DNA from: an uncultured Gammaproteobacteria bacterium
Lineage (GTDB): Bacteria > Patescibacteriota > Microgenomatia > Levybacterales > UBA12049
Length of the DNA stretch: 64,000 nt
Reading direction: 5' to 3'
Assembly: GCA_964507055.1 (NCBI GenBank)
Contig: CAZDOJ010000001.1
Coordinates: 13,210 to 77,209 of the forward strand
How positions within the stretch are numbered: position 1 is the stretch's first letter; the number at the start of each line of letters is the position of its first letter. A program made the position numbers and the translations under genes. Shown here piece by piece: positions 1 through 64,000 of the stretch. The notes beneath the pieces were generated by a model. It was not told the origin of the DNA and ran no database searches. It worked only from the letters and a program-made list of their open reading frames with translations.

Positions 1-530
1 TGTAGATTGGTAAAGCCATTATCATTGCGGATATCACCGCAGACAGATTGGATCCATGGGTGTAAATTATTAATTCCGAAATTAATATTGATGATGTTCC
101 CACTTGCTGGAGGTGTTGGAGTTACTGCTGAAACAATTCCAAAGTTAAAGCTATTTGATGTTGTATTTCCACTTCCTGTAACGGTCATACAGCGAGTAGG
201 TCCTTGTGTTGTTGTCATGGTATATCCACTTGGAACTGTCGGCATGGCAATACAAAATGTTCCACTGCCATTCATTTGTACATTGTAATTTCCTGAAGCA
301 TTTGTTGTCCCTGCTATTGTCGCTCCAGTGTTTTGATTATTCATTCGTACAGTAGCTCCTGCATATCCAGATTCTCCAGTATCTTTTGTGCCGTTGCTGT
401 TTGTATCTATAAAAACGGAACCAGTATAAATATTTATATTTGTGGCTTGTGCATTTGCCCAATGCACGACCGAAAATCCAACAGAGAAAAGAATAAGAAG
501 ACTTACTGAAAATGAAGCAAAGCGGACCAT
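1..530 (-). CDS. secreted surface protein (N-terminus in window, gene runs off left edge)
   Basis: Absent from the ORF track because it has no in-window stop. Reverse-strand ATG at 530-528 gives MVRFASFSVSLLILFSVGFSVVHWANAQA (signal peptide). This is followed by an SdrD-B/Cna-B-like pattern (FIDTNSNGTKDTGESGYAGATV...). The frame is open to position 1. Confidence 0.6.
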   Translation of the reverse strand, partial: MVRFASFSVSLLILFSVGFSVVHWANAQATNINIYTGSVFIDTNSNGTKDTGESGYAGATVRMNNQNTGATIAGTTNASGNYNVQMNGSGTFCIAMPTVPSGYTMTTTQGPTRCMTVTGSGNTTSNSFNFGIVSAVTPTPPASGNIININFGINNLHPWIQSVCGDIRNDNGFTNL

Positions 531-581
531 AATGTATTCGTATTATCAGTATAGATTATGTGAAGAAACAATACAAAATAT

Positions 582-1328
582 TTATTGACAGCTTGCTCCT
601 CGTGCTCCGTTTGTGTCACATCCTGGTCCGACCGTAACTTGGAAAGAGGCAGGGGGACCATTCAATGGATACGTAATTGCGTATCCTGGGGGGAGGGAAG
701 TATATGAAATTGTCACTGTTCCAGCAGCAAGGTTGGAAATTGTAAATGTTCCATCGGTATTATTTGTTACAGTTCCTCGGGATGCAGTAATTGATGGTGT
801 TCCATTATAGTTTGCTTCACCATTATCCTTATATCCGTTTTTATTCGTATCACTATAAACTGATCCAGCAATTGTATAGACTACTTGTGATGGTGTAGGC
901 GTTGCTGTTGGTGCTGCTGGTGGAGGGAATCCTACATTCATAATAAGATTGCCACAGTTATTCGGGGTGTTACTACATCCTCCATTTGCTTGAAAACTTT
1001 TTGATTGCGACGTTGTTCTGCCATCAGGTAACCGGACCGTAGCTGTGCATGTCGTAAGAGGCATTTGTCCGAGATTAAAACTTCCTGTGGCATCAACTGT
1101 GGTTGTTCTATTTGCATATCCTGAACAGACAGCAGTTATTGTTGTTCCTATTGCTGGAGTATCTATACCACTGTCATAACTGATGATACTTCCTCCACGC
1201 TCATACCATATACGGCCATAGATTTCATTTGTTGCAGCAAAGGCATATTCAGATGAAAAAATTGCGATGGATAAGGGAAAGAACAATAAAAAGATGAAGG
1301 TGAGTTTCCTTAAATGAAACTTATGCAT
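582..1328 (-). CDS. secreted surface protein with SdrD-B-like repeat
   Basis: 248-aa ORF with an N-terminal hydrophobic signal (LTFIFLLFFPLSIAIFSSEYAFA), a PT linker, and the pattern YSDTNKNGYKDNGE...GTFTISNLAAGTVTISY. Confidence 0.65.
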   Translation of the reverse strand: MHKFHLRKLTFIFLLFFPLSIAIFSSEYAFAATNEIYGRIWYERGGSIISYDSGIDTPAIGTTITAVCSGYANRTTTVDATGSFNLGQMPLTTCTATVRLPDGRTTSQSKSFQANGGCSNTPNNCGNLIMNVGFPPPAAPTATPTPSQVVYTIAGSVYSDTNKNGYKDNGEANYNGTPSITASRGTVTNNTDGTFTISNLAAGTVTISYTSLPPGYAITYPLNGPPASFQVTVGPGCDTNGARGASCQ

Positions 1329-1380
1329 ATAAATATACTAGCATACGTATTGGTATTTACATTTTGTTTCAAAAGGTTTT

Positions 1381-3600
1381 CTATTGTCCTGGTTGTGTGG
1401 ATATTTCTCGGATGAAAAGATTGTAATCAATTTGGTTAACATCATTATCATCGTTTAAGTCAGACTTTACACTCTTTTCCGCCAATGCACAGTTTGCAGC
1501 GGCGGTAAGATCACTGTAGCAATCAAGGATTGAATTGTAGTCAAGGATATCAAGTCTGTTGTCATTATTTACATCTCCTGCGACAAGCGGGATTGATGTG
1601 ATCTTATTCTTTTGTCCCGAATTAATTTTCTGAACACCATTCACTTGTCGTCTCAAATATGTGTCTGCCTTCACCTTCATTGTGTATTGACCACTTGGGA
1701 AACCACTTTGGATAGGGATATCTCCGAGGTAATTTCCAGTGCTTGGATTATAGGTAATTGTTCCTGTTCCACTTGCGATGAGTTGATTATTTAGTGTAAA
1801 CACCTGGACGTCAGCTCCGATTGTTGGATGCTTCGGATCTTTGTTACTCAAGGAGTAGTCATTTGGATTTGTGTTGTCTCCACGATTACCAATCCCATCA
1901 AGGAAGACCGTTACATCAATTGTCGTTGTGTTCTCAGGAAGGTTTGGATCGTATGTATTTGGATTTCTTGGATCACTATCGATATGGCAAACTGGATCTC
2001 CGCCGTCAATTAATCCATCACCATTATTATCTTTAGAATCACCGCATGTATTTCCACCGCCTCGTTCACCATCTTTCTTCGGATCATATGAATTAGGATT
2101 CTTTGGATTGCCATCCGTGTGACATGTTGAATCAGCCGCATCTTTGAATCCATTATTGTCATTATCAATCCCGTCTGAGCATCGTGCCTTATCTGTATTT
2201 CCGAAGTGCTTATCATTTGATTGACTTGCGTTGGTTACATTAATTGCATATCCTGAAGGATCTGTTGGCAATGTTTGTGTCCAACCTGATTTCATTTGTT
2301 GTGACAACTTGTATGAACCGTCACAAAGTCCTGTAAATGTGTAATTTCCATTTGTGTCAGTTGTTGCAGTTTTTGTTCCTGCACTTGAAGTTGCTTGAAT
2401 AGTCCAACCTGAAAGTTTCGGCTCATTTGTATCAAATGCACCATTCATATTTGCATCGCTGAAGACAAACCCACCAAGCAATCCTTTACCGATTAACTTA
2501 GAGATTTCCTGATACACACCATCCAATTCACTTGGAGCAGGGAAGTAGAATTTACCACCTGTGAGCTCTGCAACTTGTCTCATGTAATCAGCAGAGAAGA
2601 ATTTGCTATCACCTTGTGCTGCCTCATCACCCAAACCGATTGTAAAGAAAACTGTCTTATTTGCAGCAAAGCCACTCTTTACGGCAGCCAATGCCTTTGC
2701 TTCACCTTCAGCAGCGGGTACTTGTTGGTTATTACCAATAATGTAATTTGCTTGACCATCTGTAAGCATGACTACAACTTTTTTGACCCCTGGTCGGCCT
2801 TTGGATGTAATTTCTTTATTTGCTTCAGCGATACCACATTCCTGACATGTATTTCCGCTTGCTGTCAGTGCATCGACTTTCGTTTTAATAGAATTGTAAT
2901 CAGTGGTAAGTGTGCTACTTAATGTACTATTTGTTGAGAAAGAAACCATACCTATTCTGGTTGTTTCTTCTTGGCCCGCTACAACATCAATAAAATTCTT
3001 TGCAGCATTCTTTGCTTGAACTAATTTATTTGCTTGTCCCATCGAACCTGATCTATCAATAACGAGGATGACGTCTGTCGTGACATTACCACACGTTGCC
3101 GGAACATCTGTTGAAACCTGTGCTGGCTGAGCAAGAGCATTTTGGCATGTTCGTGCTTCATAGGTTGCGGTTCGTTGTTCTGTTTGTGTAGGAGCGTCGG
3201 TATAATCAACTGTAAATGTCACTGTTCCAGCTGCGACAGAAGTTTTTCCTGAGGGGATAGTACTAGTTTTCGTTTCTTCCGGAGCAATTGTCCCTAGTGA
3301 AACTGTTTTTCCAGTGACTTCATCTTTGGCAGTAACTTCGATAGAACGTGATTTGTCGACATTAGTGTATGAAACGCCAACTTCAACTTCACCAGCAGCT
3401 GTACACTGTGATTGGCTTGATTGGAGAACAACTTGTCCTGAAAGTTCTTGATTTGCTGAAGGTTGTACAACTTGTGCTCGTCCACGAAGTTCTTGTTGCT
3501 CACGGAGATTATTTACAATGAGTGGGAGAACAATCATCGCGTATGCGATTCCCACAACCGTCAATGAAATAACTTTCCTTCTGTCTTTGAATCTTCTCAT
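1381..3600 (-). CDS. large surface protein: N-terminal TM anchor, vWA domain, SdrD-B-like domain, Cys/Asp Ca-binding repeats, dockerin-like C-terminus
   Basis: MIDAS motif DVILVIDRSGSM. Repeats CSDGIDNDNNGFKD and CGDSKDNNGDGLIDGGDPVCH. C-terminal paired DxNxDxxxDxxDY repeats (GDVNNDNRLDILDYNSIL, DLNDDNDVNQIDYNLFI). Confidence 0.75.
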   Translation of the reverse strand: MRRFKDRRKVISLTVVGIAYAMIVLPLIVNNLREQQELRGRAQVVQPSANQELSGQVVLQSSQSQCTAAGEVEVGVSYTNVDKSRSIEVTAKDEVTGKTVSLGTIAPEETKTSTIPSGKTSVAAGTVTFTVDYTDAPTQTEQRTATYEARTCQNALAQPAQVSTDVPATCGNVTTDVILVIDRSGSMGQANKLVQAKNAAKNFIDVVAGQEETTRIGMVSFSTNSTLSSTLTTDYNSIKTKVDALTASGNTCQECGIAEANKEITSKGRPGVKKVVVMLTDGQANYIIGNNQQVPAAEGEAKALAAVKSGFAANKTVFFTIGLGDEAAQGDSKFFSADYMRQVAELTGGKFYFPAPSELDGVYQEISKLIGKGLLGGFVFSDANMNGAFDTNEPKLSGWTIQATSSAGTKTATTDTNGNYTFTGLCDGSYKLSQQMKSGWTQTLPTDPSGYAINVTNASQSNDKHFGNTDKARCSDGIDNDNNGFKDAADSTCHTDGNPKNPNSYDPKKDGERGGGNTCGDSKDNNGDGLIDGGDPVCHIDSDPRNPNTYDPNLPENTTTIDVTVFLDGIGNRGDNTNPNDYSLSNKDPKHPTIGADVQVFTLNNQLIASGTGTITYNPSTGNYLGDIPIQSGFPSGQYTMKVKADTYLRRQVNGVQKINSGQKNKITSIPLVAGDVNNDNRLDILDYNSILDCYSDLTAAANCALAEKSVKSDLNDDNDVNQIDYNLFIREISTQPGQ

Positions 3601-3603
3601 ATG

Positions 3604-4812
3604 CTAGTCACCGTTCTGAACGGAGAGTTCTCGTAAGAATAAATTGTAGTCAAAACTATTCACGACACCATTATCATCGATATCAACATTTTCAACTGGT
3701 GTATGTGCTTTACATTCTTCCGTATTAAATTTAGAATTTGCATCTGCGATAGGGAGGGGATTTAATTCTCCATATCCACAATCAAGCATTGCATTGTAAT
3801 CGATGACATTTAAGAAATTATCTCCATTAGAATCACCCGCGACGAGTTGTGTGTCTGGTAATGGATTCTCTTGATCTTTCTGAATCTGCTGAATGCCTGG
3901 AACAAGTCTTCGAAGGTATCGATCGGTTTTGACCTTAATATTGTAGTTGCCAGATTCGATATCTCCCAATCCCATCTTGCCGACAAATGTTCCGGATTCA
4001 CTATCATAGGTAACTGGAGCTGAAGCACTCGCGACAATTTGATTGTCTGTATTAAAAACTTCCACAAGAAGGTTTCTTTGTGGATGGACAGGATTCTTAT
4101 TACTCAAACTATTTCCTGTAGGATTTGGATTATCTCCAGCTGCTCCAACTCCATGCATAAAGAGTGTAAATGTCACAGATGTTCCTGTTATTGTTGGCTG
4201 TGGTACGAGTGTTGCACTTGGTGTGCCAGTTGCTTCACCATTAATGACAATTGTTGCAGGAGTTGTTGAAGAAAGAACATTTTGACTTGCTTGATCGTTT
4301 GCTCCAGAGGAAAGTGCTTGTGACATACTGCCGAACGTAACTGTTGTAGGAGTTCCATTGGTTGGACCAACGGCTGTGAAGTTCACTGTCGCAACTTTTG
4401 TCTTTGTTTGCACTGCTTTTGTAGGATCAGATCCTATACTTACGGATTGGGCAATAGCTTCTGCCGTTGTTACTGGACCTTCAACACTTGAAAAGACTGT
4501 TGAATTTAATGTAATTGGATTTGCAGTGTTGAGTTGGACTTTGGTTGGATCATAGGTGATTTGGTATTTAACGAAGGTAATGAGGTTTGTTCCCGGATCA
4601 ACAGTAATATCGAGGGCGATAGGATCTCCAACATTTTTCGTCAATGGAGCTGCTGTCGTTGATGAAGGCTCAAAAGAAAGCGTTGTAGAGCCTGCTGCTT
4701 TTTGTCGTATGTCTTGTCTTTGAGAAAGTATGGAGATCGTTAATGGGATAGTAAGAAGTACTGCAACAGCAGCGACAATTAGAAAAATTTTCTTCTTATT
4801 TGAAGTGTTCAT
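3604..4812 (-). CDS. surface protein with cohesin-like N-domain and dockerin-like C-terminus
   Basis: N-terminal TM or signal segment (IFLIVAAVAVLLTIPLTISIL). Cohesin-like segment (PIALDITVDPGTNLITFVKYQITYDPTKVQL). The C-terminal ~170-aa module is homologous to that of 1381-3600 and includes GDSNGDNFLNVIDYNAML and DIDDNGVVNSFDYNLFL. Confidence 0.7.
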   Translation of the reverse strand: MNTSNKKKIFLIVAAVAVLLTIPLTISILSQRQDIRQKAAGSTTLSFEPSSTTAAPLTKNVGDPIALDITVDPGTNLITFVKYQITYDPTKVQLNTANPITLNSTVFSSVEGPVTTAEAIAQSVSIGSDPTKAVQTKTKVATVNFTAVGPTNGTPTTVTFGSMSQALSSGANDQASQNVLSSTTPATIVINGEATGTPSATLVPQPTITGTSVTFTLFMHGVGAAGDNPNPTGNSLSNKNPVHPQRNLLVEVFNTDNQIVASASAPVTYDSESGTFVGKMGLGDIESGNYNIKVKTDRYLRRLVPGIQQIQKDQENPLPDTQLVAGDSNGDNFLNVIDYNAMLDCGYGELNPLPIADANSKFNTEECKAHTPVENVDIDDNGVVNSFDYNLFLRELSVQNGD

Positions 4813-4952
4813 ATATTACTTTATTTTACGACCGCTAGACACCATAATGCGGCGTAATTTAATCGTATAGAAGAACTAGGTTGGTGTCAAGAAGTTTTTG
4901 CTGTTGGTTTTGTCTCTTTTCAAAGTGCAAGTGACGTGTTACACTTTTCGTG

Positions 4953-5522
4953 ATGATTTTATCTGACGGAGATATCAAAAAAGCCCTCGCCAGCAAGCGA
5001 ATTGTTATCAAGCCAGCTCCCAATTTGGATGAGCAATTAGGTTCGTGTTCTATTGATTTACGCCTTGGAAAAGAATTCCGAGTCTTTGATCACAGCAAAC
5101 ATCCATTCATCGATCCTTCCAAAAAAGACTACAGTAATGAGATAACCAAAGTTGTAAAAGTAAATAAAGATGGAGACTTTATCATGCAGCCTGGCGAATT
5201 TGTTCTTGCTGTAACTTTGGAAAATGTGAAGATTCCATCGGATATGATGGGACGACTTGAGGGACGATCTTCACTTGGTCGTTTGGGATTGGTAGTTCAT
5301 TCAACAGCATCTACTTTTGATGCAGGTTGGGACGGAAAACCAGTACTCGAATTAGGTAATCTTGGGCGAATGGCAATTAAATTAACCCCTGGGATGAGAA
5401 TTTGTGCAATGGTTTTTGAAGAACTGACATCACCAGCTGAAACTCCATATACCAGTAAGAAATTTGCTAAGTACAAATTTCAGCAAGCACCGGAAGAGAG
5501 TAGAATCCACGAGGATAAATAA
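4953..5522 (+). CDS. dcd: dCTP deaminase
   Basis: MILSDGDI...SIDLRLG...GRLEGRSSLGRLGLVVH is the typical Dcd signature. The ATG at 4953 is preferred over the GTG at 4950 because TGtTACACT (4937-4945) lies 7 nt upstream. Confidence 0.85.
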   Translation: MILSDGDIKKALASKRIVIKPAPNLDEQLGSCSIDLRLGKEFRVFDHSKHPFIDPSKKDYSNEITKVVKVNKDGDFIMQPGEFVLAVTLENVKIPSDMMGRLEGRSSLGRLGLVVHSTASTFDAGWDGKPVLELGNLGRMAIKLTPGMRICAMVFEELTSPAETPYTSKKFAKYKFQQAPEESRIHEDK

Positions 5523-5565
5523 AGCTTTGTCATTCCGAGTTTATTTCGGAATCTTCGTAAAGTAG

Positions 5566-5595
5566 ATCCTGAAGCAAGTTCAGGATGACATTTTT
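5566..5595 (+). terminator. putative intrinsic terminator after dcd
   Basis: 8-bp stem ATCCTGAA/TTCAGGAT (5566-5573 and 5579-5586) with a 5-nt loop. TTTTT follows at 5591-5595. Confidence 0.45.
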
Positions 5596-5600
5596 ACTAT

Positions 5601-6281
5601 ATGTCATACAATATCTCACTTGATTTAGACTTCAAAAGAAATCCACATAAAGGGAGATATTTTGCCTTAGAAGGAATTGATGGAAGTGGCAAAACTTACC
5701 AGACAGATGCACTGACTCAGTATTTTCAGAAGAAAGGTAAAGAAGTAATCGTTGCCCGAGAGCCTCGAAAAGAACACGGCGTCCTGCATGAAGTTATTGC
5801 AAACGTGTTACTCGGAAAAATCAAAATGTCTCCATTGGCTTTGCAATACTTATTTACTGCAGATCGTATCCTCAACCAAGAAGAAACAATCATTCCCGCA
5901 CTTAAGGATGGAAAGATCGTCATTGCGGATAGATCATTTTGGTCAATTATCCCGTACGCTTTATCGGATTTGAAATTGGATTTTACGACAGACGCAACCA
6001 ATTTTATGTTGATGGGTCAGGGGATTTTATCGTCGTATCACCAGACAGTCATTCCGGATAAGATTTTATTTTTGGACATTTCAGTTGATACTGCAATGGA
6101 ACGATTGTCCGGCAAATCCGAAGCAAAGGAAATTTATGAGAAGCGAAGTAAAATCGAAAAACATCACAAAGGATATCATTGGCTTCTCGAACATTATGCT
6201 GATCAATTCTCAATAATCGATGGAGAATGTTCACAAAAAGAAGTAACTGAAAAGATTGTTAAGGAATTACGCAACCAATGA
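5601..6281 (+). CDS. tmk: thymidylate kinase (bacterial type)
   Basis: P-loop FALEGIDGSGKTYQ, followed by VAREP and DRSFWS as in dTMP kinases. Confidence 0.8.
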   Translation: MSYNISLDLDFKRNPHKGRYFALEGIDGSGKTYQTDALTQYFQKKGKEVIVAREPRKEHGVLHEVIANVLLGKIKMSPLALQYLFTADRILNQEETIIPALKDGKIVIADRSFWSIIPYALSDLKLDFTTDATNFMLMGQGILSSYHQTVIPDKILFLDISVDTAMERLSGKSEAKEIYEKRSKIEKHHKGYHWLLEHYADQFSIIDGECSQKEVTEKIVKELRNQ

Positions 6282-6967
6282 AGGGAAAATTAATTGTCAT
6301 CGAAGGGATCGATAGTTCAGGAAAAACAACACAGCTCAAACTACTTCAGCAGCATCTCGAAATAAATAAGATTGCATTTCAAACCGTCGACTTCCCGCAA
6401 TACCAAACATCATTTTATGGCAAAATGATTGCGCGTTTTTTACGTGGAGAATTCGGTCCGTTGCATTATGTGAGTCCATACATTATTTCAGTGATCTATG
6501 CACAAGATCGGGGAAGGGCAAAAGAAGAAATGTATCGGTGGTTGGATGAGGGCCAATTCGTTTTATCAAATCGCTATGCTACATCGAGTATGGCTCACCA
6601 GACTGGACGTTTCCCGATTCGTCAACGGAACGCTTTCGTCAAATGGCTTGAGGAATTGGAATATAAAGAAGTAGGGATTCCTCGCGAAGATATTGTTTTG
6701 TTCCTTGATGTTCCAATTAAAACTGCACAAAAATTAATGCGTAATGATAATCGCATTCAAGAGTATAGAAAAGGTGCAAAAAAAGATATGGTAGAAAAGA
6801 ATAAAGAGTACTTACAGCATTCTGCAGATACATACGAGTGGCTCACCAAAAAATTTCCTCACTGGATCCGGATCAAATGTACAAATAAAAAAGGTGAGAT
6901 GAAAAGTCGCGAAGAGATCCATGAACTTATCAAAAAAACACTTGCAAAGAAGGGCATTATCAAGTAG
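6278..6967 (+). CDS. thymidylate kinase paralog (eukaryote/archaea-like type)
   Basis: IVIEGIDSSGKTTQ P-loop, then VDFPQYQTSFYGKMIARFLRG. Overlaps the upstream tmk by 4 nt (ATGA). Confidence 0.7.
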   Translation: MKGKLIVIEGIDSSGKTTQLKLLQQHLEINKIAFQTVDFPQYQTSFYGKMIARFLRGEFGPLHYVSPYIISVIYAQDRGRAKEEMYRWLDEGQFVLSNRYATSSMAHQTGRFPIRQRNAFVKWLEELEYKEVGIPREDIVLFLDVPIKTAQKLMRNDNRIQEYRKGAKKDMVEKNKEYLQHSADTYEWLTKKFPHWIRIKCTNKKGEMKSREEIHELIKKTLAKKGIIK

Positions 6968-6984
6968 AGTAGAGAAATAAATTT

Positions 6985-7524
6985 ATGATCCTCAGTCCCA
7001 AAACATTACTCGAATTGGTTGAAAAAGAAAAGCTTGTTGAAAACCTTTCAGAGCGAGAATTAAGCAATCCTGAAGGAACAGGGTTTGATTTGCGTCTTGG
7101 TGAAGTCTTCAAGATTTCAGGAAGTGCATTTCTCGGCGAGACTCACAGAAAAACTCCAGATATCGAATCAGTCATGGTCTACGATGAAAAAAAACCACAG
7201 GCAATTAAGATTGCACCAGGCGATTTCTTTCTCGTCAAAACAATTGAAAAGATAAATCTTCCAATAGATCTCTCAGCAGTTATTTTGCCAAGAACAACGA
7301 CATTTCGATCAGGACTTTTCATCCGTACGGGTCCAATTCAACCAGGATATTCTGGTGAATTAACATTTGGTTTGAAAAACGAAGGACCTGTGACAGTTGA
7401 AATTGAGATGGGTGCACGTTTTGTCCACCTCATCTTCCACGAAATTAAAGGCGAAGGTAGCCAATACCGCGGCCAATGGCAAGGCGGACGTGTGTCTGCA
7501 ACAAAGGTTGAGAAACAGGTGTAA
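6985..7524 (+). CDS. dCTP deaminase/dUTPase-superfamily protein (second copy)
   Basis: MILSPKTL...GFDLRLGEVF...PRTTTFRSGLFIRTGPIQPGYSGELTFGLKN matches the dcd/dut fold pattern. Confidence 0.7.
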   Translation: MILSPKTLLELVEKEKLVENLSERELSNPEGTGFDLRLGEVFKISGSAFLGETHRKTPDIESVMVYDEKKPQAIKIAPGDFFLVKTIEKINLPIDLSAVILPRTTTFRSGLFIRTGPIQPGYSGELTFGLKNEGPVTVEIEMGARFVHLIFHEIKGEGSQYRGQWQGGRVSATKVEKQV

Positions 7525-7586
7525 TTGATTCTTCTAATAAGCGATGCAGTAACTATCGTGCTAGCTTCAATGTTATAATGTATGAG

Positions 7587-8303
7587 ATGGCGGAGCGATT
7601 AACACAAGGTAATCGAATTCAAGATTGGGCAATTGCTTTTAAACATCTTGGATTTAAGGCTCAAGCTGAGAAATTGTCTACAGATAGATTGAAAGGGTTT
7701 CGAGAGTTAGAAAGACTTAATCTTCCTCGTTATCGTAGTACAACACTTCCCTTAACAACTTTCTTAGATGAACCGGAAATGCATTTTAATAAATTAGATG
7801 CTAATAAGTATTGGATAAACCTTCCTCCAATTAATCCATCTCTCCAACGTTTTCGTCAAATTGATCTTTCTCGAAAGGATGTAACAACTTTTATAGAAGA
7901 AAATATTCCTACTCACCAAATATCAAATTATAATTTACATCTTTCAGAATATGTTAAAAATTTATATGGTGGTAACATTGTCGTATCAAAAGATGGTCTA
8001 AATGTTTCTATTGAAATGGGAGATGGAGTGCAAAGTCCGATTGCTACTGGGGAAAAGACACCTACATATATTACTAATAGAGATCCTTTTACTGGCATTT
8101 TTAAATATTCCTTTGAAGATAATGATTTGAGGAGAGCTGTATGGAGAACAATTTCTGCTATTCCACATGATGGAGAAGCTCGAGACATGAAATTTCTGCC
8201 TGGATATTATGAATTTATTTTAGCTCACAGAGATTCTACAAAAGCACTTGAACCAATATTTCTTGATTATAGTTCGAGCTCAATCTATCAAATGTCTGAA
8301 TGA
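7587..8303 (+). CDS. hypothetical protein
   Basis: The track ORF starts at 7578. TGtTATAAT (7571-7579) overlaps that ATG and sits 7 nt upstream of the ATG at 7587, so 7587 is preferred. No recognisable motifs. Confidence 0.6.
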   Translation: MAERLTQGNRIQDWAIAFKHLGFKAQAEKLSTDRLKGFRELERLNLPRYRSTTLPLTTFLDEPEMHFNKLDANKYWINLPPINPSLQRFRQIDLSRKDVTTFIEENIPTHQISNYNLHLSEYVKNLYGGNIVVSKDGLNVSIEMGDGVQSPIATGEKTPTYITNRDPFTGIFKYSFEDNDLRRAVWRTISAIPHDGEARDMKFLPGYYEFILAHRDSTKALEPIFLDYSSSSIYQMSE

Positions 8304-8352
8304 ATATTTTCCCACTTGAAACATCGCTTCAAAAAAGGTTATAAATAACACT

Positions 8353-9312
8353 ATGAAAGCCCCTATAAAACACCCTGAATACCAATACCTCGATTTGCTC
8401 CAAGAAGTTCTTGATGATGGGATCAAAAATGTCGATCGTGGAACTGGTGCGGTTTCATATAGTGTTTTCGGACGACAGACTCGCTACGATTTGTCCAAAG
8501 GATTTCCACTTTTAACGACAAAGAAAGTGTATTGGAAAGGCGTTTTGCATGAACTGTATTGGTTCATGGCAGGTATGTCCAATATCAAATACCTCGTCGA
8601 TAACAATGTCCACATATGGGATGATTATCCATTCAAGATGTATAGCCAAAAGAATAAAAAACAATTAACCAAAGAAGAATTTGTCGCGAAGATTGCAGAA
8701 GATGATAAGTTCGCGACAAAATGGGGGAATCTTCCAAAGATTTATGGCGAATCGTGGAGACGCTGGCCGACTCGAACAAATAGGACTATTGATCAACTCG
8801 GTTGGGTTATTCAGGAATTAAAAGATGATCCTGATGCACGTAATTTAATTGTGAATTCTTGGAATCCAGAATACCTTTATACGATGGCAACAATCGAAGA
8901 TGCTTCACGATTCCCGATCTGTCACAATATGTATCAAGTCAGTCAAAAGGGTGGCAAATTATCGTTACAATTGTATCAACGAAGTGCAGACCTCTTTCTC
9001 GGAGTTCCATTTAATATCGCAAGTTATGCATTGCTCACAATTATTCTTGCAAAGATTACTGGTTATGAACCAGGCGAGTTCGTTCATACTTTTGGCGATG
9101 CTCATATCTATGAGAATCACATCCCACAAGTGAAAGAAGAATTGTCACGTAAACCAAAAGATTTCCCAACAATTACGATTGATCCGTCTGTGAAGAAACT
9201 TGATGATTTCCGTCCAGAACATGTGACACTCAATAATTATGATCCGCATCCGGTTCTTCGTGGAGAATTGACTGTCGCTGGCGGTTTGTTTGAAGGAAAG
9301 AAAAAGAAATAA
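8353..9312 (+). CDS. thyA: thymidylate synthase (ThyA, long form with insert)
   Basis: FPICHNMYQV...LYQRSADLFLGVPFNIASYALLT...HTFGDAHIYENH is the canonical ThyA active-site region. Confidence 0.9.
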   Translation: MKAPIKHPEYQYLDLLQEVLDDGIKNVDRGTGAVSYSVFGRQTRYDLSKGFPLLTTKKVYWKGVLHELYWFMAGMSNIKYLVDNNVHIWDDYPFKMYSQKNKKQLTKEEFVAKIAEDDKFATKWGNLPKIYGESWRRWPTRTNRTIDQLGWVIQELKDDPDARNLIVNSWNPEYLYTMATIEDASRFPICHNMYQVSQKGGKLSLQLYQRSADLFLGVPFNIASYALLTIILAKITGYEPGEFVHTFGDAHIYENHIPQVKEELSRKPKDFPTITIDPSVKKLDDFRPEHVTLNNYDPHPVLRGELTVAGGLFEGKKKK

Positions 9313-9674
9313 TGAAGATATTTATCAGTCATTCCACCAAAGGCAATTTTGAAGAAGAGTTATATATCCCGCTCCAAAATTCTGAACTCAATGATAAGCA
9401 CGAATTGATTTTTCCTCATGAGACAGGCAATGAAATAGAAATAAAAGATGTGATCCGTGATTGTGATTTGGTACTTGCTGAGGTAAGTGATCCGACTTTT
9501 GAGCAAGGTTTGGAACTCGGATGGGCGAGTGGAGCGTATGTTACAACGATTTGCTTTTATAAAAATGGTATAGAGCCATCTCCTTTGTTAGCAAAGGTTT
9601 CTGAAAATATCAATGCGTATGGAACGCTGGAAGATATGGTGAAGAAAGTTCAAGAAGCAGCTGACGCATTATGA
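9312..9674 (+). CDS. hypothetical; possibly nucleoside 2-deoxyribosyltransferase/DNPH1-like
   Basis: 120 aa. MKIFISHS...CDLVLAEVSDPTFEQGLELGWA resembles the Rossmann-like N-deoxyribosyltransferase pattern. Located inside the dTMP cluster. Weak call. Confidence 0.35.
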   Translation: MKIFISHSTKGNFEEELYIPLQNSELNDKHELIFPHETGNEIEIKDVIRDCDLVLAEVSDPTFEQGLELGWASGAYVTTICFYKNGIEPSPLLAKVSENINAYGTLEDMVKKVQEAADAL

Positions 9675-10165
9675 TTTCAATTATTGCCGCAATCGATGAT
9701 AAAAGAGGACTAGGGAAAAATGGAGATTTACTTTTCCGCATCAAAGATGATTTACAAAGACTTCGTGTAATCACCAAAGGACATCCTCTTGTCATGGGAC
9801 GAAAAACATTTGATTCATTTCCCGGATTACTTCCAAATCGAACACACATTGTCGTAACTCGGAATCCAAATGCTTATGATAATACTGATATAAAACCACA
9901 TGTTATTGTCTCTTCACTTGAAGAGGGAATTGCTGCAGCGAAGGAAGCTGAAGGATCTGATGAGATCTTTGTATTTGGTGGAGGACAAATCTTTACAGAG
10001 GCAGTCGAGAAAAGTTTAGTGGACCGTTTATATTTAACGATTGTCAAAGGAGATTTCGGAGCCGATACATTCTTCCCAGACTATTCTATGTACACAAAAG
10101 AAATCGAAAAAGAAGAGAAAGAAGGGGAAGGATTCAAGTATACATTTTTAACTTTGGAAAAGTAA
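9671..10165 (+). CDS. folA: dihydrofolate reductase
   Basis: ISIIAAIDDKRGLGKNGDLLFRIKDDLQRLRVITKGHPLVMGRKTFDS, followed later by FVFGGGQIF. Confidence 0.88.
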   Translation: MISIIAAIDDKRGLGKNGDLLFRIKDDLQRLRVITKGHPLVMGRKTFDSFPGLLPNRTHIVVTRNPNAYDNTDIKPHVIVSSLEEGIAAAKEAEGSDEIFVFGGGQIFTEAVEKSLVDRLYLTIVKGDFGADTFFPDYSMYTKEIEKEEKEGEGFKYTFLTLEK

Positions 10166-10205
10166 GATATTGTTTTTGTGACAGGCTTTCTGCTATATTT
10201 GTCAC

Positions 10206-11525
10206 ATGATTAACCTCAAGAAAACAGATCCCCAAATTTATGAACTCATAAAGGCTGAAGAAAGACGTCAGAAAGACGTTCTCGAAATGATCCCTTCGGA
10301 GAATTACACATCACAAGCAGTGATGGAAGCTCTTGGTACAGTTCTAACAAATAAATATTCAGAAGGTTATCCAAAGAAACGATACTATCAGGGAAATGCT
10401 GTTGTCGATGAAGTAGAAATCCTTGCACAAGAACGTGTAAAGAAATTGTTTGGTGTGCCGTATGCAAATGTCCAACCATATTCTGGATCTCCTGCAAATG
10501 CTGCAATTCACTTTGCATTGATGGAGCAAGGCGATACGTTAATGGGATTGAAGTTGGCTTTTGGTGGACATTTGACCCATGGAGCGGCAATGAGTTACTC
10601 AAGCCGATTCTTCAAATCTGTGCAATATGAGCTTGGTCCTGACGGCTCACTCGATTACGATGCGATTGAGAAGTTAGCGATGAAGGAAAAGCCAAAAGTT
10701 ATTGTTTGTGGTTTTACAGCATATCCAAGAGCAGTTGATTTTAAACGGTTTGCACAAATCGCAGATAAAGTTGGAGCTTATTTACATGCAGATATCTCTC
10801 ATATAACTGGTTTAATTGTCGCTGGTGTTCATCAAAGTCCAGTTGATTATGCACACGTCATCATGACTACAACCCATAAAAGTCTTCGCGGTCCACGAGG
10901 TGCAATTATTATGGTTACAGAGAAGGGATTAAAAAAGAATCCTGATCTGCCAAAGAAGATTGATAGTGCAATTATTCCCGGATTGCAAGGCGGACCGCAT
11001 GACAATCAGACGGCGGCAATTGCTGTTTCATTAAAAGAGGCAAGTACAGCATCATTCAAAAAATATGGAGCACAAATTGTAAAGAATAGTAAGGCGTTGG
11101 CTGAAGGTTTGAATACATTTGGTTTTGATTTAATAAGCGGCGGATCTGATAATCATCTCATTCTTATCGATTTACGCAATAAAAAAGTAAATGGTGCAGT
11201 AGTTGCTTTGGCACTTGATGTCGCGGGAATAGTTACCAATAAAAATGGTGTACCTTTTGATCCAATGCCTCCATTTTATCCTTCAGGATTACGCTTGGGA
11301 ACTCCAGCTTTAACCACTCGTGGAATGAAAGAAAAAGAAATGAAGCAGGTTGCAATATGGATAAACCAAGTTGTTGAAGAAGTTGGCGATTTGATATTAC
11401 CTGAGGATAAAGAGGAACGGAAGCTTGTTTGGAAAAAGTATAAAGCTGATATTGTAAAGAATAAAGCTCTATTAAAAATTGCAAAAGAGATTAAATCATT
11501 TTGTACAAAATTCCCCGTACCATAA
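10206..11525 (+). CDS. glyA: serine hydroxymethyltransferase
   Basis: SENYTSQAVMEA, YYQG and TTTHKSLRGPRG (PLP lysine motif). TGcTATATT lies 6 nt upstream of the ATG. Confidence 0.92.
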   Translation: MINLKKTDPQIYELIKAEERRQKDVLEMIPSENYTSQAVMEALGTVLTNKYSEGYPKKRYYQGNAVVDEVEILAQERVKKLFGVPYANVQPYSGSPANAAIHFALMEQGDTLMGLKLAFGGHLTHGAAMSYSSRFFKSVQYELGPDGSLDYDAIEKLAMKEKPKVIVCGFTAYPRAVDFKRFAQIADKVGAYLHADISHITGLIVAGVHQSPVDYAHVIMTTTHKSLRGPRGAIIMVTEKGLKKNPDLPKKIDSAIIPGLQGGPHDNQTAAIAVSLKEASTASFKKYGAQIVKNSKALAEGLNTFGFDLISGGSDNHLILIDLRNKKVNGAVVALALDVAGIVTNKNGVPFDPMPPFYPSGLRLGTPALTTRGMKEKEMKQVAIWINQVVEEVGDLILPEDKEERKLVWKKYKADIVKNKALLKIAKEIKSFCTKFPVP

Positions 11526-11593
11526 ATCTCAAAAATCATCGTACAGTTGGTAAATAAGAGTACTACCTTGCCGAGACAAGCAGCATAAAATTA

Positions 11594-12544
11594 TTATGAA
11601 GTGCAGATATTGGCTACGATATTTTCAAGAATCTTATCTAAATTGCCTCCGTTGATACTATTAAAGTAATGTGTCTCAGTTGGTGCTGAAGCAACTTCTT
11701 TCATTAATGTTTCAAGATATGGGAAAAGCACTGCATCACTTGGATAACTTGGACTGTAAATATTTACTGAATAGATCCCAACTCCCATTTGCTTGATATC
11801 ACTTGCTATATTTGTCGGAACTCTTGGATCCTGTTCTCTTGCAAAACATCGCTGCTGTGGTGCAGTATTCGGATCAGGTGTTTCAACATAACAGTTTCTT
11901 GGTGGAGGAACTTCTGGTACACCGTCTGTCATAAGAATTAAATTCCACTTATATCCAGGATAAGCTTTTTCATCAAGTTGTTCTGCAATTTTATCCTTGA
12001 CCATAGCCATACCATCTCTTGTTCTCGTGTAACCATCAGGTTTAAGGCCATTAATCGCTTTATCTAATTCAGGTTTTGCGTCTTTGTAATAATTGATTGG
12101 CACTTCTTCTTCCACATCTTTACTAAAAGTATACAAACCTACAACTGATTTCCCTCCAAGGTTTTCGAGAAAATATTTAACGGCTTTTTTCGTATTATCC
12201 ATTTTCCCAGCAAACTTCATTGAACCAGAGGTATCGACTAAAAAGATCATCGCGGAATTCTGTCCACAATTACTTACATTAAATGTTTTTAGCTGAAGAT
12301 TATTATCTGCTGAAGTCTGTGCGTCAGTTGGCATAACTATTCTTTGCTTTGGATAATCTTCTGGATTGAAGTGAGGTTCAAGTGTTGGTGGTCCACCTGG
12401 ACCGTTTGGGTCAACTGGCGTTCCGCCGCCTGAGGCTACAAAAGCTCCCGCGATGACCAGTCCCATGATAAAAAGAATGGAAATAGCATTTGTGCGTGCT
12501 TCTCTATATGGTAGGGGAGGTCTACTTCCTTTGATTTTGCTCAT
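11594..12544 (-). CDS. membrane-anchored vWA domain protein
   Basis: N-terminal TM segment (AISILFIMGLVIAGAFVA) and MIDAS motif MIFLVDTSGSM. Confidence 0.75.
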   Translation of the reverse strand: MSKIKGSRPPLPYREARTNAISILFIMGLVIAGAFVASGGGTPVDPNGPGGPPTLEPHFNPEDYPKQRIVMPTDAQTSADNNLQLKTFNVSNCGQNSAMIFLVDTSGSMKFAGKMDNTKKAVKYFLENLGGKSVVGLYTFSKDVEEEVPINYYKDAKPELDKAINGLKPDGYTRTRDGMAMVKDKIAEQLDEKAYPGYKWNLILMTDGVPEVPPPRNCYVETPDPNTAPQQRCFAREQDPRVPTNIASDIKQMGVGIYSVNIYSPSYPSDAVLFPYLETLMKEVASAPTETHYFNSINGGNLDKILENIVANICTS

Positions 12545-12555
12545 AAGAATAACAG

Positions 12556-13407
12556 CTAGAGCTGGCTTCCACCGCTGCTTCCACTTCCGCCGCCACCGCC
12601 GCCTTTATTGTGGGCGAGAACGCCATCTGCGTAGAAGTTATTATGTCCACTTACTTTCTTGAGATTATATGCCTGTACTGGACCAGGGAAATAATCCATC
12701 CTAGTAATCGCGACATATTTTCCTGAATCTTTCAATACTTTGTCTCCGACTTTAAGAGGTTTTACTTTCAATACAGCATTCTCTTGAGCTGTTTTCTCTG
12801 GAGAAATAGATTTCCAACCTTCTGATGTGTACAGTGGATGTTCATTCGTTACACCAAGAACAGTTCCATCAGCGAGTTTGACATTATAATGATGATCGCG
12901 AAGTGGGGCATCCATTTCTTGTACTTTTACTGCAACTTGCTTCTTGCCATCATACCCGATGACACTATCTCCAACTTTTACATCTTCGATATTCTTTTCA
13001 GAATAATCAGCCATTAAGATCTTTGTTCCAGCTACGAAGCATGTGCTTCCACCGCCGCCACCGCCGCCACCACCTGTTGCAGGAGGCTGAGGAGTCGGAG
13101 TTGGAGTTGGGGTTGGTGAAGGAGTCGGTGTTGGTGTAAGTGTGATGCCAGGAAAATCTTCAAGCTGGAGATTTGATTTTCCGTCAGTATCGTCACCACG
13201 TTGGATAATAACTGGTTGACTATCATCTGGGGAAGCAAACTTAGGAGCAGAATTGCCGAGCATCATAACGCCGCCGCCAATGACAATTCCTAGGAAAATG
13301 ATTGCATAGATGGTACCAGCACCTACAGCGCCACGAGATTTTTTAACCTTTAATAAAAGTGCGTTTTTAGGTTTTCGAGCAGTAGTAGTTTTCTTTTTAG
13401 CGGGCAT
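12556..13407 (-). CDS. membrane-anchored protein with PT linker and Hint (bacterial intein-like) domain flanked by poly-Gly
   Basis: TM segment (IYAIIFLGIVIGGGVMML), linker TPTPTPSPTPTPTPTPQPP, then G9-ST-CFVAGTKIL...TNEHPLYT...NFYADGVLAHN-K-G6. Confidence 0.8.
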   Translation of the reverse strand: MPAKKKTTTARKPKNALLLKVKKSRGAVGAGTIYAIIFLGIVIGGGVMMLGNSAPKFASPDDSQPVIIQRGDDTDGKSNLQLEDFPGITLTPTPTPSPTPTPTPTPQPPATGGGGGGGGGSTCFVAGTKILMADYSEKNIEDVKVGDSVIGYDGKKQVAVKVQEMDAPLRDHHYNVKLADGTVLGVTNEHPLYTSEGWKSISPEKTAQENAVLKVKPLKVGDKVLKDSGKYVAITRMDYFPGPVQAYNLKKVSGHNNFYADGVLAHNKGGGGGGSGSSGGSQL

Positions 13408-13478
13408 AGAAAAGCTCCTACATCCAGATTACTCTGAAAATTATTGCTCTGTCAAGCGACATTTTTCATGATTAAGGG

Positions 13479-13507
13479 TTGCATCAAGCTCAACTCTCTA
13501 GTATAAT
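13479..13507 (+). promoter_or_regulatory. canonical sigma-70 promoter of rpsB (TTGCAT-17-TATAAT)
   Basis: TTGCAT at 13479-13484, a 17-nt spacer, and TATAAT at 13502-13507. This would give a ~68-nt 5' UTR. The UTR contains the 8-bp inverted repeat CATTCAGC/GCTGAATG (13523-13530 and 13555-13562) and a GAAGGA SD at 13569-13574. Confidence 0.6.
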
Positions 13508-13581
13508 GACAGTTATCTTACACATTCAGCAGATATATCCTGAACCCACATATAGCTGAATGGAAGTTGAAGGATATTATT

Positions 13582-14478
13582 ATGAAAGCAGTTAGTTTAG
13601 AAGAATTATTAGAAGCAGGTTGCCACTTTGGCCACCAAGTTTCCCGCCAGAACTCCAAAGCAAAAGAGTATATCTTTGAAGCACGCGATAAAATCCACAT
13701 TATTGATCTTGAAAAAACAAAGGAAGGCCTTGAAGATGCTGGTAAGTTTATTAAAGATGTTGCACGAAAGAACGGTACTATATTAGTACTTGGTACAAAG
13801 CGACAAGCACAGAGTGTTCTCGAAGAAGAAAAAAGTAGATTCTCTAATGACGATCTCGCAGGAATGTATTTCGTTAACAAGCGATGGATCGGTGGAACTT
13901 TGACTAACTACTCAGAAGTTGCAAAGAATTTCAAAAAGTTAAAAGATCTTACATCAAAGTTAAAGGATGCAAAAGAGCGAGCGAAATACACAAAAAAAGA
14001 ATTAAGTGATTGGGATAAAGAACGAGCAAAGCTTGAAGCATTCTATGGTGGAATTGCTGATATGCCGACTGTACCTACAGCATTATTCATTATAGATACA
14101 CATCTCGAACACGTCGCAGCAGGTGAATCACTTAGAGCTGGTATCCCAACTGTGGGTATCACTGATACAAATGCTGATCCAACAATCATTACGTATCCAA
14201 TCCCTGCAAATGACGACGCAGTTGGTTCGTTGAAGCTTATCATTGGCTATATCTTTGATGCATGGGCTGAAGGAAAGAAATTGATTGGTTCTGAAGAACC
14301 AAAGGAAGAAAAGAAAGCAAAAGAAGAAAAACCAGCTGAGAAAAAAGCTGAAGCTAAAGAAACAAAAACTGAAAAAGCAGAAGCAAAGAAACCAGCAGCT
14401 CCAAAAGCTGACAAAAGTGGCGAATCAAAAGCAGGTCCCGTAAAGAAGCCTGCAGCAAAGAAGTCAGAGAAGAAATAG
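13582..14478 (+). CDS. rpsB: 30S ribosomal protein S2 with Lys/Glu/Ala-rich C-terminal extension
   Basis: MKAVSLEELLEAGCHFGHQ... The ATG at 13582, preceded by GAAGGA, is preferred to the track TTG at 13567. The tail reads EEKKAKEEKPAEKKAEAKETKTEKAEAKK... Confidence 0.9.
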   Translation: MKAVSLEELLEAGCHFGHQVSRQNSKAKEYIFEARDKIHIIDLEKTKEGLEDAGKFIKDVARKNGTILVLGTKRQAQSVLEEEKSRFSNDDLAGMYFVNKRWIGGTLTNYSEVAKNFKKLKDLTSKLKDAKERAKYTKKELSDWDKERAKLEAFYGGIADMPTVPTALFIIDTHLEHVAAGESLRAGIPTVGITDTNADPTIITYPIPANDDAVGSLKLIIGYIFDAWAEGKKLIGSEEPKEEKKAKEEKPAEKKAEAKETKTEKAEAKKPAAPKADKSGESKAGPVKKPAAKKSEKK

Positions 14479-14517
14479 TTCTTGATTCTTACTTCATAAT
14501 TCTTTATTCTATAACCT

Positions 14518-14973
14518 ATGGCACAACTAGATTTAAAAGCAATCAAAAAATTACGTGATGAAACATCTGCATCAATTGCAGATTGTCGTCGAGCTCTCGA
14601 AGAAGCAAACGGAGATGAGAAAAAAGCTCTTGAATGGCTAAAGAAGAGAGCCGGTGAAATTGCTGCTAAGAAAGCAGATCGCGAAACTTCACAAGGAATT
14701 ATCGAGGCATATATTCATGGTGGTGGTAAAGTTGGAGTTTTAGTTGACCTTGCATGTGAGACTGATTTCGTTGCAAAAACAGATGAATTCAAAGCTCTCG
14801 CAAAAGAAGTTGCTATGCAGGTTGCAGCTATGGATCCAAAAGATGTGGATGATCTTTTGAAGCAAGCATACATTCGTGATGGTTCACAAACAATCGAATC
14901 CCTCGTTAAAGATGCTATTGGTAAAATCGGAGAAAATATCGCAATTAAAAAATTCGTCCGGTTTGAGATCTAA
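14518..14973 (+). CDS. tsf: elongation factor Ts (short form, 151 aa)
   Basis: N-terminal UBA-like segment IKKLRDETSASIADCRRALEEANGDEKKALEWLKKRA. Also CETDFVAKTDEF. Confidence 0.85.
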   Translation: MAQLDLKAIKKLRDETSASIADCRRALEEANGDEKKALEWLKKRAGEIAAKKADRETSQGIIEAYIHGGGKVGVLVDLACETDFVAKTDEFKALAKEVAMQVAAMDPKDVDDLLKQAYIRDGSQTIESLVKDAIGKIGENIAIKKFVRFEI

Positions 14974-14982
14974 ACCTATTTT

Positions 14983-15534
14983 ATGGATCCAGTCTTAACT
15001 ACAACAAAGCAAAAACTCCAAAAGGTTCTCGATGTGCTTCGAGATGATATCGCAACAATTCGTACTGGTCGTGCAGTCCCTTCATTGGTTGAAAACATTA
15101 CTGTTATGGCATATGGTGGTTCAGCCAAACTCAAAGTTATGGAGCTTGCAACAATCGGAACTCCTGACAATCAAACTATTGTTATCACACCATTTGACGC
15201 ATCAACGATTCACGAAATTCAAAAGGGGATTGAGCAGGCAAATGTGGGCTACAACCCAATCATTGATGGCATGTTACTTCGTATTTCTATCCCACCACTT
15301 TCTTTGGAACGTCGACAAGAACTCATTAAAGCAATGAAAGGAAAACTCGAAAACGGTAAAATTATGGTTCGACAAGTTCGTCACGAAATGATTGAAGATA
15401 TGAAGAAGGATTATGAAGGCCGCGAGGACGATATCAAACGATTAGAAAAAGAAGTACAAAAAGCTGTTGATGAAACTATCGAAACTATTGAAGATTGGGG
15501 CAAACAAAAAGAACAAGAACTTCTCCAAATTTAA
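14983..15534 (+). CDS. frr: ribosome recycling factor
   Basis: 183 aa with LRDDIATIRTGRAVPSLVENI...LSLERRQELIK. Sits in the conserved rpsB-tsf-frr order. Confidence 0.9.
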   Translation: MDPVLTTTKQKLQKVLDVLRDDIATIRTGRAVPSLVENITVMAYGGSAKLKVMELATIGTPDNQTIVITPFDASTIHEIQKGIEQANVGYNPIIDGMLLRISIPPLSLERRQELIKAMKGKLENGKIMVRQVRHEMIEDMKKDYEGREDDIKRLEKEVQKAVDETIETIEDWGKQKEQELLQI

Positions 15535-16838
15535 TCTTCTGTAGGTTCTTTTGCAAACATATCTAAATAAGCAATTGCAGGATCCATGCCTTCTGTTACT
15601 GGTAAAGCTTCAGGTTTCGTTACCCCGAATAGGTTGTTTAGTATATCTTCTATTTTTCCAATAGTAGCTAAGTCTTTAGGTCTTTCCCTCGAAGCATCTA
15701 TACTAACATTGAGCAGCTGACTCAAAGCAAATTGTGCTTTCAGAGCTTCTTCATCAGAACGGCTACTACTTTCTTTAAATTGCTCAAGGTCCTTCATCGC
15801 ATCTTGTACAGTAGCTATTTCCTCACGCCAGGTCTCAAAATAACGTGCTTCCATTAAATGAGTTCCAAAATAGTTTGCTTCATTCTTATTACCTGGAGTG
15901 TCATCTAAACTAAACGTATAATATTTGGTGCCACCTTTTTGAGGCAACTTCTCCCAACTTGCTGATGCACCTCTTGCGTCATTATAACTTGCATAGATGA
16001 ACTCATTTTTAATCTGAATCATTGCGTCATCGTATGAAGTGCCATCTGCCATTACTTCTTCTATCCTTGTACGGAACTTTATATTTGCAGCTCCAACTGC
16101 TTCTTTCTTTTCTTTCCATCCTGGATTGGCATCTGCATATGCGTGCTCTTGTGTTCGCACATCTTCTCCAAAGCGTTCAAATATTTTGGGTAGGTCTTCA
16201 ATGGTTACTTCCTCAGATGTAAATCCATCAAGAATCTTATCAATATTTGGAGCATAGGTATATTCAGGATATGTTTCAAGTGCCTCAAGTTGATCTTCAG
16301 CTTCAGTCTTTTTTACATCTTTAAGAGTTTCATCTCCATCCAACTCTTGTGCCGCTTTCGTTGCTGCTTCAGGATTAAGGAGAGTATCTTTTAAAACAAG
16401 TAATGCTGCTTTATTTGTCTCAGCTATTGCACGTGCCTCTTCATCCTTGGTCTGCATTTGTTGATCAAATCTCGCGATTCGTTGATCCAAGTATGTTTCT
16501 ATTTTGTCTTTGTGAGGTGGGGAAATTTCATGGCCAGCATAGGCATCTAACAAGATTTCTCGTATATCTACCAATCTGCTTTCTTGACGAAGAAACTCCT
16601 TTCTACCAATGACAACATCTTTCTTTTGCTCATCAAGATCTCCAATTTCCGCTTTCACAAGATCGAAAGCATCAATTGCAGTTACTTTATAGCTATCAGT
16701 GAGCTTGGCACTAAAAAGGCCCGCTTGATTATCAAACTTATCCGATCGGAATGATAATCCAGAGTGGTCATATTCCGGGCTTGGTTTTACTTTAGCTTCT
16801 TTTTCGAGAACAATGCGTTCTCCACCAGCTTCACTCAT
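15531..16838 (-). CDS. hypothetical acidic protein
   Basis: 435-aa ORF with no recognisable motif and no island-type tail (ends AKEPTED). Confidence 0.6.
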   Translation of the reverse strand: MSEAGGERIVLEKEAKVKPSPEYDHSGLSFRSDKFDNQAGLFSAKLTDSYKVTAIDAFDLVKAEIGDLDEQKKDVVIGRKEFLRQESRLVDIREILLDAYAGHEISPPHKDKIETYLDQRIARFDQQMQTKDEEARAIAETNKAALLVLKDTLLNPEAATKAAQELDGDETLKDVKKTEAEDQLEALETYPEYTYAPNIDKILDGFTSEEVTIEDLPKIFERFGEDVRTQEHAYADANPGWKEKKEAVGAANIKFRTRIEEVMADGTSYDDAMIQIKNEFIYASYNDARGASASWEKLPQKGGTKYYTFSLDDTPGNKNEANYFGTHLMEARYFETWREEIATVQDAMKDLEQFKESSSRSDEEALKAQFALSQLLNVSIDASRERPKDLATIGKIEDILNNLFGVTKPEALPVTEGMDPAIAYLDMFAKEPTED

Positions 16839-16937
16839 ACAGTCTTATCGTATCGTACTTCAACCATATGAAGCAAGTGAAGAAAGCTAAATAAACCTAT
16901 TGTGTGCAGAGTTTAAAAACCTGCTATAATTATTTCT

Positions 16938-18122
16938 ATGATCATCACTGCTTTGGTTTTCCTCCTCATTCTCTCTGTTCTCGTACTTATTCATGAAGCC
17001 GGTCATTACTTTGTTGCTAAAAAATTAGGGATCAAAGTTGAAGAGTTTGGTTTTGGTTTTCCACTTACTCCAGCTATTTGGCAGAAAAAAATAGGCGAGA
17101 CAGTCTATTCATTTTACCCTGTTTTAATTGGAGGATTCGTCAAGCTTTACGGAGAAGATGATGCTGGAGGTGGACGAATTGCCGCACCAAAGGATGCAAA
17201 AAAAGGAAAAGATCCTGATGCAAAACGTGCGTTTTTCTCCCGTCCATTGTGGCAGAGAACTGCTGTAGTTGTTGCTGGTGTCTTCATGAATGCCGTGCTT
17301 GCAGCGGTTATTTATTATGTCTTTCTTGGTATGTCAGGTTTTAAGACAGAGCTTCCGCTTATTGGTCAGCATACATTCTTCGGAGCAAATCAAACTGTCC
17401 AGACACAAGTTGTTGTCAGTGAAATTTCTAAGGGTTCACCTGCAGAACAAGCTGGTATAAAACCATTCTCACGAGTTGAAAGCATCAACGGCGTACCGAT
17501 GAAAGATTTAAAGACATTTTCATCAACTATAAAAGAGAATACCGGAAAACCACTACAAATTACGTGGATCGAAGACCAAACAGGGAAGTCGTCAACTGCA
17601 ACTGTTACTCCACGTGTAAATCCTCCAAAGGGTGAAGGTGCATTGGGTGTAGCATTTTTCCCAGTTCAGACTGTGACACTTGCATATGAAACACCAACGC
17701 AAAAAGCATTCTCAGGTATTGTCCATCCAGCAAATCTGATGGCATACAACTTCAATGTCCTTGGTCAATTGATTGGAGTTTCTGTTCGCGAGAAGACTGC
17801 TGAGCCAATTAGCCAAGGTGTCTCTGGTCCTGTTGGTATTTATAATGTTGTAGGAACAATTGTGGATTTGCCTGATGCAAAAGAACGATTTTTACAACTA
17901 CTTAATTTAGCAGGTTTGCTCTCGATTTCATTGGCATTCTTTAATGTGCTCCCAATTCCGGGGCTTGATGGAGGAAGATTATTCTTTATCATTCTTGAAG
18001 GTATCATCGGGAAGAAAGTAAATCCAAAAGTCGAAGGATATTTCCATGCTGTCGGTATGGTTCTTTTGATCGGATTGTTGCTTCTGGTTACGATTAAAGA
18101 TATTACGCAATTGTTTAAATAA
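16938..18122 (+). CDS. rseP: RIP metalloprotease RseP (site-2 protease, M50)
   Basis: HEAGHY zinc motif in TM1, a PDZ-like middle region, and NVLPIPGLDGG. TGcTATAAT lies 7 nt upstream of the ATG. Confidence 0.88.
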   Translation: MIITALVFLLILSVLVLIHEAGHYFVAKKLGIKVEEFGFGFPLTPAIWQKKIGETVYSFYPVLIGGFVKLYGEDDAGGGRIAAPKDAKKGKDPDAKRAFFSRPLWQRTAVVVAGVFMNAVLAAVIYYVFLGMSGFKTELPLIGQHTFFGANQTVQTQVVVSEISKGSPAEQAGIKPFSRVESINGVPMKDLKTFSSTIKENTGKPLQITWIEDQTGKSSTATVTPRVNPPKGEGALGVAFFPVQTVTLAYETPTQKAFSGIVHPANLMAYNFNVLGQLIGVSVREKTAEPISQGVSGPVGIYNVVGTIVDLPDAKERFLQLLNLAGLLSISLAFFNVLPIPGLDGGRLFFIILEGIIGKKVNPKVEGYFHAVGMVLLIGLLLLVTIKDITQLFK

Positions 18123-18178
18123 ATCTCCTGGGATCCCCATCAATATTGACTTTGTTTTTCCTATCTGTAAGACTAGAT

Positions 18179-18919
18179 ATGAGGGAATTTATGGTTAATG
18201 AAGAGTTAGTTGCTAATATACGCAATCGATTTCAACAAGGTGAGAGACGAAATGAAATTCGCATGTCTTTGATGGAAGAGGGATGGGAAGAAGCTGATGT
18301 AGATAATGCAATTTCTTTTATTCAAAATGAGGCTTTAAAGCAGCTGCCAGGGATTTCTCATATATATAAATTTATTGATCATCTCGATAGTAAAACTTCA
18401 CATTCGTCACCGAAAGTTATAGCTGCAGTTTTAGCAGGATGTTTCGGAGTTTTGCTCATCATCTTTGGAGGACTTTATTATTTCTTGGATCCTCTAGGTT
18501 TTGGTGGTGTTGAACGAGATAAACAAAGGGAAGCAGATATTGTGAAGATCCGTTCTGCGATTGATAAGTATCAAGTGGATAAGAGTGTTTATCCATCTAC
18601 GCTGCAAGAATTACTGCCAAAATATTTACAAGCAATTCCACAGGATCCAGAGACAGGCGGACAATATAGTTACCAAACAATGGACAATAATTATAACTAT
18701 GAACTTTGTGTGAATTTCGAATCAAAAGCACCTCAATGCGTTTCATCATCGATTGATACCTCAGATATTCCTATGGTGATTGCGACGCCAACTCCAGCAG
18801 CGACAGATACCGTAACTTTGCCCGTAGAACCAGATGCATCTGCACCTGCTGAATTAGAAGAAGCACCAATTGTCACAATTGTCCCTGAAGTAACTGGAGA
18901 GGGAAGTTTGGCATTATGA
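18179..18919 (+). CDS. membrane protein with pilin/GspG-like extracellular domain
   Basis: TM segment VIAAVLAGCFGVLLIIFGGLYYFL, then IRSAIDKYQVDKSVYPSTLQELLPKYLQAIPQDPETG (pseudopilin-like). The start may instead be the track position 18146. Confidence 0.5.
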   Translation: MREFMVNEELVANIRNRFQQGERRNEIRMSLMEEGWEEADVDNAISFIQNEALKQLPGISHIYKFIDHLDSKTSHSSPKVIAAVLAGCFGVLLIIFGGLYYFLDPLGFGGVERDKQREADIVKIRSAIDKYQVDKSVYPSTLQELLPKYLQAIPQDPETGGQYSYQTMDNNYNYELCVNFESKAPQCVSSSIDTSDIPMVIATPTPAATDTVTLPVEPDASAPAELEEAPIVTIVPEVTGEGSLAL

Positions 18920-19677
18920 TTTCGGCCTCGAATATAGCAAAAAAGCATACCCATTTTCATCACATCAATCAGGGAATTACGGTCGCTCAAGTTACAGATA
19001 ACGTCCAAGGAATTGAACTTGCGAAGAAAATTCTTTACGACATAACGGATGCAAAAACAACAGTATATCTTTCTGGTGGGAAAACACCGAAAGCACTATA
19101 TGAACAGCTCGCTCAAGAAGAACAAATAAAACCGGGTGCGGTTGGAATTGTCGATGAACGGTTTGGAAAAAAGTTTCATGGTCACAGCAATGAGAAAATG
19201 ATCAGAGAAACAGGCTTGATGCGTTATTTGGAAATACTAGATATTCCTTTCTATCCCATTCTCCAAAATGAAACCAGTCGCGAAGAAACAGCAAACCTAT
19301 ACGACGAAAAAGTTCGTCATCTGAACGCAACATTTCATCAAAGTATTGCAATTTTAGGAATAGGTGTAGATGGTCATACATCAAGTCTTGCACCAAATAG
19401 AAAAGATTTTAAGAATCCTATGTTTGATCCGATGCAAAGTCATTTACTTGTTTCAGAGTTTAATGATCCAAAAAGTTTTTATGGTGAGCGAGTTGGAATG
19501 ACATTTCTCGGATTGTCGATGATTGATCTCAATCTTGTTTTAGTCTTTGGTGAAGACAAAAAGGAAGCACTTGATGCGTTGTTTGATGAAGGTCCGGAAG
19601 AAGAAATCCCATCGCGTTTTTTTAAACGTCCCGATATAGCAAATAAAACTCTTTTCATTACCGATCAAAAAGTTTAG
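18916..19677 (+). CDS. pgl: 6-phosphogluconolactonase
   Basis: YLSGGKTPKALYEQL and LGIGVDGHTSSLAP are motifs of the 6PGL/NagB family. Lies adjacent to zwf. Confidence 0.8.
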   Translation: MISASNIAKKHTHFHHINQGITVAQVTDNVQGIELAKKILYDITDAKTTVYLSGGKTPKALYEQLAQEEQIKPGAVGIVDERFGKKFHGHSNEKMIRETGLMRYLEILDIPFYPILQNETSREETANLYDEKVRHLNATFHQSIAILGIGVDGHTSSLAPNRKDFKNPMFDPMQSHLLVSEFNDPKSFYGERVGMTFLGLSMIDLNLVLVFGEDKKEALDALFDEGPEEEIPSRFFKRPDIANKTLFITDQKV

Positions 19678-19685
19678 AATAGATA

Positions 19686-21122
19686 ATGATGTCTCCCTTT
19701 GTTTTTGTTATTTTTGGTGCAACAGGCGACCTGGCACAACATAAATTATTACCAGCATTATTCTCTTTATATAAACATGGTCAATTAGGAGAGAAATTTT
19801 ACATCGTTGGTTTTGCACGTCGAGAATTTACTGATGAAGCATATGCACACATGCTTGGTGATGAATTGGAATTTCACAAAGACGAACAGTGGAAAGACTT
19901 TGCAAAGAATATTTATTACCAACAAGGATATTTCGATCAGCCAGAAGGTTATGAGCAATTAATTGAAAAGCTCAATGCGTTTGACACAGAAATTGGTGCC
20001 TGCATTACTCGTGTCTTCTATCTTGCAACGCCACCCGACAATTACGAAAACATCTTATATCATCTTGAATCTACAAAACTTTCAGAAGGTTGTGGTCAAG
20101 GATCTGAAAAATGGACTCGCTTGGCTATAGAGAAACCCTTTGGCAAAGATCTTGATACGGCACGTGCTTTGGATAAGAAGCTTTCAAATATTTTTGAAGA
20201 AAAACAAATTTATCGTGTTGATCATTATCTTGGTAAAGAAACAGTACAAAATATGTTGGCCTTTCGTTTCGCCAACAGTATCTTTGAGCCAGTTTGGAAT
20301 AAACAACATATAGATAATGTGCAAATAACATTTGCTGAAAAGAAAGGAATTGGAACGCGGGGGAAATTCTTTGATGGGGTAGGGATGCTTCGTGACGTTG
20401 CTCAAAATCATTTGCTGCAATTACTTGCGACAGTTGGGATGGAACAGCCAAAAAGTTTCACCAAAGAAAGTGTTCGTGATGAACGTGCAAAAGCTATCAA
20501 GGCAATCCGTCCACTATCAAAAGATGATGTAAAGCAAAATGTCGTTCGTGGACAGTATGAAGGATATAAAAAAGAGAAGGATGTCTCGCCAGCATCACGA
20601 ACAGAAACTTTTGCAGCAATGAAATTGTTCGTTGATACAGAGCGTTTTGCAGACGTTCCATTTTATCTTCGTGCAGGGAAAGAGATTGAACAAAACCTTG
20701 TCGAGATAAAAGTCGTTTTCAAACAAACATGTCATATCTTATTTAAAGAATATGGTTGTCCTGAAACCGGTAATGTCCTCACGATTCGGATCCAACCAGA
20801 TGAAGGAATTAATCTTCAGGTGATGGCAAAAAATCCTGGAACTGAGTTATCGTTGAGTACTGTTGATATGCATTTTTCTTATCATCAAACTTTTGGCCAT
20901 CATGGTGCAGATGCATACGAAAAGATTATGCTCGATATTTTGAAGGGAGACCAAATACTCTTTAATCGATCCGATGAGCTGGATTATTCGTGGTCACTTA
21001 TTTCTCAAATATTAAAAGGTTGGGAAAGTGATGATGATGAGATCTCTCAATACGAAAAAGGGAAATGGGGGCCTCAAGAAGTTTTTGATCTCATTGAAAA
21101 AGACGGGCGAAAATGGTTGTAA
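19686..21122 (+). CDS. zwf: glucose-6-phosphate 1-dehydrogenase
   Basis: FGATGDLAQHKLLPAL, EKPFGKDL and RVDHYLGKE. Confidence 0.92.
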   Translation: MMSPFVFVIFGATGDLAQHKLLPALFSLYKHGQLGEKFYIVGFARREFTDEAYAHMLGDELEFHKDEQWKDFAKNIYYQQGYFDQPEGYEQLIEKLNAFDTEIGACITRVFYLATPPDNYENILYHLESTKLSEGCGQGSEKWTRLAIEKPFGKDLDTARALDKKLSNIFEEKQIYRVDHYLGKETVQNMLAFRFANSIFEPVWNKQHIDNVQITFAEKKGIGTRGKFFDGVGMLRDVAQNHLLQLLATVGMEQPKSFTKESVRDERAKAIKAIRPLSKDDVKQNVVRGQYEGYKKEKDVSPASRTETFAAMKLFVDTERFADVPFYLRAGKEIEQNLVEIKVVFKQTCHILFKEYGCPETGNVLTIRIQPDEGINLQVMAKNPGTELSLSTVDMHFSYHQTFGHHGADAYEKIMLDILKGDQILFNRSDELDYSWSLISQILKGWESDDDEISQYEKGKWGPQEVFDLIEKDGRKWL

Positions 21123-21167
21123 GCAATTGGTATTTATTCTCAAGTGTGGTATAACTAATAAGTAATT

Positions 21168-22151
21168 ATGCAAGTAGCGATTTTAGGATTAGGGAAAATG
21201 GGTCGTAATATTACGGAAAAACTCATGAAAGATGGACATCATGTTGTAGTCTGGAATCGTTCAAGAGCTGTTCTTGATGAGATGCGTCAGTCAGAAACAG
21301 ACTACGTAGTGAGTGGCCAATTGATGCTTGCACATACTCTCGAAGAACTTCGTGATATGCTGCAAAAACCCCGAATTATATGGAGTATGCTTCCTGCAGG
21401 TGAACCTACTGAAAGTGTTATGGCACAACTTCTTGAAAGTGTCGTGGAACAAGGTGATGTTGTCATTGATGGGGGAAATGCTTTCTACAAAGATACTGAA
21501 AGAAGAGCACAGCAGTTTCAGCAGAAATCAGTCAAGTATCTTGGCATTGGTGTTTCAGGTGGCGTTATCGGTTTGAATAATGGGTATCCACTTATGGTTG
21601 GCGGTGATCAAACAGGATATGAATATATAACTCCAGTACTCGACAGTCTCGCAAAACCAAATGGTGGACATACCTACTTTGGTCCAGGTGGTGCAGGACA
21701 TTTCGTGAAGATGGTTCACAATGGTATTGAGTACGGCATGATGCAAGCGATCGCTGAAGGATTTGGAGTTCTTGCCAAAAGTGAGTACAAGCCCGACTTG
21801 GTAAAAGTTGGAAATACTTGGCAAAAGGGAAGTATCGTTTCTAGTTTTCTTGTCTGGATGGCTGAAAATGCAATTAGTAAAGATCCAAATCTTAGCCAAT
21901 TCGATGGCTATATTGAAGCAACAGGCGAAGGGAAATGGACAAGCGAGATTGCTAAAGAAATGAAAGTCCCAACACCAGTTCTGGATGCGGCAATTGATTT
22001 TCGTAATCGTTCACAGTTTGACAAAGGCGTGCAAGAGACATATGTTGCAAAACTCGTTGCTGCACTTCGACATGAATTTGGTGGACATGATGTCCACAAA
22101 GATGATCCCCTCGCAGATGGATCAGGAACACCTCCTACACAAACTTCATAA
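21168..22151 (+). CDS. gnd: 6-phosphogluconate dehydrogenase (decarboxylating, short form)
   Basis: MQVAILGLGKMGRNI NAD(P) fold, GGAGHFVKMVHNGIEYGMMQ. Confidence 0.85.
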   Translation: MQVAILGLGKMGRNITEKLMKDGHHVVVWNRSRAVLDEMRQSETDYVVSGQLMLAHTLEELRDMLQKPRIIWSMLPAGEPTESVMAQLLESVVEQGDVVIDGGNAFYKDTERRAQQFQQKSVKYLGIGVSGGVIGLNNGYPLMVGGDQTGYEYITPVLDSLAKPNGGHTYFGPGGAGHFVKMVHNGIEYGMMQAIAEGFGVLAKSEYKPDLVKVGNTWQKGSIVSSFLVWMAENAISKDPNLSQFDGYIEATGEGKWTSEIAKEMKVPTPVLDAAIDFRNRSQFDKGVQETYVAKLVAALRHEFGGHDVHKDDPLADGSGTPPTQTS

Positions 22152-22165
22152 ATTAGCCTCAAAAA

Positions 22166-22194
22166 TTGACTTACCCAGCTATTTTAGCTACAAT
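22166..22194 (+). promoter_or_regulatory. sigma-70 promoter TTGACT-17-TACAAT driving the T-box leader
   Basis: TTGACT at 22166-22171, a 17-nt spacer, and TACAAT at 22189-22194. Confidence 0.6.
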
Positions 22195-22200
22195 AATGAC

Positions 22201-22437
22201 ATAAAGCGTCGGAGTTTGGCTTCCTACCAAACAAATTTCATTTTTTGAAACGCTGACTGTGGGTTTACAAGAACGAAGCAGTACGGAAAGCTTGACCGTA
22301 AAAATAAAGAAACTGTAATCGTTTTCAAAGAGAAAACAGAGCCAGTTAGTAAGATTTCTTTAGCAATAAGGAAATAAACCAAGGTGGTACCACGAGATTA
22401 CCTCGTCCTTGAGCAGTAACAAGGAGGGGGTTTTTTT
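22201..22437 (+). promoter_or_regulatory. T-box riboswitch leader
   Basis: AAGGTGGTACCACGAG at 22381-22396 matches the T-box consensus GGTGGTACCGCG and overlaps a terminator. Stem-I-like distal hairpin TACGG-AAAGCTTGA-CCGTA. Located upstream of an aaRS gene. Confidence 0.65.
22401..22437 (+). terminator. T-box terminator hairpin + U7
   Basis: CCTCGTCCTTG (22401-22411) pairs with CAAGGAGGGGG (22420-22430) with one G-G mismatch. TTTTTTT at 22431-22437. The 3' arm contains the AGGAGG SD of the next ORF. Confidence 0.65.
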
Positions 22438-22809
22438 GTGTCTGAAAAATATAGAGGAATAACAATTGAAATTAAATTAACTGGTCCAAATGCTGAAGCA
22501 TTCCTAGCAAAGAATGGAAAGTTCGGAAAAACATTTAGGGATGAAAACGGGCACTATCTTGTCGGAAAATTTTCTGGAAGAAAAAGAAGATCCGTTCTTG
22601 GAACCACTGATATAGTATTTGGTTTGGTTAAAGAAACAGAAAATCGTGAAGTTATTCTTATCGGTGGAATCTTGGGAAATAAAGGTAAGGGGAGGCGGGT
22701 TTCTGTCTCCAATGAAGAGGGAATTGGCACACAGCAATTGAGAAAAGGTATTGATTTAATAGTCCAAACCGATGCACCGGTTGCATTATTTGAAAATAAT
22801 ATACGCTAA
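22438..22809 (+). CDS. hypothetical protein (T-box controlled)
   Basis: 123-aa ORF with a GTG start 10 nt after AGGAGG (22422-22427). No recognisable motifs. Confidence 0.5.
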   Translation: MSEKYRGITIEIKLTGPNAEAFLAKNGKFGKTFRDENGHYLVGKFSGRKRRSVLGTTDIVFGLVKETENREVILIGGILGNKGKGRRVSVSNEEGIGTQQLRKGIDLIVQTDAPVALFENNIR

Positions 22810-22830
22810 TGATTATGCTATACTAACTAC

Positions 22831-24063
22831 ATGAAATATTCGAAATTATATATTAAAACCAGTAAAAATGTTCCTGCAGATGAGACAGCAAAAAATGCAC
22901 AGCTCCTTATTCAAGCTGGATTTGTCTACAAAATAATGGCAGGGGTTTATGCATATTCACCGCTTGGACTACGAGTTCTTGAGAATATCAAAAAGATTGT
23001 TCGCGAAGAGATGAATGCTGTTGATGGTCAAGAGTTGATCATGTCGAGTCTCCAAAATCCGGAGACATGGAAAATTACCACTCGATGGGAAGATGATGTC
23101 GTCGATGTTTGGTTCAAATCCAAACTCAAGGATGACAGCGAAATTGGTCTTGCTTGGTCTCATGAAGAAGCAATTATGGAGATGATGCAGCACTCTATAA
23201 CTAGTTATCGTGATTTGCCAACGAGCGTGTACCAATTTCAGACCAAACTACGAAACGAATTGCGAGCAAAGAGTGGCATCATGCGTGGGCGAGAATTTGT
23301 CATGAAAGATATGTATTCATTGCATGCTTCGGCTAAAGATTTGGATATCTATTATAACAATGTTATTGAGGCTTACAAAAAAGTCTATGATCGATTAGGT
23401 TTTGGTGATGATACCTATGTGACCTTTGCAAGTGGAGGTGCTTTTACTAAATTCAGTCATGAATTCCAAACCATTTGCGATGCTGGTGAAGACATCTTAT
23501 ATATTCATCGAGGCAAAAATATCGCGGTTAATGAAGAAGTGCTTGATGAGGCTGTCAAAGAATTAGGAATTGATAAAAAAGATCTTGAAAAAGTTAAGAG
23601 TGCTGAGGTCGGAAATATTTTCAACTTCGGAACAGAAAAAGCAGAGCAAATGGGAATTACTTTTACTGACAAAGAAGGAAAACAGCAACCAATTTATCTT
23701 GCATCATATGGCATTGGCATCACTCGGGTTATGGGAGTTATTGTCGAGAAGTTTGCTGATGAACGAGGTATCGTGTGGCCAGAGAATGTTGCCCCATATA
23801 AAGTCGATTTAATTTCTATCAAAGCAAACGAAAAAGCTGATGCATTATATAAAAAGCTACAAGATGCTGGAGTAGAAGTGCTTTACGATGATCGAGAAGA
23901 TATCGGTCCAGGAGCAAAGTTTGCCGATGCTGATTTGATTGGTATTCCAGTCCGATTGGTTGTCTCATCAAAAACTGAAGACAAAGTCGAATGGAAGAAG
24001 CGAACTGAAAAAGAGTCTGAATTAATAACTGTTGAAGAAGTCCTCAAACGTCTGAAGAAATAA
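22831..24063 (+). CDS. proS: prolyl-tRNA synthetase lacking the INS editing domain
   Basis: Class IIa motifs: YSPLGLRVLENIKKIVREEM, SYRDLPTSVYQFQTKLRNELRAKSGIMRGREFVMKD, YGIGITRVMGVIVE. At only 410 aa there is no insertion domain. Confidence 0.8.
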   Translation: MKYSKLYIKTSKNVPADETAKNAQLLIQAGFVYKIMAGVYAYSPLGLRVLENIKKIVREEMNAVDGQELIMSSLQNPETWKITTRWEDDVVDVWFKSKLKDDSEIGLAWSHEEAIMEMMQHSITSYRDLPTSVYQFQTKLRNELRAKSGIMRGREFVMKDMYSLHASAKDLDIYYNNVIEAYKKVYDRLGFGDDTYVTFASGGAFTKFSHEFQTICDAGEDILYIHRGKNIAVNEEVLDEAVKELGIDKKDLEKVKSAEVGNIFNFGTEKAEQMGITFTDKEGKQQPIYLASYGIGITRVMGVIVEKFADERGIVWPENVAPYKVDLISIKANEKADALYKKLQDAGVEVLYDDREDIGPGAKFADADLIGIPVRLVVSSKTEDKVEWKKRTEKESELITVEEVLKRLKK

Positions 24064-24090
24064 CCCTTCGCCTCCGTTCAGGAAATACTC

Positions 24091-24912
24091 CTAAAATAGG
24101 AACGGCAAATTAAATACCTTAATCCAAAAGACTGTATAGATCGCAAAGAAAACGACAGCTCCCACAATATAAAGAACCCGCAGCAATGCTGAGGTCTCAT
24201 GTGGAGCGTTAGCCTGCGAAACTTCTGCTGGCGAAGGTAATGGCTGCGTAAAAACCTGTGCTTGGGGATCTCCGGGGGAAGGATTATAAGGAGTGACTGG
24301 AGCCATTGGGTCTGTATCTGGTGGATTTGCTTGGCTTGAATCAAGTGACGAAAATGCTTGTGGAGATGCTAAATCCGGTTGCGATTCTGTTGGTGCGGGA
24401 GCTGGATTATTGAAGAAAGCTGAAGGAGATCCTGAAGCAGATCCAAAGCTTGAAGATGAAGTAGGTTCAGATACCGGAGCAGGAGCATCTGACGCGAAAA
24501 GTGTTGCCGAAGGATCAGCTGGTTCAGGTGTTGTCGCAGGTGAAGCTGAGACTTGATCAAATGTATCCATAATTGGCGGAGCTGCTGGTTCAGGTGCAGG
24601 CATAGTATTTGAAAGTGTTGGATCTGTAATTGGACTCGCATTTGGTGATGTAGACAAAACGCTATTTGGATCAGAAGCGTTTACAAGTGGATCTGATGCA
24701 GGAGAAGAAAGATCTGTTGTAGGTGGCACGTCTCCAACTGCTGGATTCGGTGGCATCACAGAATCTGCAGGAGTTGGTGTATTTACTGGTGTATCACCAG
24801 GTGTTGTACCTGCAACATCATGTGCCGTTCCCATAATACGGTCATACGTCTCTCGTGCTTTTGGGTCGAGGTGGTTAAGGGCTTTTGGATCCATAAGGTC
24901 TCTTTTAATCAT
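24091..24912 (-). CDS. Pro/Ser/Thr/Ala-rich tail-anchored membrane protein
   Basis: 273 aa of low-complexity P/S/T/A body with a single C-terminal TM segment (LLRVLYIVGAVVFFAIYTVFWI). Confidence 0.6.
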   Translation of the reverse strand: MIKRDLMDPKALNHLDPKARETYDRIMGTAHDVAGTTPGDTPVNTPTPADSVMPPNPAVGDVPPTTDLSSPASDPLVNASDPNSVLSTSPNASPITDPTLSNTMPAPEPAAPPIMDTFDQVSASPATTPEPADPSATLFASDAPAPVSEPTSSSSFGSASGSPSAFFNNPAPAPTESQPDLASPQAFSSLDSSQANPPDTDPMAPVTPYNPSPGDPQAQVFTQPLPSPAEVSQANAPHETSALLRVLYIVGAVVFFAIYTVFWIKVFNLPFLF

Positions 24913-24991
24913 CCCATTTTTCGAACTTTGGTGTCAAGTGTTTCGCTCTATATTTGACGCTTCACAAAACTTCTTCTATAATCGCAAGATT

Positions 24992-27016
24992 ATGGAAAAG
25001 GATAGATTGTTTTCAAACAGAGATAAGGCTTCTCGAGAAATGTACAAGCAAACACGTAAAGCGATAGGTGGACCTACGCGTATTGATAGTTTATTCGTTG
25101 CGACTACTTTGACTGGAGAGCCCGTCAATTATAGAGAAGATTTTACTCAACCATTGCTTGAAAGTGAGTATCGTAAGGCAGGATTAATCATGCATACGGT
25201 GGAGCATGCAAGAAGTAATCCTCTTACATTGGTCCCTGAGTTAGTGAAGACGAAAGCGTTTGCCATTGATGCAGTAATAATTAATGGTGAAATGCATAAA
25301 GATAATGGCACACATATGGTTGCTGTTGTTCCAACGGATACTGAAGAAGATGGTACAAAGCTTACTGAATATCATGTTATTGATTCTCTCACCGAGGGTG
25401 GTGTTACTTCATATAAGTCAGAAATAGAAGCCTATGAACATATCCAATCACTCTTTGTACCGGAATCTGTCCTCATATCTCTTCACCCGAGTGAAAAAGA
25501 AGTTGAACGAAGAACACATCATGGAGATGAAATTATTACGGAAATGCTTCAGGTTGGGGATAATGCCTTCATAGAGGTTCAGGTTGCAAATGATGATCCT
25601 AGATTTTTTGGAAAGAAAGAATCGGAAGTAACTACTGCTGAAACGCTCGAGCAAGACAAAAAAGCATTGCAAGAAGTGATGCATGCACTTATTGACGATT
25701 TCCATAGCGAAGATCCAAGTCGTAAGCAGTATCTGTATACAGAATTCGCAACCATAGCAGCTCGACACGATATGCGTTACCCTTTGCTCTCTGAAATAGC
25801 GATGGATCATCTCGAGCCAGGTGCTACTCCTAGTTCCGAAGATCTTCAAAATGTACATAAGACTATCGAAACACAGCCAACAGATAATAGTATCGTGGAT
25901 ACACAAATTCCAGCATCAGTACTTCGTTCTGCCAAGCGATTGGTCGCTCATTATGCACAAGAACAAGCAAGTGACCCCTCGTTACGCGTTGTAGATATTG
26001 ATGCTCAAGTATCCTTTATTGATGAACAGGTTGCTCTTTATAACAAATCGCTTTACGATTTAGGTGATCTTTCAGAATATAACCCACGAGAATTTACTGG
26101 AGATGAATTACTAAAAGGAACCAGAGCTGCGTATGAAGAGGCACGAAGAAAGGGCTTGGATGTAATGACACCTGATTCTGAGAATGTCCGAAGTGATGGT
26201 AAGGTCGCGGTAACCTATGGATTCACTACATTTGAAAAAACAGGGAAATGGCGTAAAAAGCAGCAAACCTCGTGGAGATCTGCAATGGTGTTGGTTCTGG
26301 ATACAGAACAAAGAAAGCCTATTATATATGGTGCTCAGGATGGATCTTCTCATGAAATTATGATTGATGGTGTAGGTACGTCTGTTGAAAATTTGACTGT
26401 TGATAGAGCGGTTGCAGTTCATACCAATAATTTAAATATAAAAGAGGTTGAGGTCGAGGGTGGTGCTTCTTTACATTTTGATAGTGGACATCTAGCATAT
26501 GCGACTGTTCGTCCAGAAGCGACAGTTACTTTTGAAAACTCAGTTGTGAATATGGTAAGTTCAGACAAGAATACTCGAACGTATGCACATTATAGTCAGA
26601 TCGGAAGAGTGCAGGTAATAAATGGACTTTTTGATGTAGGTGGTACAGATATTGGCCATTTATATGCGAGCGATGCTAGAGTAAGCGTGTATGGTGACAT
26701 AGTAAAGCTTACTGCTGATAATAAAAATACAGCATTTACACAACAACAAGGAGTGTGCGGAGAATATTATGGACTGAATCAAGCACACATAGTGCACTTT
26801 GCTTCATATCCAGAGAAAGTGACTGCATCTCCTAATACAAGATATTTCGTTGATGACGAAACTGTCCAAATAGATCGTGATGGAAATAGATGTGTATATT
26901 CTAAGGCTTATGATCAATTTCAATATGACAGGGAACACACCATTGATGCGATGCATACGCTAGTAGACTGGTCAGGGCAAAATGATGATGTTGAAGGTCC
27001 CCGAAGATCACTGTGA
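24992..27016 (+). CDS. tail-family protein T1 (function unknown)
   Basis: The ATG at 24992 lies 9 nt after TATAAT (24977-24982); the track GTG at 24938 is less likely. The C-terminus is LVDWSGQNDDVEGPRRSL, followed by a TGA stop. Confidence 0.85.
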   Translation: MEKDRLFSNRDKASREMYKQTRKAIGGPTRIDSLFVATTLTGEPVNYREDFTQPLLESEYRKAGLIMHTVEHARSNPLTLVPELVKTKAFAIDAVIINGEMHKDNGTHMVAVVPTDTEEDGTKLTEYHVIDSLTEGGVTSYKSEIEAYEHIQSLFVPESVLISLHPSEKEVERRTHHGDEIITEMLQVGDNAFIEVQVANDDPRFFGKKESEVTTAETLEQDKKALQEVMHALIDDFHSEDPSRKQYLYTEFATIAARHDMRYPLLSEIAMDHLEPGATPSSEDLQNVHKTIETQPTDNSIVDTQIPASVLRSAKRLVAHYAQEQASDPSLRVVDIDAQVSFIDEQVALYNKSLYDLGDLSEYNPREFTGDELLKGTRAAYEEARRKGLDVMTPDSENVRSDGKVAVTYGFTTFEKTGKWRKKQQTSWRSAMVLVLDTEQRKPIIYGAQDGSSHEIMIDGVGTSVENLTVDRAVAVHTNNLNIKEVEVEGGASLHFDSGHLAYATVRPEATVTFENSVVNMVSSDKNTRTYAHYSQIGRVQVINGLFDVGGTDIGHLYASDARVSVYGDIVKLTADNKNTAFTQQQGVCGEYYGLNQAHIVHFASYPEKVTASPNTRYFVDDETVQIDRDGNRCVYSKAYDQFQYDREHTIDAMHTLVDWSGQNDDVEGPRRSL

Positions 27017-27052
27017 TCTTTTATTCTTGATAAGTGCTATAATACTACTTTT

Positions 27053-36347: not shown

Positions 36348-37661
36348 ATGTCAAGACCCGAGCAAGAATCACAAGGTTTAGAACGGAAAAGACCAATAAG
36401 AGACCGTCTTAAAAATACGGTTTCAGGAATTGCGGAAAAAGGAAGAGGTTTGAAAGATTATGCTGTCGTATTTTCGCGTACAGCTCTTACTGTAGGTTTG
36501 CTTACACGCCACACATTACTTCATAGTTCTGATCGTCCTGATGGCGGATCAGAAAAGCGACCAGAAGCTTTATCCTACGCAGACCAAGCCAGACTATTAG
36601 CCGAACAAATTCACGCAAATGATCCTGTAATGACAGAATCGAATTTGGCATTCTATCCAGCAGCAGCTGTTACTGACGGTGATTATCAAATTGGTGTATC
36701 ATTCTATTCTGAGCCTTCTGCAGAAGAGGATTCAGGATCAATTTCTGTGACAATTGCTTTGGGAGCAGATCGTCCTTTGCCAGAGCGTGAATTACGATTT
36801 GATCCAGATGGAAGGTTAGAATTAGTTAATCATGGGGAATTACGAGATGCTTTAAATCGAAGAGATGAATCTGCAGAATTACAAACAGATTCTCTAACCG
36901 GAGAAGTGACACTTGAAGTTCCAGATGATGTCGATGATGCAGCTTTTCGTGAATACGCAGCAGCGTCTTCAGATAGGATACTCACCAATAATGAAGCACT
37001 CGTATATTTAGGATTTATAAAAGAACAAGTAGGCGATCGGTGGCCAGAAGATTTGGTATTACCTGATGTAACCGAGGATGGAGATTTTCCTGAAGCAATT
37101 GATGATACAAAAAGGCTGTTTACTCGAATTGCTGCTCGATTAGCGGCTCCACGTCCCGAATCAGCTGATGATCCACTATCGCCTAAGTTTGAACGAGTAA
37201 GAACAACCGAATGGATTATCTCTGAAGGCCATCGAGCAGTTCTTGATACACATACGAATGGGAATGGTGAGGTCGACGAAGTTCACCTAAAAACATATGA
37301 GAATGTTCCTACAGAATTTGGTTTTAGCTACGATGAAAGAAAGAAAGTGACTCTTCGGCCAGGAGACACAGAATATGAAGAATCAGTATATGTACATCCT
37401 GCTGACGTCTTTCATCTTACTGAAGCAAATCGAGAAGTGGCAATGGAATTAATGCAGTCATCAAGAAGAATTAGAAATCGAGAAGAACATGATCCTGCTA
37501 CAACGACTCAAATCGGGGAAGTATTTACAGTATTACAGTCCAAAGTTACGAGTTTGCGTGAACAACCTCGTCTTGATGACAATATTGATATAGAAGAACA
37601 AAATGGACATATTGATTGGGATGGACCAGATGATGATAGTGGTCCAAGAAGATCTTTGTAA
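36348..37661 (+). CDS. tail-family protein T8 (family B)
   Basis: C-terminus NGHIDWDGPDDDSGPRRSL. The N-terminus is homologous to T6. TGtTACAAT lies 9 nt before the ATG. Confidence 0.85.
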   Translation: MSRPEQESQGLERKRPIRDRLKNTVSGIAEKGRGLKDYAVVFSRTALTVGLLTRHTLLHSSDRPDGGSEKRPEALSYADQARLLAEQIHANDPVMTESNLAFYPAAAVTDGDYQIGVSFYSEPSAEEDSGSISVTIALGADRPLPERELRFDPDGRLELVNHGELRDALNRRDESAELQTDSLTGEVTLEVPDDVDDAAFREYAAASSDRILTNNEALVYLGFIKEQVGDRWPEDLVLPDVTEDGDFPEAIDDTKRLFTRIAARLAAPRPESADDPLSPKFERVRTTEWIISEGHRAVLDTHTNGNGEVDEVHLKTYENVPTEFGFSYDERKKVTLRPGDTEYEESVYVHPADVFHLTEANREVAMELMQSSRRIRNREEHDPATTTQIGEVFTVLQSKVTSLREQPRLDDNIDIEEQNGHIDWDGPDDDSGPRRSL

Positions 37662-37666
37662 TATAA

Positions 37667-38845
37667 ATGAATACTCCAGAAAATCCACGATATAAAGGAC
37701 CTGATAGATCAGGGAAAGTTGAGAGAGCTCCCCATGTTGAAACACCATTTCAAGAAGCAGTGCGTTTGGCTACAGCACTACATCGTGCAGATCCGAATCG
37801 TATCTATCAAGGATTTGGGAGGTATGACGTATTTTCAGACACGCCTGGTGTTTCAGGTGTACATGAGGTGCATGTGGATCCTTTGGATGTAGATCAGAAA
37901 GGGACGCATGGGTTCGTCTTTCCTTTCGATGAAGAAGTTGAAGGAGAACAAGTTGTCGGATCTGTACGATTTTTTATCAAAGATGGGTTGATGCATGCTG
38001 ATCCTACAAAGATTTGGGAAGCAAATGCTATGCGTGCATTAGACGAGGAGTTCGGACCCGATCATGTGGATGAGTTGGGTTTTCCTGAGCAATCTGGTGC
38101 TTCAGAGAGGTTTGTTGCGGAATCTCAAGTCCTTGCATCTGTTCAAGCGGAATGGGAGAACCATTTTCAAACAGCCGCGAGTGCACTTGCCCTTGGCTCA
38201 GTTCGAGAAGTATTAAATCAGATAAAAGCCACGTATAGTGAATTGCTTCCAAAAGAATTAGGTTTTGATGATATAGATGTATCCGCTCTCGATTATGATA
38301 GCGTCATAGCTCATGTAGGTCTAGCAGCTGAACACCTTGTGATATCAACGATACATTATAGCGAATGGCACGATGGACAAAATACCTATAATCTTACAAC
38401 GGAAAAAGATAAAACTGGAGCAGTGACAGATATTAGCTTCAAACACGCACACCGAATGGCGGATGATATGGCGGTCACGCATACTATTCGTGATTGGACA
38501 TTTACTGCTGATGGAGAATATTGTGCTGGATCGTATCAACAATTAGCTCCTTTTGCGGAGTATCTTGAAGATCCTGCTCAACTCCAAATGGTTTCGGCTC
38601 ACAACAAAACGCAGATGGACGAGCGAATCCGAGAAGCAGATCTTGGTGAAGATATTGCTGACACGCTACAAATACAAGCAGGAATTGATTTGCTGAAAGA
38701 TCCAAAACATTTTAAAATTCTCCAACCAGTACTTAATAAAGGAGATGTACTTTTTCCCGAAGAAGAATCCTTAGATCAGCGGCATGAACAGATTGATTGG
38801 AGTGGAGAGGATGATCAAGATATTGGTCCACATAGATCGTTATAA
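37667..38845 (+). CDS. tail-family protein T9 (distant family B)
   Basis: C-terminus HEQIDWSGEDDQDIGPHRSL. Lies only 5 nt after the T8 stop, so it is probably co-transcribed. Confidence 0.85.
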   Translation: MNTPENPRYKGPDRSGKVERAPHVETPFQEAVRLATALHRADPNRIYQGFGRYDVFSDTPGVSGVHEVHVDPLDVDQKGTHGFVFPFDEEVEGEQVVGSVRFFIKDGLMHADPTKIWEANAMRALDEEFGPDHVDELGFPEQSGASERFVAESQVLASVQAEWENHFQTAASALALGSVREVLNQIKATYSELLPKELGFDDIDVSALDYDSVIAHVGLAAEHLVISTIHYSEWHDGQNTYNLTTEKDKTGAVTDISFKHAHRMADDMAVTHTIRDWTFTADGEYCAGSYQQLAPFAEYLEDPAQLQMVSAHNKTQMDERIREADLGEDIADTLQIQAGIDLLKDPKHFKILQPVLNKGDVLFPEEESLDQRHEQIDWSGEDDQDIGPHRSL

Positions 38846-38846
38846 T

Positions 38847-39899
38847 ATGGTAGAAGCATACAGAAATAATAAGGAGCGTAATAAAAAACCTTTCACTATG
38901 GTACTTCTTGATCACGGTGCTGCTCGTCCTTCCGAAATAGCAGTTTGGAAAAATCATATTGTGACCCTTCTCAATAGAGATCCTTCTCATCATGGGAAAA
39001 TAGTAGTCTTCACAGAAAATGCTGCCGGCACAATCAGCAACGCTAATCGTGTGCAAAATAAAATTCGTAACGGGAAACTACCTACAAAAGCTTCCATTGA
39101 AGCAGGCCTTGAAGAGATTGCCGCAGCTGGAAGAATATTAAATGTTCCTGAAGCAGAAGCACACGCTATCGCACAAGAGGGACTTGAAGAAGGATTTGAT
39201 GGTGCAATTTTTCCCATACTTGATGATCTTCACCGGGAGCATGGAGAAAGAGTCGTTTGGATAGATGAAGCACATCCTTTATCAACGCATGAGAAAGGTA
39301 TAGCCTTCTTGGATACTGGATTTTTTATAGATCCTCCTTACGGGACGACTTCTCAATCCGAAATTGCTGATTGGTATCGTGAGAATTTTCGAAAAAACTC
39401 AGAATTTGATAGAGAGCGAGAAAATAATATAAGCCAAGCTTTGGCTGAACAGCTCGATGATCCCAATATTATTGGTGGCGTCGGGGTGATGGGATATTTC
39501 CATACCCGCGTTGTTCATAATTTGGCACGAAATGGCTATGCGGCTCGCAATGTTTTTCCAGAAAGAGAAGGAAGAAACTTTCACTTTAGTCCTAATACCT
39601 ATCTGCATAGAATGATTCATTTCTTTCCAGATCGTCAAATTACCGATGCAGATGTCCAAGATGCTTTAAGTGTAGGTCAATATACTGGGACTTTACTAAG
39701 AAGTGAAGGACGTGATCCTGCGACATTGAGTATTCAAGAAAGAAACAAAGTAGGCAATGAAATTTTGCATATCAGAGGGAAAGCACGTCAACGAGAGCTT
39801 CAGATATTTGATTCATCAGAAGCACTTGGAGATCATAATGATGAAATTGATTGGGCTGGGAATGATGAGCCTGATGAGGGACCTAAAAGGTCTCTTTAA
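38847..39899 (+). CDS. tail-family protein T10 (family A, H/E/E/H paralog)
   Basis: The MVEAYRNN start at 38847 is preferred over track 38784, which overlaps T9. Family A blocks: FTMVLLDHG, GKIVVFTENA, VGVMGYFHTRVVHNL, NVFP. C-terminus NDEIDWAGNDEPDEGPKRSL. Confidence 0.85.
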   Translation: MVEAYRNNKERNKKPFTMVLLDHGAARPSEIAVWKNHIVTLLNRDPSHHGKIVVFTENAAGTISNANRVQNKIRNGKLPTKASIEAGLEEIAAAGRILNVPEAEAHAIAQEGLEEGFDGAIFPILDDLHREHGERVVWIDEAHPLSTHEKGIAFLDTGFFIDPPYGTTSQSEIADWYRENFRKNSEFDRERENNISQALAEQLDDPNIIGGVGVMGYFHTRVVHNLARNGYAARNVFPEREGRNFHFSPNTYLHRMIHFFPDRQITDADVQDALSVGQYTGTLLRSEGRDPATLSIQERNKVGNEILHIRGKARQRELQIFDSSEALGDHNDEIDWAGNDEPDEGPKRSL

Positions 39900-39960
39900 T
39901 GGCCTATAATAGTTTTATTTTTAATCATTTCATGGTATAATCCCAAAAGACAAGCCATCC

Positions 39961-41019
39961 TTGTCCCATTTTTTTATGAATAATATTGAAGGTGCTCCCA
40001 AGAAAAGAGTAGAACATCGTGAGGTGGATCCACGAAAAAAACCTATTGATCTTTTCTTTTTACCTCATCATGAGGATATGTATCACGTGCTTGATCCATG
40101 GGAAGAAAAAATACGTAATACACTCGCAGAAAAACCTACCGGCAAACTTGTTGTTTTTACAGAACTAGCAACTGGACGAAGAGATATGAGCGATCGTGTA
40201 CGTGGGCTTGTATCCAATGGTGTTTCTCCCAGTGACGCATATGCACAAGCAATAATATCACGGTTGCGTGAAGCTGGAGATGACGGTACAGATAGTGAAC
40301 TTGAAAATATTGCGTTACGAAGTCTCTCTGGATTTGTAGGAGAATCATCCATGAGACTTGACGGAATTGTCCGTGATTTTCCTGGAAGGATAGACTGGAT
40401 AATTGAAGGTCGTCGCGATGATCAAGAATTACCTGAAGATGACGAAGATGTAAAGGCTGCGTACACATTTCTGACGACAAGAGTTGATGGAGTTCCTAGT
40501 GACGACCATATTGATATTTATCGAGAATCACTTGCAACAATTTCCCATAGCGATCGTGTGCGGGATCGGTATATCGCGGAGCAAATTGCAGAGACACTTG
40601 AAAATCCTGATACTATTGGTGTTGCTGGGTGGGTGGGCACCAAACACACAGCAATCAGTCATAAATTAAAAGCAGACGGCTATACAATTAATCGAACATT
40701 TCCACAGTTAGAGGATGGAGTATTGGTATTTGCACCGATAACAACTCTTATACGAGAAGCCGAGTATCATCCAAGGAGAGAAATTCCCAAAGAAGATATT
40801 ATCGTGACAACCGCTCTTGCCAACCCAGTTTTTGATTTCGATCCGAATGCATCCGATCAGCAATTTTTTAAGAATGCACATACATGGATGACAGAGAAAA
40901 AAGCAGAACTCACGTTACAAGAAGAGCTTGGCAGTGATCAACCATTATCAGAAATTGATCCGTCCGTTAACTGGGATGGGACAGAGGATCCTGATTCCGG
41001 TCCACGTCAGAGCCTTTAA
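39961..41019 (+). CDS. tail-family protein T11 (family A)
   Basis: The TTG start gives MSHFF, homologous to MSHFE of T12; the ATG at 39976 is an alternative. Blocks LFFLPHH, GKLVVFTELA, FPGRI, AGWVGTKHTAISHKL. C-terminus VNWDGTEDPDSGPRQSL. Confidence 0.8.
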   Translation: MSHFFMNNIEGAPKKRVEHREVDPRKKPIDLFFLPHHEDMYHVLDPWEEKIRNTLAEKPTGKLVVFTELATGRRDMSDRVRGLVSNGVSPSDAYAQAIISRLREAGDDGTDSELENIALRSLSGFVGESSMRLDGIVRDFPGRIDWIIEGRRDDQELPEDDEDVKAAYTFLTTRVDGVPSDDHIDIYRESLATISHSDRVRDRYIAEQIAETLENPDTIGVAGWVGTKHTAISHKLKADGYTINRTFPQLEDGVLVFAPITTLIREAEYHPRREIPKEDIIVTTALANPVFDFDPNASDQQFFKNAHTWMTEKKAELTLQEELGSDQPLSEIDPSVNWDGTEDPDSGPRQSL

Positions 41020-41054
41020 TTGCTTTTTGTGCCCAATTTGTTACAATACCGCCT

Positions 41055-42089
41055 ATGTCACACTTTGAAAGAGAACCTATAAAAAGAACAGAACGACTTG
41101 ATCCAAGGCAGAAGCCGACGACACTTTTTTTTATCAACCATAATGAGGCTGATCATACGCCACTTGTACCTTGGAAAAATCACCTTGAAAACCGTTTGCA
41201 GGACTTACCGAAAGGGAAAAAGATTGCGGTATTCACTGAAAGTGTTATCACAAGTACTGAAGTCGCTCAAGCCACGCAGGAACGAGTTGCCGATGGTATG
41301 AGTCCAACTGAAGCATATGTACATTCTGTATATGATCAATTGCTTCCAGGTATGCCACGCACTGACAAAACTCTGGAGCTTGTACATGATCATGTCCGAG
41401 CTCAGAATTCTTTTATAGCAGCATCTCGGGATATACTTGATGAATTAGCCCAACGCTATCCCGGAATCCATTGGATTGAAGAATCACATGATGCAACAGA
41501 GCGTGACCGTATCGTAGAGAGTGCAAAAGATTTTTTTACCATGCTTGATGTTCGAACTGATCCTCAAAGCCAAACATTGGATGAAAAAAAAGAGGTGATA
41601 GAGAATTTTGGAGCAAGGCAGCAGATGCGTGATCAAAGCATTGCAGGACTTATTACTGGAGCACTTGAAGAAGATGATGTTGTAGAAAGTATTGGTTGGG
41701 TTGGAGCGGATCATACAGGTATTTCTCATGCTTTAGTGCGAGATGGATATACAGCAAATAGAGTCTTCCCACATAGGCAAGGAGGGACCTTCTATTTTGA
41801 ACCATTAACTACATTGTGGAAAACGGCAAACATTCGAGAACTTACCGATGAAGAAGTAGAAGTATCACTTCAAGCAGACCGAAACCTCGCAGTTCCATTG
41901 AGTGTTGGAAGACAAGCTGATATTCAAGCCGCACATCGGATGATTAAAGTAGCAACCCAGCTGAGACAGCGAAGTAATCAAAGGCAAGAACCACCATCAA
42001 TAGATTCAAGTGAAACTTCTTTGCCTCAAACTGCTATTGACTGGGCTAGTGAAGAAGAAGGTCCCACAGAACCACGAAGAACTTTATAG
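41055..42089 (+). CDS. tail-family protein T12 (family A)
   Basis: LFFINHN, KIAVFTES, YPGIHWIEESH, IGWVGADHTGISHAL. C-terminus TAIDWASEEEGPTEPRRTL. TGtTACAAT lies 7 nt before the ATG. Confidence 0.85.
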   Translation: MSHFEREPIKRTERLDPRQKPTTLFFINHNEADHTPLVPWKNHLENRLQDLPKGKKIAVFTESVITSTEVAQATQERVADGMSPTEAYVHSVYDQLLPGMPRTDKTLELVHDHVRAQNSFIAASRDILDELAQRYPGIHWIEESHDATERDRIVESAKDFFTMLDVRTDPQSQTLDEKKEVIENFGARQQMRDQSIAGLITGALEEDDVVESIGWVGADHTGISHALVRDGYTANRVFPHRQGGTFYFEPLTTLWKTANIRELTDEEVEVSLQADRNLAVPLSVGRQADIQAAHRMIKVATQLRQRSNQRQEPPSIDSSETSLPQTAIDWASEEEGPTEPRRTL

Positions 42090-42116
42090 TCAAAATGAAT
42101 TTGGTATAATCCCCAC

Positions 42117-43289
42117 ATGGTAGAACATGTTGATTCCTCTCGAACCGGAAAAAAACCACGCAAACCTTTTACACAATTTCTTGTCTCTCATAGTGACGAT
42201 AAACTTGATCAGCTCTCTGGATGGGCTAATGCACTTCAGCGATCGCTTGAAGAAAATCCAGATAAGAAAGTTGTAGTTTTTACAGAAAATGCTAAGGGAG
42301 TTAAAGCAGATTCAGAAAAACTAACAGAAAAGGTTCTGGAAGGTATGCTGCCATCTGATGCATATGCTGCTGTAGCAACAGAAAATATGAGTTCATACTT
42401 TGCAAAGAATAGTACTCGTGTAGGTGTTACAAGACAACGTCGGATTATTAAAAAAGAGGCAGAAAAAGCTAGAGATCAGATTGGAGGAGGATTTTTTGGT
42501 AGATCATTTCAACTTCTTGATGCTATTGCAGCTGAATATCCGGGCAGAATAGTATTCATAAGTGAATGGGAACCAGAGCTCGCAAATCAATTAGATACAC
42601 AACAGAAAACTCGAGAATTAGGTATCGGTTTTCGAAGAGAATTGGGATTGCAGACTCGGGCTGAAAAAGCTGCTTCTGCACGAGAGTTCTTTCTATTCCA
42701 GGCAGATAATGCAAATGCCAGAGAAGAGTCTGCTGCACAAGTTCTGACGGATGCCTTAGACCGCGATGACGTTGCTGCAGGAGTTGGCTGGATGGGAGCC
42801 GCACATACTGGACTTGTACATCGATTGCAGGCAAATCATGATGTACGCATGATTATGCCAGGAAAGGTTGGAAGAGATTTTGTATATACGCCTGAGAATG
42901 CACTTATTCGTGAACGACTATTTCATCCGGATCGTGATATTGATTTGGATGAAGCATACGAGGCTGTACAGATAGAAAGAAGAGTAAGAAGACAGTATCC
43001 AATTTTCCATTTGGGGATTGTTTTAGAAAGTAAATGGGGTATAAATCCATTTCATAATAAGCAGAGAAAAGCTGAAATTGATCAAGAAATTAGTAGAAGA
43101 GCTCAGGTTGAATTCCAAGCTTTTCGAGCAGGCCGAAATGAGTATGCCCAAGATCAAAACACAATAGTAGCTCTTCCCAATGCATCAGCGATTGTACAAG
43201 ACAATGAAGTGTCACTAAGAGATATGAACTCTGGTCTTGATTGGGATGGTTCAGACGGTCCAGATCAAGATTATCGAAAAACATTGTAA
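42117..43289 (+). CDS. tail-family protein T13 (family A)
   Basis: QFLVSHS, KVVVFTENA, LPSDAY, YPGRIVFISEWE, VGWMGAAHTGLVHRL. C-terminus GLDWDGSDGPDQDYRKTL. TGgTATAAT lies 6 nt before the ATG. Confidence 0.85.
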   Translation: MVEHVDSSRTGKKPRKPFTQFLVSHSDDKLDQLSGWANALQRSLEENPDKKVVVFTENAKGVKADSEKLTEKVLEGMLPSDAYAAVATENMSSYFAKNSTRVGVTRQRRIIKKEAEKARDQIGGGFFGRSFQLLDAIAAEYPGRIVFISEWEPELANQLDTQQKTRELGIGFRRELGLQTRAEKAASAREFFLFQADNANAREESAAQVLTDALDRDDVAAGVGWMGAAHTGLVHRLQANHDVRMIMPGKVGRDFVYTPENALIRERLFHPDRDIDLDEAYEAVQIERRVRRQYPIFHLGIVLESKWGINPFHNKQRKAEIDQEISRRAQVEFQAFRAGRNEYAQDQNTIVALPNASAIVQDNEVSLRDMNSGLDWDGSDGPDQDYRKTL

Positions 43290-43319
43290 TTATTATTTAA
43301 AAAGAATATAATCCCGTCA

Positions 43320-44513
43320 ATGACTGAACGATCTGCAAAATCACCTGCTCAGGTGGAAGGGGCCGTGGCTCCAGATGGCAAGAAAAAACCTGTTTCCCTT
43401 TTCTTTGTTTCGCATCATCCTGCACAAGGATACCAGCTCGACGGATGGAGAAGAAAGATAGAAGATATCCTTGATTCTACTCCAAAAGGAAAAGTTGTAG
43501 TTTTTACAGAGAATGCTGGGCAAAGCCATAGGCATTCCAATCTTACTCGACAAAATGTTGCTAATGGTGATCTACCATCAGATGCCGTTGAAAAAAGTTT
43601 CCGAGAACTAAATGATCATTATCGAAGTCATGGGGTTGAATGGGCCTTGAGTGATGAGAGAGTAGCAGAACTTCTTGAGAAAGGAACAAAAACATTTACT
43701 GGCATATCGACAGCTATACTTGATGATATTGCTGCTCGTTATCCTGGAAGAATAGATCTCGTTGAGGAATGGGAAAGTCGCAAAGGACATCAACTTGAAC
43801 ATGATCTCTACAAAAAGGATACTCCTCAGCGAAATACAACCCTAAGTGCTGTTATGTCTTTATTTCCTCAAGGACGTAGAATTTTGGCTGCTGAGGGTCG
43901 AGAAAAATTGGCATCCGAAGCTGCAATATACCGTGAACGTGAGGAAACATCTGCACGAATTATTAGTGATGCATTAGAACAACCCGATACTATTGCGGCG
44001 GTTGGCTGGATGGGTGCAATACATACTGGACTGAGCCATGAGCTCACTCGAGAGGGTCATCCAGTAATGCGTGTATTTCCAGAGCGAGTAGATGGAGAGC
44101 CATATCTTTTTCCGCCAGGACATACGCTCCTTCGTGCCAAGCGTTTTGATCCGGATAAAGAATTAACTGATGATGAGATCGTAACGGCTGAGCAGGCTGA
44201 TCTGAAGGGAATGCATAAACAATTTGGTGATCCACGGATCAATCCAATTGGTTTTTTTATGCGGTATAAGTCTCAAAAAGAAGAAGTACGCTCAGGAAAA
44301 GCACAGGCTTCTATTCGATATGCTCAAGAATGGTATAGACGAAAAATGGGCAAACAGGCATCAAATGAAGAGCAAGTAAGTACAAATAGACAACTTCAAG
44401 AATCAGTTACGGTTGCCCCAGATATAGCAGAGCCCCCACTTGGCGATCTGAATTCCGATATAGATTGGGGAGAGTCTGGACCCGATGCAAATGGACCAAA
44501 ACGGTCACTCTAA
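43320..44513 (+). CDS. tail-family protein T14 (family A)
   Basis: LFFVSHH, GKVVVFTENA, LPSDAV, YPGRIDLVEEWE, VGWMGAIHTGLSHEL. C-terminus SDIDWGESGPDANGPKRSL. Confidence 0.85.
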   Translation: MTERSAKSPAQVEGAVAPDGKKKPVSLFFVSHHPAQGYQLDGWRRKIEDILDSTPKGKVVVFTENAGQSHRHSNLTRQNVANGDLPSDAVEKSFRELNDHYRSHGVEWALSDERVAELLEKGTKTFTGISTAILDDIAARYPGRIDLVEEWESRKGHQLEHDLYKKDTPQRNTTLSAVMSLFPQGRRILAAEGREKLASEAAIYREREETSARIISDALEQPDTIAAVGWMGAIHTGLSHELTREGHPVMRVFPERVDGEPYLFPPGHTLLRAKRFDPDKELTDDEIVTAEQADLKGMHKQFGDPRINPIGFFMRYKSQKEEVRSGKAQASIRYAQEWYRRKMGKQASNEEQVSTNRQLQESVTVAPDIAEPPLGDLNSDIDWGESGPDANGPKRSL

Positions 44514-44514
44514 G

Positions 44515-44550
44515 CCTGTAATAGTTAAATAGTATATTTTTTGTTATAAT
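44515..44550 (+). promoter_or_regulatory. island junction promoter: CCTGTAATAG-N20-TATAAT (T15)
   Basis: Box at 44515-44524 and TGtTATAAT at 44542-44550. ATG follows 6 nt later. Confidence 0.55.
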
Positions 44551-44556
44551 CCTTCG

Positions 44557-46401
44557 ATGGTAGAACAATCAAGAAGAATTGCACCACAGGGAAGTCGTAC
44601 TTTTCGTGGTACAGATGTGTCCGCAATGCATGCAGAAATGCAAGGTATCCTTACGGCTTCGAGAGATAATGATCCGCATGCCTCCACAATAGACTCATAT
44701 AGAAAGATTGCTGATGCACTTCCTCTACGGGTTCCAGCTGCTACATACCAAGCCGTTAGTGAATCTATCAATAATCCTGATCCCGTGATTTCAAAAGCTG
44801 GGAAGGAAGTTTTTACTTGGCTAAATATAAAGACTGTAATTTCAGTTGCAGAAAGATATTCGGGAGAAGGTTTGGGAGATGTTGAAGATTTCGCTCAGGA
44901 AGGGGTTACTATCCTTTATGAAAATGTAGACACAATTCATCAGAGGGCAGATAGTTCTATGTATACTTATCGTTTGGCTGAAGAGGCTCTGACTAATAGT
45001 ATTGCTCGTGAGCATGGATTTAGTGTTACTATGAGCGAAAATAGAGTTGCATTACCTATTGGTCAGACCGTGACTGAATTATTTGATAATGCTCCCTTAG
45101 GGGTTGATGAAGTAGGGCTTGAAAGGCAAGCAGTAGTATTAGCACAGAAATTTGGAATTACTGAAGATGCTGCATTTAAATATCTCTCAAGGAGGAGTGC
45201 ATTGCAGCCAATTCACGAAAGTAAGATGCAGCCAGAACGTGAGGATACAGAGGTAATAGAAGATATTATGGTTTTAGATGAGCTTCTGAGGATGCTTCCT
45301 GAAAGGAATGAACAAATGCTGCGGATGAGATTTGGGAATGGTTTTACACTAGATGAAATTGCCCAACGCTACAACCTGGTTCCTGAACGTGCTCGTCAAA
45401 TAATTGCTAAAACAATTAAATCATTACAGCATGAGCAAGTTATCGATTTTGTTACAGGGGGAGTTAAACCCGCATCTCGAAGTCAGCGAATAATGACATC
45501 AGATGGAGAAGAGGGGCAGGATATTGAAGATGTCATCCGCGAAAAGCGTTTGGCTGGATATGGTGAATCTGGATCAGGTTCGTGGGCTGAATCTAGAAAG
45601 GAATTGGCTAATATTGCACATGCATTCTTAGCTGAGCCGCAAATTGGGTATCCGGAAATTGCAAATAGGCTTGGAATTACAGTAGATAAAGTAATTTATA
45701 GTGTACAAACTCTTCGTTCAAAATATTTGTTACCAGATGCTAATGCAGGTAAGCATGCAAAAATAACTCCCGATGATGGCAACAGAACATTGCAGGAAAG
45801 ACTACATTCACGATATGAAAGACAAGAATCCGAGATTGTAGTTCCGCCAATTCAGGGGGAAAGAGAAACAAGTACTATCCCAGCAATTGAGGACACTTCT
45901 TCTAAATCGAAACCACCATCAGAAAGAACACTTCGTGCTTTAATTTTGCAAAAACAAGCGTGGAAGTTACAGCAAGAAGACGGAAAAACGTACGATGAGA
46001 TTTCTGAAATACTCAATGTTAGTCTAGGATCCATACGAAGATATCTTCAAAACGAACGGCGAGACCTTGGTCTTGCAAATCAGACGAATGTCGGACGTCC
46101 TAAAGATCCTGAGGTGCAAGCTAGAAGAGCCGTTTTGGCTGAGAGAATTAAAGCTGGTGAGCCTCTTAGAGTTCATGGATTTGCTAAAGAGTTTGGTACT
46201 ACTGTAGGTACTATAAATTTTGATATACGTGAAATTTTGAGTGGATATCATACTTCTTCATCAGAGACAACAATATTTTCTCAAGAAGAACATGCTTCGC
46301 AACAGCCTAAACTTGAGGAGCCAGAGGTTACGATCGCTGATGTAGCTGTCGATTGGGATGGTACCGATGATCCTGAAGCAGGTCCTCAACGAACTTTATA
46401 A
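44557..46401 (+). CDS. tail-family protein T15: sigma-70-family N-terminal half + extra HTH modules
   Basis: Region 2-like NIKTVISVAERYSGEGLGDVEDFAQEGVTILYENVDT. Region 4.2-like LPERNEQMLRMRFGNGFTLDEIAQRYNLVPERARQIIAKTIKSL. Further HTH-like segments are present. C-terminus VAVDWDGTDDPEAGPQRTL. Confidence 0.8.
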   Translation: MVEQSRRIAPQGSRTFRGTDVSAMHAEMQGILTASRDNDPHASTIDSYRKIADALPLRVPAATYQAVSESINNPDPVISKAGKEVFTWLNIKTVISVAERYSGEGLGDVEDFAQEGVTILYENVDTIHQRADSSMYTYRLAEEALTNSIAREHGFSVTMSENRVALPIGQTVTELFDNAPLGVDEVGLERQAVVLAQKFGITEDAAFKYLSRRSALQPIHESKMQPEREDTEVIEDIMVLDELLRMLPERNEQMLRMRFGNGFTLDEIAQRYNLVPERARQIIAKTIKSLQHEQVIDFVTGGVKPASRSQRIMTSDGEEGQDIEDVIREKRLAGYGESGSGSWAESRKELANIAHAFLAEPQIGYPEIANRLGITVDKVIYSVQTLRSKYLLPDANAGKHAKITPDDGNRTLQERLHSRYERQESEIVVPPIQGERETSTIPAIEDTSSKSKPPSERTLRALILQKQAWKLQQEDGKTYDEISEILNVSLGSIRRYLQNERRDLGLANQTNVGRPKDPEVQARRAVLAERIKAGEPLRVHGFAKEFGTTVGTINFDIREILSGYHTSSSETTIFSQEEHASQQPKLEEPEVTIADVAVDWDGTDDPEAGPQRTL

Positions 46402-46442
46402 TTTATCTTTCCGCCTCATCCTATGGTATAATCTTGCCCAAT

Positions 46443-48695
46443 ATGATTGAACGGAGACCTCAAATGAAATCGGCAGTCTTTACCGGAGATGTTGATGGCA
46501 TTGATCCTTATGGTACATTGGCAGAATATGTAAAAGTTATTGATACTGTGGCTGCGATTCGCACTCCAGAAGATCGTATTCAGGCAAGACATGTATTACG
46601 TCGGATGATTATTGGATTTCCTCCTCACATTTCTCCCGCAGCTTTCATTAAAAATGAACATGCAGAGCTTGCTCTTACAGATGAAGAGCGAAGGATACAA
46701 GAACAAGATACAATTGATAGAAAAGCCAAACAAGAAGCAATTGATGCAGATATTGCTTCAGGTACATATCCTTGGCAAGCACATGCACGGCATAATGAAG
46801 AAAGCAGAGTCAATACACATCTCATTGGGTTTTACGGAGATGAAGCTTTACAACCACTCTATGGACCTCCTTATTTTGAATCAACTCACGGACAAAAAGA
46901 AGTCCATTTAATACATTTGGATATCAAGCCAGTTGAGGGAGAAGTGCGAAAGAGTGCACATTGGGATGCGTTACCAGAAGATCTTCGAGAACAGTTTGAG
47001 GGAGGATCAATCCCAATCACCGGAACGACTGACCTTTATGCATTAACAGATGAGGAATTAGACAACCTTGCAGTGTCCGAAGATCCATTCAAAATGCAAA
47101 AGCATATAAAAAAGAAACTTGCTCAAGCGGATGATGGATATTATGTTTTGTATTATAGTGATTTCCGCAATCCAGGAGGGAGAACTGGTGTCCTCATGCA
47201 ATCAAGGGATGGAGATATGCAACCTGTGACCACGAAAATTGGTGATGATGAATTTCTCATTGAAGCCAAATCGATAGGGACAAAATATGGTGGATTTGGA
47301 GGAAAGCATCGTCGTCAAAGTGGAAATGATGTCATTACGGGTGGGGGGACTGCTAGAGAATCCGTACGTGAAATTGAGCGCTTGGAAGAGACTGAATTTC
47401 ATGATGGTCCTCAACCAGTTGGTGCTATAACATTTCGCAACGAGGAAGGTGAAGATCAAGGTGTACTGCTTCGACTTACACCGTCAACTGTTCGTGCTGC
47501 TTTTACTATGCCAGATGCATATCCGAAAATTGATTCCCCTGATATTGCAAAGCGGGTTTTCGATATGTATACACAATTATTGGCTGATCAAACGCTTGGA
47601 GAAAATCCTTATATTATAGGTGCTCAATCTTCACATACGGAAAATATCCTCATTTGGAAAGATACGTATGGCTATACAGACTCAGCAGATAAAGCAGCTT
47701 TTCATGATGGTTCAGTGGTGAGTTATGAGAAGGACTTCAAGTTGCGTACGCCTAAAGAGTTTCTCATAGAATACATTGGGCTCGTAGGATATATTCCTGG
47801 AAGGAGCAAGGTAGAAAAACAATACTTTATTGATGGGCTTACTCGAGCTTTTGCCTCTCATGGCAAAAATATTGACCTCCATCCTGAAGATTATGATTTT
47901 GAGATTGCCGAAAAGCTTTGGGCAGAAGGGGGAATTGCATATTCTGTATTTAAGGCTAGAAGAGAACGAGGATTTGTGGCAGATGGAGTACTTAAAGATT
48001 TTACTGATTATGCTGCAAAGGTGAGAGATATATTTGGCGAAAAAGCAATGGGTTCTGAAGAATCATTTAAGCAGAGGATGGAAGATATGGTTGCAACTGT
48101 GAAGAAACAGCTTCTTGAGAAAAGAAATAAAACCAGTGACATTGACGCCCAAAGAGAAATCAATAGTATATTAGCAGAACTCGGAGGAAATAATTTTTTG
48201 AATGGAAGTAATGGATATGATCTCATTTCGAATACGTTTTCACAAAATCATGGAGAAACACAGGAAGATAATGAGCTTATTCAAAACGCTGAAGATATTA
48301 AGACGATACAACAGCTATTTTTCATACATGAATTATATTTCGATCATGAAAGTGATGTAGTATCTGGTGCGTTGAAAAGTTGCCCTGAAGAAGAACGTGA
48401 AAATGTTGAAGATGCAAAAGCGGAGGTTGGTCGAAAACTAGATGAAGCATTTATACTTCGCACGCCAGAAGGACTTTATCGAGCTCTAACAGATGCGGAA
48501 TATGTGCGAGAGTTGATAACAATGGAGGTATATTCACAAGGCTCAGAATTATCTACAGATATTGAAGCTCATCCCGAACAAGTGATCTTCGATCCACGAC
48601 AATATGGATCATCGACTGAGTTTTTTTTAGCTGATGCCCAGATAGACTGGGCTGGAATAGAAGATCCTGATCCTGGATCACAACGAACGCTTTAG
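46443..48695 (+). CDS. tail-family protein T16 (750 aa, unknown)
   Basis: The ATG at 46443 lies 10 nt after TGgTATAAT (46424-46432); the track TTG at 46434 abuts the -10. C-terminus AQIDWAGIEDPDPGSQRTL. Confidence 0.85.
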   Translation: MIERRPQMKSAVFTGDVDGIDPYGTLAEYVKVIDTVAAIRTPEDRIQARHVLRRMIIGFPPHISPAAFIKNEHAELALTDEERRIQEQDTIDRKAKQEAIDADIASGTYPWQAHARHNEESRVNTHLIGFYGDEALQPLYGPPYFESTHGQKEVHLIHLDIKPVEGEVRKSAHWDALPEDLREQFEGGSIPITGTTDLYALTDEELDNLAVSEDPFKMQKHIKKKLAQADDGYYVLYYSDFRNPGGRTGVLMQSRDGDMQPVTTKIGDDEFLIEAKSIGTKYGGFGGKHRRQSGNDVITGGGTARESVREIERLEETEFHDGPQPVGAITFRNEEGEDQGVLLRLTPSTVRAAFTMPDAYPKIDSPDIAKRVFDMYTQLLADQTLGENPYIIGAQSSHTENILIWKDTYGYTDSADKAAFHDGSVVSYEKDFKLRTPKEFLIEYIGLVGYIPGRSKVEKQYFIDGLTRAFASHGKNIDLHPEDYDFEIAEKLWAEGGIAYSVFKARRERGFVADGVLKDFTDYAAKVRDIFGEKAMGSEESFKQRMEDMVATVKKQLLEKRNKTSDIDAQREINSILAELGGNNFLNGSNGYDLISNTFSQNHGETQEDNELIQNAEDIKTIQQLFFIHELYFDHESDVVSGALKSCPEEERENVEDAKAEVGRKLDEAFILRTPEGLYRALTDAEYVRELITMEVYSQGSELSTDIEAHPEQVIFDPRQYGSSTEFFLADAQIDWAGIEDPDPGSQRTL

Positions 48696-48731
48696 AAATG
48701 TCAGGTTTGTTGAGCTAAATTTTGCTATAAT
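48693..48731 (+). promoter_or_regulatory. junction repeat TAGAAATGTCAGGTT + TGcTATAAT (T17)
   Basis: A 15-mer at 48693-48707 that includes the T16 stop codon and is identical to 50766-50780. The -10 element is at 48723-48731. Confidence 0.55.
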
Positions 48732-48737
48732 CCCCGA

Positions 48738-50768
48738 ATGAAAGAACTACTCAGAGCGAGAAAATCATTTTTGAGAGGAGAACCCCTCCGTCATAATCCT
48801 GGTGATGATGATCGGACCCAGGATAAATTTGCTAACGTACCACATGGTGGTCCCCAAAAAGAAGGAAGATTACCAGGAGAAAGAATTAGTGATCAACAGC
48901 GTGATGAGGTGCTATCCGGAGTTCTCAATAGTGAAGTAAAGATGCTCGTTTTGGCGGGAATGGTTCTGGACCCTGAAGTATACACTGCTGGAGATCTCGA
49001 TAGTATGATACGGGATATGCAACGTGGACAAAAAGGTTGGAATTTAAGTAGCAACATAGCATTCGGGTACTGTCTCAATTCTTTCGATGGGATTGGACTA
49101 GTCGCAAAAAGTGAACCTGTAAACGATCGGACGACCTTGGGATTTAAAGCAACACAAAGAGGCAAAGACACGTTACCAGTTATTGGACATCTCTTGGATT
49201 TCTCACTGAAACATCCAGATATAGCTTTGCGGCGTGTCTTTTCAACAACTGCTTCTCCTTCAAAGGCCACGGCTGAAGGCGAACAAGCTGGAGACTATAA
49301 AGTCCGTGCTCCCAAAAGACGATTTCGTATTCTTAAAGCACTCGTCGAGAACGAGGGGCCACTACGTGAGTCAGATATGCGAAAGCTTGTAAATAATTCA
49401 TCTGTTGAGTTGCATCTGGAAAGCCTTCATAACATTGGGCTTATAACTTATGAGAACACAAGAGTTGGTGCAGATCATATCACCTATACAGTTATTCCAG
49501 ATGCTATCTCTGATGTTCATGCTCTGCCTTCTATTCCAACGTCAACCGATAACCAGCTGCAATTACGTGCAGCATATATTACCTCAAAACTTTCGGGTGA
49601 AATTTCTCCAAAAGATGTATATGAACGATTAGTCGCTTTATTCCCACAATATAAAGAACGGGATCCTCGTGGTACAGAAAAGGTAATAAATAGAAAGCTC
49701 CATCACATGTCAATGCATGGATTTATAGAAAAAGGGAAACGCACAATAGACCGAAAAACAGATATCTCAGTAACTGAAGAACAGCGAGAAACTATAGCTG
49801 AGATCGTGGGAATTATTGATGCATTTCAGGCAGGAGATCCGACATTCTTAGCAGAAGGAGAACAGAAAGCTCGACGAATTATCCAAAATCCTGAGGCAGC
49901 AGCTACTCTTATGCGTAAGGCTCAGGAAAGTTCGCATACAGCTCTTGCTCTTGGTCAAGCAGAATTGAAGAGAAGATTAGTGACTTTTGCTGAACAAAGC
50001 GAAGGTCCGATAACAAGTGTGCTTGCTGCTGAATATCTGGAGCATCGTGTGGGTAAAAGTTATGCTGGTGCGATATTACGAGAACTTGCAAGAGAAGGAA
50101 AGATACAGGTTGAATCACGGGGTCAAGTTATAAGATATGGTCCTGTCGCTCCGCAGGAACAAGAGATCCCTTTGCCTGAAGATAAGCGAGGTTTAGAACA
50201 AGTTGCAGTTACGGTAAATGCGGAGATTAAGCCATTTGCTGATGGTATCAAGTTGCTTCTTGCTGCATATGCTTCACATACCGATCCTCAGTCAGAATCA
50301 GCTCTTGAAGTAATGGATCAAATTCGTTCTGTACGAGCACTGCCTGAATATGCACATCTCATTTCGAAACGTGATCAGATAGAACAACGGCTTGCTGTTA
50401 TTGCATCAGAAGAGGCTGGTATCGAGTTAGCGAATGAAGAACCCGTTGTAGAAACAGAAGTTGAGATGCAAGAAAATACGGAGGTTGTTCTGAAACCCCA
50501 AAATAGTCCAAAATCGAAGACAGTTGAGCTTCGTGAGCGAATTCAAGCCTTTAAGGATTTAGGAGTATCTGATTCTAGCGAAATTGCACAATGGATGGGT
50601 GTAAGTAGATCTACCATCACAAGACATATTCGGCAGATGCAAGCACAAGAAACACAAGAAGAACCCATACTTCCTGCAGTTGAAGATCAGCCATTAAGTG
50701 CATTAGATGCTGGGATTGATTGGAGTGGAGATGATGATCCTGATCCCGGTTTACAAAGAACACTTTAG
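48738..50768 (+). CDS. tail-family protein T17 (family C, winged-helix/HTH-rich)
   Basis: The first ~130 aa are homologous to T18. HTH-like segment SEIAQWMGVSRSTITRHIRQM. C-terminus AGIDWSGDDDPDPGLQRTL. Confidence 0.85.
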   Translation: MKELLRARKSFLRGEPLRHNPGDDDRTQDKFANVPHGGPQKEGRLPGERISDQQRDEVLSGVLNSEVKMLVLAGMVLDPEVYTAGDLDSMIRDMQRGQKGWNLSSNIAFGYCLNSFDGIGLVAKSEPVNDRTTLGFKATQRGKDTLPVIGHLLDFSLKHPDIALRRVFSTTASPSKATAEGEQAGDYKVRAPKRRFRILKALVENEGPLRESDMRKLVNNSSVELHLESLHNIGLITYENTRVGADHITYTVIPDAISDVHALPSIPTSTDNQLQLRAAYITSKLSGEISPKDVYERLVALFPQYKERDPRGTEKVINRKLHHMSMHGFIEKGKRTIDRKTDISVTEEQRETIAEIVGIIDAFQAGDPTFLAEGEQKARRIIQNPEAAATLMRKAQESSHTALALGQAELKRRLVTFAEQSEGPITSVLAAEYLEHRVGKSYAGAILRELAREGKIQVESRGQVIRYGPVAPQEQEIPLPEDKRGLEQVAVTVNAEIKPFADGIKLLLAAYASHTDPQSESALEVMDQIRSVRALPEYAHLISKRDQIEQRLAVIASEEAGIELANEEPVVETEVEMQENTEVVLKPQNSPKSKTVELRERIQAFKDLGVSDSSEIAQWMGVSRSTITRHIRQMQAQETQEEPILPAVEDQPLSALDAGIDWSGDDDPDPGLQRTL

Positions 50769-50804
50769 AAATGTCAGGTTCACTACAATGAAGTTTGTTA
50801 TAAT
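50766..50804 (+). promoter_or_regulatory. junction repeat TAGAAATGTCAGGTT + TGtTATAAT (T18)
   Basis: A 15-mer at 50766-50780 that includes the T17 stop codon. The -10 element is at 50796-50804, with the ATG 6 nt later. Confidence 0.55.
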
Positions 50805-50810
50805 CCCCAA

Positions 50811-53528
50811 ATGAAAGAACGATTTCGAGAAAGACGTATACAAAGGGAGGTTTTACGACATCATCCTGATCCGGGCGAACAGGATAAATTTTCGCAAGGT
50901 GGAGCACATCCTGAAGTTCCTGGTGAACGGAGAGAAAGAGTATCGACACAGAAGATTGATGAACTCCTGGCAGGAGTGTTTAATAATGAATCCAAGATGA
51001 TTGTCCTTGGTGGGATGATCCTCAATCCTCACTGGTATTCAGATCAGCAGCTTCATGATATGACAATGCGGATGCAACGAGGAGAGCGAGGATGGGGCAT
51101 TGGAAATCACATTCCCTTTGGTTACTGTCAGGATTCTTTTGATGATATCGGACTTGTTGCAAAAAATGAAATCGATGGGGCTCGCGATAGTTTAAAATAT
51201 CATGTGACCCAAGATGGTATTAGTGCACTTCCTGCTATTGGTCATCTACTTTCGTTTGTTGAAGAATCAGGCATCTCTTTGCATAGAACTTTCTCAACAA
51301 CGAGTACTCCTTCTTCAGCAGCGAGTATTGATTCTGAGGAAGAACATAATGATGATCGTGACATACGAAAACGTGCACCAAAGACAAGGTATAGAATTTT
51401 TAAACAATTACTTGCTCATGAAGGACCAATACAAAAAGTTGATTTACAAGAAAATCTCAACGTGAATGGGAGTTCTCTCGGGCACCATTTAAGAAACCTC
51501 AGTATTGAAGGTATGCTTGACTATCAAAGCTATTATGATGGTGAACCACTCGCTGTTACATATCGCATCAATGCAGATGCTTTTCAAAAGATAAACTATG
51601 ATGATCTTCCACGAGATGCAAGATCAACGATTACAACGATTACGAGACGAGTTGCTTTTATTGCTGCTCATATGGAAGGGACTGTTACTCCTGCTAAAGT
51701 GCATGAAAAATTGCTTGCTCTGTATCCTCAATATGCAGAGAGAACTGAGGGTCATGTTCGAAGCAGCGTGAATCGTGCCTTAACGCATCTTGCAAAACAT
51801 GAGTATCTACAGCGAGGAGAGATCTCTGCAGATCGTCCTTCATTAATCTCTTTAACTGATGAGCAGCGAGAAAGAATGCAACAACTTGTAACGATCATCG
51901 ATACATTCCAATCAGGTGATCCCGAATTCTTAGCACAAGGTGAGCAAAAAGCCCGCGAAATTTTAAATGATCCTCAAAGAGTAGCACGATTAATGAGACA
52001 CGCACAAGAAAATTCTAGAATAGCATTAGCTTTGGGGCCTGCGGAGTTAAAACAGATGATCATCGAAATCATTAAAGATAGTGACACACCATTATCCGGA
52101 GCGAGAATTGTGCCGTTGATGGACCATCGGATTGGACAGCCGTATGCAACAGCTTTATTAAAGCAATTATATGATGGTGGTGAAATAGCCTTGGTAAGTG
52201 AAGGAAGATCAAAATGGTATGGAAAACTTCAAGAAACAGGAGGTGTTGACGCATTACCCGAAGATAGAGATGGGTTAAGATCATCACTGCAACAAGTTAC
52301 TGCTGAATTTCAGCCATACGAAAATGGCCTGGGGCTTTTATTTGCTGCTTTAGACACGCATGATCCAGCGTCAGCAGATGCCCGAGAGGTTTTAAATCAG
52401 ATTGAATATGTCCGCATGGATCCTGAATATCGAAGACTTAAAGGTAGAATCGACACTATACAAGATAGGCTGGAGAGTTTCGCTGATGAAATTGAAGATG
52501 AAGCAGTTGCGGACGAAACTCAGGTTAGAAAAAGAACACCACGCCAAAGTTCGGTCGTCATTCGCCAACGGATAGATGCTTTTAGGGATTTAGGGATTAC
52601 CAATCAAAGCGAAATTGCACGTTGGATGGGCTTCTCTCCTGATAGTTTGAAATATCATTTCCAGTCGATGGACGATACGCTTAATAGAGCAATATCTCCT
52701 GAGCGAATGGCAAAAATTGATATATCCAGAGCATTGCGTGATCAGGATCAATTAACTCCCGCACAAATTGCAGAACGGATGGGTACCACTGAGAGTACAG
52801 CTCGTGCATATCTCGAACTTGCAGATGATGCTGAAAGGCTTGCAAATCAACGCGAAGTAACTTCTCCTTATCAAGATCGCCTTGTTAGAGTCCGCGAAAT
52901 GGAAGAAGAGTGGGGTGACATGATGCAAGTTACACCGATGGTTCATCAAATGGCTGCGGAGTTAGGCCTATCTGTTGCATCGATCCATAATTATCGAAGA
53001 GAACTTTTTGCGACACGTGCTCGAGCAGCAAGAGTACGGGAAGGCCAAATAGAACAGGTCCGAGCGATGACTGAAGAGTTACAGCAGCTTCCTAACCAAG
53101 AACGTGTATTAGTGATTGCTGAAAGACTAGGATTAAATCGATCAACTGTATATCGCTTTCAAGATAAAGCATTTGGAGTTGCAGAGCAAAGAAAAGTAGG
53201 AATTGCTGAGCGACGTGCACGGGTTGCCCAGCGTTCAGAAGAGCTTCGTGCAATGGGAATCCCTATAAAAGAAGCTGCAAAAGTTATTGCTGAAGAAGAA
53301 GGTGTCTCTCCTGGGACGATAATGTTGGACAGAAGAGCTTTATTACAATCACAGCGAGAAGCCACACAAGCAGAAAATCTATCATCTTCTGTAGAAGAAA
53401 CCATTGTTTATGAGGCAGATCATAGCTTGCCTGATCTTTCGTCAGAGCAATCATTAAATACCTTCAATGAAACAATTGACTGGTCTGGTGAAGATGATCC
53501 GGATATTGGACAACACAGGACACTTTAG
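50811..53528 (+). CDS. tail-family protein T18 (family C, multi-HTH)
   Basis: At least 5 HTH-like segments: IARWMGFSPDSLKYHF, IAERMGTTESTARAYL, MAAELGLSVASIHNYR, IAERLGLNRSTVYRF, IAEEEGVSPGTIMLDR. C-terminus ETIDWSGEDDPDIGQHRTL. Confidence 0.85.
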   Translation: MKERFRERRIQREVLRHHPDPGEQDKFSQGGAHPEVPGERRERVSTQKIDELLAGVFNNESKMIVLGGMILNPHWYSDQQLHDMTMRMQRGERGWGIGNHIPFGYCQDSFDDIGLVAKNEIDGARDSLKYHVTQDGISALPAIGHLLSFVEESGISLHRTFSTTSTPSSAASIDSEEEHNDDRDIRKRAPKTRYRIFKQLLAHEGPIQKVDLQENLNVNGSSLGHHLRNLSIEGMLDYQSYYDGEPLAVTYRINADAFQKINYDDLPRDARSTITTITRRVAFIAAHMEGTVTPAKVHEKLLALYPQYAERTEGHVRSSVNRALTHLAKHEYLQRGEISADRPSLISLTDEQRERMQQLVTIIDTFQSGDPEFLAQGEQKAREILNDPQRVARLMRHAQENSRIALALGPAELKQMIIEIIKDSDTPLSGARIVPLMDHRIGQPYATALLKQLYDGGEIALVSEGRSKWYGKLQETGGVDALPEDRDGLRSSLQQVTAEFQPYENGLGLLFAALDTHDPASADAREVLNQIEYVRMDPEYRRLKGRIDTIQDRLESFADEIEDEAVADETQVRKRTPRQSSVVIRQRIDAFRDLGITNQSEIARWMGFSPDSLKYHFQSMDDTLNRAISPERMAKIDISRALRDQDQLTPAQIAERMGTTESTARAYLELADDAERLANQREVTSPYQDRLVRVREMEEEWGDMMQVTPMVHQMAAELGLSVASIHNYRRELFATRARAARVREGQIEQVRAMTEELQQLPNQERVLVIAERLGLNRSTVYRFQDKAFGVAEQRKVGIAERRARVAQRSEELRAMGIPIKEAAKVIAEEEGVSPGTIMLDRRALLQSQREATQAENLSSSVEETIVYEADHSLPDLSSEQSLNTFNETIDWSGEDDPDIGQHRTL

Positions 53529-53534
53529 TAGCAG

Positions 53535-53570
53535 CCTGTAGTAGAATTTTGAGCCTAAATTTGGTATAAT
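53535..53570 (+). promoter_or_regulatory. island junction promoter: CCTGTAGTAG-N20-TATAAT (T19)
   Basis: Box at 53535-53544 and TGgTATAAT at 53562-53570. ATG follows 6 nt later. Confidence 0.55.
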
Positions 53571-53576
53571 CCGCAA

Positions 53577-56027
53577 ATGGTAGAACAAAGAGGACCAACT
53601 TCAGAAAAAGTTGTGACTGCAAACGGCCGTCAAGAACGTCGTAAGGGCCCGAAAAAGCGTGTAACGATGATCCACCTCATCCATACTGATGCTGCTGCTG
53701 AGGAGCATCTCACCCCATTTGAACAAGGTATTCGTGATGCCGTCCAAAGAAATCCTGAGCTTACTAAAAAAATTGGTGTATTCATGGAAGATACATCTAT
53801 GACAGCTGCTCAAACAGCTTTTATAAATGCTAAGATTTCAGCAGGCTCCCTTCCTTCAGAAGCAATGCTTGACTGGCATGTTAAGGAGTATCAGGAGCGT
53901 GAAAATGGGGCAGAACCATATGCGGAGGATGTTAAGAGACTTGGAGAAGTTCTTTCAACAGGATTTTATGGTAGAGCCAGAGAAATCGCAGATAGAACTT
54001 TTGCTGAATACCCAGGAAAACTTTTTCTTATTTCAGAAGGTCATGCTGAGCACACGCATGTTCATATTGATAAAGGACCACAACCGCAAACGAAACGAAG
54101 GGGGTTTTTCCCGAAACGCAAGGCTGAGGGACCCGCTCCTAAGAGCGAAGAAGAAATGTTGGAGGCAATGAAAGAGAGGATTGTGTCTTTATCATCCAGC
54201 CTTCGAGCTCGTGATACTAAGATAGTCCAAAATATCGACGAGGCACTGGCAAGAGATGACGTTGCTGAAGTGGTTGGATGGGTTGGGGCAGTACATACTC
54301 CCGTAGGGCATGAGTTAAGTAGGAAATATACAGTGAAGCGTATCTTTCCCGATAAGCAAGATGGTGTTTTTTTCTATTCTCCGGGACAACAGCTTACAAG
54401 GAAGGCAACAATGGATCCGGAATATATTCCTACTCATGCAGAAATTACTCAAACCCGTTTGTCTCACCAAGCCGCTCTTTCTGAGCTGAAAGCTGAAGGA
54501 GCAATCCCAGCAACCTATGACCGGCAGGGGCATGATGGTGCTATATCTCAACAAATAATTAGACGTGAATACGATTGGATGAAGAGGCAAAATACCCCTG
54601 AAGCTACTCCCAGGTTGGCAACTGTTGATATAGTGGCTCAAACTCTACGAGATCGGGAACAAGATTATGCGAGGATTAAGGCAGAAGAAGCCCGAGCTGC
54701 ACATCCGGACTATCCGTTTACACTGCGTATACAACCCGATCAACCAGAATGGGCGATTTTGAAAGCTGCAGGGATGTCTGCTGAAAAGATTAATTCAGGT
54801 ACATTTACTCGACAGGAATTACTCGATGCCGGCTTCTTATTCAAAAACACACTGAATTCAGGAGAAAAAGGAATTATAAGTGGAAAGATACCAGATCCAG
54901 AAGATCCAGAAAAAGAAATTGATTTTACAGGACGGAAGTTGTTAACGAGAGCGGAGGTAGAAATGGTATATGCGTATCAGCAACAACATCCTGAAGTTTA
55001 TGGACTACAAGGTCATGATATCGATGAAGTACGAAATGATATGTTGAGTTTCATGCGTGAAGCTGTGCGTACCGATCCCTTTGAATATAATAATGATTTT
55101 CTTCGTAAAGCACTTCCTTATGATCGAGCTCAAATGGGTTGGGAAATGGACTGGGAACAAGATGAGGCAGATCTGATAGAAAAATTCTGGAGAGCTGAAG
55201 AAAAGAAATATGTGCGAAGTGATCAAGATCCAGAAAAAACGAGAGATTCGAAATGGAGAGCCGCTTGGATACGTGTGAGAGAGAATTTTGCTCGAACACA
55301 ACTTGCTGATCTCTATACTTTGAAAGATGAAGGTACTAAAACTGCTTATTTTAACCGTAAAGAGGTGCGTGGTATCACAACAGAAACGAAAAATATGGTA
55401 CGTGGAGGAAGTGTTTTAAACGAGCCTTCGCCTTTTCTTGATAGTGGATTTTTCTTTGGTCGTAATATTGATATAGATCTTTGGATGAAAGAACAGACTG
55501 GTGATACTGAGGGCGTACACAGAAGGCTCAACGTAGTAAATGTCCATCTTATCGGTGCTCATCCAGAATTCCCGGGTTTTAGTGAAATGGGCACTCAAGG
55601 TTGGGATCAGCGATATATGACTCCAGGAGAATATGTACGAGAGCTCTATCCAGAAGATGAGGCAGTTCGTACCGCAGTACAGACTCAAGAAGCCACACTG
55701 GCTGCACAAGTCTTACATATAGATAAAATCATTAAAGAATCACATGTGCGATTACTAGCAGCTGTTAAAAAATGGGATGCGGAACGAGGAATATTAGGTC
55801 TAAAAGAAATTTTCAAGCGACCTGCATCAGAGTATGCTCCTCAGGCTAAAAATATTGTTGAAGGTGAAGACTATGGAGAAGCGTTACGGGTAGATTCCAC
55901 GGAAACAACAGTTGCGTCAGGAATGCCACAATTGAGCTCTGATAACACACCGCTTGCTGAGATTGATTTACAGATTGATTGGGGAGGAGAAGGAGATCCA
56001 GATCTTGGTGCACATAAGTCTCTATAA
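53577..56027 (+). CDS. tail-family protein T19 (family A domain fused to ~500-aa unknown C-terminal region)
   Basis: The N-terminal ~300 aa carry MIHLIHTD, IGVFMED, LPSEAM, YPGKLFLISEGH, VGWVGAVHTPVGHEL and RIFP. C-terminus LQIDWGGEGDPDLGAHKSL. Confidence 0.85.
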   Translation: MVEQRGPTSEKVVTANGRQERRKGPKKRVTMIHLIHTDAAAEEHLTPFEQGIRDAVQRNPELTKKIGVFMEDTSMTAAQTAFINAKISAGSLPSEAMLDWHVKEYQERENGAEPYAEDVKRLGEVLSTGFYGRAREIADRTFAEYPGKLFLISEGHAEHTHVHIDKGPQPQTKRRGFFPKRKAEGPAPKSEEEMLEAMKERIVSLSSSLRARDTKIVQNIDEALARDDVAEVVGWVGAVHTPVGHELSRKYTVKRIFPDKQDGVFFYSPGQQLTRKATMDPEYIPTHAEITQTRLSHQAALSELKAEGAIPATYDRQGHDGAISQQIIRREYDWMKRQNTPEATPRLATVDIVAQTLRDREQDYARIKAEEARAAHPDYPFTLRIQPDQPEWAILKAAGMSAEKINSGTFTRQELLDAGFLFKNTLNSGEKGIISGKIPDPEDPEKEIDFTGRKLLTRAEVEMVYAYQQQHPEVYGLQGHDIDEVRNDMLSFMREAVRTDPFEYNNDFLRKALPYDRAQMGWEMDWEQDEADLIEKFWRAEEKKYVRSDQDPEKTRDSKWRAAWIRVRENFARTQLADLYTLKDEGTKTAYFNRKEVRGITTETKNMVRGGSVLNEPSPFLDSGFFFGRNIDIDLWMKEQTGDTEGVHRRLNVVNVHLIGAHPEFPGFSEMGTQGWDQRYMTPGEYVRELYPEDEAVRTAVQTQEATLAAQVLHIDKIIKESHVRLLAAVKKWDAERGILGLKEIFKRPASEYAPQAKNIVEGEDYGEALRVDSTETTVASGMPQLSSDNTPLAEIDLQIDWGGEGDPDLGAHKSL

Positions 56028-56078
56028 CTTGAATATAAGGCTAAATTCAACTATAATACCCCGATACATTAGATAACT

Positions 56079-57275
56079 ATGACTGAGACACGAAAACCAA
56101 GAGAACCCTTCAAATTGAGTAAGCCAGTGAACCCAGCATACAGAGCAGCTTCAAAAAGATGGTCAGACCATCCAACGGCTGTAGACTTCACCAATTATGC
56201 TGACTACCACTGGGTTGAGAAATTTAATGAACATTCCAGAGCTGGAAATAAAATTGCAGCATTAGGATGGTTGCTGGCAGGACAAACCCGAAAGTCATTT
56301 ATGACCCGATATGATATCGTAGGTCGAAATGAAGTTGCTCCTCGGATGAGTGATGCTCAAAAGCAGACAATCAGTCGTTTTGAAACAGTCCAAAAAGTAA
56401 CAAATATCATAAAACGTGCACTTGAAGATAGTGAGACAAAAAAGCGTAGACCAAAGGAGCCACTTAGACATAGAATTGCTCGGTATAAGGATGTTTTTGA
56501 TTCAGCGAGAGCAAAAAGAAGAGAGAGAATCGATAATGGAGGAGGACTTTTTAATACGGCATTTTCTACATTTGTTCCAGATAAAGGAATTGAAAATGCA
56601 TATAAGAGTAAAGTAGCACGGCAATATGGACCATCTGATGAGGAGTCTGCTCAACAAGGGGTGGCTGAAAAAGAACCTAAAAACACTTTTGATATAGGTC
56701 ACGGATTGACCGTAGACTTTGATCAAGCTCGAGATGCTGGACTTGATGCCGTAGAAGGTAGATTGGGGCCGATAACTGGAAATGAGACTAACCAGGAACT
56801 AAATGCTCGAAAAGCAATCGCTGCAGAAGCAAGAAAAAAGGATATTCAAGGCCAATTAGATAAACAGCGTGCAGATTTTGATGCTGGACGTGAAAGTCAG
56901 GGGCTTGATCCAGTAGATCATGCAGGAGAACCAGATGCTGATGCTGCAATAGCAAAATACCTCGAAGCAAAAAAGACAACGTCGGAGACTCCGCAAGCTT
57001 CTGTACCGGATATGAAGGGTGTAAAAATAACAATGCCAGGATTTCTCAAAAGAGATCCTGATCGAAATAAAACCTTTGAGGAACGTACACTTGCAGAAGT
57101 TGCTAAACGTGTTGCAGAAGCCGAAGCTGCGAAACAGGCTTCAGTTTCCCAAAATCGAAATGGTATGCCTGAGTTATCAGATGATCAAAATGTGCCGCTA
57201 TCGACTCTGGATGAAAGTGTACAATGGGATGGCTCTGACAGTCCACGTGGGGTCGATGGGCCAAAGATGCGATAA
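56079..57275 (+). CDS. tail-family protein T20 (basic/acidic, degenerate tail)
   Basis: C-terminus ESVQWDGSDSPRGVDGPKMR. The W-x-G, acidic and GP-K elements are kept, but the terminal [ST]-L is missing. TATAAT lies 21 nt before the ATG. Confidence 0.8.
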   Translation: MTETRKPREPFKLSKPVNPAYRAASKRWSDHPTAVDFTNYADYHWVEKFNEHSRAGNKIAALGWLLAGQTRKSFMTRYDIVGRNEVAPRMSDAQKQTISRFETVQKVTNIIKRALEDSETKKRRPKEPLRHRIARYKDVFDSARAKRRERIDNGGGLFNTAFSTFVPDKGIENAYKSKVARQYGPSDEESAQQGVAEKEPKNTFDIGHGLTVDFDQARDAGLDAVEGRLGPITGNETNQELNARKAIAAEARKKDIQGQLDKQRADFDAGRESQGLDPVDHAGEPDADAAIAKYLEAKKTTSETPQASVPDMKGVKITMPGFLKRDPDRNKTFEERTLAEVAKRVAEAEAAKQASVSQNRNGMPELSDDQNVPLSTLDESVQWDGSDSPRGVDGPKMR

Positions 57276-57279
57276 CTTC

Positions 57280-58797
57280 TTAAAGTGTTTTCGGTAGATC
57301 TTGATCAGGTTCATCTTCTCCAGCAAAATCAACTGCATCGGTAGGTATTCCATGCTCTGACGCAAAGAATATAGGCATAGCAGCTTTCGTTATCTGAATT
57401 TGTTCTGGTTTTTCTGTAACCTTTGGTTTTGGAGTAATTTCGTCTATCATACCTAATTTTTCTGCTTCATCGCGAAGAGATGGTGCACCTAATGCTTGTG
57501 TGATCGCTGATGAAGACGTATCAATTACTTCTTCAGGCTCTCCAGAAGCTCGAATTTGCTCAACAGGAATACCTCCAATTTCAGTAATTTCATGTGCATA
57601 GCGTAATGTCCCATCAAGATTTTCAATAATTGCAGGTTGTGTCTCTACTTGAGTTTCGGGCTTTAGGCGGATTCTTTTATATTCGTATTGTTTTATCTTT
57701 TTAGGCCTTAGTCGTCCTTTGAGATATCGCTTGATGCGTCCTTCTTCGCCTGCTTCTTGATCTTCAGCTCTGGCTATCTCAGCAACTTCTTTTGTTCCAT
57801 CGTTCAGTGGTCGCCCTGCTATAATTCCTTGTGTCGAAGGTGGTGTAAATCCATTTTCTGTATAGAGCTGCTTCATTCTCGCCGCGTATGTTTTGTCTAC
57901 TTCTTCAGCCTGGCCGTAATCTCCTTGCAAATCAAAACCGAGCATTCTACGAAACTCATCACGTCTCCGTTCAACAATATTTGAAAGATTATCATCTAAT
58001 TCGATGGATGGATTTCCGCCTTTTATCGTTTCGCCTAGTTCAGGGATTTGGGCCATCCATGCATCATGAGCTCTTGCTGCTTCAGGGTGAAAGAGACGAT
58101 TATATCCATTCCATGGAGCAGCTTCGATAGCTGCAACCCATTTTTGGATTATTGCACGACGCTCCATGTATTCAGTGCGAAGTCGGTCACGATCTGCGAT
58201 CTCTTCAGCACTTGAACCAAGCGGATCCCATGGAATAAATGCGACAGTACCTGTAGCTCTGGATTTTCCATTTTTTCTTGGACCAAATAACACACCTCGC
58301 TGATGATCGGGATTTGCAACCGGACATCGACAGGAATAGGTACATACTTTTACTTCACTCTTGGGAATTATTTTATCAGGGGAGATATATACTTTTGCTT
58401 CATCAGTTAGTTCATCAAGGAGCTCTGTTGCAATACTGAGGGAGTCTGTTATCCCGGCTGCCATATCTTGCTCAGTTAATAAGTCCTTGGCTTCAAGTAC
58501 TGCCTGTTTGCCGAGGCGAAGTTCATGCCTTGTCGGTTCTGTTGAAGTTTCAGTGGCCGTTTTTTCTATATCCGTAGGGGAAATACCATGCAGCATTGCA
58601 GCAGTTACAAGTCCATCAGTTGCGAGTCTTCTTGCATCTGGATCATCAATCTGTTGAGCACTAACTAACGCAAAAGAAATAGGAAGCACATATCTATCTG
58701 CAAGTTCTCTCTCAGATTGAGCTGTCCGCTCTCGTGAAGCAGCTGGAATTCCATCCGGATGTGGATGTCTTGGTCGGAATCTATCAGGAGTGTTCAT
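57280..58797 (-). CDS. tail-family protein T21, operonic with the coupling ATPase
   Basis: The ATG lies 1 nt after the stop of 58799-62551. C-terminus DAVDFAGEDEPDQDLPKTL. No relaxase-type motifs noticed. Confidence 0.85.
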   Translation of the reverse strand: MNTPDRFRPRHPHPDGIPAASRERTAQSERELADRYVLPISFALVSAQQIDDPDARRLATDGLVTAAMLHGISPTDIEKTATETSTEPTRHELRLGKQAVLEAKDLLTEQDMAAGITDSLSIATELLDELTDEAKVYISPDKIIPKSEVKVCTYSCRCPVANPDHQRGVLFGPRKNGKSRATGTVAFIPWDPLGSSAEEIADRDRLRTEYMERRAIIQKWVAAIEAAPWNGYNRLFHPEAARAHDAWMAQIPELGETIKGGNPSIELDDNLSNIVERRRDEFRRMLGFDLQGDYGQAEEVDKTYAARMKQLYTENGFTPPSTQGIIAGRPLNDGTKEVAEIARAEDQEAGEEGRIKRYLKGRLRPKKIKQYEYKRIRLKPETQVETQPAIIENLDGTLRYAHEITEIGGIPVEQIRASGEPEEVIDTSSSAITQALGAPSLRDEAEKLGMIDEITPKPKVTEKPEQIQITKAAMPIFFASEHGIPTDAVDFAGEDEPDQDLPKTL

Positions 58798-58798
58798 A

Positions 58799-61700
58799 CT
58801 ACTTACCTAACTTTGGTGGCCCATCGTCTTTGCCTTTTTCATTTTTCTTTTCCATTTCATTGTAAAGTTCAACTTCTTGCTCCATAGTAAGTGGTGCATC
58901 TAATTCAGGACGAGGTTTTGGTTCAATTGCTGTTGTTTGTCCTCCAAGTACTTGTTTATCCGTTGGTGTGATATTTTGCGTTGGCTTAACTGTCTCTCCT
59001 TCAATAACAAATGAATCAGGTCTTCTTGCTAGTTCTCCACGTGGTTTTGGTCCAAGTCTTGGCCGTAGTGCTTCTATCTGTTTTGCAGTGACCAACTCAA
59101 CAAAGATTGGTCTACCATTTTTAAGTGCTACAATTCCTGTAAAGTCAGGCAATCTTGTAATATCTTCAGGTCTGACGATTGGTTCCCGTACGTCCTCATC
59201 AGTTTTTGTTGTTACAGTGATTTCTGGAATTCTTTGGCTTGGGTTCGTCGTCCTACTTATCTCTCCGCCTTTTCCTCGAGTAGTCGTTGTGCTGCGAGGC
59301 GTTCTATGTGCTGGAGTTGTTGCTTTACTTTCTTTTGTTACGGTACGAGTATGTTGTCCGAAATATGCACTAAATTCGTCAACAGTGGCTTTGTCATCAA
59401 GATTTGGGAGGAGTAATCTACCACCATGACTGTTACTTCTTACTGTAACATATCCATCTTGGGTCCAAATTCTTCGAGCCTGTCCACCATCTTGTATTGC
59501 CCCGAGATATTGCTGCCATCTCTTTCGAGAAAGTGCTAAGAATTGATCGTAGTTACGAATTGGTGCAATATGAGGCAATTCGTCCAGAGCTCCAAGCATT
59601 CGTGGTCCCATAGGTAATCCTTCGACACCGCGTCTTTCTGAATTTTCACCATGTGCTCTAAAATGTGTCATAAGATGTGCAAGGAAGAGCCCTCGGTATC
59701 GTTCTTGATCTGATTCGTGAGCCATCATATAAAGTGATGGACGATTTTCAAAGGTATCATCACTATACATAGTATTGGGATCAATTTCATGTACTTTCGT
59801 TGCATCTTGCACTTTTGGATCTGTCCAAGGTTCAAGTGCTTGGCGTGCCATTGTAATAGCTGATCGTGCGTTTTCTGCACCCGTTCGTAAACCTTCTTTT
59901 AAGTCGAGAAGTGCATTCCATGCCTGGACTGAATCTGATCGGAGTGCCAGACCTTCTCTAATTTTTTCTTGGTCACCGTAAGCTGCACCCTCAGCAATTA
60001 TTCTTCGTGCTTCACCTTCCTGCCATACACAGAATCCAGCAAGTTTTGGTAGGGGACTAAGTTGTCCTTTGATTGTAAAGCGTTGAGCGGCTTCAAGAAC
60101 GTGACCCATATGTCGGGGAGATTCCATATTATATCGTCCGTTGATATACAGTAATGGAGTCATCAACATACGTGCTTGACTATGCCAATAGTCCATATTG
60201 GAGTCGCTATCATTACCTTTGCTTATTCCACTGATAAGTTCGTTTGCAATTTTCATTGACTCAGACCATGTCCGTGTATGTTCAAGTGGATTCCATCGAT
60301 GGGTGCCTTCTCCTGAAGTATCAAGCGGATCCCATCTGTATACATCTCCATGAGAACGAGCCCAACCTTCAGTTTTTTTCCAGATTTCACTTCCAACAGC
60401 TGTTGATATCACCAGACCTCGTCTTGCGAGAATATTTGGAACAATGATTGATTCTGATTTACCTTGTCCTGTTGGTCCAACAACAAGTCCATGTCCACCT
60501 TCTCCTCCAGCAATGAGTCTTCCGCTACTTCGTCCCCAGATGATCCTGTCTCCGAGTTTATCTATGTTTCTGCTTGCGAAATAATCTTGTCTAGACATTT
60601 CTCTTCGTGTAGGCCAACCATATTCTGGATCTCCACGTCGACTTCTGCGACGCATTGCACGTGTATCATCGATCATCTGTTGGACGACAAAATCAACCCC
60701 ATCTCTCATTGCTCTCATAATTTCTGACTGGCTTCTGAATTCTGTTTGTTCAGTTATTCTTGTAGGACCATCGATATCTGGCATTCGTTCAGGGCGGGGA
60801 ATAACTCGTGTTCTTAGATGTTGAGGTTCTCTTCTTGTTGGGTTTGTTGAGGCTTCAGTAACCACTGGCTTTGCGTTGTCAGGGTGAGCTGGTTCTTTAC
60901 CCGTAGCGGGGACCACCAATACACCATTAACAAATTTCAGTTTTTCTGTTTGCTCCTCAACGGGAATATTTGGTGTACCGTCGAGTGGGATCGTACCTCG
61001 AATTTTGTCGGGAGTTAATGTGCTGAGGTCTTCTCCTGCAGGTACAATAATAAGATTCCCTTCATGAACAACAAGTCGTGCATTTGGGATTGAGCGTCGT
61101 TCTGTCCAGTGTACTTCGACTGTCTCAGCTTTTTCTCCACCGGACCAAAGGCGAATAGTTGTGTGCTCATTAACTTTTGTTTCAAAATACGTACCTTCCT
61201 CAGTTGACCTCTTTATTGCATTCTCACTGATTTCTCTCCATTTTTCATTGTAATCCTTCACAACTTGAGTAGCTGGTGCTTCCATCCGTGATCCTACTTT
61301 TTGCAATTCTTTTTGTACATCAGCAGCGAAAAGATCTAGATCTGGAAGTTCCTCTATATTTGGTAAACTAGGATCTTGATTTACTTTTGTTACTGTGCCT
61401 TGTAAGTCTTTCGTGGTGGAATTTTGTGTAAGCCTAATACCAAACTCAAGCGTTTCCCATTCTTTTTGTGTGAGGGGTCCTGATTTTTCTTTTAATCGTT
61501 CGGTTAAACCTGTGAGATCTGTTTCTATATGAGCAAGTATCGTAAATGCTGCATTTTGTCTTTGCACCTGGGTTCTGATTTCCTCTGGAATCGCTTCTAC
61601 CGGAAGATCTGATAATCGTTCAATAAGTTGATAATCAATATATTTAATGAGGACATTTCCCAATACTTTCTTTTCTGTTTCGGTTAGAGATTTTAGATCT

Positions 61701-62551
61701 CGTTGCATTTCATCTTCTGGAAGTGCAATTTCATCAGCAGTAGTTTCTTCAGCACCAGAAGGGTATGAAGGTGGTATCTTTCTATCTTCGACGGGAGCAC
61801 CTTCGGCTGAAACAGTTTGTTTCTGTGTTCCAGTTGTTTGTTCTTCTGAGCCGACTTTTTCAGTAACAGGAGCTTCTGTTGTCGAAATATCTTCTGTGCG
61901 GATTGTAGTTTGCAGGCCTGTATCTATCGTTGCTTGCTGATCTGTATCATCCGTAGATTCTCTACTACTGGAACCTGTTTGATGATCACTTCCTGTAGTA
62001 TCCTGCTCTGTGTCTGAACGATCATTCCCATGTGCATCGTCCTGACTAGATGTATCTTGTCTATCTGTCTGTTGGCTGTCTTCATTCGCTGTTTCTTGTT
62101 GTTCGGTTCTGACCTGATTTCTTTCAGTTTCTATTTGTGGTTGCTGAGGAACTTCATCACGAATAAAGGCTTGTTGTGTAAGAATACCTGCTCGTATATT
62201 AGATATTGGGTCTCGATCTCGTCCTAAGTAATTCTCATTTAAATTGGTCTGTAATTCTCCCGGGTTAGTTTGTGCAATGTCATACAGAGCAGATCCAATT
62301 TGATCAACTGTTTCTATTTCTGGGTTTCCAGTTAGTGTCCGAGCAATGTCTACATATGCAGCTTTAAGTGGAGCTTCTGCTCGTATAATTTGTTCTGCTG
62401 AGGGCCTATCTTTTCCGATAGATTTTGTGGCTTGTCTGCGAATATCTCCCAATACGAAAGAATTAATCCGTGCAATCCCAGCAGTTCTTGGATCAACTGC
62501 TTGATCTTTATGTTCATCTCCTGGTCTGCCAATTGGCCTTTCTGCTGCCAT
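58799..62551 (-). CDS. VirD4/TraG-family type IV coupling protein-like ATPase with ~690-aa N-terminal extension
   Basis: Walker A: GHGLVVGPTGQGKSESIIVPNIL (coding 60455-60478). Walker B region: LGALDELPHIAPI. GAIQDGGQ is also present. These match the TraG/VirD4 pattern. No hydrophobic TM segment is evident. Confidence 0.8.
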   Translation of the reverse strand: MAAERPIGRPGDEHKDQAVDPRTAGIARINSFVLGDIRRQATKSIGKDRPSAEQIIRAEAPLKAAYVDIARTLTGNPEIETVDQIGSALYDIAQTNPGELQTNLNENYLGRDRDPISNIRAGILTQQAFIRDEVPQQPQIETERNQVRTEQQETANEDSQQTDRQDTSSQDDAHGNDRSDTEQDTTGSDHQTGSSSRESTDDTDQQATIDTGLQTTIRTEDISTTEAPVTEKVGSEEQTTGTQKQTVSAEGAPVEDRKIPPSYPSGAEETTADEIALPEDEMQRDLKSLTETEKKVLGNVLIKYIDYQLIERLSDLPVEAIPEEIRTQVQRQNAAFTILAHIETDLTGLTERLKEKSGPLTQKEWETLEFGIRLTQNSTTKDLQGTVTKVNQDPSLPNIEELPDLDLFAADVQKELQKVGSRMEAPATQVVKDYNEKWREISENAIKRSTEEGTYFETKVNEHTTIRLWSGGEKAETVEVHWTERRSIPNARLVVHEGNLIIVPAGEDLSTLTPDKIRGTIPLDGTPNIPVEEQTEKLKFVNGVLVVPATGKEPAHPDNAKPVVTEASTNPTRREPQHLRTRVIPRPERMPDIDGPTRITEQTEFRSQSEIMRAMRDGVDFVVQQMIDDTRAMRRRSRRGDPEYGWPTRREMSRQDYFASRNIDKLGDRIIWGRSSGRLIAGGEGGHGLVVGPTGQGKSESIIVPNILARRGLVISTAVGSEIWKKTEGWARSHGDVYRWDPLDTSGEGTHRWNPLEHTRTWSESMKIANELISGISKGNDSDSNMDYWHSQARMLMTPLLYINGRYNMESPRHMGHVLEAAQRFTIKGQLSPLPKLAGFCVWQEGEARRIIAEGAAYGDQEKIREGLALRSDSVQAWNALLDLKEGLRTGAENARSAITMARQALEPWTDPKVQDATKVHEIDPNTMYSDDTFENRPSLYMMAHESDQERYRGLFLAHLMTHFRAHGENSERRGVEGLPMGPRMLGALDELPHIAPIRNYDQFLALSRKRWQQYLGAIQDGGQARRIWTQDGYVTVRSNSHGGRLLLPNLDDKATVDEFSAYFGQHTRTVTKESKATTPAHRTPRSTTTTRGKGGEISRTTNPSQRIPEITVTTKTDEDVREPIVRPEDITRLPDFTGIVALKNGRPIFVELVTAKQIEALRPRLGPKPRGELARRPDSFVIEGETVKPTQNITPTDKQVLGGQTTAIEPKPRPELDAPLTMEQEVELYNEMEKKNEKGKDDGPPKLGK

Positions 62552-62579
62552 ATTTTTGGTATATGTGTAAGAAATGATG

Positions 62580-62588
62580 ATTATAACA
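62580..62588 (-). promoter_or_regulatory. extended -10 (TGtTATAAT) for the coupling-ATPase operon
   Basis: The reverse complement of attataaca is TGTTATAAT, 28 nt upstream of the ATG at 62551. No SD in between. Confidence 0.45.
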
Positions 62589-62654
62589 TAGGATATGATT
62601 AATGAAAAGCTTGGTAGATTAATGTGATCAAAAAATCATACAGAAATCATACAT

Positions 62655-62690
62655 CCTGTAGTAGTATTTTTACCAGTTTTTTGATAAAAT
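62655..62690 (+). promoter_or_regulatory. island junction promoter: CCTGTAGTAG-N20-TAAAAT (T23)
   Basis: Box at 62655-62664 and TGaTAAAAT at 62682-62690. ATG follows 7 nt later. Confidence 0.5.
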
Positions 62691-62697
62691 ATCCACC

Positions 62698-64000: not shown

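Follow-up and report, generated by a model that had tools for sequence, protein, structure and literature searches.

The stretch of DNA analysed here (the window, 64,000 nucleotides) contains seven diverged copies of a protein family, hereafter family A, embedded in an island of consecutive genes that end in one short C-terminal tail, beside a gene for a VirD4/TraG-type type IV coupling protein. Our best reading is that family A would be the largest cargo family of an effector island dependent on this coupling protein, and the sequences suggest that the tail-bearing proteins are probably exported into another cell. Jointly with such tail-directed export, we slightly favour placing family A in the TIKI/TraB/erythromycin-esterase/ChaN superfamily, as a strongly diverged branch that had not been classified before.

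Copies of family A and their divergence

The seven members that an earlier note on this DNA had claimed were all located (Table 1), and two further copies, P0029 and P0017, were found just past the end of the window, which brings the number in the genome to at least nine (seven in the window plus two beyond). The longest ORF of T10 begins at 38784 and overlaps the upstream gene; the start at 38847 was taken. The public gene call for T11 (P0005) has 347 aa, implying an ATG start at 39976. The whole T19 gene (53577-56027, 816 aa) encodes the family A domain, an unannotated extension of about 500 aa and the tail, whereas T23 is cut by the window end and is transcribed divergently from the coupling protein gene.

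Table 1. Location of the features described in the text.
Feature	Coordinates	Strand	Description	Basis
Island, 21 consecutive ORFs with tails	24938-58797	.		Tail alignment, tail HMM, hydropathy
T10, family A paralog	38847-39899	+	350 aa; TIKI-like core and C-terminal tail IDWAGNDEPDEGPKRSL	ORF list, alignment, BLASTP
Shared tail in T10	39846-39896	+		Tail alignment
T11, family A paralog	39961-41019	+	352 aa from TTG; tail VNWDGTEDPDSGPRQSL	
Shared tail in T11	40966-41016	+		Tail alignment
Box ahead of T12, equivalent to that of T13	41042-41047	+	Gap 7	
T12, family A paralog	41055-42089	+	344 aa; tail IDWASEEEGPTEPRRTL	
Shared tail in T12	42036-42086	+		Tail alignment
TATAAT box, TGG before	42105-42110	+	6 nt ahead of T13 start codon	
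T13, family A paralog	42117-43289	+	390 aa; tail LDWDGSDGPDQDYRKTL	
Shared tail in T13	43236-43286	+		Tail alignment
Box ahead of T14, equivalent to that of T13	43307-43312	+	Gap 7	
T14, family A paralog, modelled copy	43320-44513	+	397 aa; core residues about 23-295; tail IDWGESGPDANGPKRSL	
Shared tail in T14 (example)	44460-44510	+	Last 17 codons	Tail alignment, column profile
T19, N-terminal family A domain	53577-54470	+	Residues 1-298 (P0006) match profile positions 1-289	
505-aa tail-bearing protein	57280-58797	-	Directly downstream of coupling protein, same strand	
VirD4/TraG-type type IV coupling protein	58799-62551	-	1250 aa	Pfam, NCBIfam, hydropathy
T23, family A member, cut by window end	62698-64000	+	Full length 527 aa (P0002)	

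When the C-terminal tails were removed, pairwise BLASTP among the seven copies gave E values from 1e-5 to 2e-44, well outside chance expectation; T10 matched the other copies with E values of 1e-19 to 8e-31 and the cut T23 with 5e-6. Identity to the first sequence in the seven-copy alignment was 20-29%, and copy-to-copy identity in the pairwise comparisons was only 22-36%, so that a recent tandem duplication was ruled out. The earlier view of an old or fast-evolving expansion fits this divergence and also the finding that T23 is the positional ortholog of P0003, encoded at locus L005 of another lineage. An exhaustive HMMER search with the family A profile yielded 216 clusters, and a word-indexed homolog search at least two to three proteins. 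Among the long family members, Pfam domains were found only in one, which carries GNAT domains, and the members that do not bear the tail are encoded by single-copy genes with ordinary chromosomal surroundings.

Short promoter-like boxes precede T12, T13 and T14 (Table 1). These boxes would imply one leaderless transcript per gene. A generic sigma-70 promoter scan revealed no enrichment (9 found vs. 13.7 expected); the signal is positional and consists of the -10 box only, not of a -35/-10 pair. Rfam detected no RNA genes in the window.

Conserved residues and predicted fold

Every motif listed in the earlier note was found in the sequence. In the alignment of the seven copies the residues H, E, E, R, G, G and H are invariant, and H32, E64, E150, R207, G232 and H235 (T14 numbering) are invariant across 96 homologs with 17-34% identity to T14. 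Regarding the conserved H, E, E and H-x-x-x-H set claimed previously, the first three residues and the first His of the last motif held, whereas the second His is missing in T23 and hence is not invariant in the family. The invariant Arg (R207) was not on that list. The metal dependence proposed from these residues was not sustained, as it is not implied by the fold: the superfamily includes metal-dependent Tiki and metal-independent RRSP, and in EreB/Bcr136 the metal is required for structure formation, not for activity (PMC6254334); in addition, H-x-x-x-H is not conserved.

Searches of Pfam, NCBIfam and PDB sequences with the seven copies and with profiles of 7 and 96 sequences returned nothing meaningful, in agreement with the claim that the family is new. 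A match to a designed PPR protein (profile E 9e-8, per-domain E about 0.15) fell within the helical insert and was attributed to repeat-like composition, not to homology. Among the 96 homologs the best Pfam E values were 0.024 for TraB_PrgY_gumN (three members) and 0.013 for Cofac_haem_bdg (one member), below the gathering thresholds of the respective models (PF01963 and PF04187), which none of the window copies matched; neither the erythromycin-esterase Pfam models nor any NCBIfam model was listed for family A. Since the Pfam thresholds were unmet and there was no NCBIfam model, family A is, as judged from sequence, a separate family and not a member of PF01963 or PF04187.

The AF2 models reached pLDDT 83.8 with pTM 0.81 and pLDDT 91.7 with pTM 0.88, and Foldseek ranked ChaN first, with a probability of 0.90. 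This top match, ChaN, binds haem and is not an enzyme. The predicted structure contains an alpha/beta domain with helices on either side of a parallel beta-sheet core, and this domain can be superimposed on solved members of the superfamily. According to the 96-sequence alignment and the model, the core strands have the two His and the two Glu at their C-terminal ends, the Arg being likewise invariant, and TIKI enzymes have a 2His/2Glu site and an essential Arg in a parallel-sheet core (PMC6254334). The strands of the model span residues 25-30, 58-63, 145-149 and 224-232, with an H/E residue 1-3 positions after each, from which we infer that these residues would cluster in three dimensions.

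When the 96-sequence family profile was compared by hhalign with a 23-sequence TraB/PrgY profile, an alignment was obtained (79.6%, E 1.5e-5) that paired R207 and G232xxH235 with the invariant R191 and H215 of TraB. The confident alignment was limited to the C-terminal half, and Glu64 was not paired with TraB Glu45 even in greedy hhalign. The likeness to Tiki, TraB, ChaN and erythromycin esterases seen in the earlier note finds partial support in the predicted fold match, the residue layout and the TraB profile link, but not in the curated sequence thresholds. Membership of the superfamily is accordingly proposed from predicted structures, from motif logic and from one local profile alignment, which spans the C-terminal half.

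The proteins could also be non-catalytic binders of the ChaN or PMT-C1 kind, in which the TIKI fold binds a ligand or a host protein. The superfamily does have non-catalytic members such as PMT (PMC6254334), but PMT has lost the 2His/2Glu motif (PMC6254334), whereas the strict invariance of His, Glu, Glu, Arg and His in homologs so distant from T14, at the catalytic positions of active TIKI enzymes, makes such a role for family A quite improbable.

The island, its tail and the coupling protein

The tail, with the form [IV]DWxGxxDPDxGPxR[ST]L, ends 20 of the 21 ORFs between 24938 and 58797; in the remaining one (56079-57275) it is degenerate (...DGPKMR). It comprises about 30-40 aa, is hydrophilic and has about 17 well-conserved residues. 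A tail HMM produced 20 matches, all of them in island ORFs and all but one (56079) at the exact C-terminus (19/20), whereas the tail of 27053, visible by eye, was missed; no match was obtained in other six-frame fragments, and none of the 25 housekeeping ORFs carries the tail. It is the peptide of the tail, not its DNA, that is conserved: identity was 63% at codon positions 1 and 2 and only 45% at position 3, and because of this difference a recent homogenisation at the DNA level was rejected. Sorting to the surface by a Sec-dependent signal was rejected as well, because the proteins have no signal peptide (0/21 island ORFs) and the tail has no hydrophobic stretch; the hydropathy scan of the island showed a single possible hydrophobic segment, in 33755 alone. 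The island extends past the window and includes at least 28 genes, and sigma-70-like proteins and HTH proteins are among the cargo bearing the same tail.

The coupling protein has an ATPase domain at residues of about 680-1150, with the Walker A sequence GPTGQGKS, preceded by an N-terminal extension of about 650 aa. Pfam assigned it to T4SS-DNA_transf (5.4e-29), TraG-D_C and TrwB_AAD_bind, and the CD1115-family VirD4-like model of NCBIfam matched at 4.6e-20, under its curated cut-off. It lacks the tail, and the hydropathy scan predicted no membrane segment. Two traits of type IV effectors are therefore present at the locus: a shared C-terminal segment, putatively the signal, on proteins without a Sec signal, and a VirD4-type coupling protein at the same place, as also in L005. 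The shared tail, the adjacent coupling ATPase and the larger cargo island did not appear in the earlier note's entry.

The neighbourhood also bears on the possibility that family A acts like PrgY/TraB, processing or neutralising a peptide signal that controls the adjacent conjugation-type machinery, and is not directed at a host. TraB/PrgY is the sole family with a sequence-level link, PrgY is located in the conjugation control locus of enterococcal pheromone plasmids, and T23 is kept beside the coupling protein in two lineages. However, PrgY is a membrane protein and family A has no membrane segment, nine diverged tail-bearing copies per genome fit a single regulatory role poorly, and the island contains no recognisable relaxase or pheromone-type genes; we regard this role as very unlikely.

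The locus in other lineages

A syntenic locus, L005, encodes a coupling protein 34-38% identical over the ATPase domain, and its genes share a different tail. In a third lineage (L011/L015), a third tail was found on 17 of 18 complete consecutive genes, and four tail types were seen in all. A cargo family common to several lineages bears, in each of them, the tail particular to that lineage: the three lineages examined all have family A, the HTH family and the 505-aa family, and two have the sigma-like family. The orthologs P0002 and P0003 illustrate this, being 46% identical except over the last 40 aa or so, in which their tails differ. Adjacency of a coupling protein was recorded in two lineages only, plus one contig without DNA; scans of GTDB representative genomes with coupling-protein alignments, and scans of JGI metagenome contigs, gave no match.

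These data also bear on whether the TIKI-fold hydrolases act inside the producing cell, the tail being a tag for regulated proteolysis, for docking to a scaffold or compartment, or for recognition by the 505-aa neighbour. Neither the window nor the 10 kb downstream of it showed any type IV channel gene (VirB4, VirB6, VirB8), a membrane anchor is not predicted for the coupling protein, the sigma-70-like and HTH proteins would normally be cytoplasmic regulators, and untagged family A members resemble ordinary chromosomal genes, all of which would suit an intracellular role. Nevertheless, the tail is restricted to one island, which in two lineages contains a VirD4-type ATPase, the island has no recognisable protease, shell or scaffold gene, and tails were replaced whole between lineages while the cargo bodies remained orthologous, the pattern expected of a signal co-evolving with a dedicated receptor. 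We consider an intracellular role unlikely.

Proposed mechanism

Superfamily hydrolases combined with tail-directed type IV export is, as a whole, the explanation towards which we lean, with modest confidence. Each copy would provide an alpha/beta domain of about 280 aa with the 2His/2Glu(+Arg) hydrolytic site layout of the superfamily, His32, Glu64, Glu150 and His235 being placed just past four core parallel strands and Arg207 on a long helix. From this layout the copies are predicted to be hydrolases, which may cut peptide or ester bonds with a His-Glu pair activating water. By means of the tail, the coupling ATPase would recognise the proteins and pass them to a type IV secretion channel, which would then deliver them into a host or target cell, probably bacterial given that the tail is also present on sigma-70-like and HTH proteins. 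The clade of eight copies (T10-T14, T19 and the two downstream) may represent a lineage-specific diversification of one effector type, in which the catalytic residues are fixed and the helical inserts vary, putatively giving different substrate specificities. Against export count the absence of type IV channel genes from the stretch surveyed and the report that the coupling protein is non-essential in the one patescibacterium tested genetically (Quinonero-Coronel et al.).

More tentatively, the tails of about 40 aa may be modular, lineage-specific address labels for an anchor-less VirD4-like ATPase. The island of at least 28 genes would then be the complete, self-labelled effector repertoire of a host-dependent bacterium with a small genome, and nine TIKI-like hydrolases and several sigma-70/HTH proteins would be injected into a bacterial host to degrade or reprogram it.

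Significance

RRSP and HopBA1 are known TIKI-fold toxins delivered into other cells, and here a new branch is amplified nine-fold in a 1.32-Mb genome; a major host-directed activity would therefore be indicated. The context of the locus matters more than family A itself. According to reviews that run to the end of 2025, ultra-small monoderm episymbionts need type IV secretion in order to grow on the host, but none of its substrates is named there. The locus presents dozens of proteins with one short tail beside a coupling ATPase, and sister-lineage orthologs with other tails. If the tail is an export signal, effectors could be listed by pattern search in any genome of these lineages, the signal could be tested with reporter fusions, and the co-evolution of signal and receptor could be studied across lineages. 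Were the address-label reading true, it would offer an experimental handle on the type IV cargo of ultra-small episymbionts, and sigma-factor-like cargo would imply direct rewiring of the transcription of the bacterial host.

Comparison with known systems

RRSP (DUF5), a TIKI-family Ras/Rap1 endopeptidase from the MARTX toxin of Vibrio vulnificus (PDB 5w6l), resembles family A in having 2His/2Glu and an Arg, essential in TIKI enzymes, where the strands of a parallel sheet end (PMC6254334) and in being a hydrolase with an effector role in another cell, to which it is delivered; for family A both the activity and the delivery are putative. Sequence similarity between them is undetectable, and the strand that bears the second Glu differs (E150 after strand 3 in family A vs. 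E3900-x-H3902 in RRSP). Moreover, RRSP forms one domain of a very large autoprocessing toxin that has a membrane-localisation lobe and is delivered into eukaryotic cells, whereas family A consists of stand-alone proteins with a short C-terminal tail, encoded beside a type IV coupling protein. HopBA1 of Pseudomonas syringae (PDB 5t09), also without sequence similarity to family A, is a single-copy type III effector with an N-terminal signal and a plant target.

The hhalign link to TraB/PrgY/GumN (PF01963) runs over an ER[DE]..[IL]A..I...VG..H block, and both families have the same beta-His/beta-Glu order in their N-terminal half; family A differs in falling under the Pfam threshold and in a helical insert of about 80 aa between strands 2 and 3, and unlike PrgY it has the island tail and no C-terminal membrane domain. 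The erythromycin esterases EreA/B/C and Bcr135/136 (PDB 6xcq, 2rad, 2qgm) have no sequence similarity to family A and, in contrast to it, are larger (about 400 aa), act on known macrolide esters and are not exported effectors. ChaN of Campylobacter (PDB 2g5g; PF04187) is a Sec-exported haem-binding lipoprotein; family A, by contrast, lacks a signal peptide and retains the full set of catalytic-type residues.

Regarding the tail, the C-terminal signals of type IV effectors include the XVIPCD of Xanthomonas X-Tfe toxins, the BID domain plus basic tail of Bartonella and the E-block of Legionella/Coxiella, all of them read by a VirD4-type coupling protein and present on many unrelated cargo proteins. 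Compared to these, the island tail is short, varies very little from cargo to cargo and is exchanged as a whole between related lineages, and its cargo genes, instead of being scattered, form one contiguous block around the coupling protein.

Family A belongs to the TIKI superfamily

The core of the seven family A members (T10-T14, the N-terminal part of T19, and T23, which is cut by the window end) could be aligned end to end, and pairwise BLASTP, carried out with the last 25 residues trimmed, gave identities of 22-36% and E-values from 2e-44 (T11/T12) down to 1e-5, the weakest pairs (E ~1e-5) all including T23. The paralogy proposed in an earlier note was thereby confirmed. Every sequence motif listed there was found. 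The start chosen for T10 (38847) was also a sensible one, the longest ORF, from 38784, running into the preceding gene. As two further copies (P0029 and P0017) lie just beyond the window end, the genome carries at least nine.

Searches with family A against Pfam, NCBIfam and PDB sequences gave no match. When 1.84 billion representative proteins were searched exhaustively by HMMER with the 7-sequence profile, 216 clusters passed E <= 1e-3 and 141 of them E <= 1e-10; the majority were ~330-350 aa long. In an alignment of 96 sequences (17-34% identity to T14), H32, E64, E150, R207, G232 and H235 (T14 numbering) were invariant; the second histidine of the H-x-x-x-H motif, previously taken as invariant, was not.

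Models obtained with AlphaFold2 reached a pLDDT of 83.8 and a pTM of 0.81 with the 7-sequence alignment, and 91.7 and 0.88 with the 96-sequence one. ChaN was the top structural match of the better model, followed by HopBA1 (9.4), the EreA-like proteins 2rad (9.2) and 2qgm (9.0) and EreC (8.5), with RRSP scoring 8.0; ChaN was also first in Foldseek (probability 0.90, E 0.067). These are exactly the structures grouped as the TIKI superfamily in the paper on RRSP (PMC6254334). At the sequence level, hhalign of the family A profile against a TraB/PrgY profile of 23 sequences, built around PrgY of plasmid pCF10, gave a probability of 79.6% and an E-value of 1.5e-5, over the block ER[DE]..[IL]A..I....VG..H..G. 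In this block R207 falls on TraB R191 and H235 on TraB H215, all of these residues being invariant in their own families. A greedy alignment, of low confidence, placed H32 on the histidine of TraB GTAH (H21), and E64 and TraB E45 were unaligned even there. The earlier guess of a Tiki/TraB/ChaN/erythromycin-esterase fold was borne out by the structural matches and the profile alignment. Weak Pfam matches in a few homologs (TraB_PrgY_gumN 0.024, Cofac_haem_bdg 0.013) agree with this, but both are sub-threshold, so that family A is a separate, new family within this known superfamily.

Each of H32, E64, E150 and H235 is found 1-3 residues past a core strand of the model (25-30, 58-63, 145-149 and 224-232, respectively), and the two histidines and two glutamates of TIKI enzymes sit at the corresponding spot, just after the core strands (PMC6254334). 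The proteins are predicted hydrolases in which water would be activated by His-Glu, and we consider fold and hydrolase function together to be likely. The metal dependence suggested previously does not follow from the superfamily, because RRSP and Ere enzymes require no metal for catalysis (PMC6254334).

The best-conserved residues surround the strands and the helix bearing R207; conservation was low in the helical insert (residues 67-143) and reached its minimum at residues 153-182, a sequence pattern that fits a fixed chemistry with varied substrate recognition. Over residues ~59-182 (window 43320-44204), where strands 2 and 3 are separated by the helical insert, the family A profile also gave a repeat-like match to a designed pentatricopeptide-repeat protein (6een; E 9e-8, ~0.15 per repeat); our tentative reading is helical-hairpin composition.

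Coordinates of family A genes, coupling protein, its neighbour and example promoter boxes (window positions unless another locus is named)
Feature	Position	Strand	Remarks
T10, family A	38847-39899	+	tandem, contiguous
T11, family A	39961-41019	+	tandem, contiguous
T12, family A	41055-42089	+	tandem, contiguous
T13, family A	42117-43289	+	tandem, contiguous
T14, family A	43320-44513	+	tandem, contiguous
T19, family A part	53577-56027		first ~298 residues
T23, family A	from 62698		ORF cut by window end
VirD4/TraG-type coupling protein, 1250 aa	58799-62551	-	Pfam T4SS-DNA_transf 5.4e-29, TraG-D_C, TrwB_AAD_bind
~500-aa tail-bearing protein, window	57280-58797	-	no known domain
~500-aa tail-bearing protein, L005 (second lineage)	4305-5792	-	no known domain
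~500-aa tail-bearing protein, L011 (third lineage)	15081-16517	-	no known domain
TATAAT boxes	42105-42110, 43307-43312, 44545-44550, 48726-48731, 50799-50804, 53565-53570		intergenic

Family A genes lie in an island labelled by a C-terminal tail

The main interest of family A is its setting. The region from 24938 to 58797 holds 21 ORFs of at least 100 aa, and in 20 of them the tail [IV]DW.G..DPD.GP.R[ST]L comes right before the stop codon, usually preceded by a looser stretch, ..[PS]L...[IL][DN]..; the minus-strand gene next to the coupling protein is among the 20. The remaining ORF (56079-57275, 398 aa) has a degenerate tail ending in DGPKMR instead of R[ST]L, which matches a tail HMM weakly (E 3.5e-3). 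The tail is absent from all 25 upstream housekeeping ORFs. Past the window seven more tail-bearing genes follow (10001-21140 of the continuation, L006), making at least 28 consecutive genes, one of them with a degenerate tail.

When the tail HMM was run against 704 six-frame fragments, matches were confined to island ORFs, 19 of the 20 matched being hit at the exact C-terminus and the degenerate one ending 10 residues short, while the variant tail of 27053 escaped the model. As 18 of the island tails served to train the HMM, the informative outcome is that nothing matched elsewhere. Identity between tails was 63% at codon positions 1 and 2 and 45% at position 3, indicating that the tail is kept as a peptide and not as DNA. 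No signal peptide was predicted among the 21 ORFs, and a single, possible hydrophobic segment was found in 33755 only. A stop-to-stop fragment of 123 aa (33308-33679), possibly a gene remnant, has a weak tail match (E 1e-3).

Sigma/HTH proteins aside, the only recognisable enzyme domain among the island proteins is that of a tail-bearing FAD/pyridine-nucleotide-disulphide oxidoreductase (27053-28978; Pyr_redox_3, 3.8e-10; variant tail WDIEAGPEDQDPPKKTL). Three further tailed proteins (44557-46401, 48738-50768 and 50811-53528) contain sigma-70 regions 2 and 4 (TIGR02937, 3e-24) or several HTH domains. The second and third are paralogs with 40% identity; homologs with other tail types exist in both other lineages.

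A separate TATAAT box, mostly preceded by TG, ends 6-9 nt ahead of the start codon in most island genes (~1% per gene expected by chance, a rough figure from base composition), and no Shine-Dalgarno motif was found before these genes. Therefore, one leaderless transcript per gene is predicted. A similar arrangement was seen at several housekeeping genes (16938, 19686 and 22831).

The coupling protein and its neighbour

The coupling protein itself has no tail. Its best NCBIfam match, under the curated cut-off of the model, was the CD1115 family of monoderm conjugative elements (4.6e-20). It shows a Walker A motif (GPTGQGKS) and an N-terminal extension of ~650 aa, its length is unusual, and hydropathy analysis predicted no membrane segment. 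The homolog of the second lineage (1349 aa) is likewise long, N-terminally extended and without a predicted transmembrane segment; over the ATPase domain the two are 34% identical by BLASTP and 38% in the alignment. Searches of GTDB r232 representatives and of the JGI contig collection returned neither the protein nor relatives. The ~500-aa family, a possible adaptor or core substrate, is kept in all three lineages; in two of them its gene immediately follows that of the coupling protein on the same strand.

Tails differ between lineages on orthologous cargo

The layout of L005, a locus of another organism, matches that of the window: an HTH protein and other genes come first, the minus strand then carries a 495-aa gene and the coupling protein, and a family A gene follows with further genes. 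All its ORFs share a tail of their own, EP.VG.S...SI..QE......KGK[ST]K. In a third organism (L011/L015), 17 of 18 complete consecutive genes end in [VI]F.[RK]YG[LIV]...E[IV][DE]E. A fourth type, D.DRD...RD[DE]R, was detected on further family A homologs; one contig with it, known from proteins alone, again has HTH proteins and ends in a minus-strand gene of >1174 aa. The window-type tail was found in a separate sample (L016).

Clustering of the proteins of these loci without their tails showed cargo families that cross lineages, whose members carry the tail type of the lineage they come from. All three lineages have family A (16 members), the HTH family and the 505-aa family, which is that of the ~500-aa neighbour above, and two have the sigma-like family. 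The clearest example is T23 (full protein P0002) and its positional ortholog in L005 (P0003), which are 46% identical over residues 14-487; the likeness ends ~40 residues before the termini, where the tails differ. These comparisons point to the tail as a lineage-specific module.

In a neighbour-joining tree, T10-T14, T19 and the two downstream copies formed one clade specific to the window lineage, so that the tandem array is a lineage-specific yet deep expansion. T23 grouped with its L005 ortholog, which makes it an old member tied to the coupling protein. Untagged members are single and lie in ordinary chromosomal neighbourhoods, which suggests recruitment of a housekeeping-type enzyme into the cargo.

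Other features of the window

Two large minus-strand proteins (582-4812 and 11594-13407) have VWA and SdrD-B-like domains and, at their ends, dockerin-like motifs (D.N.D..VN..DYNLF). Adjacent genes encode a VWA protein and a protein with a Hint domain and a Gly-rich C-terminus; the group is probably cell-surface machinery. Nucleotide-salvage genes occur as adjacent duplicates (4950-7524; two dCTP-deaminase-like and two thymidylate-kinase-like), followed by ThyA and SHMT (8353-11525). Five housekeeping proteins of the window were singletons in clustering at 90% identity. An Rfam search of the window gave no match.

A model for export

The genes around the type IV coupling protein look like an effector island that labels its own products, and family A is its largest cargo family. 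The tail would be recognised by the coupling ATPase, which would hand the proteins to a type IV channel. Their target would be another cell, probably a bacterial one in view of the sigma-70-like cargo; if exported, the sigma/HTH proteins would be injected transcription factors. Counting against export, no type IV channel genes were seen in the window or in the 10 kb beyond, the island adjoins a coupling protein in two lineages only, and the ATPase has no predicted membrane anchor. We nevertheless lean somewhat towards export and, with slightly more reserve, towards the explanation that combines it with a hydrolase family.

No published description of such tails was found in the literature, and neither substrates nor signals are named in the reviews and the survey of patescibacterial type IV systems. 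According to the same sources, the system is essential for epibiotic growth and its coupling proteins are often encoded far from virB4.

Follow-up and report, generated by a model that had tools for sequence, protein, structure and literature searches.

A sigma-70-like protein bearing the shared C-terminal tail of a coupling-protein-centred gene array in a Saccharibacterium

The open reading frame at 44557..46401 (+) of the analysed stretch of DNA (64 kb in total, hereafter the window) encodes a sigma-70-like protein of 614 amino acids with additional helix-turn-helix (HTH) modules and an array tail, as judged by profile searches, AlphaFold2, Foldseek and phmmer, and its coordinates were confirmed exactly. 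The N-terminal half of this protein is a whole sigma-70-type fold (regions 1.2/2, 3 and 4, i.e., sigma-2, sigma-3 and sigma-4), and its C-terminal tail is found on at least 25 soluble, otherwise unrelated neighbours. The organism is a Saccharibacterium (TM7), an epibiotic lineage with bacteria as hosts (PMC10633639). Given this lifestyle and the presence of a gene for a VirD4-type coupling protein (T4CP) inside the array, a cargo recruited by the T4CP and acting on the RNA polymerase of the host seems to be the better fit and, judging from sequence and modelled structure, the best one among the readings that we considered. In its full form, with the protein as a conserved cargo of a coupling-protein-centred effector island that would dock on the T4CP by its tail, be exported to the host and bind the RNA polymerase there, we hold this reading tentatively, as something a little short of probable.

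A sigma-70-type fold with replaced -10 determinants

A sequence-only reading of this DNA had recognised sigma regions 2 and 4.2 in the N-terminal half of the protein, and this was borne out by the NCBIfam sigma-70 family model TIGR02937 (aa 92-292, where 85.5 bits exceed the cut-off of 42.9), by Sigma70_r4 of Pfam (aa 244-292, with 59.2 bits at a gathering score of 24.1) and by a Foldseek search against the PDB, in which all 37 matches at E<=1e-3 were sigmaA, sigma70, sigmaS or sigmaB chains aligned over ca. 250 to 360 columns each, with sigmaA/sigma70 chains as the best ones. The profile check that had been proposed along with this claim came out clearly for region 4, just below the gathering score of 24 for region 2 (Sigma70_r2 alone, 21.2 bits, aa 92-152) and negative for region 3, with no match of the Pfam profile Sigma70_r3 on aa 165-216. 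The AlphaFold2 model reaches pLDDT >90 at about aa 20-220 and 240-300, and a phmmer search against the PDB places aa 37-293 colinear with RpoD regions 1.2 to 4.2. Along the gene, region 1.2-like helices and sigma-2 occupy 44614..45036 (+; aa 20-160, pLDDT >90), where regions 2.1/2.2 are conserved and regions 2.3/2.4 divergent in the RpoD alignment, followed by a sigma-3-like domain at 45049..45204 (+; aa 165-216), which is assigned by alignment and fold only and carries an HTH that aligns with RpoD region 3.1, and by the sigma-4 domain at 45241..45459 (+; aa 229-301, pLDDT >90) with its RpoD-like region 4.2 recognition helix PERARQIIAK.

For individual residues we use the numbering of E. coli RpoD. 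The core-binding residues of region 2.2 (D403, Q406, E407, G408 and L412) and the -35 code of region 4.2 (E585, R586, R588 and Q589) are retained, and binding of the protein to core RNA polymerase is predicted from these conserved interface residues of regions 2.2 and 4.2. The residues that read and melt the -10 and extended -10 elements are replaced (W433 by R, W434 by L, R436 by E, Q437 by E, H455 by T and E458 by a gap), so that only Y430 and T440 remain from the set of Y430, W433, W434, Q437, T440, H455 and E458, and the same loss in regions 2.3/2.4/3.0 runs through 54 aligned members of a divergent sigma family.

This divergent family is distinct from RpoD, and many of its members carry an N-terminal ResIII/DEAD helicase fusion. 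Compared with RpoD/SigA, the protein is alike in its colinear regions 1.2, 2.1-2.2, 3.1 and 4.1-4.2 and in its core-binding and -35 residues but differs by an identity of only ~28%, by the replaced tryptophan pair and -10 determinants and by an extra C-terminal half of 310 aa. Its scores of 47.3 and 46.9 bits lie far from the 354 and 555 of the RpoD/SigA models RpoD_Cterm and PRK05658, respectively, and the MzaA protein of the MZA anti-phage system was matched over region 4 only, with 56.9 bits against a cut-off of 800 and with 38.5 bits for the MzaA model of PADLOC. Neither a defence-system nor a phage assignment was obtained from the PADLOC and PHROGs libraries, where PHROG sigma matches scored 40-55 bits. 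It was a full HMMER scan that found the divergent family, which word-indexed homologue searches had missed; those with the sigma-like protein, the full T4CP or the ATPase domain of the T4CP returned almost only the query itself or generic RpoD and VirD4 proteins. Scans of genome, metagenome and viral contig collections with the sigma alignment returned nothing (the source genome is outside the GTDB representatives), a broader alignment contained no usable conserved stretch, and a plasmid search gave RpoD genes only.

The C-terminal half had been proposed to add three further HTH segments, which fared differently. The one at EISEILNVSLGSIRRYL was confirmed by Sigma70_r4_2 (58.5 bits) and HTH_24 as a second sigma-4-like HTH module at 45922..46086 (+; aa 456-510), with its best stretch at aa 467-503 and helices modelled at pLDDT 50-69. 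For EIANRLGITVDKVIYSV there are only weak Pfam matches (E about 2e-3 to 7e-3) and helices of moderate pLDDT (56-76), forming a helical module with the weak HTH signature EIANRLGITVDKV at 45583..45726 (+; aa 343-390) that is colinear with LAHDLGISSRKV of P0026, a homologue from another array (see below). The third segment, FAKEFGTTVGTINFDI at 46108..46239 (+; aa 518-561), did not find support as an HTH, with zero profile matches and pLDDT <50, and aligns with IADELGYPPSAIKYDL of P0026.

The shared tail and the coupling protein

The tail of the sigma-like protein spans 46303..46398 (+; aa 583-614, …PEVTIADVAVDWDGTDDPEAGPQRTL) and ends in …VDWDGTDDPEAGPQRTL. It is disordered in the AlphaFold2 model (pLDDT <50) and acidic, with a net charge of -6 over the final 25 aa. 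That the protein carries the canonical tail of its neighbours, as the sequence-only reading had stated, is upheld by an alignment of 25 tails and by a six-frame translation of the window, where a loose version of the pattern has 18 matches of which 16 are directly followed by a stop codon. Open reading frames ending in [IV]DW.G..D.(D).GP.[RK][ST]L before the stop codon number 21 within the window and five just beyond it; among them, the one at 56079-57275 shows the motif in degenerate form (...DGPKMR). Since all six leucine codons are used at the final position among these genes and their last 30 nt have a mean identity of only 52% to each other, the tail peptide is under selection and the DNA has not been recently copied. 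Alignment, disorder and selection together describe an unstructured C-terminal signal common to putative co-substrates. Hydropathy analysis found all array products soluble, with neither membrane segments nor signal peptides, and none of the sorting-signal models of NCBIfam matched the tail peptides; the tail is acidic and does not resemble any of the curated signal models. We also considered and rejected an encapsulin-type cargo peptide (no shell gene is present), a sortase/CTERM signal (no membrane segment follows the motif) and a type VII "WxG" substrate (the ATPase is of TraG/VirD4 type, and W.G lies in a disordered tail and not in a helical hairpin).

The island consists of a co-directional array of 20 tail-bearing genes at 24938..57275 (+), including a small gene at 33347-33679 and mostly with one extended -10 promoter each, followed on the opposite strand by a tail-bearing gene of 505 aa (57280..58797, -; …AVDFAGEDEPDQDLPKTL). 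The latter lies directly downstream of and overlaps the gene of a VirD4/TraG-type T4CP of 1250 aa (58799..62551, -), which matches the Pfam families T4SS-DNA_transf (PF02534, 101.8 bits), TraG-D_C (PF12696, 39 bits) and TrwB_AAD_bind (PF10412, 35 bits) as well as VirD4-like families of NCBIfam, the latter all under their equivalog cut-offs. Beyond the T4CP gene, the array continues with a gene at 62698..64000 (+) that runs off the window, and five further tail genes follow on the public contig. The T4CP gene thus sits inside the tail array, as would be expected of a cognate coupling protein, and its location amid ~26 sharply tailed proteins provides a testable list of candidate substrates together with a candidate secretion signal.

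This T4CP is atypical in having no predicted membrane anchor, with a maximum 19-residue Kyte-Doolittle value of 1.34 and no segment at >=1.6, and features a hydrophilic N-terminal extension of ~640 aa and a C-terminus (…KDDGPPKLGK) that resembles a degenerate tail. ATPases of the VirD4/TraG family serve as receptors for substrates in machines of secretion and conjugation, and some members without an anchor rely on recruitment by partner proteins. Genes for the T4SS channel proteins VirB4, VirB6 and VirB8 are absent from the 64-kb window and the adjacent 8.5 kb. Earlier work on the T4SS of Patescibacteria described T4CP genes mostly away from virB4 and an absence of relaxases, found these systems essential for epibiotic growth and suggested that they may export proteins (PMC12102498, PMC10633639, PMC12857230). 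The same properties of the T4CP would also suit a tail that is an intracellular docking or turnover tag instead of an export signal; the anchorless TraG-like ATPase might then be a hub in the cytoplasm, an unfoldase or a platform for assembly, and all tailed proteins, the sigma-like one among them, would function within the Saccharibacterium. The missing anchor, the long extension, the lack of channel genes nearby and the tail-like C-terminus of the ATPase all speak for it, and exaptation of Patescibacteria T4CPs has been suggested in the literature, with the homologue of Southlakia epibionticum reported as non-essential (PMC12102498). Nevertheless, we regard such a tag as quite unlikely given the great diversity and rapid evolution of the cargo, its expanded paralogue families and its effector-like folds, a pattern typical of arsenals directed at hosts. 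There is also no precedent for it that we know of. Among the effector-like neighbours, an expanded paralogue family, one of several paralogue groups among the array genes, was modelled as a ChaN/EreA/TIKI-type fold also found in the translocated effectors HopBA1 and RRSP.

The nearest sequence relatives of the T4CP belong to ordinary conjugative elements with TrwC relaxases and not to tail arrays. They could point to a mobile element that ships the tailed proteins along with its DNA into recipient Saccharibacteria, where the sigma-like protein and HTH proteins would start the element. Conjugative T4SSs do translocate proteins (PMC11288057), and a relative with 94% ProRS identity lacks the island, carrying a different one at this site. 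We nonetheless consider this scenario very unlikely, because no relaxase, integrase or replication gene is encoded in or beside the array, the GC content of the island is that of the rest of the window, and the T4SSs of Patescibacteria are reported to be relaxase-free (PMC12102498, PMC10633639). Scans of the window for Rfam families and tRNAs gave no hits. For a P-loop protein beside an island on another locus (L009), no relationship to the T4CP or to any solved structure was found.

Promoters of the island and homologous arrays

The gene of the sigma-like protein is preceded by an extended -10 promoter, TGTTATAAT, at 44542..44550 (+), with TATAAT ending 6 nt before the ATG. No Shine-Dalgarno sequence is found at its start, and the position of the -10 element predicts a leaderless mRNA. 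Among island genes, 17 of 22 have a TANNNT hexamer 4-9 nt before the start, as do 9 of 24 housekeeping genes, over a background of 10%, and no -35 hexamers were seen at island promoters. TGnTATAAT, which had been taken for a junction box of the island, also precedes rseP, glyA and proS at 6-9 nt before the ATG and is the ordinary extended -10 promoter of this genome for leaderless mRNAs. A second, rarer element, CCYGTARTAG, has four exact copies in the window (at 36303, 44515, 53535 and 62655), which all lie between genes on the + strand, and 13 matches at <=1 mismatch where 5.2 are expected. At the sigma-like gene, its copy CCTGTAATAG (44515..44524, +) is followed after 17 nt by the TG of the extended -10 element, which places the box at -33 to -42 of this promoter and similarly at three others, and three of the four exact copies keep this 17-nt distance to TGnTAYAAT. 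The box is real and could have an island-internal regulatory role.

Two further contigs (L006 and L007) carry homologous arrays with homologous cargo sets, each of them with a colinear homologue of the sigma-like protein and a tail type of its own. On L006, at least 14 genes are arranged divergently to a gene of 1879 aa that we call T4CP-like on the basis of faint precomputed Pfam hits only, its N-terminal 279 aa, the portion read, being hydrophilic. Thirteen of the 14 array genes end in F.RYG[IV]…PE[IV][DE] directly before the stop codon, and the remaining one has a variant of it. They include P0026, which is colinear with the sigma-like protein (105 bits), and the locus also has a homologue (L6_18734) of the 505-aa tail-bearing gene next to our T4CP on the same relative strand. 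In addition, the L006 array encodes four more members of the sigma-70 family that fall into different groups and all exceed the TIGR02937 cut-off; three of them are complete and tailed while the fourth runs off the locus. On L007, at least four genes of the array, among them that of the homologue P0033, end in a third tail type (F.YD…acidic end). The linkage of tail and T4CP is directly visible in just two loci, and a search of 80 genomic loci around proS, mostly of Saccharibacteria type, turned up no tail of any of the three types. The searchable literature yielded no description of such tail-tagged arrays.

These observations bear on whether the sigma-like protein might be the island's own sigma factor for the junction boxes, the second of two interpretations offered by the sequence-only reading. 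The sigma assignment and the shared tail of that reading stand, and its first interpretation, a translocated sigma or DNA-binding effector, is the better fit. The second is disfavoured since TGnTATAAT is general to the genome and island promoters have no -35 hexamers, since the RpoD residues for the -10 and extended -10 elements are lost, since a related Saccharibacteria-type genome (L059) encodes a canonical RpoD with FSTYATWWIRQ and VHMVET, and since the closest homologues carry the different tails of their own arrays. A broader version would have the protein as a resident regulator inside the Saccharibacterium, e.g., via CCYGTARTAG, with a tail that serves another purpose, such as tying the activity or the amount of the protein to the secretion ATPase, much as the expression of flagellar genes is linked to assembly through export of FlgM. 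The complete sigma fold with an RpoD-like region 4.2 would be compatible with this role, as would the box at its own promoter and three others with its regular spacing, and tail-less members of the divergent family in housekeeping contexts, e.g., P0027, indicate that such proteins can be resident sigma factors. Yet most island promoters are without the box and cannot be told apart from housekeeping ones, neither L006 nor L007 contains it, the -10 readers are gone, five tail-tagged sigma-family proteins as on L006 seem excessive for a single island, and the tail has changed in step with those of all neighbours across the three systems. We therefore think a resident regulator unlikely.

Proposed action on the host and relation to known systems

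If the sigma-like protein is instead a cargo, the epibiont's ordinary RpoD would transcribe its gene from the standard extended -10 promoter into a leaderless mRNA, and the tail would serve as the recognition signal that docks each array protein on the cognate coupling ATPase. The ATPase would pass the tailed proteins to a type IV secretion apparatus and, through it, into the bacterial host of the epibiont. There, the surfaces of region 2.2 and region 4 might let the protein compete with the host's sigma factors for binding to its core RNA polymerase, while region 4.2 and the extra HTH modules might anchor the enzyme at -35-like or other DNA sites. Because the residues for -10 reading and melting are replaced, RNA polymerase would be sent to non-canonical promoters or be sequestered. 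The wider proposal, that Saccharibacteria inject sigma factors, HTH regulators and ChaN/TIKI-fold enzymes with a T4CP that reads a system-specific tail and so interfere with the formation of RNA polymerase holoenzyme, reprogramming host transcription or shutting it down, appears possible to us though rather doubtful. Given the five tail-tagged sigma-family proteins in one array, sigma delivery could be a general strategy of such islands.

VirE2 and VirF of Agrobacterium, Legionella Dot/Icm substrates with their E-block, XVIPCD effectors of Xanthomonas and BID substrates of Bartonella are type IV secretion substrates that T4CPs recognise by C-terminal signals. Like the array tail, these signals are unstructured and occur on many unrelated soluble proteins with genes linked to a VirD4-type ATPase gene, and the E-block is likewise acidic. 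The motif of our array, [IV]DW.G..DPD.GP.R[ST]L, differs in being far more sharply conserved and located at the very end of the proteins; furthermore, the T4CP is anchorless, the presumed sender is a monoderm Patescibacterium and the target would be a bacterium. Previous studies of Patescibacteria T4SSs named no substrates, shared tails or sigma cargo (PMC12102498, PMC10633639, PMC12857230), and these organisms have coupling-protein genes that stand alone by the thousands (PMC12102498).

Phage sigma factors and appropriators take over the RNA polymerase of their hosts. The proposed action of our protein would resemble that of T4 gp55, SPO1 gp28/gp34 and T4 AsiA/MotA in that a sigma-like protein of foreign origin engages the core enzyme of the host, so that transcription is redirected or blocked, but phages express these proteins inside the host, whereas ours would need delivery, and there is no sequence relationship beyond the sigma-70 superfamily. 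If its action on host RNA polymerase is true, this would to the best of our knowledge be the first delivery of a sigma factor from one bacterium to another, a strategy known so far only from phages, and it would offer ultrasmall parasites a mechanism for taking over their hosts. The three system-specific tail variants would then amount to a natural experiment on the co-evolution of secretion signal and receptor. In concept, the protein would also resemble nucleomodulins, secreted proteins that reprogramme the transcription of their target cell. They include the TAL effectors of Xanthomonas, which are translocated DNA-binding effectors, and AnkA of Anaplasma, which is another (PMC4319465). These effectors work in the nuclei of eukaryotes and do not belong to the sigma factors, whereas here the target would be a bacterial RNA polymerase.

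Sigma fold and C-terminal tail

The 614-aa sigma-70-like protein encoded at 44557-46401 (+) matches TIGR02937, the NCBIfam sigma-70 family model, across aa 92-292 with 85.5 bits (cut-off 42.9). In the Sigma70 profile search proposed in the sequence-only reading, Pfam Sigma70_r4 was found at aa 244-292 (59.2 bits) and Sigma70_r2 stayed slightly below its gathering score (21.2 bits). An AlphaFold2 model based on 35 family sequences has a pLDDT >90 at aa 20-220 and 240-300, is poor over most of the C-terminal half, and is disordered in the final 80 residues. All 37 Foldseek matches in the PDB at E<=1e-3 are sigmaA, sigma70, sigmaS or sigmaB chains of holoenzyme structures, with alignments that each span about 250-360 columns, and phmmer aligned RpoD regions 1.2 to 4.2 colinearly with aa 37-293, including a region 3.1-like HTH. 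The sigma regions noticed earlier in the N-terminal half were therefore correctly recognized and slightly understated, since an entire sigma (sigma-2, sigma-3, and sigma-4) makes up this half. Three extra HTH segments had also been proposed, of which the one at aa 467-503 is a solid second sigma-4-like HTH (Sigma70_r4_2, HTH_24) whereas aa 363-379 is weak and aa 541-556 is unsupported. The protein belongs to the sigma-70 superfamily; identification as RpoD, ECF sigma or MzaA was rejected in NCBIfam and PADLOC profile comparisons.

The canonical tail ascribed to this protein is common to 21 ORFs of the window that terminate in ...[IV]DW.G..D.(D).GP.[RK][ST]L*, 20 of them at 24938-57275 (+) and one at 57280-58797 (-), and a loose tail pattern matched 18 times in six-frame translation with a stop codon directly after 16 of these matches. 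One of the 21, at 56079-57275 (+), carries a degenerate tail (...VQWDGSDSPRGVDGPKMR, ...DGPKMR) that misses the terminal [ST]L, and a small tail-bearing ORF of 110 aa at 33347-33679 (+), running from MVES... to ...FDGSNDGQSGPRRSL, sits in an array gap and is overlooked with an ORF cut-off of 150 aa. Past the window end, the public contig continues with five further tail-bearing genes. All six leucine codons are in use for the terminal Leu, and the last 30 nt of the tail genes share a mean identity of 52%; the tail peptide is selected for, and the DNA is not a recent copy. Net charge ranges from -1 to -8 among the tails, and a hydropathy check detected neither a hydrophobic segment nor a signal peptide in tail-bearing array proteins. 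Tail aside, these proteins are mostly unrelated, with paralogy in the array comprising one expanded family of at least 7 members, two paired large HTH proteins (48738 and 50811), and a few smaller groups.

Junction boxes and promoter-reading residues

Most array genes carry TGnTATAAT 6-9 nt ahead of their start codon and no Shine-Dalgarno sequence was found before them, so that their mRNAs should be leaderless. The same arrangement precedes the window's housekeeping genes rseP (TGCTATAAT-7-ATG), glyA (TGCTATATT-6-ATG), and proS (TGCTATACT-6-ATG). A TANNNT hexamer lies 4-9 nt before the start in 17/22 island genes and 9/24 housekeeping genes (background 10%), and a recognisable -35 hexamer accompanies fewer promoters than in shuffled sequence (7 found versus 20.5 expected). 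These boxes therefore represent the organism's ordinary extended -10 promoters, a genome-wide layout that implies leaderless mRNAs for most operon-first genes. Extended -10 elements (TGnTAnnnT) ending 4-9 nt before the start, with no Shine-Dalgarno sequence and usually without a -35, are seen across 24938-57275 and at housekeeping genes such as those at 10206, 16938, and 22831. The second junction box, CCYGTARTAG, occurs in four exact copies on the + strand (36303-36312, 44515-44524, 53535-53544, and 62655-62664), all of them intergenic, inside the island, and directly after the preceding stop codon. In 3/4 copies the distance to the TG of the extended -10 is exactly 17 nt; the motif is absent from L006 and L007, two other contigs with homologous arrays.

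Under the established RpoD code, extended -10 promoters are read by sigma regions 2.3, 2.4, and 3.0. The corresponding residues are replaced in the window protein (W433->R, W434->L, R436->E, Q437->E, H455->T, and a gap at E458), a loss common to its whole divergent family, and FSTYATWWIRQ and VHMVET occur in a canonical RpoD of a related Saccharibacteria-type genome. Core-enzyme-binding region 2.2 retains D403, Q406, E407, G408, and L412. The suggestion that this is the island's own sigma reading the junction boxes is disfavoured by the ordinary nature of the TGnTATAAT promoters, the lost -10-reading residues, and the canonical RpoD of the relative; the protein appears not to be needed for island transcription and is poorly suited to island promoters. 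Among its specificity residues, the readers in regions 2.3, 2.4, and 3.0 are gone and the region 4.2 code (E585, R586, R588, and Q589) is kept. The latter, together with the CCYGTARTAG copy that precedes its gene, would fit the rival view of a resident regulator acting in its own cell, which sits less easily with the missing -10 readers.

Relatives and homologous arrays

Word-indexed searches with the sigma-like protein returned only itself and generic RpoD, and a full HMMER scan covering 1.84 billion representatives yielded a divergent family aligned over aa 15-295 in which Pfam recognizes region 4 only for most members. Many members carry an N-terminal ResIII/DEAD/Helicase_C module, and the helicase (SNF2-like)-sigma fusions show a degenerate region 2.3/2.4 with an RpoD-like region 4.2. 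These fusions (P0028, P0030, P0032, P0035, P0043, P0049, P0050, and others) form a large and apparently undescribed set. The short member P0027 is found without a tail among housekeeping genes of another genome. The two closest relatives, P0026 and P0033, share the architecture of the window protein and both lie inside arrays.

P0026 (670 aa, 105 bits) is colinear with the window protein end to end and is encoded on L006, a 44.5-kb contig where a 1879-aa gene resembling a type IV coupling protein (T4CP; faint precomputed Pfam matches) is divergent to an array with 14 genes or more. In 13 of the 14 the tail is F.RYG[IV]...PE[IV][DE]E*, unlike that of the window, and the 14th has a variant. P0033 (553 aa) lies on the 6.3-kb scaffold L007, where at least 4 genes carry a third tail type, [DE]F.YD...acidic end. 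Homologous cargo in all three systems includes the sigma-like protein, the adjoining HTH protein, and the paralogue family, as well as the opposite-strand gene that adjoins the T4CP gene in the window. L006 encodes four more sigma-70 family proteins (7570-9018, 16042-17190, 17251-18732, and 20343-22013), all above the TIGR02937 cut-off: two SigB/F/G-like, one ECF-like, and one RpoD/RpoS-like that retains 'MQWIRNS'. The array tail is present on 3/3 complete ones and the fourth extends past the locus end. Together with P0026 and P0033, these proteins show that tail-tagged sigmas recur as a component of such arrays. Tails are uniform inside each system and different from system to system, the pattern that would be expected of a signal co-evolving with its cognate receptor.

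Coupling protein, putative export, and chromosomal site

A VirD4/TraG-type T4CP is encoded at 58799-62551 (-) within the tail array (Pfam T4SS-DNA_transf 101.8 bits, TraG-D_C, and TrwB_AAD_bind; NCBIfam VirD4-like models match below equivalog cut-offs), and a tail-bearing gene follows in the same operon. The T4CP is unusual both in its 640-aa hydrophilic N-terminal extension and in the absence of any predicted membrane segment; no further type IV secretion system (T4SS) components were found within the 64-kb window. Its own C-terminus (58799-58840, ...KGKDDGPPKLGK) looks like a degenerate tail copy.

A ProRS scan assigns the window to Saccharibacteria (TM7): the best 80 matches are mostly Saccharibacteria/Saccharimonadia MAGs, several records being labelled otherwise, and the closest (94% identity) lies on the 1.61-Mb chromosome OZ246394.1 labelled 'Gammaproteobacteria'. 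Cultivated Saccharibacteria are obligately epibiotic on other bacteria, and their T4SS is required for growth on the host, with substrates unknown (PMC10633639, PMC12857230).

We propose that the tail may dock array proteins on the T4CP, which would pass them to the T4SS to be delivered into the host bacterium. Once inside, the sigma-like protein could bind host core RNA polymerase via regions 2.2 and 4 and, as the canonical melting residues are missing, would either redirect or sequester it. We hold this reading to be putative and slightly short of probable. The tail might instead be a non-secretory docking tag, as the anchorless T4CP would allow; a T4CP gene inside the array and tails that differ between systems speak for the export that we favor. 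In its working the island most resembles the effector sets of T4CP-dependent secretion systems, though we do not claim membership because its T4CP is without an anchor and both translocation and the channel are putative. For Patescibacteria, the searched literature describes neither tail-bearing arrays nor T4CP-linked candidate substrates nor sigma cargo; a recent genomic survey notes no more than that T4CP genes are mostly located apart from virB4 and that they might have been exapted (PMC12102498).

The island is flanked by housekeeping genes (rpsB, a short tsf, frr, rseP, zwf, gnd, and proS). Synteny with OZ246394.1 stops exactly at 24941, where a different island (12128-21170 of L009, the locus taken from OZ246394.1) occupies the same chromosomal site. 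Such a difference would suit a third rival, co-transfer by a mobile element. The OZ246394.1 island encodes a homologue of the 997-aa array protein (window ORF 29136-32129; 34% identity over 811 aa) without the C-terminal tail and with 56 added N-terminal residues containing PRPRVRSLP. Three neighbours have a comparable N-terminal motif, P.R.[RK]V[RV][SA]L, and among the three is an ECF sigma factor extended N-terminally by 120 aa (Pfam r2 49.7 bits, r4_2 30.8 bits); for a P-loop (GAGKT) protein beside them, no link to any known family was found. Judging by these four proteins, this island may represent a fourth system version in which the proteins are tagged at their opposite end. Upstream of the window island, putative surface proteins are encoded at 582-4812 (-) and 11594-13407 (-); three have N-terminal hydrophobic segments, one with a VWA domain and two with dockerin-like C-termini, and in a fourth a Hint/intein-like segment precedes the Gly/Ser-rich end.

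Follow-up and report, generated by a model that had tools for sequence, protein, structure and literature searches.

Sigma-70-type, putatively leaderless promoters in an orphan-gene array of a Microgenomates bacterium and a private box in their −35 slot that probably derives from a gene end

The stereotyped junctions between the genes of an orphan-gene array in a 64,000-nt window (the whole stretch of DNA that was analysed) can with fair assurance be read as leaderless promoters of the sigma-70 type, of which four carry a private box, CCYGTARTAG, in the −35 slot, probably derived from the end of an upstream gene. All stereotyped junctions are sigma-70-type promoters whose TAnnnT −10 element is either TGn extended or combined with a TTGnnn −35 element at a 17/18-nt spacer. 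The leaderless-type layout is used generally in this CPR/Microgenomates genome and in its relatives and is not a property of the island; the box, on the other hand, is confined to the island within the contig. The coordinates of all features are given in Table 1.

A hexamer of the type TAYAMT was found 6 to 10 nt before 19 of the 53 start codons, most often at 6 nt (n = 9) and never at 11 to 20 nt, and the looser TANNNT was present at 5 to 10 nt at 32 of 53 starts, compared to about 10% of control ATGs. Conversely, an ATG with a good hexamer 6 to 7 nt ahead of it opened an ORF of at least 100 codons in 17 of 28 cases (baseline, 14.5%). The hexamer-to-ATG spacings listed in the preliminary description for T1 to T8, T12 to T19 and T23 were reproduced. 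The hexamer of T23, given there as TAyAAT, is TAAAAT. The dinucleotide CC, said to follow often, was seen at about 8 promoters of the island but at no housekeeping promoter. The start codons are supported by the N-termini common to the paralogues (MVEQ, MTER and MKER), which begin at the hexamer-linked ATG, and the same starts were placed by an independent gene caller. The starts of T1, T7 and T16 had been picked with the hexamer in view; those of T7 and T16 match the independent gene call.

That the hexamers are promoter −10 elements, as proposed earlier, was borne out by their linkage to TTG and by a trade-off with TGn. TTG peaks 23 to 24 nt 5′ of the hexamer start (9 + 5 of 30 promoters), which corresponds to a spacer of 17/18 nt. 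TGn was present in 4 of 15 promoters with TTG but in 13 of 15 without it (Fisher p = 0.0025), indicating mutual compensation. Extended −10 promoters, among them the galP1 type of E. coli and those with the Gram-positive −16 region, have the TGn one base 5′ of the hexamer, and there, too, TGn replaces a consensus −35 element. The box promoters differ from these in that the vacated −35 slot is non-random and holds TAG after a conserved heptamer.

The claim that nearly every gene has its own promoter applied to most island genes but not to all. T9, T10 and the genes at 64293, 68165, 71522, 73860, 74533 and 76517 abut or overlap the preceding gene, and genes so placed lack the hexamer; for T11, T20 and the gene of the type IV coupling protein (T4CP), the best hexamer is 21 to 34 nt upstream. 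Where the hexamer stands 6 to 10 nt from the start codon, RNA polymerase would begin transcription on the A of the ATG or no more than about 3 nt away from it. The promoter geometry thus predicts mRNAs that are leaderless or near-leaderless and have no Shine-Dalgarno (SD) site; spacings of 8 to 10 nt could yield leaders of 1 to 3 nt. For T19, with its 6-nt gap, transcription is predicted to begin directly with the A of the ATG. The 6 to 10 nt between hexamer and ATG leave no room for an SD sequence, and SD-like 4-mers precede only 6 of 53 starts; every one of these genes lacks a hexamer close by. Most array genes would need a promoter of their own because, without an SD sequence, efficient translation is expected only from a 5′-terminal AUG or by stop-start coupling.

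The same −10/ATG layout was found at flanking genes, among them thyA, glyA and genes for an M50 protease and a tRNA synthetase. Among close glyA orthologues, 9 of about 12 have TTGCAA-17/18-TGTATAnT followed by 6 to 7 nt and ATG or GTG, and other CPR loci showed a weaker enrichment of the hexamer-ATG layout. The architecture corresponds to that of 'group C' of GeneMarkS-2, where a Pribnow-type hexamer stands 6 to 8 nt ahead of the start codon and an SD sequence is absent (PMC6028130). The group C leaderless promoters of Actinobacteria such as Mycobacterium tuberculosis and of Deinococcus deserti share this hexamer distance and the missing SD sequence with the junctions described here, and in both cases leaderless genes stand alongside SD-led genes and stop-start-coupled internal genes (PMC6028130). 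In contrast, the host here is a low-GC (about 41%) CPR/Microgenomates bacterium, its hexamer is a near-consensus TATAAT with a strong TGn extension, and the layout is found at successive genes of a tandem array, not just once for each operon. In the literature on CPR, Patescibacteria and Microgenomates that we searched, no explicit description of leaderless genes was found.

CCYGTARTAG has four exact matches in the 64,000-nt window, all on the + strand, where 0.16 are expected; four copies were reached in none of 100 shuffles. In 4 of 4 copies the box ends exactly 20 nt before the −10 hexamer, of T8, T15, T19 and T23, as had been described, and all four hexamers are preceded by TGn. The TGT core ascribed to the copies does not hold for T8, which has CGT. 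To account for the look-elsewhere effect, 24 promoters were aligned on the −10 element and 10-mers common at one offset with at most one mismatch were counted: four promoters had a common 10-mer at one offset, and 0 of 3,000 shuffles gave four, a comparison that overstates independence since the box promoters are paralogous junctions. Within 96.7 kb of the same contig, only the four promoter-linked copies and no additional ones were present. When one mismatch was allowed, 13 matches were obtained over both strands together, with no inverted copy close to any box. The box can be extended to the 12-mer A[GT]CCYGTARTAG; 8 of its 10 core columns are invariant across the copies, while the 20-nt spacers and the upstream flank are largely unconserved, yet free of indels across four lineages. 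By eye, the T19 and T23 spacers are identical at 11 of 20 positions, and given this likeness the conservation of the box may in part reflect recent descent or gene conversion. The interval of ~8 to 9 kb between copies looked regular but is not continued on either side and was treated as coincidence.

Table 1. Junction elements, genes and array in the window (positions are those of the window).
Feature	Position	Strand	Remarks
Co-directional orphan-gene array (T1 onward)	24992..64000	+	Extends past the window to about 79834; about 34 genes
Decayed T gene, T2-T3 gap	28979..29095	+	AATGTCAGGT at 28979-28988, 20 nt, TATAAT 29009-29014, 6 nt, ATG 29021
Box copy CCCGTAGTAG, T7-T8 junction	36303..36312	+	20 nt, TGT-TACAAT 36330-36338 (hexamer 36333-36338), 9 nt, ATG 36348
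Degenerate fifth copy GGCCTATAATAG	39901..39912	+	Reads G-L-stop-stop; 1 nt past T10 stop
Real T11 end and T12 −35 start, AGC CTT TAA TTG	41011..41022	+	10/12 identical to T15 box 12-mer
TTGTAA, Leu-stop of T13 and also −35 hexamer of T14 promoter	43284..43289	+	17 nt to TATAAT 43307-43312
Box copy CCTGTAATAG, T14-T15 junction	44515..44524	+	20 nt, TGT-TATAAT 44542-44550 (hexamer 44545-44550), 6 nt, ATG 44557
T15, sigma-70-family protein	44557..46401	+	Residues 37-294 align to RpoD regions 2-4
Second motif AATGTCAGGT, T17 promoter	48697..48706	+	Directly after T16 TAG stop; 19 nt before TATAAT 48726-48731
Second motif AATGTCAGGT, T18 promoter	50770..50779	+	Directly after T17 TAG stop; 19 nt before TATAAT 50799-50804
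Real end of T18, ACA CTT TAG TAG C	53520..53532	+	Gene-end similarity 9/12
Box copy CCTGTAGTAG, T18-T19 junction	53535..53544	+	Extended 12-mer AGCCTGTAGTAG at 53533-53544
Last TAG of T19-junction box	53542-53544	+	First three positions of 17-nt-spaced −35 hexamer TAGAAT
TGn-extended −10 element TGGTATAAT, T19 promoter	53562..53570	+	Hexamer TATAAT 53565-53570
T19 gene	53577..56027	+	ATG 6 nt past hexamer; N-terminus MVEQ common to paralogues
VirD4/TraG-like type IV coupling protein (T4CP), 1250 aa	58799..62551	-	Interrupts array
Box copy CCTGTAGTAG 5′ of T23	62655..62664	+	20 nt, TGA-TAAAAT 62682-62690 (hexamer 62685-62690), 7 nt, ATG 62698

The box had been considered too far upstream to be a −35 element, but this was not sustained: the 20 nt are made up of a canonical 17-nt spacer and the last 3 nt of the −35 hexamer. 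The terminal TAG of the box is at exactly 23 nt from the hexamer start, and the 20-nt distance is fixed because this trinucleotide takes the place of TTG in the −35 hexamer. Among 30 promoters, TAG stands precisely at the −35 position in 6, and it is absent from the other offsets between 19 and 25. If the box family is counted once, the significance of TAG at −35 becomes marginal (3/27, p about 0.05). We also considered the box as the −10 element of a second promoter and as an independent TTGACA-like hexamer with a 17-nt spacer; both were rejected by inspection.

Read in its own frame, the box 12-mer gives [S/I]-[L/P]-stop-stop, which matches the ...[ST]-L C-terminus of the protein family. Real gene ends match the 12-mer at 5 to 10 of 12 positions (background mode, 3 to 4). 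The T18 end is followed by 13 nt (AGC CTG TAG TAG) that match it at 9 of 13 bases, so that the two make up a diverged tandem repeat with a 13-nt unit, and the T11 end can, from its sequence, represent the intact state from which the box is derivable. Most likely, judging from these similarities, the box began as the Ser-Leu-stop(-stop) end of an upstream T gene abutting the −35 slot and was afterwards orphaned; the orphaning would have occurred as the real stop shifted 1 to 7 nt upstream. A frame-specific back-up stop was rejected, since the frame of the box relative to the upstream gene varies (0, +2, +1). The degenerate fifth copy, GGCCTATAATAG, is separated from TATAAT 39936-39941 by 23 nt and not by 20 nt. 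The second motif, AATGTCAGGT, takes the same slot as the box in three other junctions. One of these belongs to the decayed T gene, whose ATG at 29021 opens a 12-codon ORF (MPNIVGRDWRGI) and which retains an out-of-frame tail remnant, GPSGNHRTL, at 29066-29095.

If the box arose from a gene end, does it have a function at present? Its conservation next to indel-free spacers that have diverged suggests one, for example as an operator or as a contact site for sigma or an activator. We consider it a serious possibility, a little short of an even chance, that the box has been kept as a promoter-proximal protein contact in the T8, T15, T19 and T23 promoters; candidate forms are an operator or activator site overlapping the −35 element or a weak TAG-type −35 element with an upstream extension. 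Of the earlier proposal of a regulator site, the non-random, promoter-linked nature of the element was upheld, and it could be a protein-binding site. Regulator sites over the −35 element are found with class II activators such as CRP/FNR, which bind at −41.5, and with repressor operators. The box resembles these in its position (about −44 to −33), its strict phasing to the −10 element and its presence on only a subset of otherwise similar promoters. It differs in being a short (10 to 12 bp), asymmetric sequence, private to one island. Dyad symmetry or a second half-site, as for a dimeric helix-turn-helix (HTH) operator, was looked for and is absent: the box is not palindromic and has no inverted partner. 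A direct partial repeat 13 nt 5′ of the box was found at the T19 junction only.

Rather unlikely, but to be taken seriously, is that the box is a neutral fossil: an ancestral T gene would have left behind its Ser-Leu-stop-stop end, now orphaned and without function. The junction would have been copied via unequal crossing-over or gene conversion between the conserved tail-coding ends, and the fixed distance to the −10 element would reflect shared descent. The frame common to every copy (x-L/P-stop-stop), the likeness to the T11 and T18 ends, the 13-nt tandem repeat, the degenerate copy in the T11 junction with its deviating spacing, the restriction of the box to the island and the recurrence of AATGTCAGGT in the decayed gene as well as at T17 and T18, whose junctions are clearly duplicates, are all in line with this. 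But the downstream paralogues are only about 25 to 30% identical in protein, so that neutral DNA should be saturated, and despite this divergence the box columns stayed invariant while the adjoining 20 nt and the flank changed without an indel. Moreover, the T23 copy lies in the divergent region that T23 shares with the T4CP gene, with neither a co-directional gene nor a recognisable tail remnant upstream.

T15 had been put forward as a candidate for an alternative sigma factor that reads the box, which would then be its upstream recognition element, with T8, T15, T19 and T23 as the regulon. T15 is indeed a genuine member of the sigma-70 family (TIGR02937, 85.5 bits with a cut-off of 42.9; alignment to RpoD regions 2-4, E = 3e-12), with extra region-4-like HTH domains, its own promoter bears the box, and the box overlaps the −35 slot, where region 4 of sigma binds. 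But the −10 element of the box promoters, TGnTA[TCA]AAT, is the same as that of the housekeeping genes. In the RpoD alignment, the −35 recognition helix of T15 keeps the equivalents of E585, R586, R588 and Q589, with R584 replaced by P, and these residues would predict a TTG-like specificity; the W433/W434 pair needed for −10 melting is missing. T15 also ends in the tail common to all array proteins and, if this is an export signal, acts outside the cell. Neither the seemingly housekeeping-like helix nor the shared TGnTATAAT suggests a distinct specificity, and we regard T15 as an improbable reader of the box.

The absence of intergenic terminators, noted before, was upheld at the level of a consensus scan, with counts not above those of shuffles; the sole + strand junction match is in the T11 leader. 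This absence, together with the location of the box 1 to 6 nt past the stop codon in 3 of 4 junctions, would fit an RNA-level 3′-end, termination or processing signal of the upstream transcript that replaces intrinsic terminators. We give this very little credence: the T23 copy has no upstream transcript of the same direction to act on, what stays constant is the distance to the downstream −10 element, whereas box and stop codon stand at changing distances and in changing frames, folding predicted neither a stable nor a common RNA structure at the junctions (fold z-scores of −0.4 to +0.5), and no Rfam families or tRNAs were matched in the window. Just as hard to believe is that the hexamer, which stands where a ribosome-binding site would be, is an A/U-rich non-SD signal for ribosomes on a long polycistronic mRNA lacking terminators, since its linkage to TTG at 17/18 nt and its trade-off with TGn point to recognition by RNA polymerase and not by ribosomes, it is missing from the genes that overlap or abut their predecessor, and canonical GGAGG-type SD sequences occur elsewhere in the genome (e.g., at rpsU, ybaB and the gene at 22438).

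One stray copy of the box was present in 80 related CPR loci. A metagenome scan for box+N15+TTTGNTANAAT gave 17 matches, about the chance level; one of them has an ATG 6 nt downstream, which opens a long ORF for an unrelated membrane protein. Relatives of T13 were absent from the genome contig scan, a six-paralogue profile run against 5.8 billion proteins found only itself, and so did a word search with T4CP. An HMM of the C-terminal tail retrieved from 1.84 billion representatives only the proteins of the island and one eukaryotic false positive. The Logan assemblies available for this organism are all 100% identical.

The array covers about 55 kb, and its proteins share the C-terminal tail ..IDWxGxxDPDxGPxR[ST]L-COOH and N-termini of the type M-[TKVS]-E-[RQK]. 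T17 and T18 are multi-HTH proteins, and for one array family a model gave modest, non-specific fold matches, including the ChaN/HopBA1/RRSP toxin-effector group. C-terminal signals of type IV secretion system (T4SS) substrates include the Arg-rich VirB/D4 tails, the Dot/Icm C-terminal signals and the Xanthomonas XVIPCD. The array resembles these systems in that its otherwise unrelated proteins, about 34 in number, have a common short tail and flank a VirD4-like coupling protein, but the tail is like none of the known signals and secretion is putative here; no VirB4 or channel genes were found in the 96.7 kb read. In Patescibacteria, components of the T4SS and homologues of VirD4 occur widely, with substrates that are not known (PMC12102498). 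The predicted per-gene leaderless mRNAs, the common tail, the VirD4-like neighbour, T15, T17/T18 and the toxin-effector-like fold matches suggest a bolder scenario, which we offer as speculation and think unlikely: the array would be the effector arsenal of a CPR episymbiont, the tail a new T4SS translocation signal, and CCYGTARTAG and AATGTCAGGT would mark sub-regulons that time different effector sets.

The junction architecture itself is already known, and the box by itself is small and private; it is of value as a handle to find co-regulated promoters in an unusual gene array, and the array may be the more important object. For annotation, the −10-adjacent, putatively leaderless starts fix start codons in this Microgenomates genome and its relatives, and such starts would explain the missing ribosome-binding signals in CPR gene calls. 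Some CPR lineages are even without an anti-SD sequence (PMC9297842). Translation initiation in the CPR is poorly described, and a clear leaderless signature is a concrete, testable addition.

The hexamer that precedes many genes in the window is a promoter element and not a ribosome-binding site. TAYAMT was found 6 to 10 nt before the start codon in 19 of 53 genes, most often at 6 nt (n = 9) and never at 11 to 20 nt, and TANNNT was found 5 to 10 nt before the start in 32 of 53 genes versus ~10% of control ATGs; only 6 of the 53 starts had Shine-Dalgarno (SD)-like 4-mers. Of 28 ATGs located 6 to 7 nt past a good hexamer, 17 opened long ORFs (at least 100 codons), compared with a baseline of 14.5%. 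Moreover, TTG is concentrated 23 to 24 nt upstream of the hexamer start, that is, at a 17/18-nt spacer (9 + 5 of 30 promoters), and the TGn extension just upstream of the -10 hexamer was present in 4 of 15 promoters with TTG but in 13 of 15 without (Fisher p = 0.0025). TGn and TTG make up for each other across the promoters. Transcription usually starts at the seventh base downstream of the -10 hexamer. With a gap of 6 nt, this base is the A of the ATG, and therefore, the junctions are predicted from established promoter geometry to be promoters of leaderless mRNAs or of mRNAs with leaders of 1 to 3 nt. The hexamer-to-ATG spacings listed in the preliminary description were reproduced. The start codons at these ATGs appear credible: N-termini common to paralogues (MVEQ, MVEH, MKER, MTER, MSER) begin there, and an independent gene caller gave the same starts.

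This -10-adjacent architecture is not specific to the island of orphan genes. Indeed, the same layout was found at flanking housekeeping genes (thyA, glyA, an M50 protease gene, a class II tRNA synthetase gene, and others). Canonical GGAGG-type SD sites precede some genes, and the organism thus uses both SD-led and leaderless initiation. That nearly every gene has its own promoter, as had been claimed, needs restriction: several genes have neither an SD site nor a close hexamer, and these overlap or adjoin the preceding gene, consistent with stop-start coupling. ATGA or TAATG stop-start overlaps link many internal genes (e.g., at 6278, 9312, 9671, and 18916). As a single marker, glyA would place the host in the Microgenomates group of the CPR/Patescibacteria, since its best named matches were Levyibacteria (74 to 79% identity); a 1.6-Mb MAG outside the named matches had 90% identity. 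Many of the CPR-like MAG records with the closest glyA, OZ246394.1 among them, are titled "uncultured Gammaproteobacteria," "Sulfotelmatobacter," "Acidiferrales," etc., which are probably automated mislabels; record titles are therefore unreliable for placing the host. About 9 of the 12 closest glyA orthologues have TTGCAA-17/18-TGTATAnT followed after 6 to 7 nt by ATG or GTG, and in pooled CPR loci, long ORFs were 2- to 3-fold enriched after a hexamer plus 6 to 9 nt. Group C of GeneMarkS-2 has the same architecture, so far known mainly from Actinobacteria and Deinococcus (PMC6028130), and the anti-SD has been lost in part of the Parcubacteria (PMC9297842). No description of a group C-type leaderless layout in CPR lineages was found in the literature searched.

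Four array genes (T8, T15, T19, and T23) are preceded by a box, CCYGTARTAG, with four matches in the window (64 kb), each on the plus strand (0.16 expected; at least four in 0 of 100 shuffles). No further copy was found on either strand in the sequence extended to 96.7 kb with the organism's own contig. Direct reading confirmed that all four copies end 20 nt before the hexamer; the layout described earlier stood, except that the T23 hexamer is TAAAAT and the T8 copy has CGT instead of TGT. Because the motif had been chosen by eye, we applied a look-elsewhere test in which 24 promoters were anchored on the -10 element and any 10-mer common at one offset with at most one mismatch was counted. 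Four promoters had a common 10-mer at one offset, and none of 3,000 shuffles gave four. The view that the box lies too far upstream for a -35 element was mistaken, because the distance had been taken from the TGT core. When all promoters were anchored on the -10 element, nine had, as the three bases ending 20 nt before the hexamer, the TTG of their -35 hexamer (e.g., TTGACG, TTGCAA, TTGCGA, TTGAAG, TTGTAA, TTGACT, and TTGACA), and six had TAG there (the four box promoters plus T4 and T6); over offsets 19 to 25, TAG was found only at the peak at 23. The 20 nt thus consist of the canonical spacer (17 nt) and the final 3 nt of the -35 hexamer, with the box-terminal TAG in the TTG position and the box at about -42 to -33 (-44 to -33 for the 12-mer). 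A TGn extension is present in all six TAG promoters. If the box family is taken as a single event, the enrichment of TAG at -35 becomes marginal (3/27; p about 0.05).

Features of the island and its surroundings (window positions unless marked as contig positions; for the box, the start of the 10-mer)
Feature	Position	Strand	Sequence	Remark
Box, T8 junction	36303	+	ATCCCGTAGTAG (12-mer; I-P-stop-stop)	20 nt; TGT + TACAAT 36333-36338; 9 nt; ATG 36348
Box, T15 junction	44515	+	AGCCTGTAATAG (12-mer; S-L-stop-stop)	20 nt; TGT + TATAAT 44545-44550; 6 nt; ATG 44557
Box, T19 junction	53535	+	AGCCTGTAGTAG (12-mer; S-L-stop-stop)	20 nt; TGG + TATAAT 53565-53570; 6 nt; ATG 53577
Box, T23 junction	62655	+	ATCCTGTAGTAG (12-mer; I-L-stop-stop)	20 nt; TGA + TAAAAT 62685-62690; 7 nt; ATG 62698
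Degenerate 12-mer, T11 junction	39901-39912		GGCCTATAATAG	G-L-stop-stop
Second 10-mer	28979-28988	+	AATGTCAGGT	decayed mini-gene, T2-T3 gap
Second 10-mer	48697-48706	+	AATGTCAGGT	T17 junction
Second 10-mer	50770-50779	+	AATGTCAGGT	T18 junction
Decayed T gene	28979-29095	+		ATG 29021; tail remnant 29066-29095
T11 leader region	39936-39978	+		hairpin 39949-39965
C-rich discriminators, T13-T19	42111-42116	+	CCCCAC	
	43313-43319	+	CCCGTCA	
	44551-44556	+	CCTTCG	
	48732-48737	+	CCCCGA	
	50805-50810	+	CCCCAA	
	53571-53576	+	CCGCAA	
SD site, gene at 22438	22420-22440			GGAGG type
SD sites, rpsU, ybaB	contig 82330-82351, 84550-84569			GGAGG type
T15	44557-46401	+		614 aa
Coupling protein gene	58799-62551	-		1250 aa
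Orphan gene	57280-58797	-		505 aa
Array	24992 to about 79834	+		extends past window on same contig

The conserved block comprises 12 nt (A[GT]CCYGTARTAG) rather than 10. Array proteins end in [ST]-L-COOH (33 gene ends), with two exceptions (T20, KMR; one protein, KVL). Real gene ends match the box consensus at 5 to 10 of 12 positions (background mode, 3 to 4), and the true end of T11, joined with the initial bases of the T12 -35 (AGC CTT TAA TTG), reaches 10/12. The T18 end (ACA CTT TAG TAG C) and the adjoining box form a diverged 13-nt tandem repeat, and between T13 and T14, the Leu-stop TTG TAA doubles as the -35 hexamer. Today, the functional stop precedes the 10-mer by 1 to 6 nt, in frame 0, +2, or +1. 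We interpret the box as an orphaned upstream-gene end adjoining the -35 slot, most simply derived from the Ser-Leu-stop end of the upstream gene.

The box may at present be maintained as a candidate protein-contact site in the -35 region, a reading that we hold tentatively and at somewhat less than even confidence. The downstream paralogues are only about 25 to 30% identical, and neutral DNA should therefore be saturated; despite this divergence, 8 of 10 box columns are invariant, and the 20-nt spacers and upstream flanks are mostly unconserved except for TTTGn, yet have no indels. Since the T23 copy has no co-directional gene upstream, the element is tied to the downstream promoter, and another exact 10-mer, AATGTCAGGT, fills the same slot in three other junctions. 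However, all junctions with the box or AATGTCAGGT are related by duplication, and the T19 and T23 spacers are identical at 11 of 20 positions (by eye). The box is also asymmetric, without a dyad and without a known binder, and private to the island: a metagenome-wide scan for box plus spacing gave 17 matches, about chance level, and a single one of these was followed after 6 nt by an ATG that opens a long ORF, the downstream gene encoding an unrelated membrane protein. That the box is a neutral fossil is somewhat less probable than the contact-site reading, and other options are less probable still; action at the RNA level is unlikely, with fold z-scores of about 0, no Rfam matches, and terminator-like sites not above chance, the last in agreement with the earlier report that intergenic terminators are absent.

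T15 had been proposed as the sigma factor reading the box. The protein has regions 2 to 4, extra region-4-like HTH domains, and the C-terminal tail of the array proteins. It scored 85.5 bits against TIGR02937 (cutoff, 42.9), and residues 37 to 294 align to RpoD regions 2 to 4 (E = 3e-12); judged by these results, it genuinely belongs to the sigma-70 family. A new specificity for CCYGTARTAG is nevertheless unsupported, since T15 in this alignment retains residues equivalent to E585, R586, R588, and Q589 in the -35 recognition helix and lacks the W433/W434 pair of region 2.3, and the box promoters have -10 elements of the housekeeping type. T15 could be a decoy or host-directed sigma and not a working initiation factor.

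Other junctions had further features. AATGTCAGGT begins directly after a TAG stop and is followed after 19 to 20 nt by TGnTATAAT and, 6 nt on, by ATG. The 157-nt "intergenic" gap between T2 and T3 contains a decayed T gene with a full promoter, whose ATG opens a 12-codon ORF (MPNIVGRDWRGI, then a stop); an out-of-frame tail remnant (GPSGNHRTL, then a stop) ends 3 nt before the T3 -35. T11 is an exception, with TGGTATAAT 34 nt before the ATG, followed by a terminator-like hairpin (GACAAG-ccatc-CTTGTC), which may be an attenuator, and CCATTTTTTT directly before the ATG. The discriminators of the T13-T19 promoters, located between the -10 element and the ATG, are C rich, and those of housekeeping leaderless promoters are not; common descent or common kinetic control of open complexes could account for the C-rich ones.

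The array comprises about 34 co-directional orphan genes, interrupted on the opposite strand by the gene for a VirD4/TraG-like type IV coupling protein whose 680-aa N-terminal extension had no family match; the 505-aa orphan gene lies 1 nt after it. No virB4 or channel genes were found in 96.7 kb. Nearly all array proteins end in IDWxGxxDPDxGPxR[ST]L-COOH and most start with M-[TKVS]-E-[RQK]. A search of 1.84 billion representative proteins with an HMM built on this tail gave no match beyond the island. VirD4 homologues and T4SS components occur widely across Patescibacteria, with unknown substrates (PMC12102498). The shared tail and the adjacent VirD4-like protein suggest secretion substrates with a putative new C-terminal signal, and the array genes may encode substrates of a T4SS, a hypothesis separate from the promoter reading. 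The box is a real but private element of the -35 slot, which may have a present function, and the junction is a predicted CPR-lineage example of the known sigma-70 leaderless promoters, with compensation between extended -10 and -35 elements.

Follow-up and report, generated by a model that had tools for sequence, protein, structure and literature searches.

A tail-bearing protein encoded in an operon with a VirD4/TraG-type coupling ATPase in Patescibacteria

Why does the chromosome of a small-genome bacterium, placed in Patescibacteria by its rpsB neighbours, carry one tail-bearing gene, T21, on the strand opposite to its tail-gene array and directly behind a coupling ATPase? An earlier, sequence-only reading proposed that T21 may be a dedicated adaptor, chaperone or first substrate of this ATPase. 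Here, we analysed the locus in a DNA stretch of 64 kb (the window), and the reading that we favour, with a probability of about one half, is that T21, a conserved protein with a tail and a single gene copy, serves the coupling ATPase as a client and is encoded in an operon with it.

The two genes and their junction are arranged as follows.
57280..58797, minus strand: T21 coding sequence (505 aa, 56 kDa, pI 5.1; from the ORF list and translation)
58799..62551, minus strand: ATPase (1250 aa), a VirD4/TraG-type type IV coupling protein
58795..58801, minus strand: TAG-t-ATG coupling junction (ATPase stop TAG 58801-58799, spacer base 58798, T21 ATG 58797-58795)

T21 is a real gene, since two distant homologues were found. 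On the minus strand the junction reads ...GGTAAG TAG T ATG AAC..., and the ATG at 58797-58795 is the sole possible start of T21, as the stop-to-stop frame opens 3 codons upstream. The resulting N-terminus (MNTPDRFRPR) aligns with those of the two homologues (MLPDRAPIRKP and MHPDRREPRS). Upstream of this ATG we found a weak AGGT at 10-13 nt and no -10 box. A 1-nt spacing between stop and ATG is not peculiar to this gene pair: T8 is followed by T9 with TAA-t-ATG (38843-38849).

Most array genes look leaderless, with TGnTATAAT 6-9 nt ahead of the ATG; of the 19 plus-strand array genes, 13 have a TATAAT-like box that ends at this distance from the start (background 3.7%). T21 is the only tail gene without its own promoter-like -10 box, so its expression relies on the ATPase transcript. 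Together with the 1-nt spacing, this bears out the ATPase-T21 operon claimed by the sequence-only reading. A promoter scan places the promoter-like site of the bicistron upstream of the ATPase.
62580..62608, minus strand: promoter-like site of the ATPase-T21 bicistron (TTTTCA-17-TGtTATAAT)

The -10 box of this site ends 28 nt upstream of the ATPase ATG. In this lineage T21 would be transcribed together with the ATPase, and it is probably translated by termination-reinitiation after it. Regulation would set T21 apart: it would be made 1:1 with the recognition ATPase, from a promoter whose leader spans about 20 nt, and most of the other tail genes look like separate leaderless transcripts. Such distinct regulation fits a pilot, early or constitutive client.

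Judged by its sequence, the ATPase belongs to the VirD4/TraG-type coupling proteins, as a divergent member whose Walker A and B motifs are intact. It matches Pfam PF02534 with 101.8-104.9 bits (cut-off 20.1; 5e-29) and is also above the Pfam cut-off for PF12696 and PF10412. The family matched is T4SS-DNA_transf; FtsK_SpoIIIE is not matched. NCBIfam VirD4-like matches fall below the equivalog cut-offs, identity to plasmid TraG/VirD4 is 22-25%, and a sequence search against the PDB gave no match.
59105..60517, minus strand: nucleotide-binding region (aa 679-1149; Pfam stretches)
60455-60478, minus strand: Walker A, GPTGQGKS (aa 692)
59573-59596, minus strand: Walker B, LGALDELP (aa 986)
60632..62551, minus strand: N-terminal extension (aa 1-640; no family match)

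PF02534 covers the ~295 residues from Walker A to Walker B, where an all-alpha domain would lie. The N-terminal extension has an acidic Thr/Ser/Asp/Gln-rich low-complexity stretch at about aa 150-215 and no match in Pfam or PHROG; a word-index homologue search with the full-length ATPase returned only the query itself, which was probably swamped by the low-complexity N-terminus. The ORF cannot be extended upstream, and we found no transmembrane segment (the best 19-residue hydropathy, 1.34, lies within the Walker A strand). Lacking an N-terminal transmembrane domain (TMD), the ATPase is placed in the 'lacking TMD' subgroup of coupling proteins (PMC7434980).

TraJ of pIP501 (PMC7434980) resembles this ATPase in having a VirD4-family nucleotide-binding domain and no transmembrane segment, in coming from a monoderm-type bacterium and in having an adjoining partner gene. 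The partner of TraJ is the small membrane protein TraI, whereas T21 has no membrane helix (hydropathy maximum 0.92), nor a signal peptide, and so cannot anchor the ATPase. We therefore rejected T21 as the small membrane partner of a TMD-less coupling protein. Furthermore, the plasmid pIP501 is conjugative, and a single operon contains its relaxase and channel genes; neither kind of gene was found here.

The feature that ties T21 to the neighbouring array is its C-terminal tail.
57283..57372, minus strand: T21 C-terminal tail (aa 476-505, IFFASEHGIPTDAVDFAGEDEPDQDLPKTL; net charge -7)
62698..64000, plus strand: opening part of the tail protein that follows (527 aa, ending in ..IDWAGENDPDTGPRRTL at about 64281; locus L001)

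The element shared by the array is about 30-40 residues long and acidic, with an aromatic-x-Gly core (IDWxGxDDPD...R[ST]L). The T21 tail is a divergent copy of this tail (..MP.L..(x)..IDWxGxDDPDxGPxR[ST]L), with F for W and LPKTL for GPxR[ST]L. An HMM made from the 19 plus-strand tails and run on all six-frame segments matched every plus-strand tail (E 2.5e-7 to 8e-17) and one small ORF (E 0.03). On the minus strand it matched T21 and nothing else (E 1.2e-3, aligned at the very C-terminus), in agreement with the earlier claim that T21 is the sole tail protein on that strand. Of these tails, that of T21 matches most weakly (15 bits vs 27-57); by Smith-Waterman against the window tails it reaches z = 11.5 (0 of 500 shuffles). 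As a substrate should, T21 has a C-terminal element in common with other candidate substrates.

This tail is common to T21 and at least 24 neighbouring proteins, giving an island of at least 25 soluble tail proteins, which includes several sigma-70 or HTH proteins as well as oxidoreductase proteins. None of the tail proteins has a signal peptide or membrane segment, which makes the Sec route unlikely. The array continues beyond T21, with at least 4 more plus-strand tail proteins after the ATPase and past the window. It resumes with the tail protein that starts at 62698, which is transcribed divergently to the ATPase and has paralogues in the 39961-44513 family. No relatives of the 39961-44513 family (alignment A3) were found in metagenomes or IMG/VR, and the idea that this family (motif VGWxGAxHT) is TraB/TIKI/ChaN-like was dropped, with no Pfam support at E <= 10. 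The island lies among chromosomal housekeeping genes on a chromosome of at least 1.3 Mb, with no tRNA or Rfam element found at its borders and no integrase domain among the proteins scanned. No immunity genes are evident in the array. No VirB4 or channel gene was found in the 64-kb window, nor any recognisable family of this kind in the 10 kb upstream of the window or the 4.8 kb beyond it. The tails also differ from type VII signals (WXG100, YxxxD/E; EssC/EccC): here W-x-G lies in the terminal tail of large proteins, and neither the ~100-aa helical hairpin with WxG in its turn nor the FtsK/SpoIIIE-type ATPase is seen.

Upstream of the tail, T21 is laid out like the array proteins, with a body and a low-confidence linker.
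57805..58620, minus strand: core conserved in the T21 family (aa 60-331, with TPPS at aa 318-321; three-sequence alignment A1)
58297..58344, minus strand: invariant T21-family motif (C152-T-Y-S-C156-x-C158-x3-N-P-x-H165-x-R167; alignment A1)
58402..58710, minus strand: N-terminal helical bundle (aa ~30-132; AlphaFold2 block with pLDDT 70-90 in both runs)
57373..57720, minus strand: linker (about 115 residues, aa 360-475; low confidence, AlphaFold pLDDT 28-44, probably disordered)

AlphaFold2 gave T21 a pLDDT of 47.5 from the single sequence and 48.7 from the 3-sequence alignment, of which only aa 30-132 are usable; this helical bundle has no specific fold match. The linker has almost no predicted secondary structure and consists to 58% of P/E/S/T/Q/K/D/G. 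The 3 Cys and 1 His of the invariant motif are a possible metal or catalytic site. T21 has no family match in Pfam, NCBIfam, PHROG or PADLOC and no PDB or fold match; the sole faint PHROG match (E 0.074) is to a PHROG without assigned function. By hhalign, only its tail aligns to the paralogue family and, as the HMM likewise aligns the tail alone, we rejected T21 as a distant paralogue of the other array proteins.

Among 1.84 billion representative proteins, T21 has two relatives only (phmmer matches cover T21 stretches 64-214 and 70-374), both of which keep CTYSCxC-x3-NPxHxR. Word-index searches with full-length T21 or with the three-sequence profile returned nothing but T21 itself, and scanning GTDB genomes, JGI metagenomes and IMG/VR with the T21-family patterns gave no relatives. 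Both relatives, in loci L007 and L009, are encoded in homologous arrays at the same place, on the opposite strand and convergent with the array. In all three loci the T21-like gene has this place, with a divergent promoter region that is shared with an array gene. In L007 and L009 the upstream neighbour is a divergent array gene, and the T21-like gene has its own promoter region, with the same extended -10 at an equal distance as before the ATPase. No coupling-protein gene is seen beside the T21-like gene, or anywhere in the DNA read, in these two short contigs (13 kb read of 24.9 kb in one, 5.5 kb in the other). The sequence-only reading had expected ATPase and T21 to stay together; the pair is kept in neither of the two relatives seen, which in part goes against that reading. 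What is conserved is the position and orientation of T21 in the array, not the ATPase-T21 pair.

The three lineages have tails that are wholly different between loci and common to the proteins of one locus. For every T21-like tail the best fit is to the tails of its own lineage (z = 11.5, 3.4 and 2.8; off-diagonal <=2.4), which argues for one co-evolving receptor per lineage. For L007 and L009, a local tail on the T21-like proteins has modest support, from the shuffle-controlled Smith-Waterman comparison alone; local-tail HMMs miss these tails (E 0.32 in L007, not listed in L009), so that calling the local tail obvious on them is too strong. The T21-family tails are the most degenerate of each locus and may be decaying or serving a different role.

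With its tail and array-protein layout, T21 is most likely a client of the tail receptor rather than a tail-less adaptor. This receptor is most plausibly the coupling ATPase, which would pass its clients to a type IV secretion channel whose genes lie in another part of the genome. We infer tail-ATPase recognition, export and a special secretion order of T21; a role of T21 as first or dedicated substrate of the ATPase is compatible with these data. A similar arrangement is found in the X-Tfe effectors of Xanthomonas/Stenotrophomonas (PMC8740702), in which unrelated bodies carry one conserved C-terminal element, XVIPCD, recognised by the all-alpha domain of VirD4. As proposed here, the receptor is a chromosomal VirD4-type coupling protein, and the target is probably another bacterium. 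Nonetheless, XVIPCD folds as a domain, has ~120 residues and ends in a Gln-rich tail, whereas the element here has about 30-40 residues and is acidic, not Gln-rich; immunity genes are not evident here, the genes (at least 25) are clustered in one island, and the ATPase has a 640-aa N-terminal extension and no membrane domain.

Several points count against the client reading. Recognition of the tails by the ATPase is based on adjacency in a single lineage, with no coupling protein seen near the T21-like genes of L007 and L009, and the T21-family tails are the most degenerate of their loci. The ATPase has no membrane domain, which most coupling proteins need (PMC7434980), and no VirB4 or channel gene was recognised in the window and the flanks read. 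Moreover, the sigma-70/HTH array proteins could act inside the producer cell, which weighs against export.

The known type IV adaptors and chaperones, VirE1 and IcmS/IcmW among them, are small proteins without the substrate signal. T21 has no such chaperone features: it has 505 aa (56 kDa), bears a client tail and is laid out like the array proteins, and on these grounds the adaptor or chaperone role proposed by the sequence-only reading is not supported. It is also conceivable, if unlikely, that T21 is a gatekeeper, adaptor or regulator of the ATPase instead of cargo, with its degenerate tail occupying or priming the tail receptor and 1:1 co-translation fixing stoichiometry and timing the acceptance of the leaderless array products. 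Translational coupling to the ATPase, a promoter class unlike that of the array, the single copy kept at the strand-switch point in three lineages and the systematically most divergent tails agree with such a role. The ~115-residue low-confidence linker and cargo-like tail of a 505-aa protein do not, nor do the two lineages in which the T21-like gene is not beside an ATPase; in addition, T21 has no sequence or structural similarity to any adaptor.

The Dot/Icm system of Legionella has a DotL coupling complex, IcmS/IcmW/LvgA adaptors and Glu-rich C-terminal effector signals. It is like the present locus in its very large effector repertoire, acidic C-terminal signal, coupling-protein complex and accessory proteins that tune acceptance. 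It differs in its loosely defined signals, small adaptors without a signal, double-membrane bacteria and eukaryotic targets.

Another improbable alternative is that the tails are a degron, an assembly tag or a signal for some other pathway, and that the ATPase gene is a functionally unlinked, lineage-specific insertion behind the T21 promoter. In its favour, the ATPase is missing at the equivalent position of L007 and L009, where the same extended -10 stands, at the same distance, directly before the T21-like gene. Also in its favour, the present locus has no channel genes nearby, and its ATPase has no membrane domain. Such an insertion, however, would have hit precisely the island with its 25 or more tail genes, although the chromosome measures at least 1.3 Mb, and the tight 1-nt junction suggests that co-expression was selected. 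The tail proteins are also without any other export signal, and C-terminal secretion signals have coupling proteins as known receptors (PMC8740702).

Under the client reading, the locus is a set of testable parts: one coupling ATPase, a sharply defined motif at the C-terminus, 25 or more candidate clients and, physically coupled to the ATPase, the conserved client T21. If the ATPase does recognise the tails, candidate Patescibacteria effectors could be found by motif, and T21 would be the obvious bait with which to start assays of binding and export; if it does not, what is left is an orphan gene that shares its operon with a divergent coupling protein. Cultured Saccharibacteria cannot grow as epibionts without the T4SS, yet its role is called 'completely unknown' (PMC11665869). 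A survey of Patescibacteria T4SS, which are of the monoderm-conjugation type, found coupling-protein genes to be abundant and mostly far from virB4, and relaxases to be rare (PMC12102498). Our locus agrees with it in phylum, in a coupling-protein gene far from virB4 and in having no relaxase; the survey reports no substrate or signal and does not describe the tail island or the T21 family.

A bolder version, which we regard as quite unlikely as a whole, is that ATPase-T21 is the recognition and gating module of an undescribed tail-dependent protein-delivery pathway of Patescibacteria. The soluble VirD4-like ATPase would read the short acidic aromatic-x-Gly tails of at least 25 cytoplasmic proteins, sigma-like and HTH proteins included, for injection into a host bacterium. 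T21, kept at the strand-switch point in three lineages, would be the pilot or gatekeeper client, its degenerate tail and 1:1 co-translation setting the order of secretion.

A place directly after the coupling-protein gene is typical of relaxases, as in trwB-trwC of R388 and traD-traI of F, where a large translocated protein is likewise tightly linked behind the coupling protein (export of T21 being our proposal). Although T21 has that place, and 39 of 109 Patescibacteria relaxase genes are close to a coupling-protein gene (PMC12102498), it is most improbable that T21 is a highly divergent relaxase or DNA-processing protein in a conjugative remnant: T21 and its two homologues match no relaxase Pfam family at E <= 10, the PDB profile search was empty, H165 is the only invariant His in the family (3-sequence alignment A1) and so there is no conserved HxH or His-triad, tblastn found no match in 72,556 plasmids and 50,697 phages, the island lies among housekeeping genes with no tRNA and no integrase domain in the scanned proteins, and the tail is the same as on sigma/HTH and oxidoreductase array proteins. 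Unlike the relaxases of Dtr operons, T21 comes with no relaxase match, His-triad motif, plasmid homologues, oriT or integrative context. The other window proteins scanned had no relaxase family either, in line with the earlier remark that no relaxase-like motif was noticed in the window.

Finally, T21 meets the array in a convergent end.
56079..57275, plus strand: T20 (398 aa, pI 9.0), the final tail protein on the plus strand ahead of T21
57276..57279, no strand: 4 nt separating the two convergent stops (that of T20 ends at 57275, the T21 stop codon is at 57280-57282)

The coordinates, a terminator scan of 56000-64000 that gave no terminator at this junction, and 100-nt folds across it whose stability does not exceed that of shuffles, whichever the strand (z = +0.35 and +0.81), all agree with the 4-nt gap and missing hairpin described before. 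The sole inverted repeat at the junction is an 11-nt palindrome. At the homologous junctions the gap between the convergent stops is 29 nt in L007 and 0 nt in L009.

T21, the tail-bearing 505-aa protein encoded at 57280-58797 on the minus strand, lies directly downstream of the gene for a VirD4/TraG-type coupling ATPase (1250 aa, 58799-62551, minus strand). The coordinates and all four facts that the sequence-only reading gave for T21 are correct. Its ATG (58797-58795) comes 1 nt after the ATPase stop (TAG 58801-58799, spacer base 58798), and the minus strand across the junction reads GGTAAG-TAG-T-ATG-AAC. This ATG is the sole possible start: the frame opens just three codons upstream, and the N-terminus MNTPDRFRPR aligns to those of both homologues. 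The T21 stop (57280) faces that of T20 (57275), the last plus-strand tail gene before it, across a 4-nt gap without a hairpin; a terminator-like site is absent, neither strand folds stably (z = +0.35 and +0.81), and the sole inverted repeat near the gap is an 11-nt palindrome. Searching all six-frame segments of the window with a profile of 19 plus-strand tails, we found T21 to be the only minus-strand tail gene. Stop-1 nt-start spacing also occurs between T8 and T9 (TAA-t-ATG, 38843-38849), while T7 and T8 are 5 nt apart (37659-37669); the ORF finder probably places the T9 start (38784) too far upstream, the ATG at 38847 giving MVEAYRNN.

Ordinary chromosomal genes fill the left 24 kb of the window: dcd, two thymidylate-kinase-like genes, thyA, folA, glyA, rpsB, tsf, frr, rseP, pgl, zwf, gnd, proS and genes for surface proteins of the VWA/SdrD type. 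At 24938-57275 stand 20 consecutive plus-strand genes, counting the small one at 33347-33679, each for a protein that ends in ..IDWxGxDDPDxGPxR[ST]L. As at least four further tail proteins (527, 372, 883 and >211 aa) are encoded beyond the ATPase, the ATPase-T21 pair forms an inverted unit of two genes within the island, which has at least 25 genes, rather than closing it.

Features of the island
27030-56080, plus strand: array -10 boxes, e.g. 50794-50813, 53560-53579, 48721-48740, 42100-42119
27053-28978, plus strand: FAD/NAD(P) oxidoreductase tail protein
33347-33679, plus strand: small tail protein, 110 aa, MVESRRRSEPP...NDGQSGPRRSL, truncated tail without IDW core
38847-44513 and 53577-54600, with L001 (the locus continuing the window) 4517-6100 and L009 3-308: paralogue family of at least seven tail proteins
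44557-46401, plus strand: tail protein whose body has sigma-70 region 2 and two copies of region 4
48738-50768 and 50811-53528, plus strand: multi-HTH tail proteins
L001 1-6100 (window 62698 to ~68800), plus strand: post-ATPase tail genes, divergent from the ATPase

The array tails are acidic, the last 30 residues having a net charge of -3 to -8, and signal peptides and membrane segments are absent from all array proteins. If exported, the sigma-70, HTH and oxidoreductase proteins would be candidates for reprogramming transcription in the host. Most remaining bodies are orphans. The family of at least seven paralogues has the motifs KxVVFTE, LPSDA, EYPGRI and VGWxGAxHTGxxHxL, occurs in lineage L009 too, and finds nothing in Pfam even at E <= 10. 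T21, the ATPase and the array proteins, like their relatives in two other lineages, have N-termini rich in Arg, Pro and Glu (e.g. M..ER.P). Among genes 24938-62551 and those of L001, L007 and L009, the pattern M-x(1-5)-[ED][RK] opens 18 of 36 of these proteins against 4 of 26 housekeeping ones, and with Pro within three more residues 11/36 against 0/26; N-terminal Arg reaches 13% versus 5% and Pro 8.9% versus 3.4%. Such an N-terminus could be a second signal or a translation-start feature. The GTG/TTG ORF-finder starts at 24938, 35098, 39961 and 46434 are probably wrong: internal ATGs in these genes give MEKDR.., MRQEREP.. and MIERRPQ.., matching the pattern, and the ATG at 46443 also agrees with the position of the -10 box.

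A TATAAT-like box ends 6-9 nt before the start codon in 13 of the 19 plus-strand array genes, against a window background of 3.7%. The extended -10 box is usually TTTGnTATAATCC, as in tttgTTATAATccccaaATG, and no Shine-Dalgarno sequence precedes the array genes with a close box, which by this layout look like individually transcribed leaderless mRNAs. The housekeeping genes rseP (16938), proS (22831), glyA (10206) and zwf (19686) share the close-box layout. What precedes T21 is the 3′ end of the ATPase gene, which has no TATAAT-like box and nothing better than a weak AGGT; ahead of the ATPase gene itself, TGtTATAAT ends 28 nt before the ATG. Because T21 has no box of its own and the ATPase has a promoter-like one, the operon already proposed from the 1-nt spacing is a strong reading of the sequence.

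In the T21 protein (56 kDa, pI 5.1), AlphaFold2, from one or three sequences, models confidently only a helical bundle at about aa 30-132; helix is predicted with low confidence at aa 197-360, and aa 361-475 look like a disordered linker leading to the tail. Searched exhaustively with phmmer, 1.84 billion representative proteins yielded two relatives only, P0003 (409 aa, E 1.5e-8) and P0004 (512 aa, E 1.9e-5). All three lack a Pfam match even at E <= 10. T21 had no match in NCBIfam, PADLOC, the PDB (by sequence and by profile), 72,556 plasmids or 50,697 phages, and in PHROGs only one function-unassigned family at E 0.074. Invariant in the three-sequence alignment are the N-terminus M-x(1-2)-PDR, the strictly conserved block C-T-Y-S-C-x-C-x3-N-P-x-H-x-R (aa 152-167) and TPPS (aa 318-321); having three Cys and a single His in a 14-residue stretch, the block is a candidate metal or catalytic site. 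Only the tail of T21 aligns with other array proteins, the body being unrelated, and T21 has no paralogue in the window, where several other array families have 2-7. As judged by these comparisons, T21 is a new three-member orphan family.

DNA bearing T21 itself was found in one NCBI contig of 1.32 Mb and ~10 metagenome contigs. The genes for P0003 (contigs L007 and L008) and P0004 (L009) belong to other lineages and are embedded in islands homologous to that of the window (L007 359-13181; L009 3-5482; 44-45% GC): several neighbours belong with array families of the window, such as L007_5488 with 48738/50811 at 3e-14 and L007_9058 with 24938 at 5e-14. The shared tail is wholly different in each (..GAWH.T...VY[FL]xGxGxE...DRGR in L007, ..VLxAYGMEE...[VI]LDI[DE]E in L009), so tails evolve fast between lineages but are uniform within each. 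In L007 and L009 the T21-like gene is on the strand opposite to its neighbours, converges on the next array gene (gaps of 29 and 0 nt) and has its upstream region in common with a second, divergent array gene, which is the window layout minus the ATPase. Thus the place and orientation of T21 are kept. No coupling protein was detected in the 13 kb (L007) and 5.5 kb (L009) read, so that, as far as these short contigs go, the proposed ATPase-T21 pairing is not kept in either relative. Both T21-like genes carry a box at the same distance as in the ATPase (TGgTATAAT in L007, TGaTATAAT in L009), which suggests either that in the window's lineage the ATPase gene stands behind what was once the promoter of T21, ahead of T21, or that other lineages have lost it from this place. 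The ATPase gene and both T21-like genes also have another TATA-like element ~6 nt ahead of the ATG.

The tail match of T21 falls at its very C-terminus with E 1.2e-3 and 15 bits (plus-strand tails 27-57 bits). Its last 35 residues score a mean Smith-Waterman of 38.6 against the window tails versus 20.2 +/- 1.6 when shuffled (z = 11.5), and T21 carries the window's own tail. A visual impression of an obvious local tail on P0003 and P0004 was too generous, as the local-tail HMMs fail (E 0.32 for P0003, no match for P0004). Against their own lineages the two tails reach z = 3.4 (4/500 shuffles) and z = 2.8 (5/500); all cross-lineage comparisons give z of at most 2.4. Since each T21-like tail scores best in its own lineage, the tail seems to co-vary with the locus. 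T21-family tails are the most degenerate of the set in every lineage.

Residues 679-1149 of the ATPase match type IV coupling-protein families far above threshold (PF02534 at 102-105 bits, PF12696, PF10412), with Walker A GPTGQGKS and Walker B LGALDELP. With 22-25% identity to plasmid TraG/VirD4, scores under every NCBIfam equivalog cut-off and nothing in a PDB sequence search, it is by sequence a very divergent coupling protein. Its 640-residue N-terminal extension matches no Pfam or PHROG family, and no transmembrane segment was found anywhere in it. A recognised minority of coupling proteins lack a membrane domain, e.g. TraJ of pIP501, which acts with a small membrane partner (PMC7434980). 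No channel gene (VirB4 etc.) is present in the window, nor was any recognised in 10 kb upstream or 4.8 kb beyond, the usual state in Patescibacteria, where only 148 of 5,713 coupling-protein genes are near virB4 and few relaxases occur (PMC12102498).

Coupling proteins are receptors for C-terminal type IV secretion signals, such as the XVIPCD that binds the VirD4 all-alpha domain (PMC8740702). A sharp, lineage-own tail common to otherwise unrelated soluble proteins, their lack of another export signal and a coupling-protein gene within the island fit one tail-reading receptor per lineage, for which the ATPase is the obvious candidate. Alongside the observed gene structure, ATPase family, tail, synteny and negative family tests, we infer tail recognition, export and any secretion hierarchy. 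We rank first, at a probability of about 0.5, that T21 would be a conserved client co-expressed with the receptor ATPase, because both its layout and its tail are those of a client. Second, as a rather improbable reading, comes a gatekeeper or adaptor-like regulator. It is similarly improbable that the tails are unrelated to the ATPase and the adjacency incidental. That T21 is a relaxase is very unlikely in view of the negative Pfam (E <= 10) and PDB-profile tests.

A conserved client read by the ATPase would resemble X-Tfe/XVIPCD-VirD4 in having many effectors, one C-terminal signal and one coupling protein. In Dot/Icm, too, many effectors have a common C-terminal signal read by one coupling protein, a logic like that of the island. 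The island is a member of neither system. Its signal is a 30-residue acidic aromatic-x-Gly tail, unlike the 120-residue folded XVIPCD; and unlike both systems, it has a coupling protein with no membrane domain and a large unassigned N-terminal half, its genes are leaderless units gathered in one place on the chromosome, and it belongs to a Patescibacterium. Patescibacteria have no known secretion substrate (PMC11665869; PMC12102498), and the island makes the question of what their type IV system carries testable. The surrounding island is of more interest than the specific T21-ATPase coupling.

Its ribosomal protein S2 neighbours indicate that the source organism is a Patescibacterium (candidate phyla radiation): identity is 88% to OZ246394.1, a 1.61-Mb MAG chromosome, 73-76% to Saccharimonadales-labelled MAGs and 55-67% to MAGs of Levyibacteriota or the 'Patescibacteria group'. 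OZ246394.1 (L014), the closest public genome by S2, is titled 'uncultured Gammaproteobacteria bacterium', a label that is probably wrong, the remaining S2 neighbours all being Patescibacteria-type MAGs.

Surface proteins that carry VWA and SdrD_B domains and end in dockerin-like sequences cluster beside a cohesin-domain protein (582-4812, 11594-13407; locus L034 10799-16694); together with a Hint-domain protein that is anchored in the membrane and Gly-rich at its C-terminus (12556-13407), they may form an adhesion apparatus. A compact deoxynucleotide cluster (4950-11525) contains duplicated genes:

4950-5522 and 6985-7524: two dCTP-deaminase-like genes
5601-6281 and 6278-6967: two overlapping thymidylate-kinase/dNK-like genes

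These are followed by thyA, folA and glyA.
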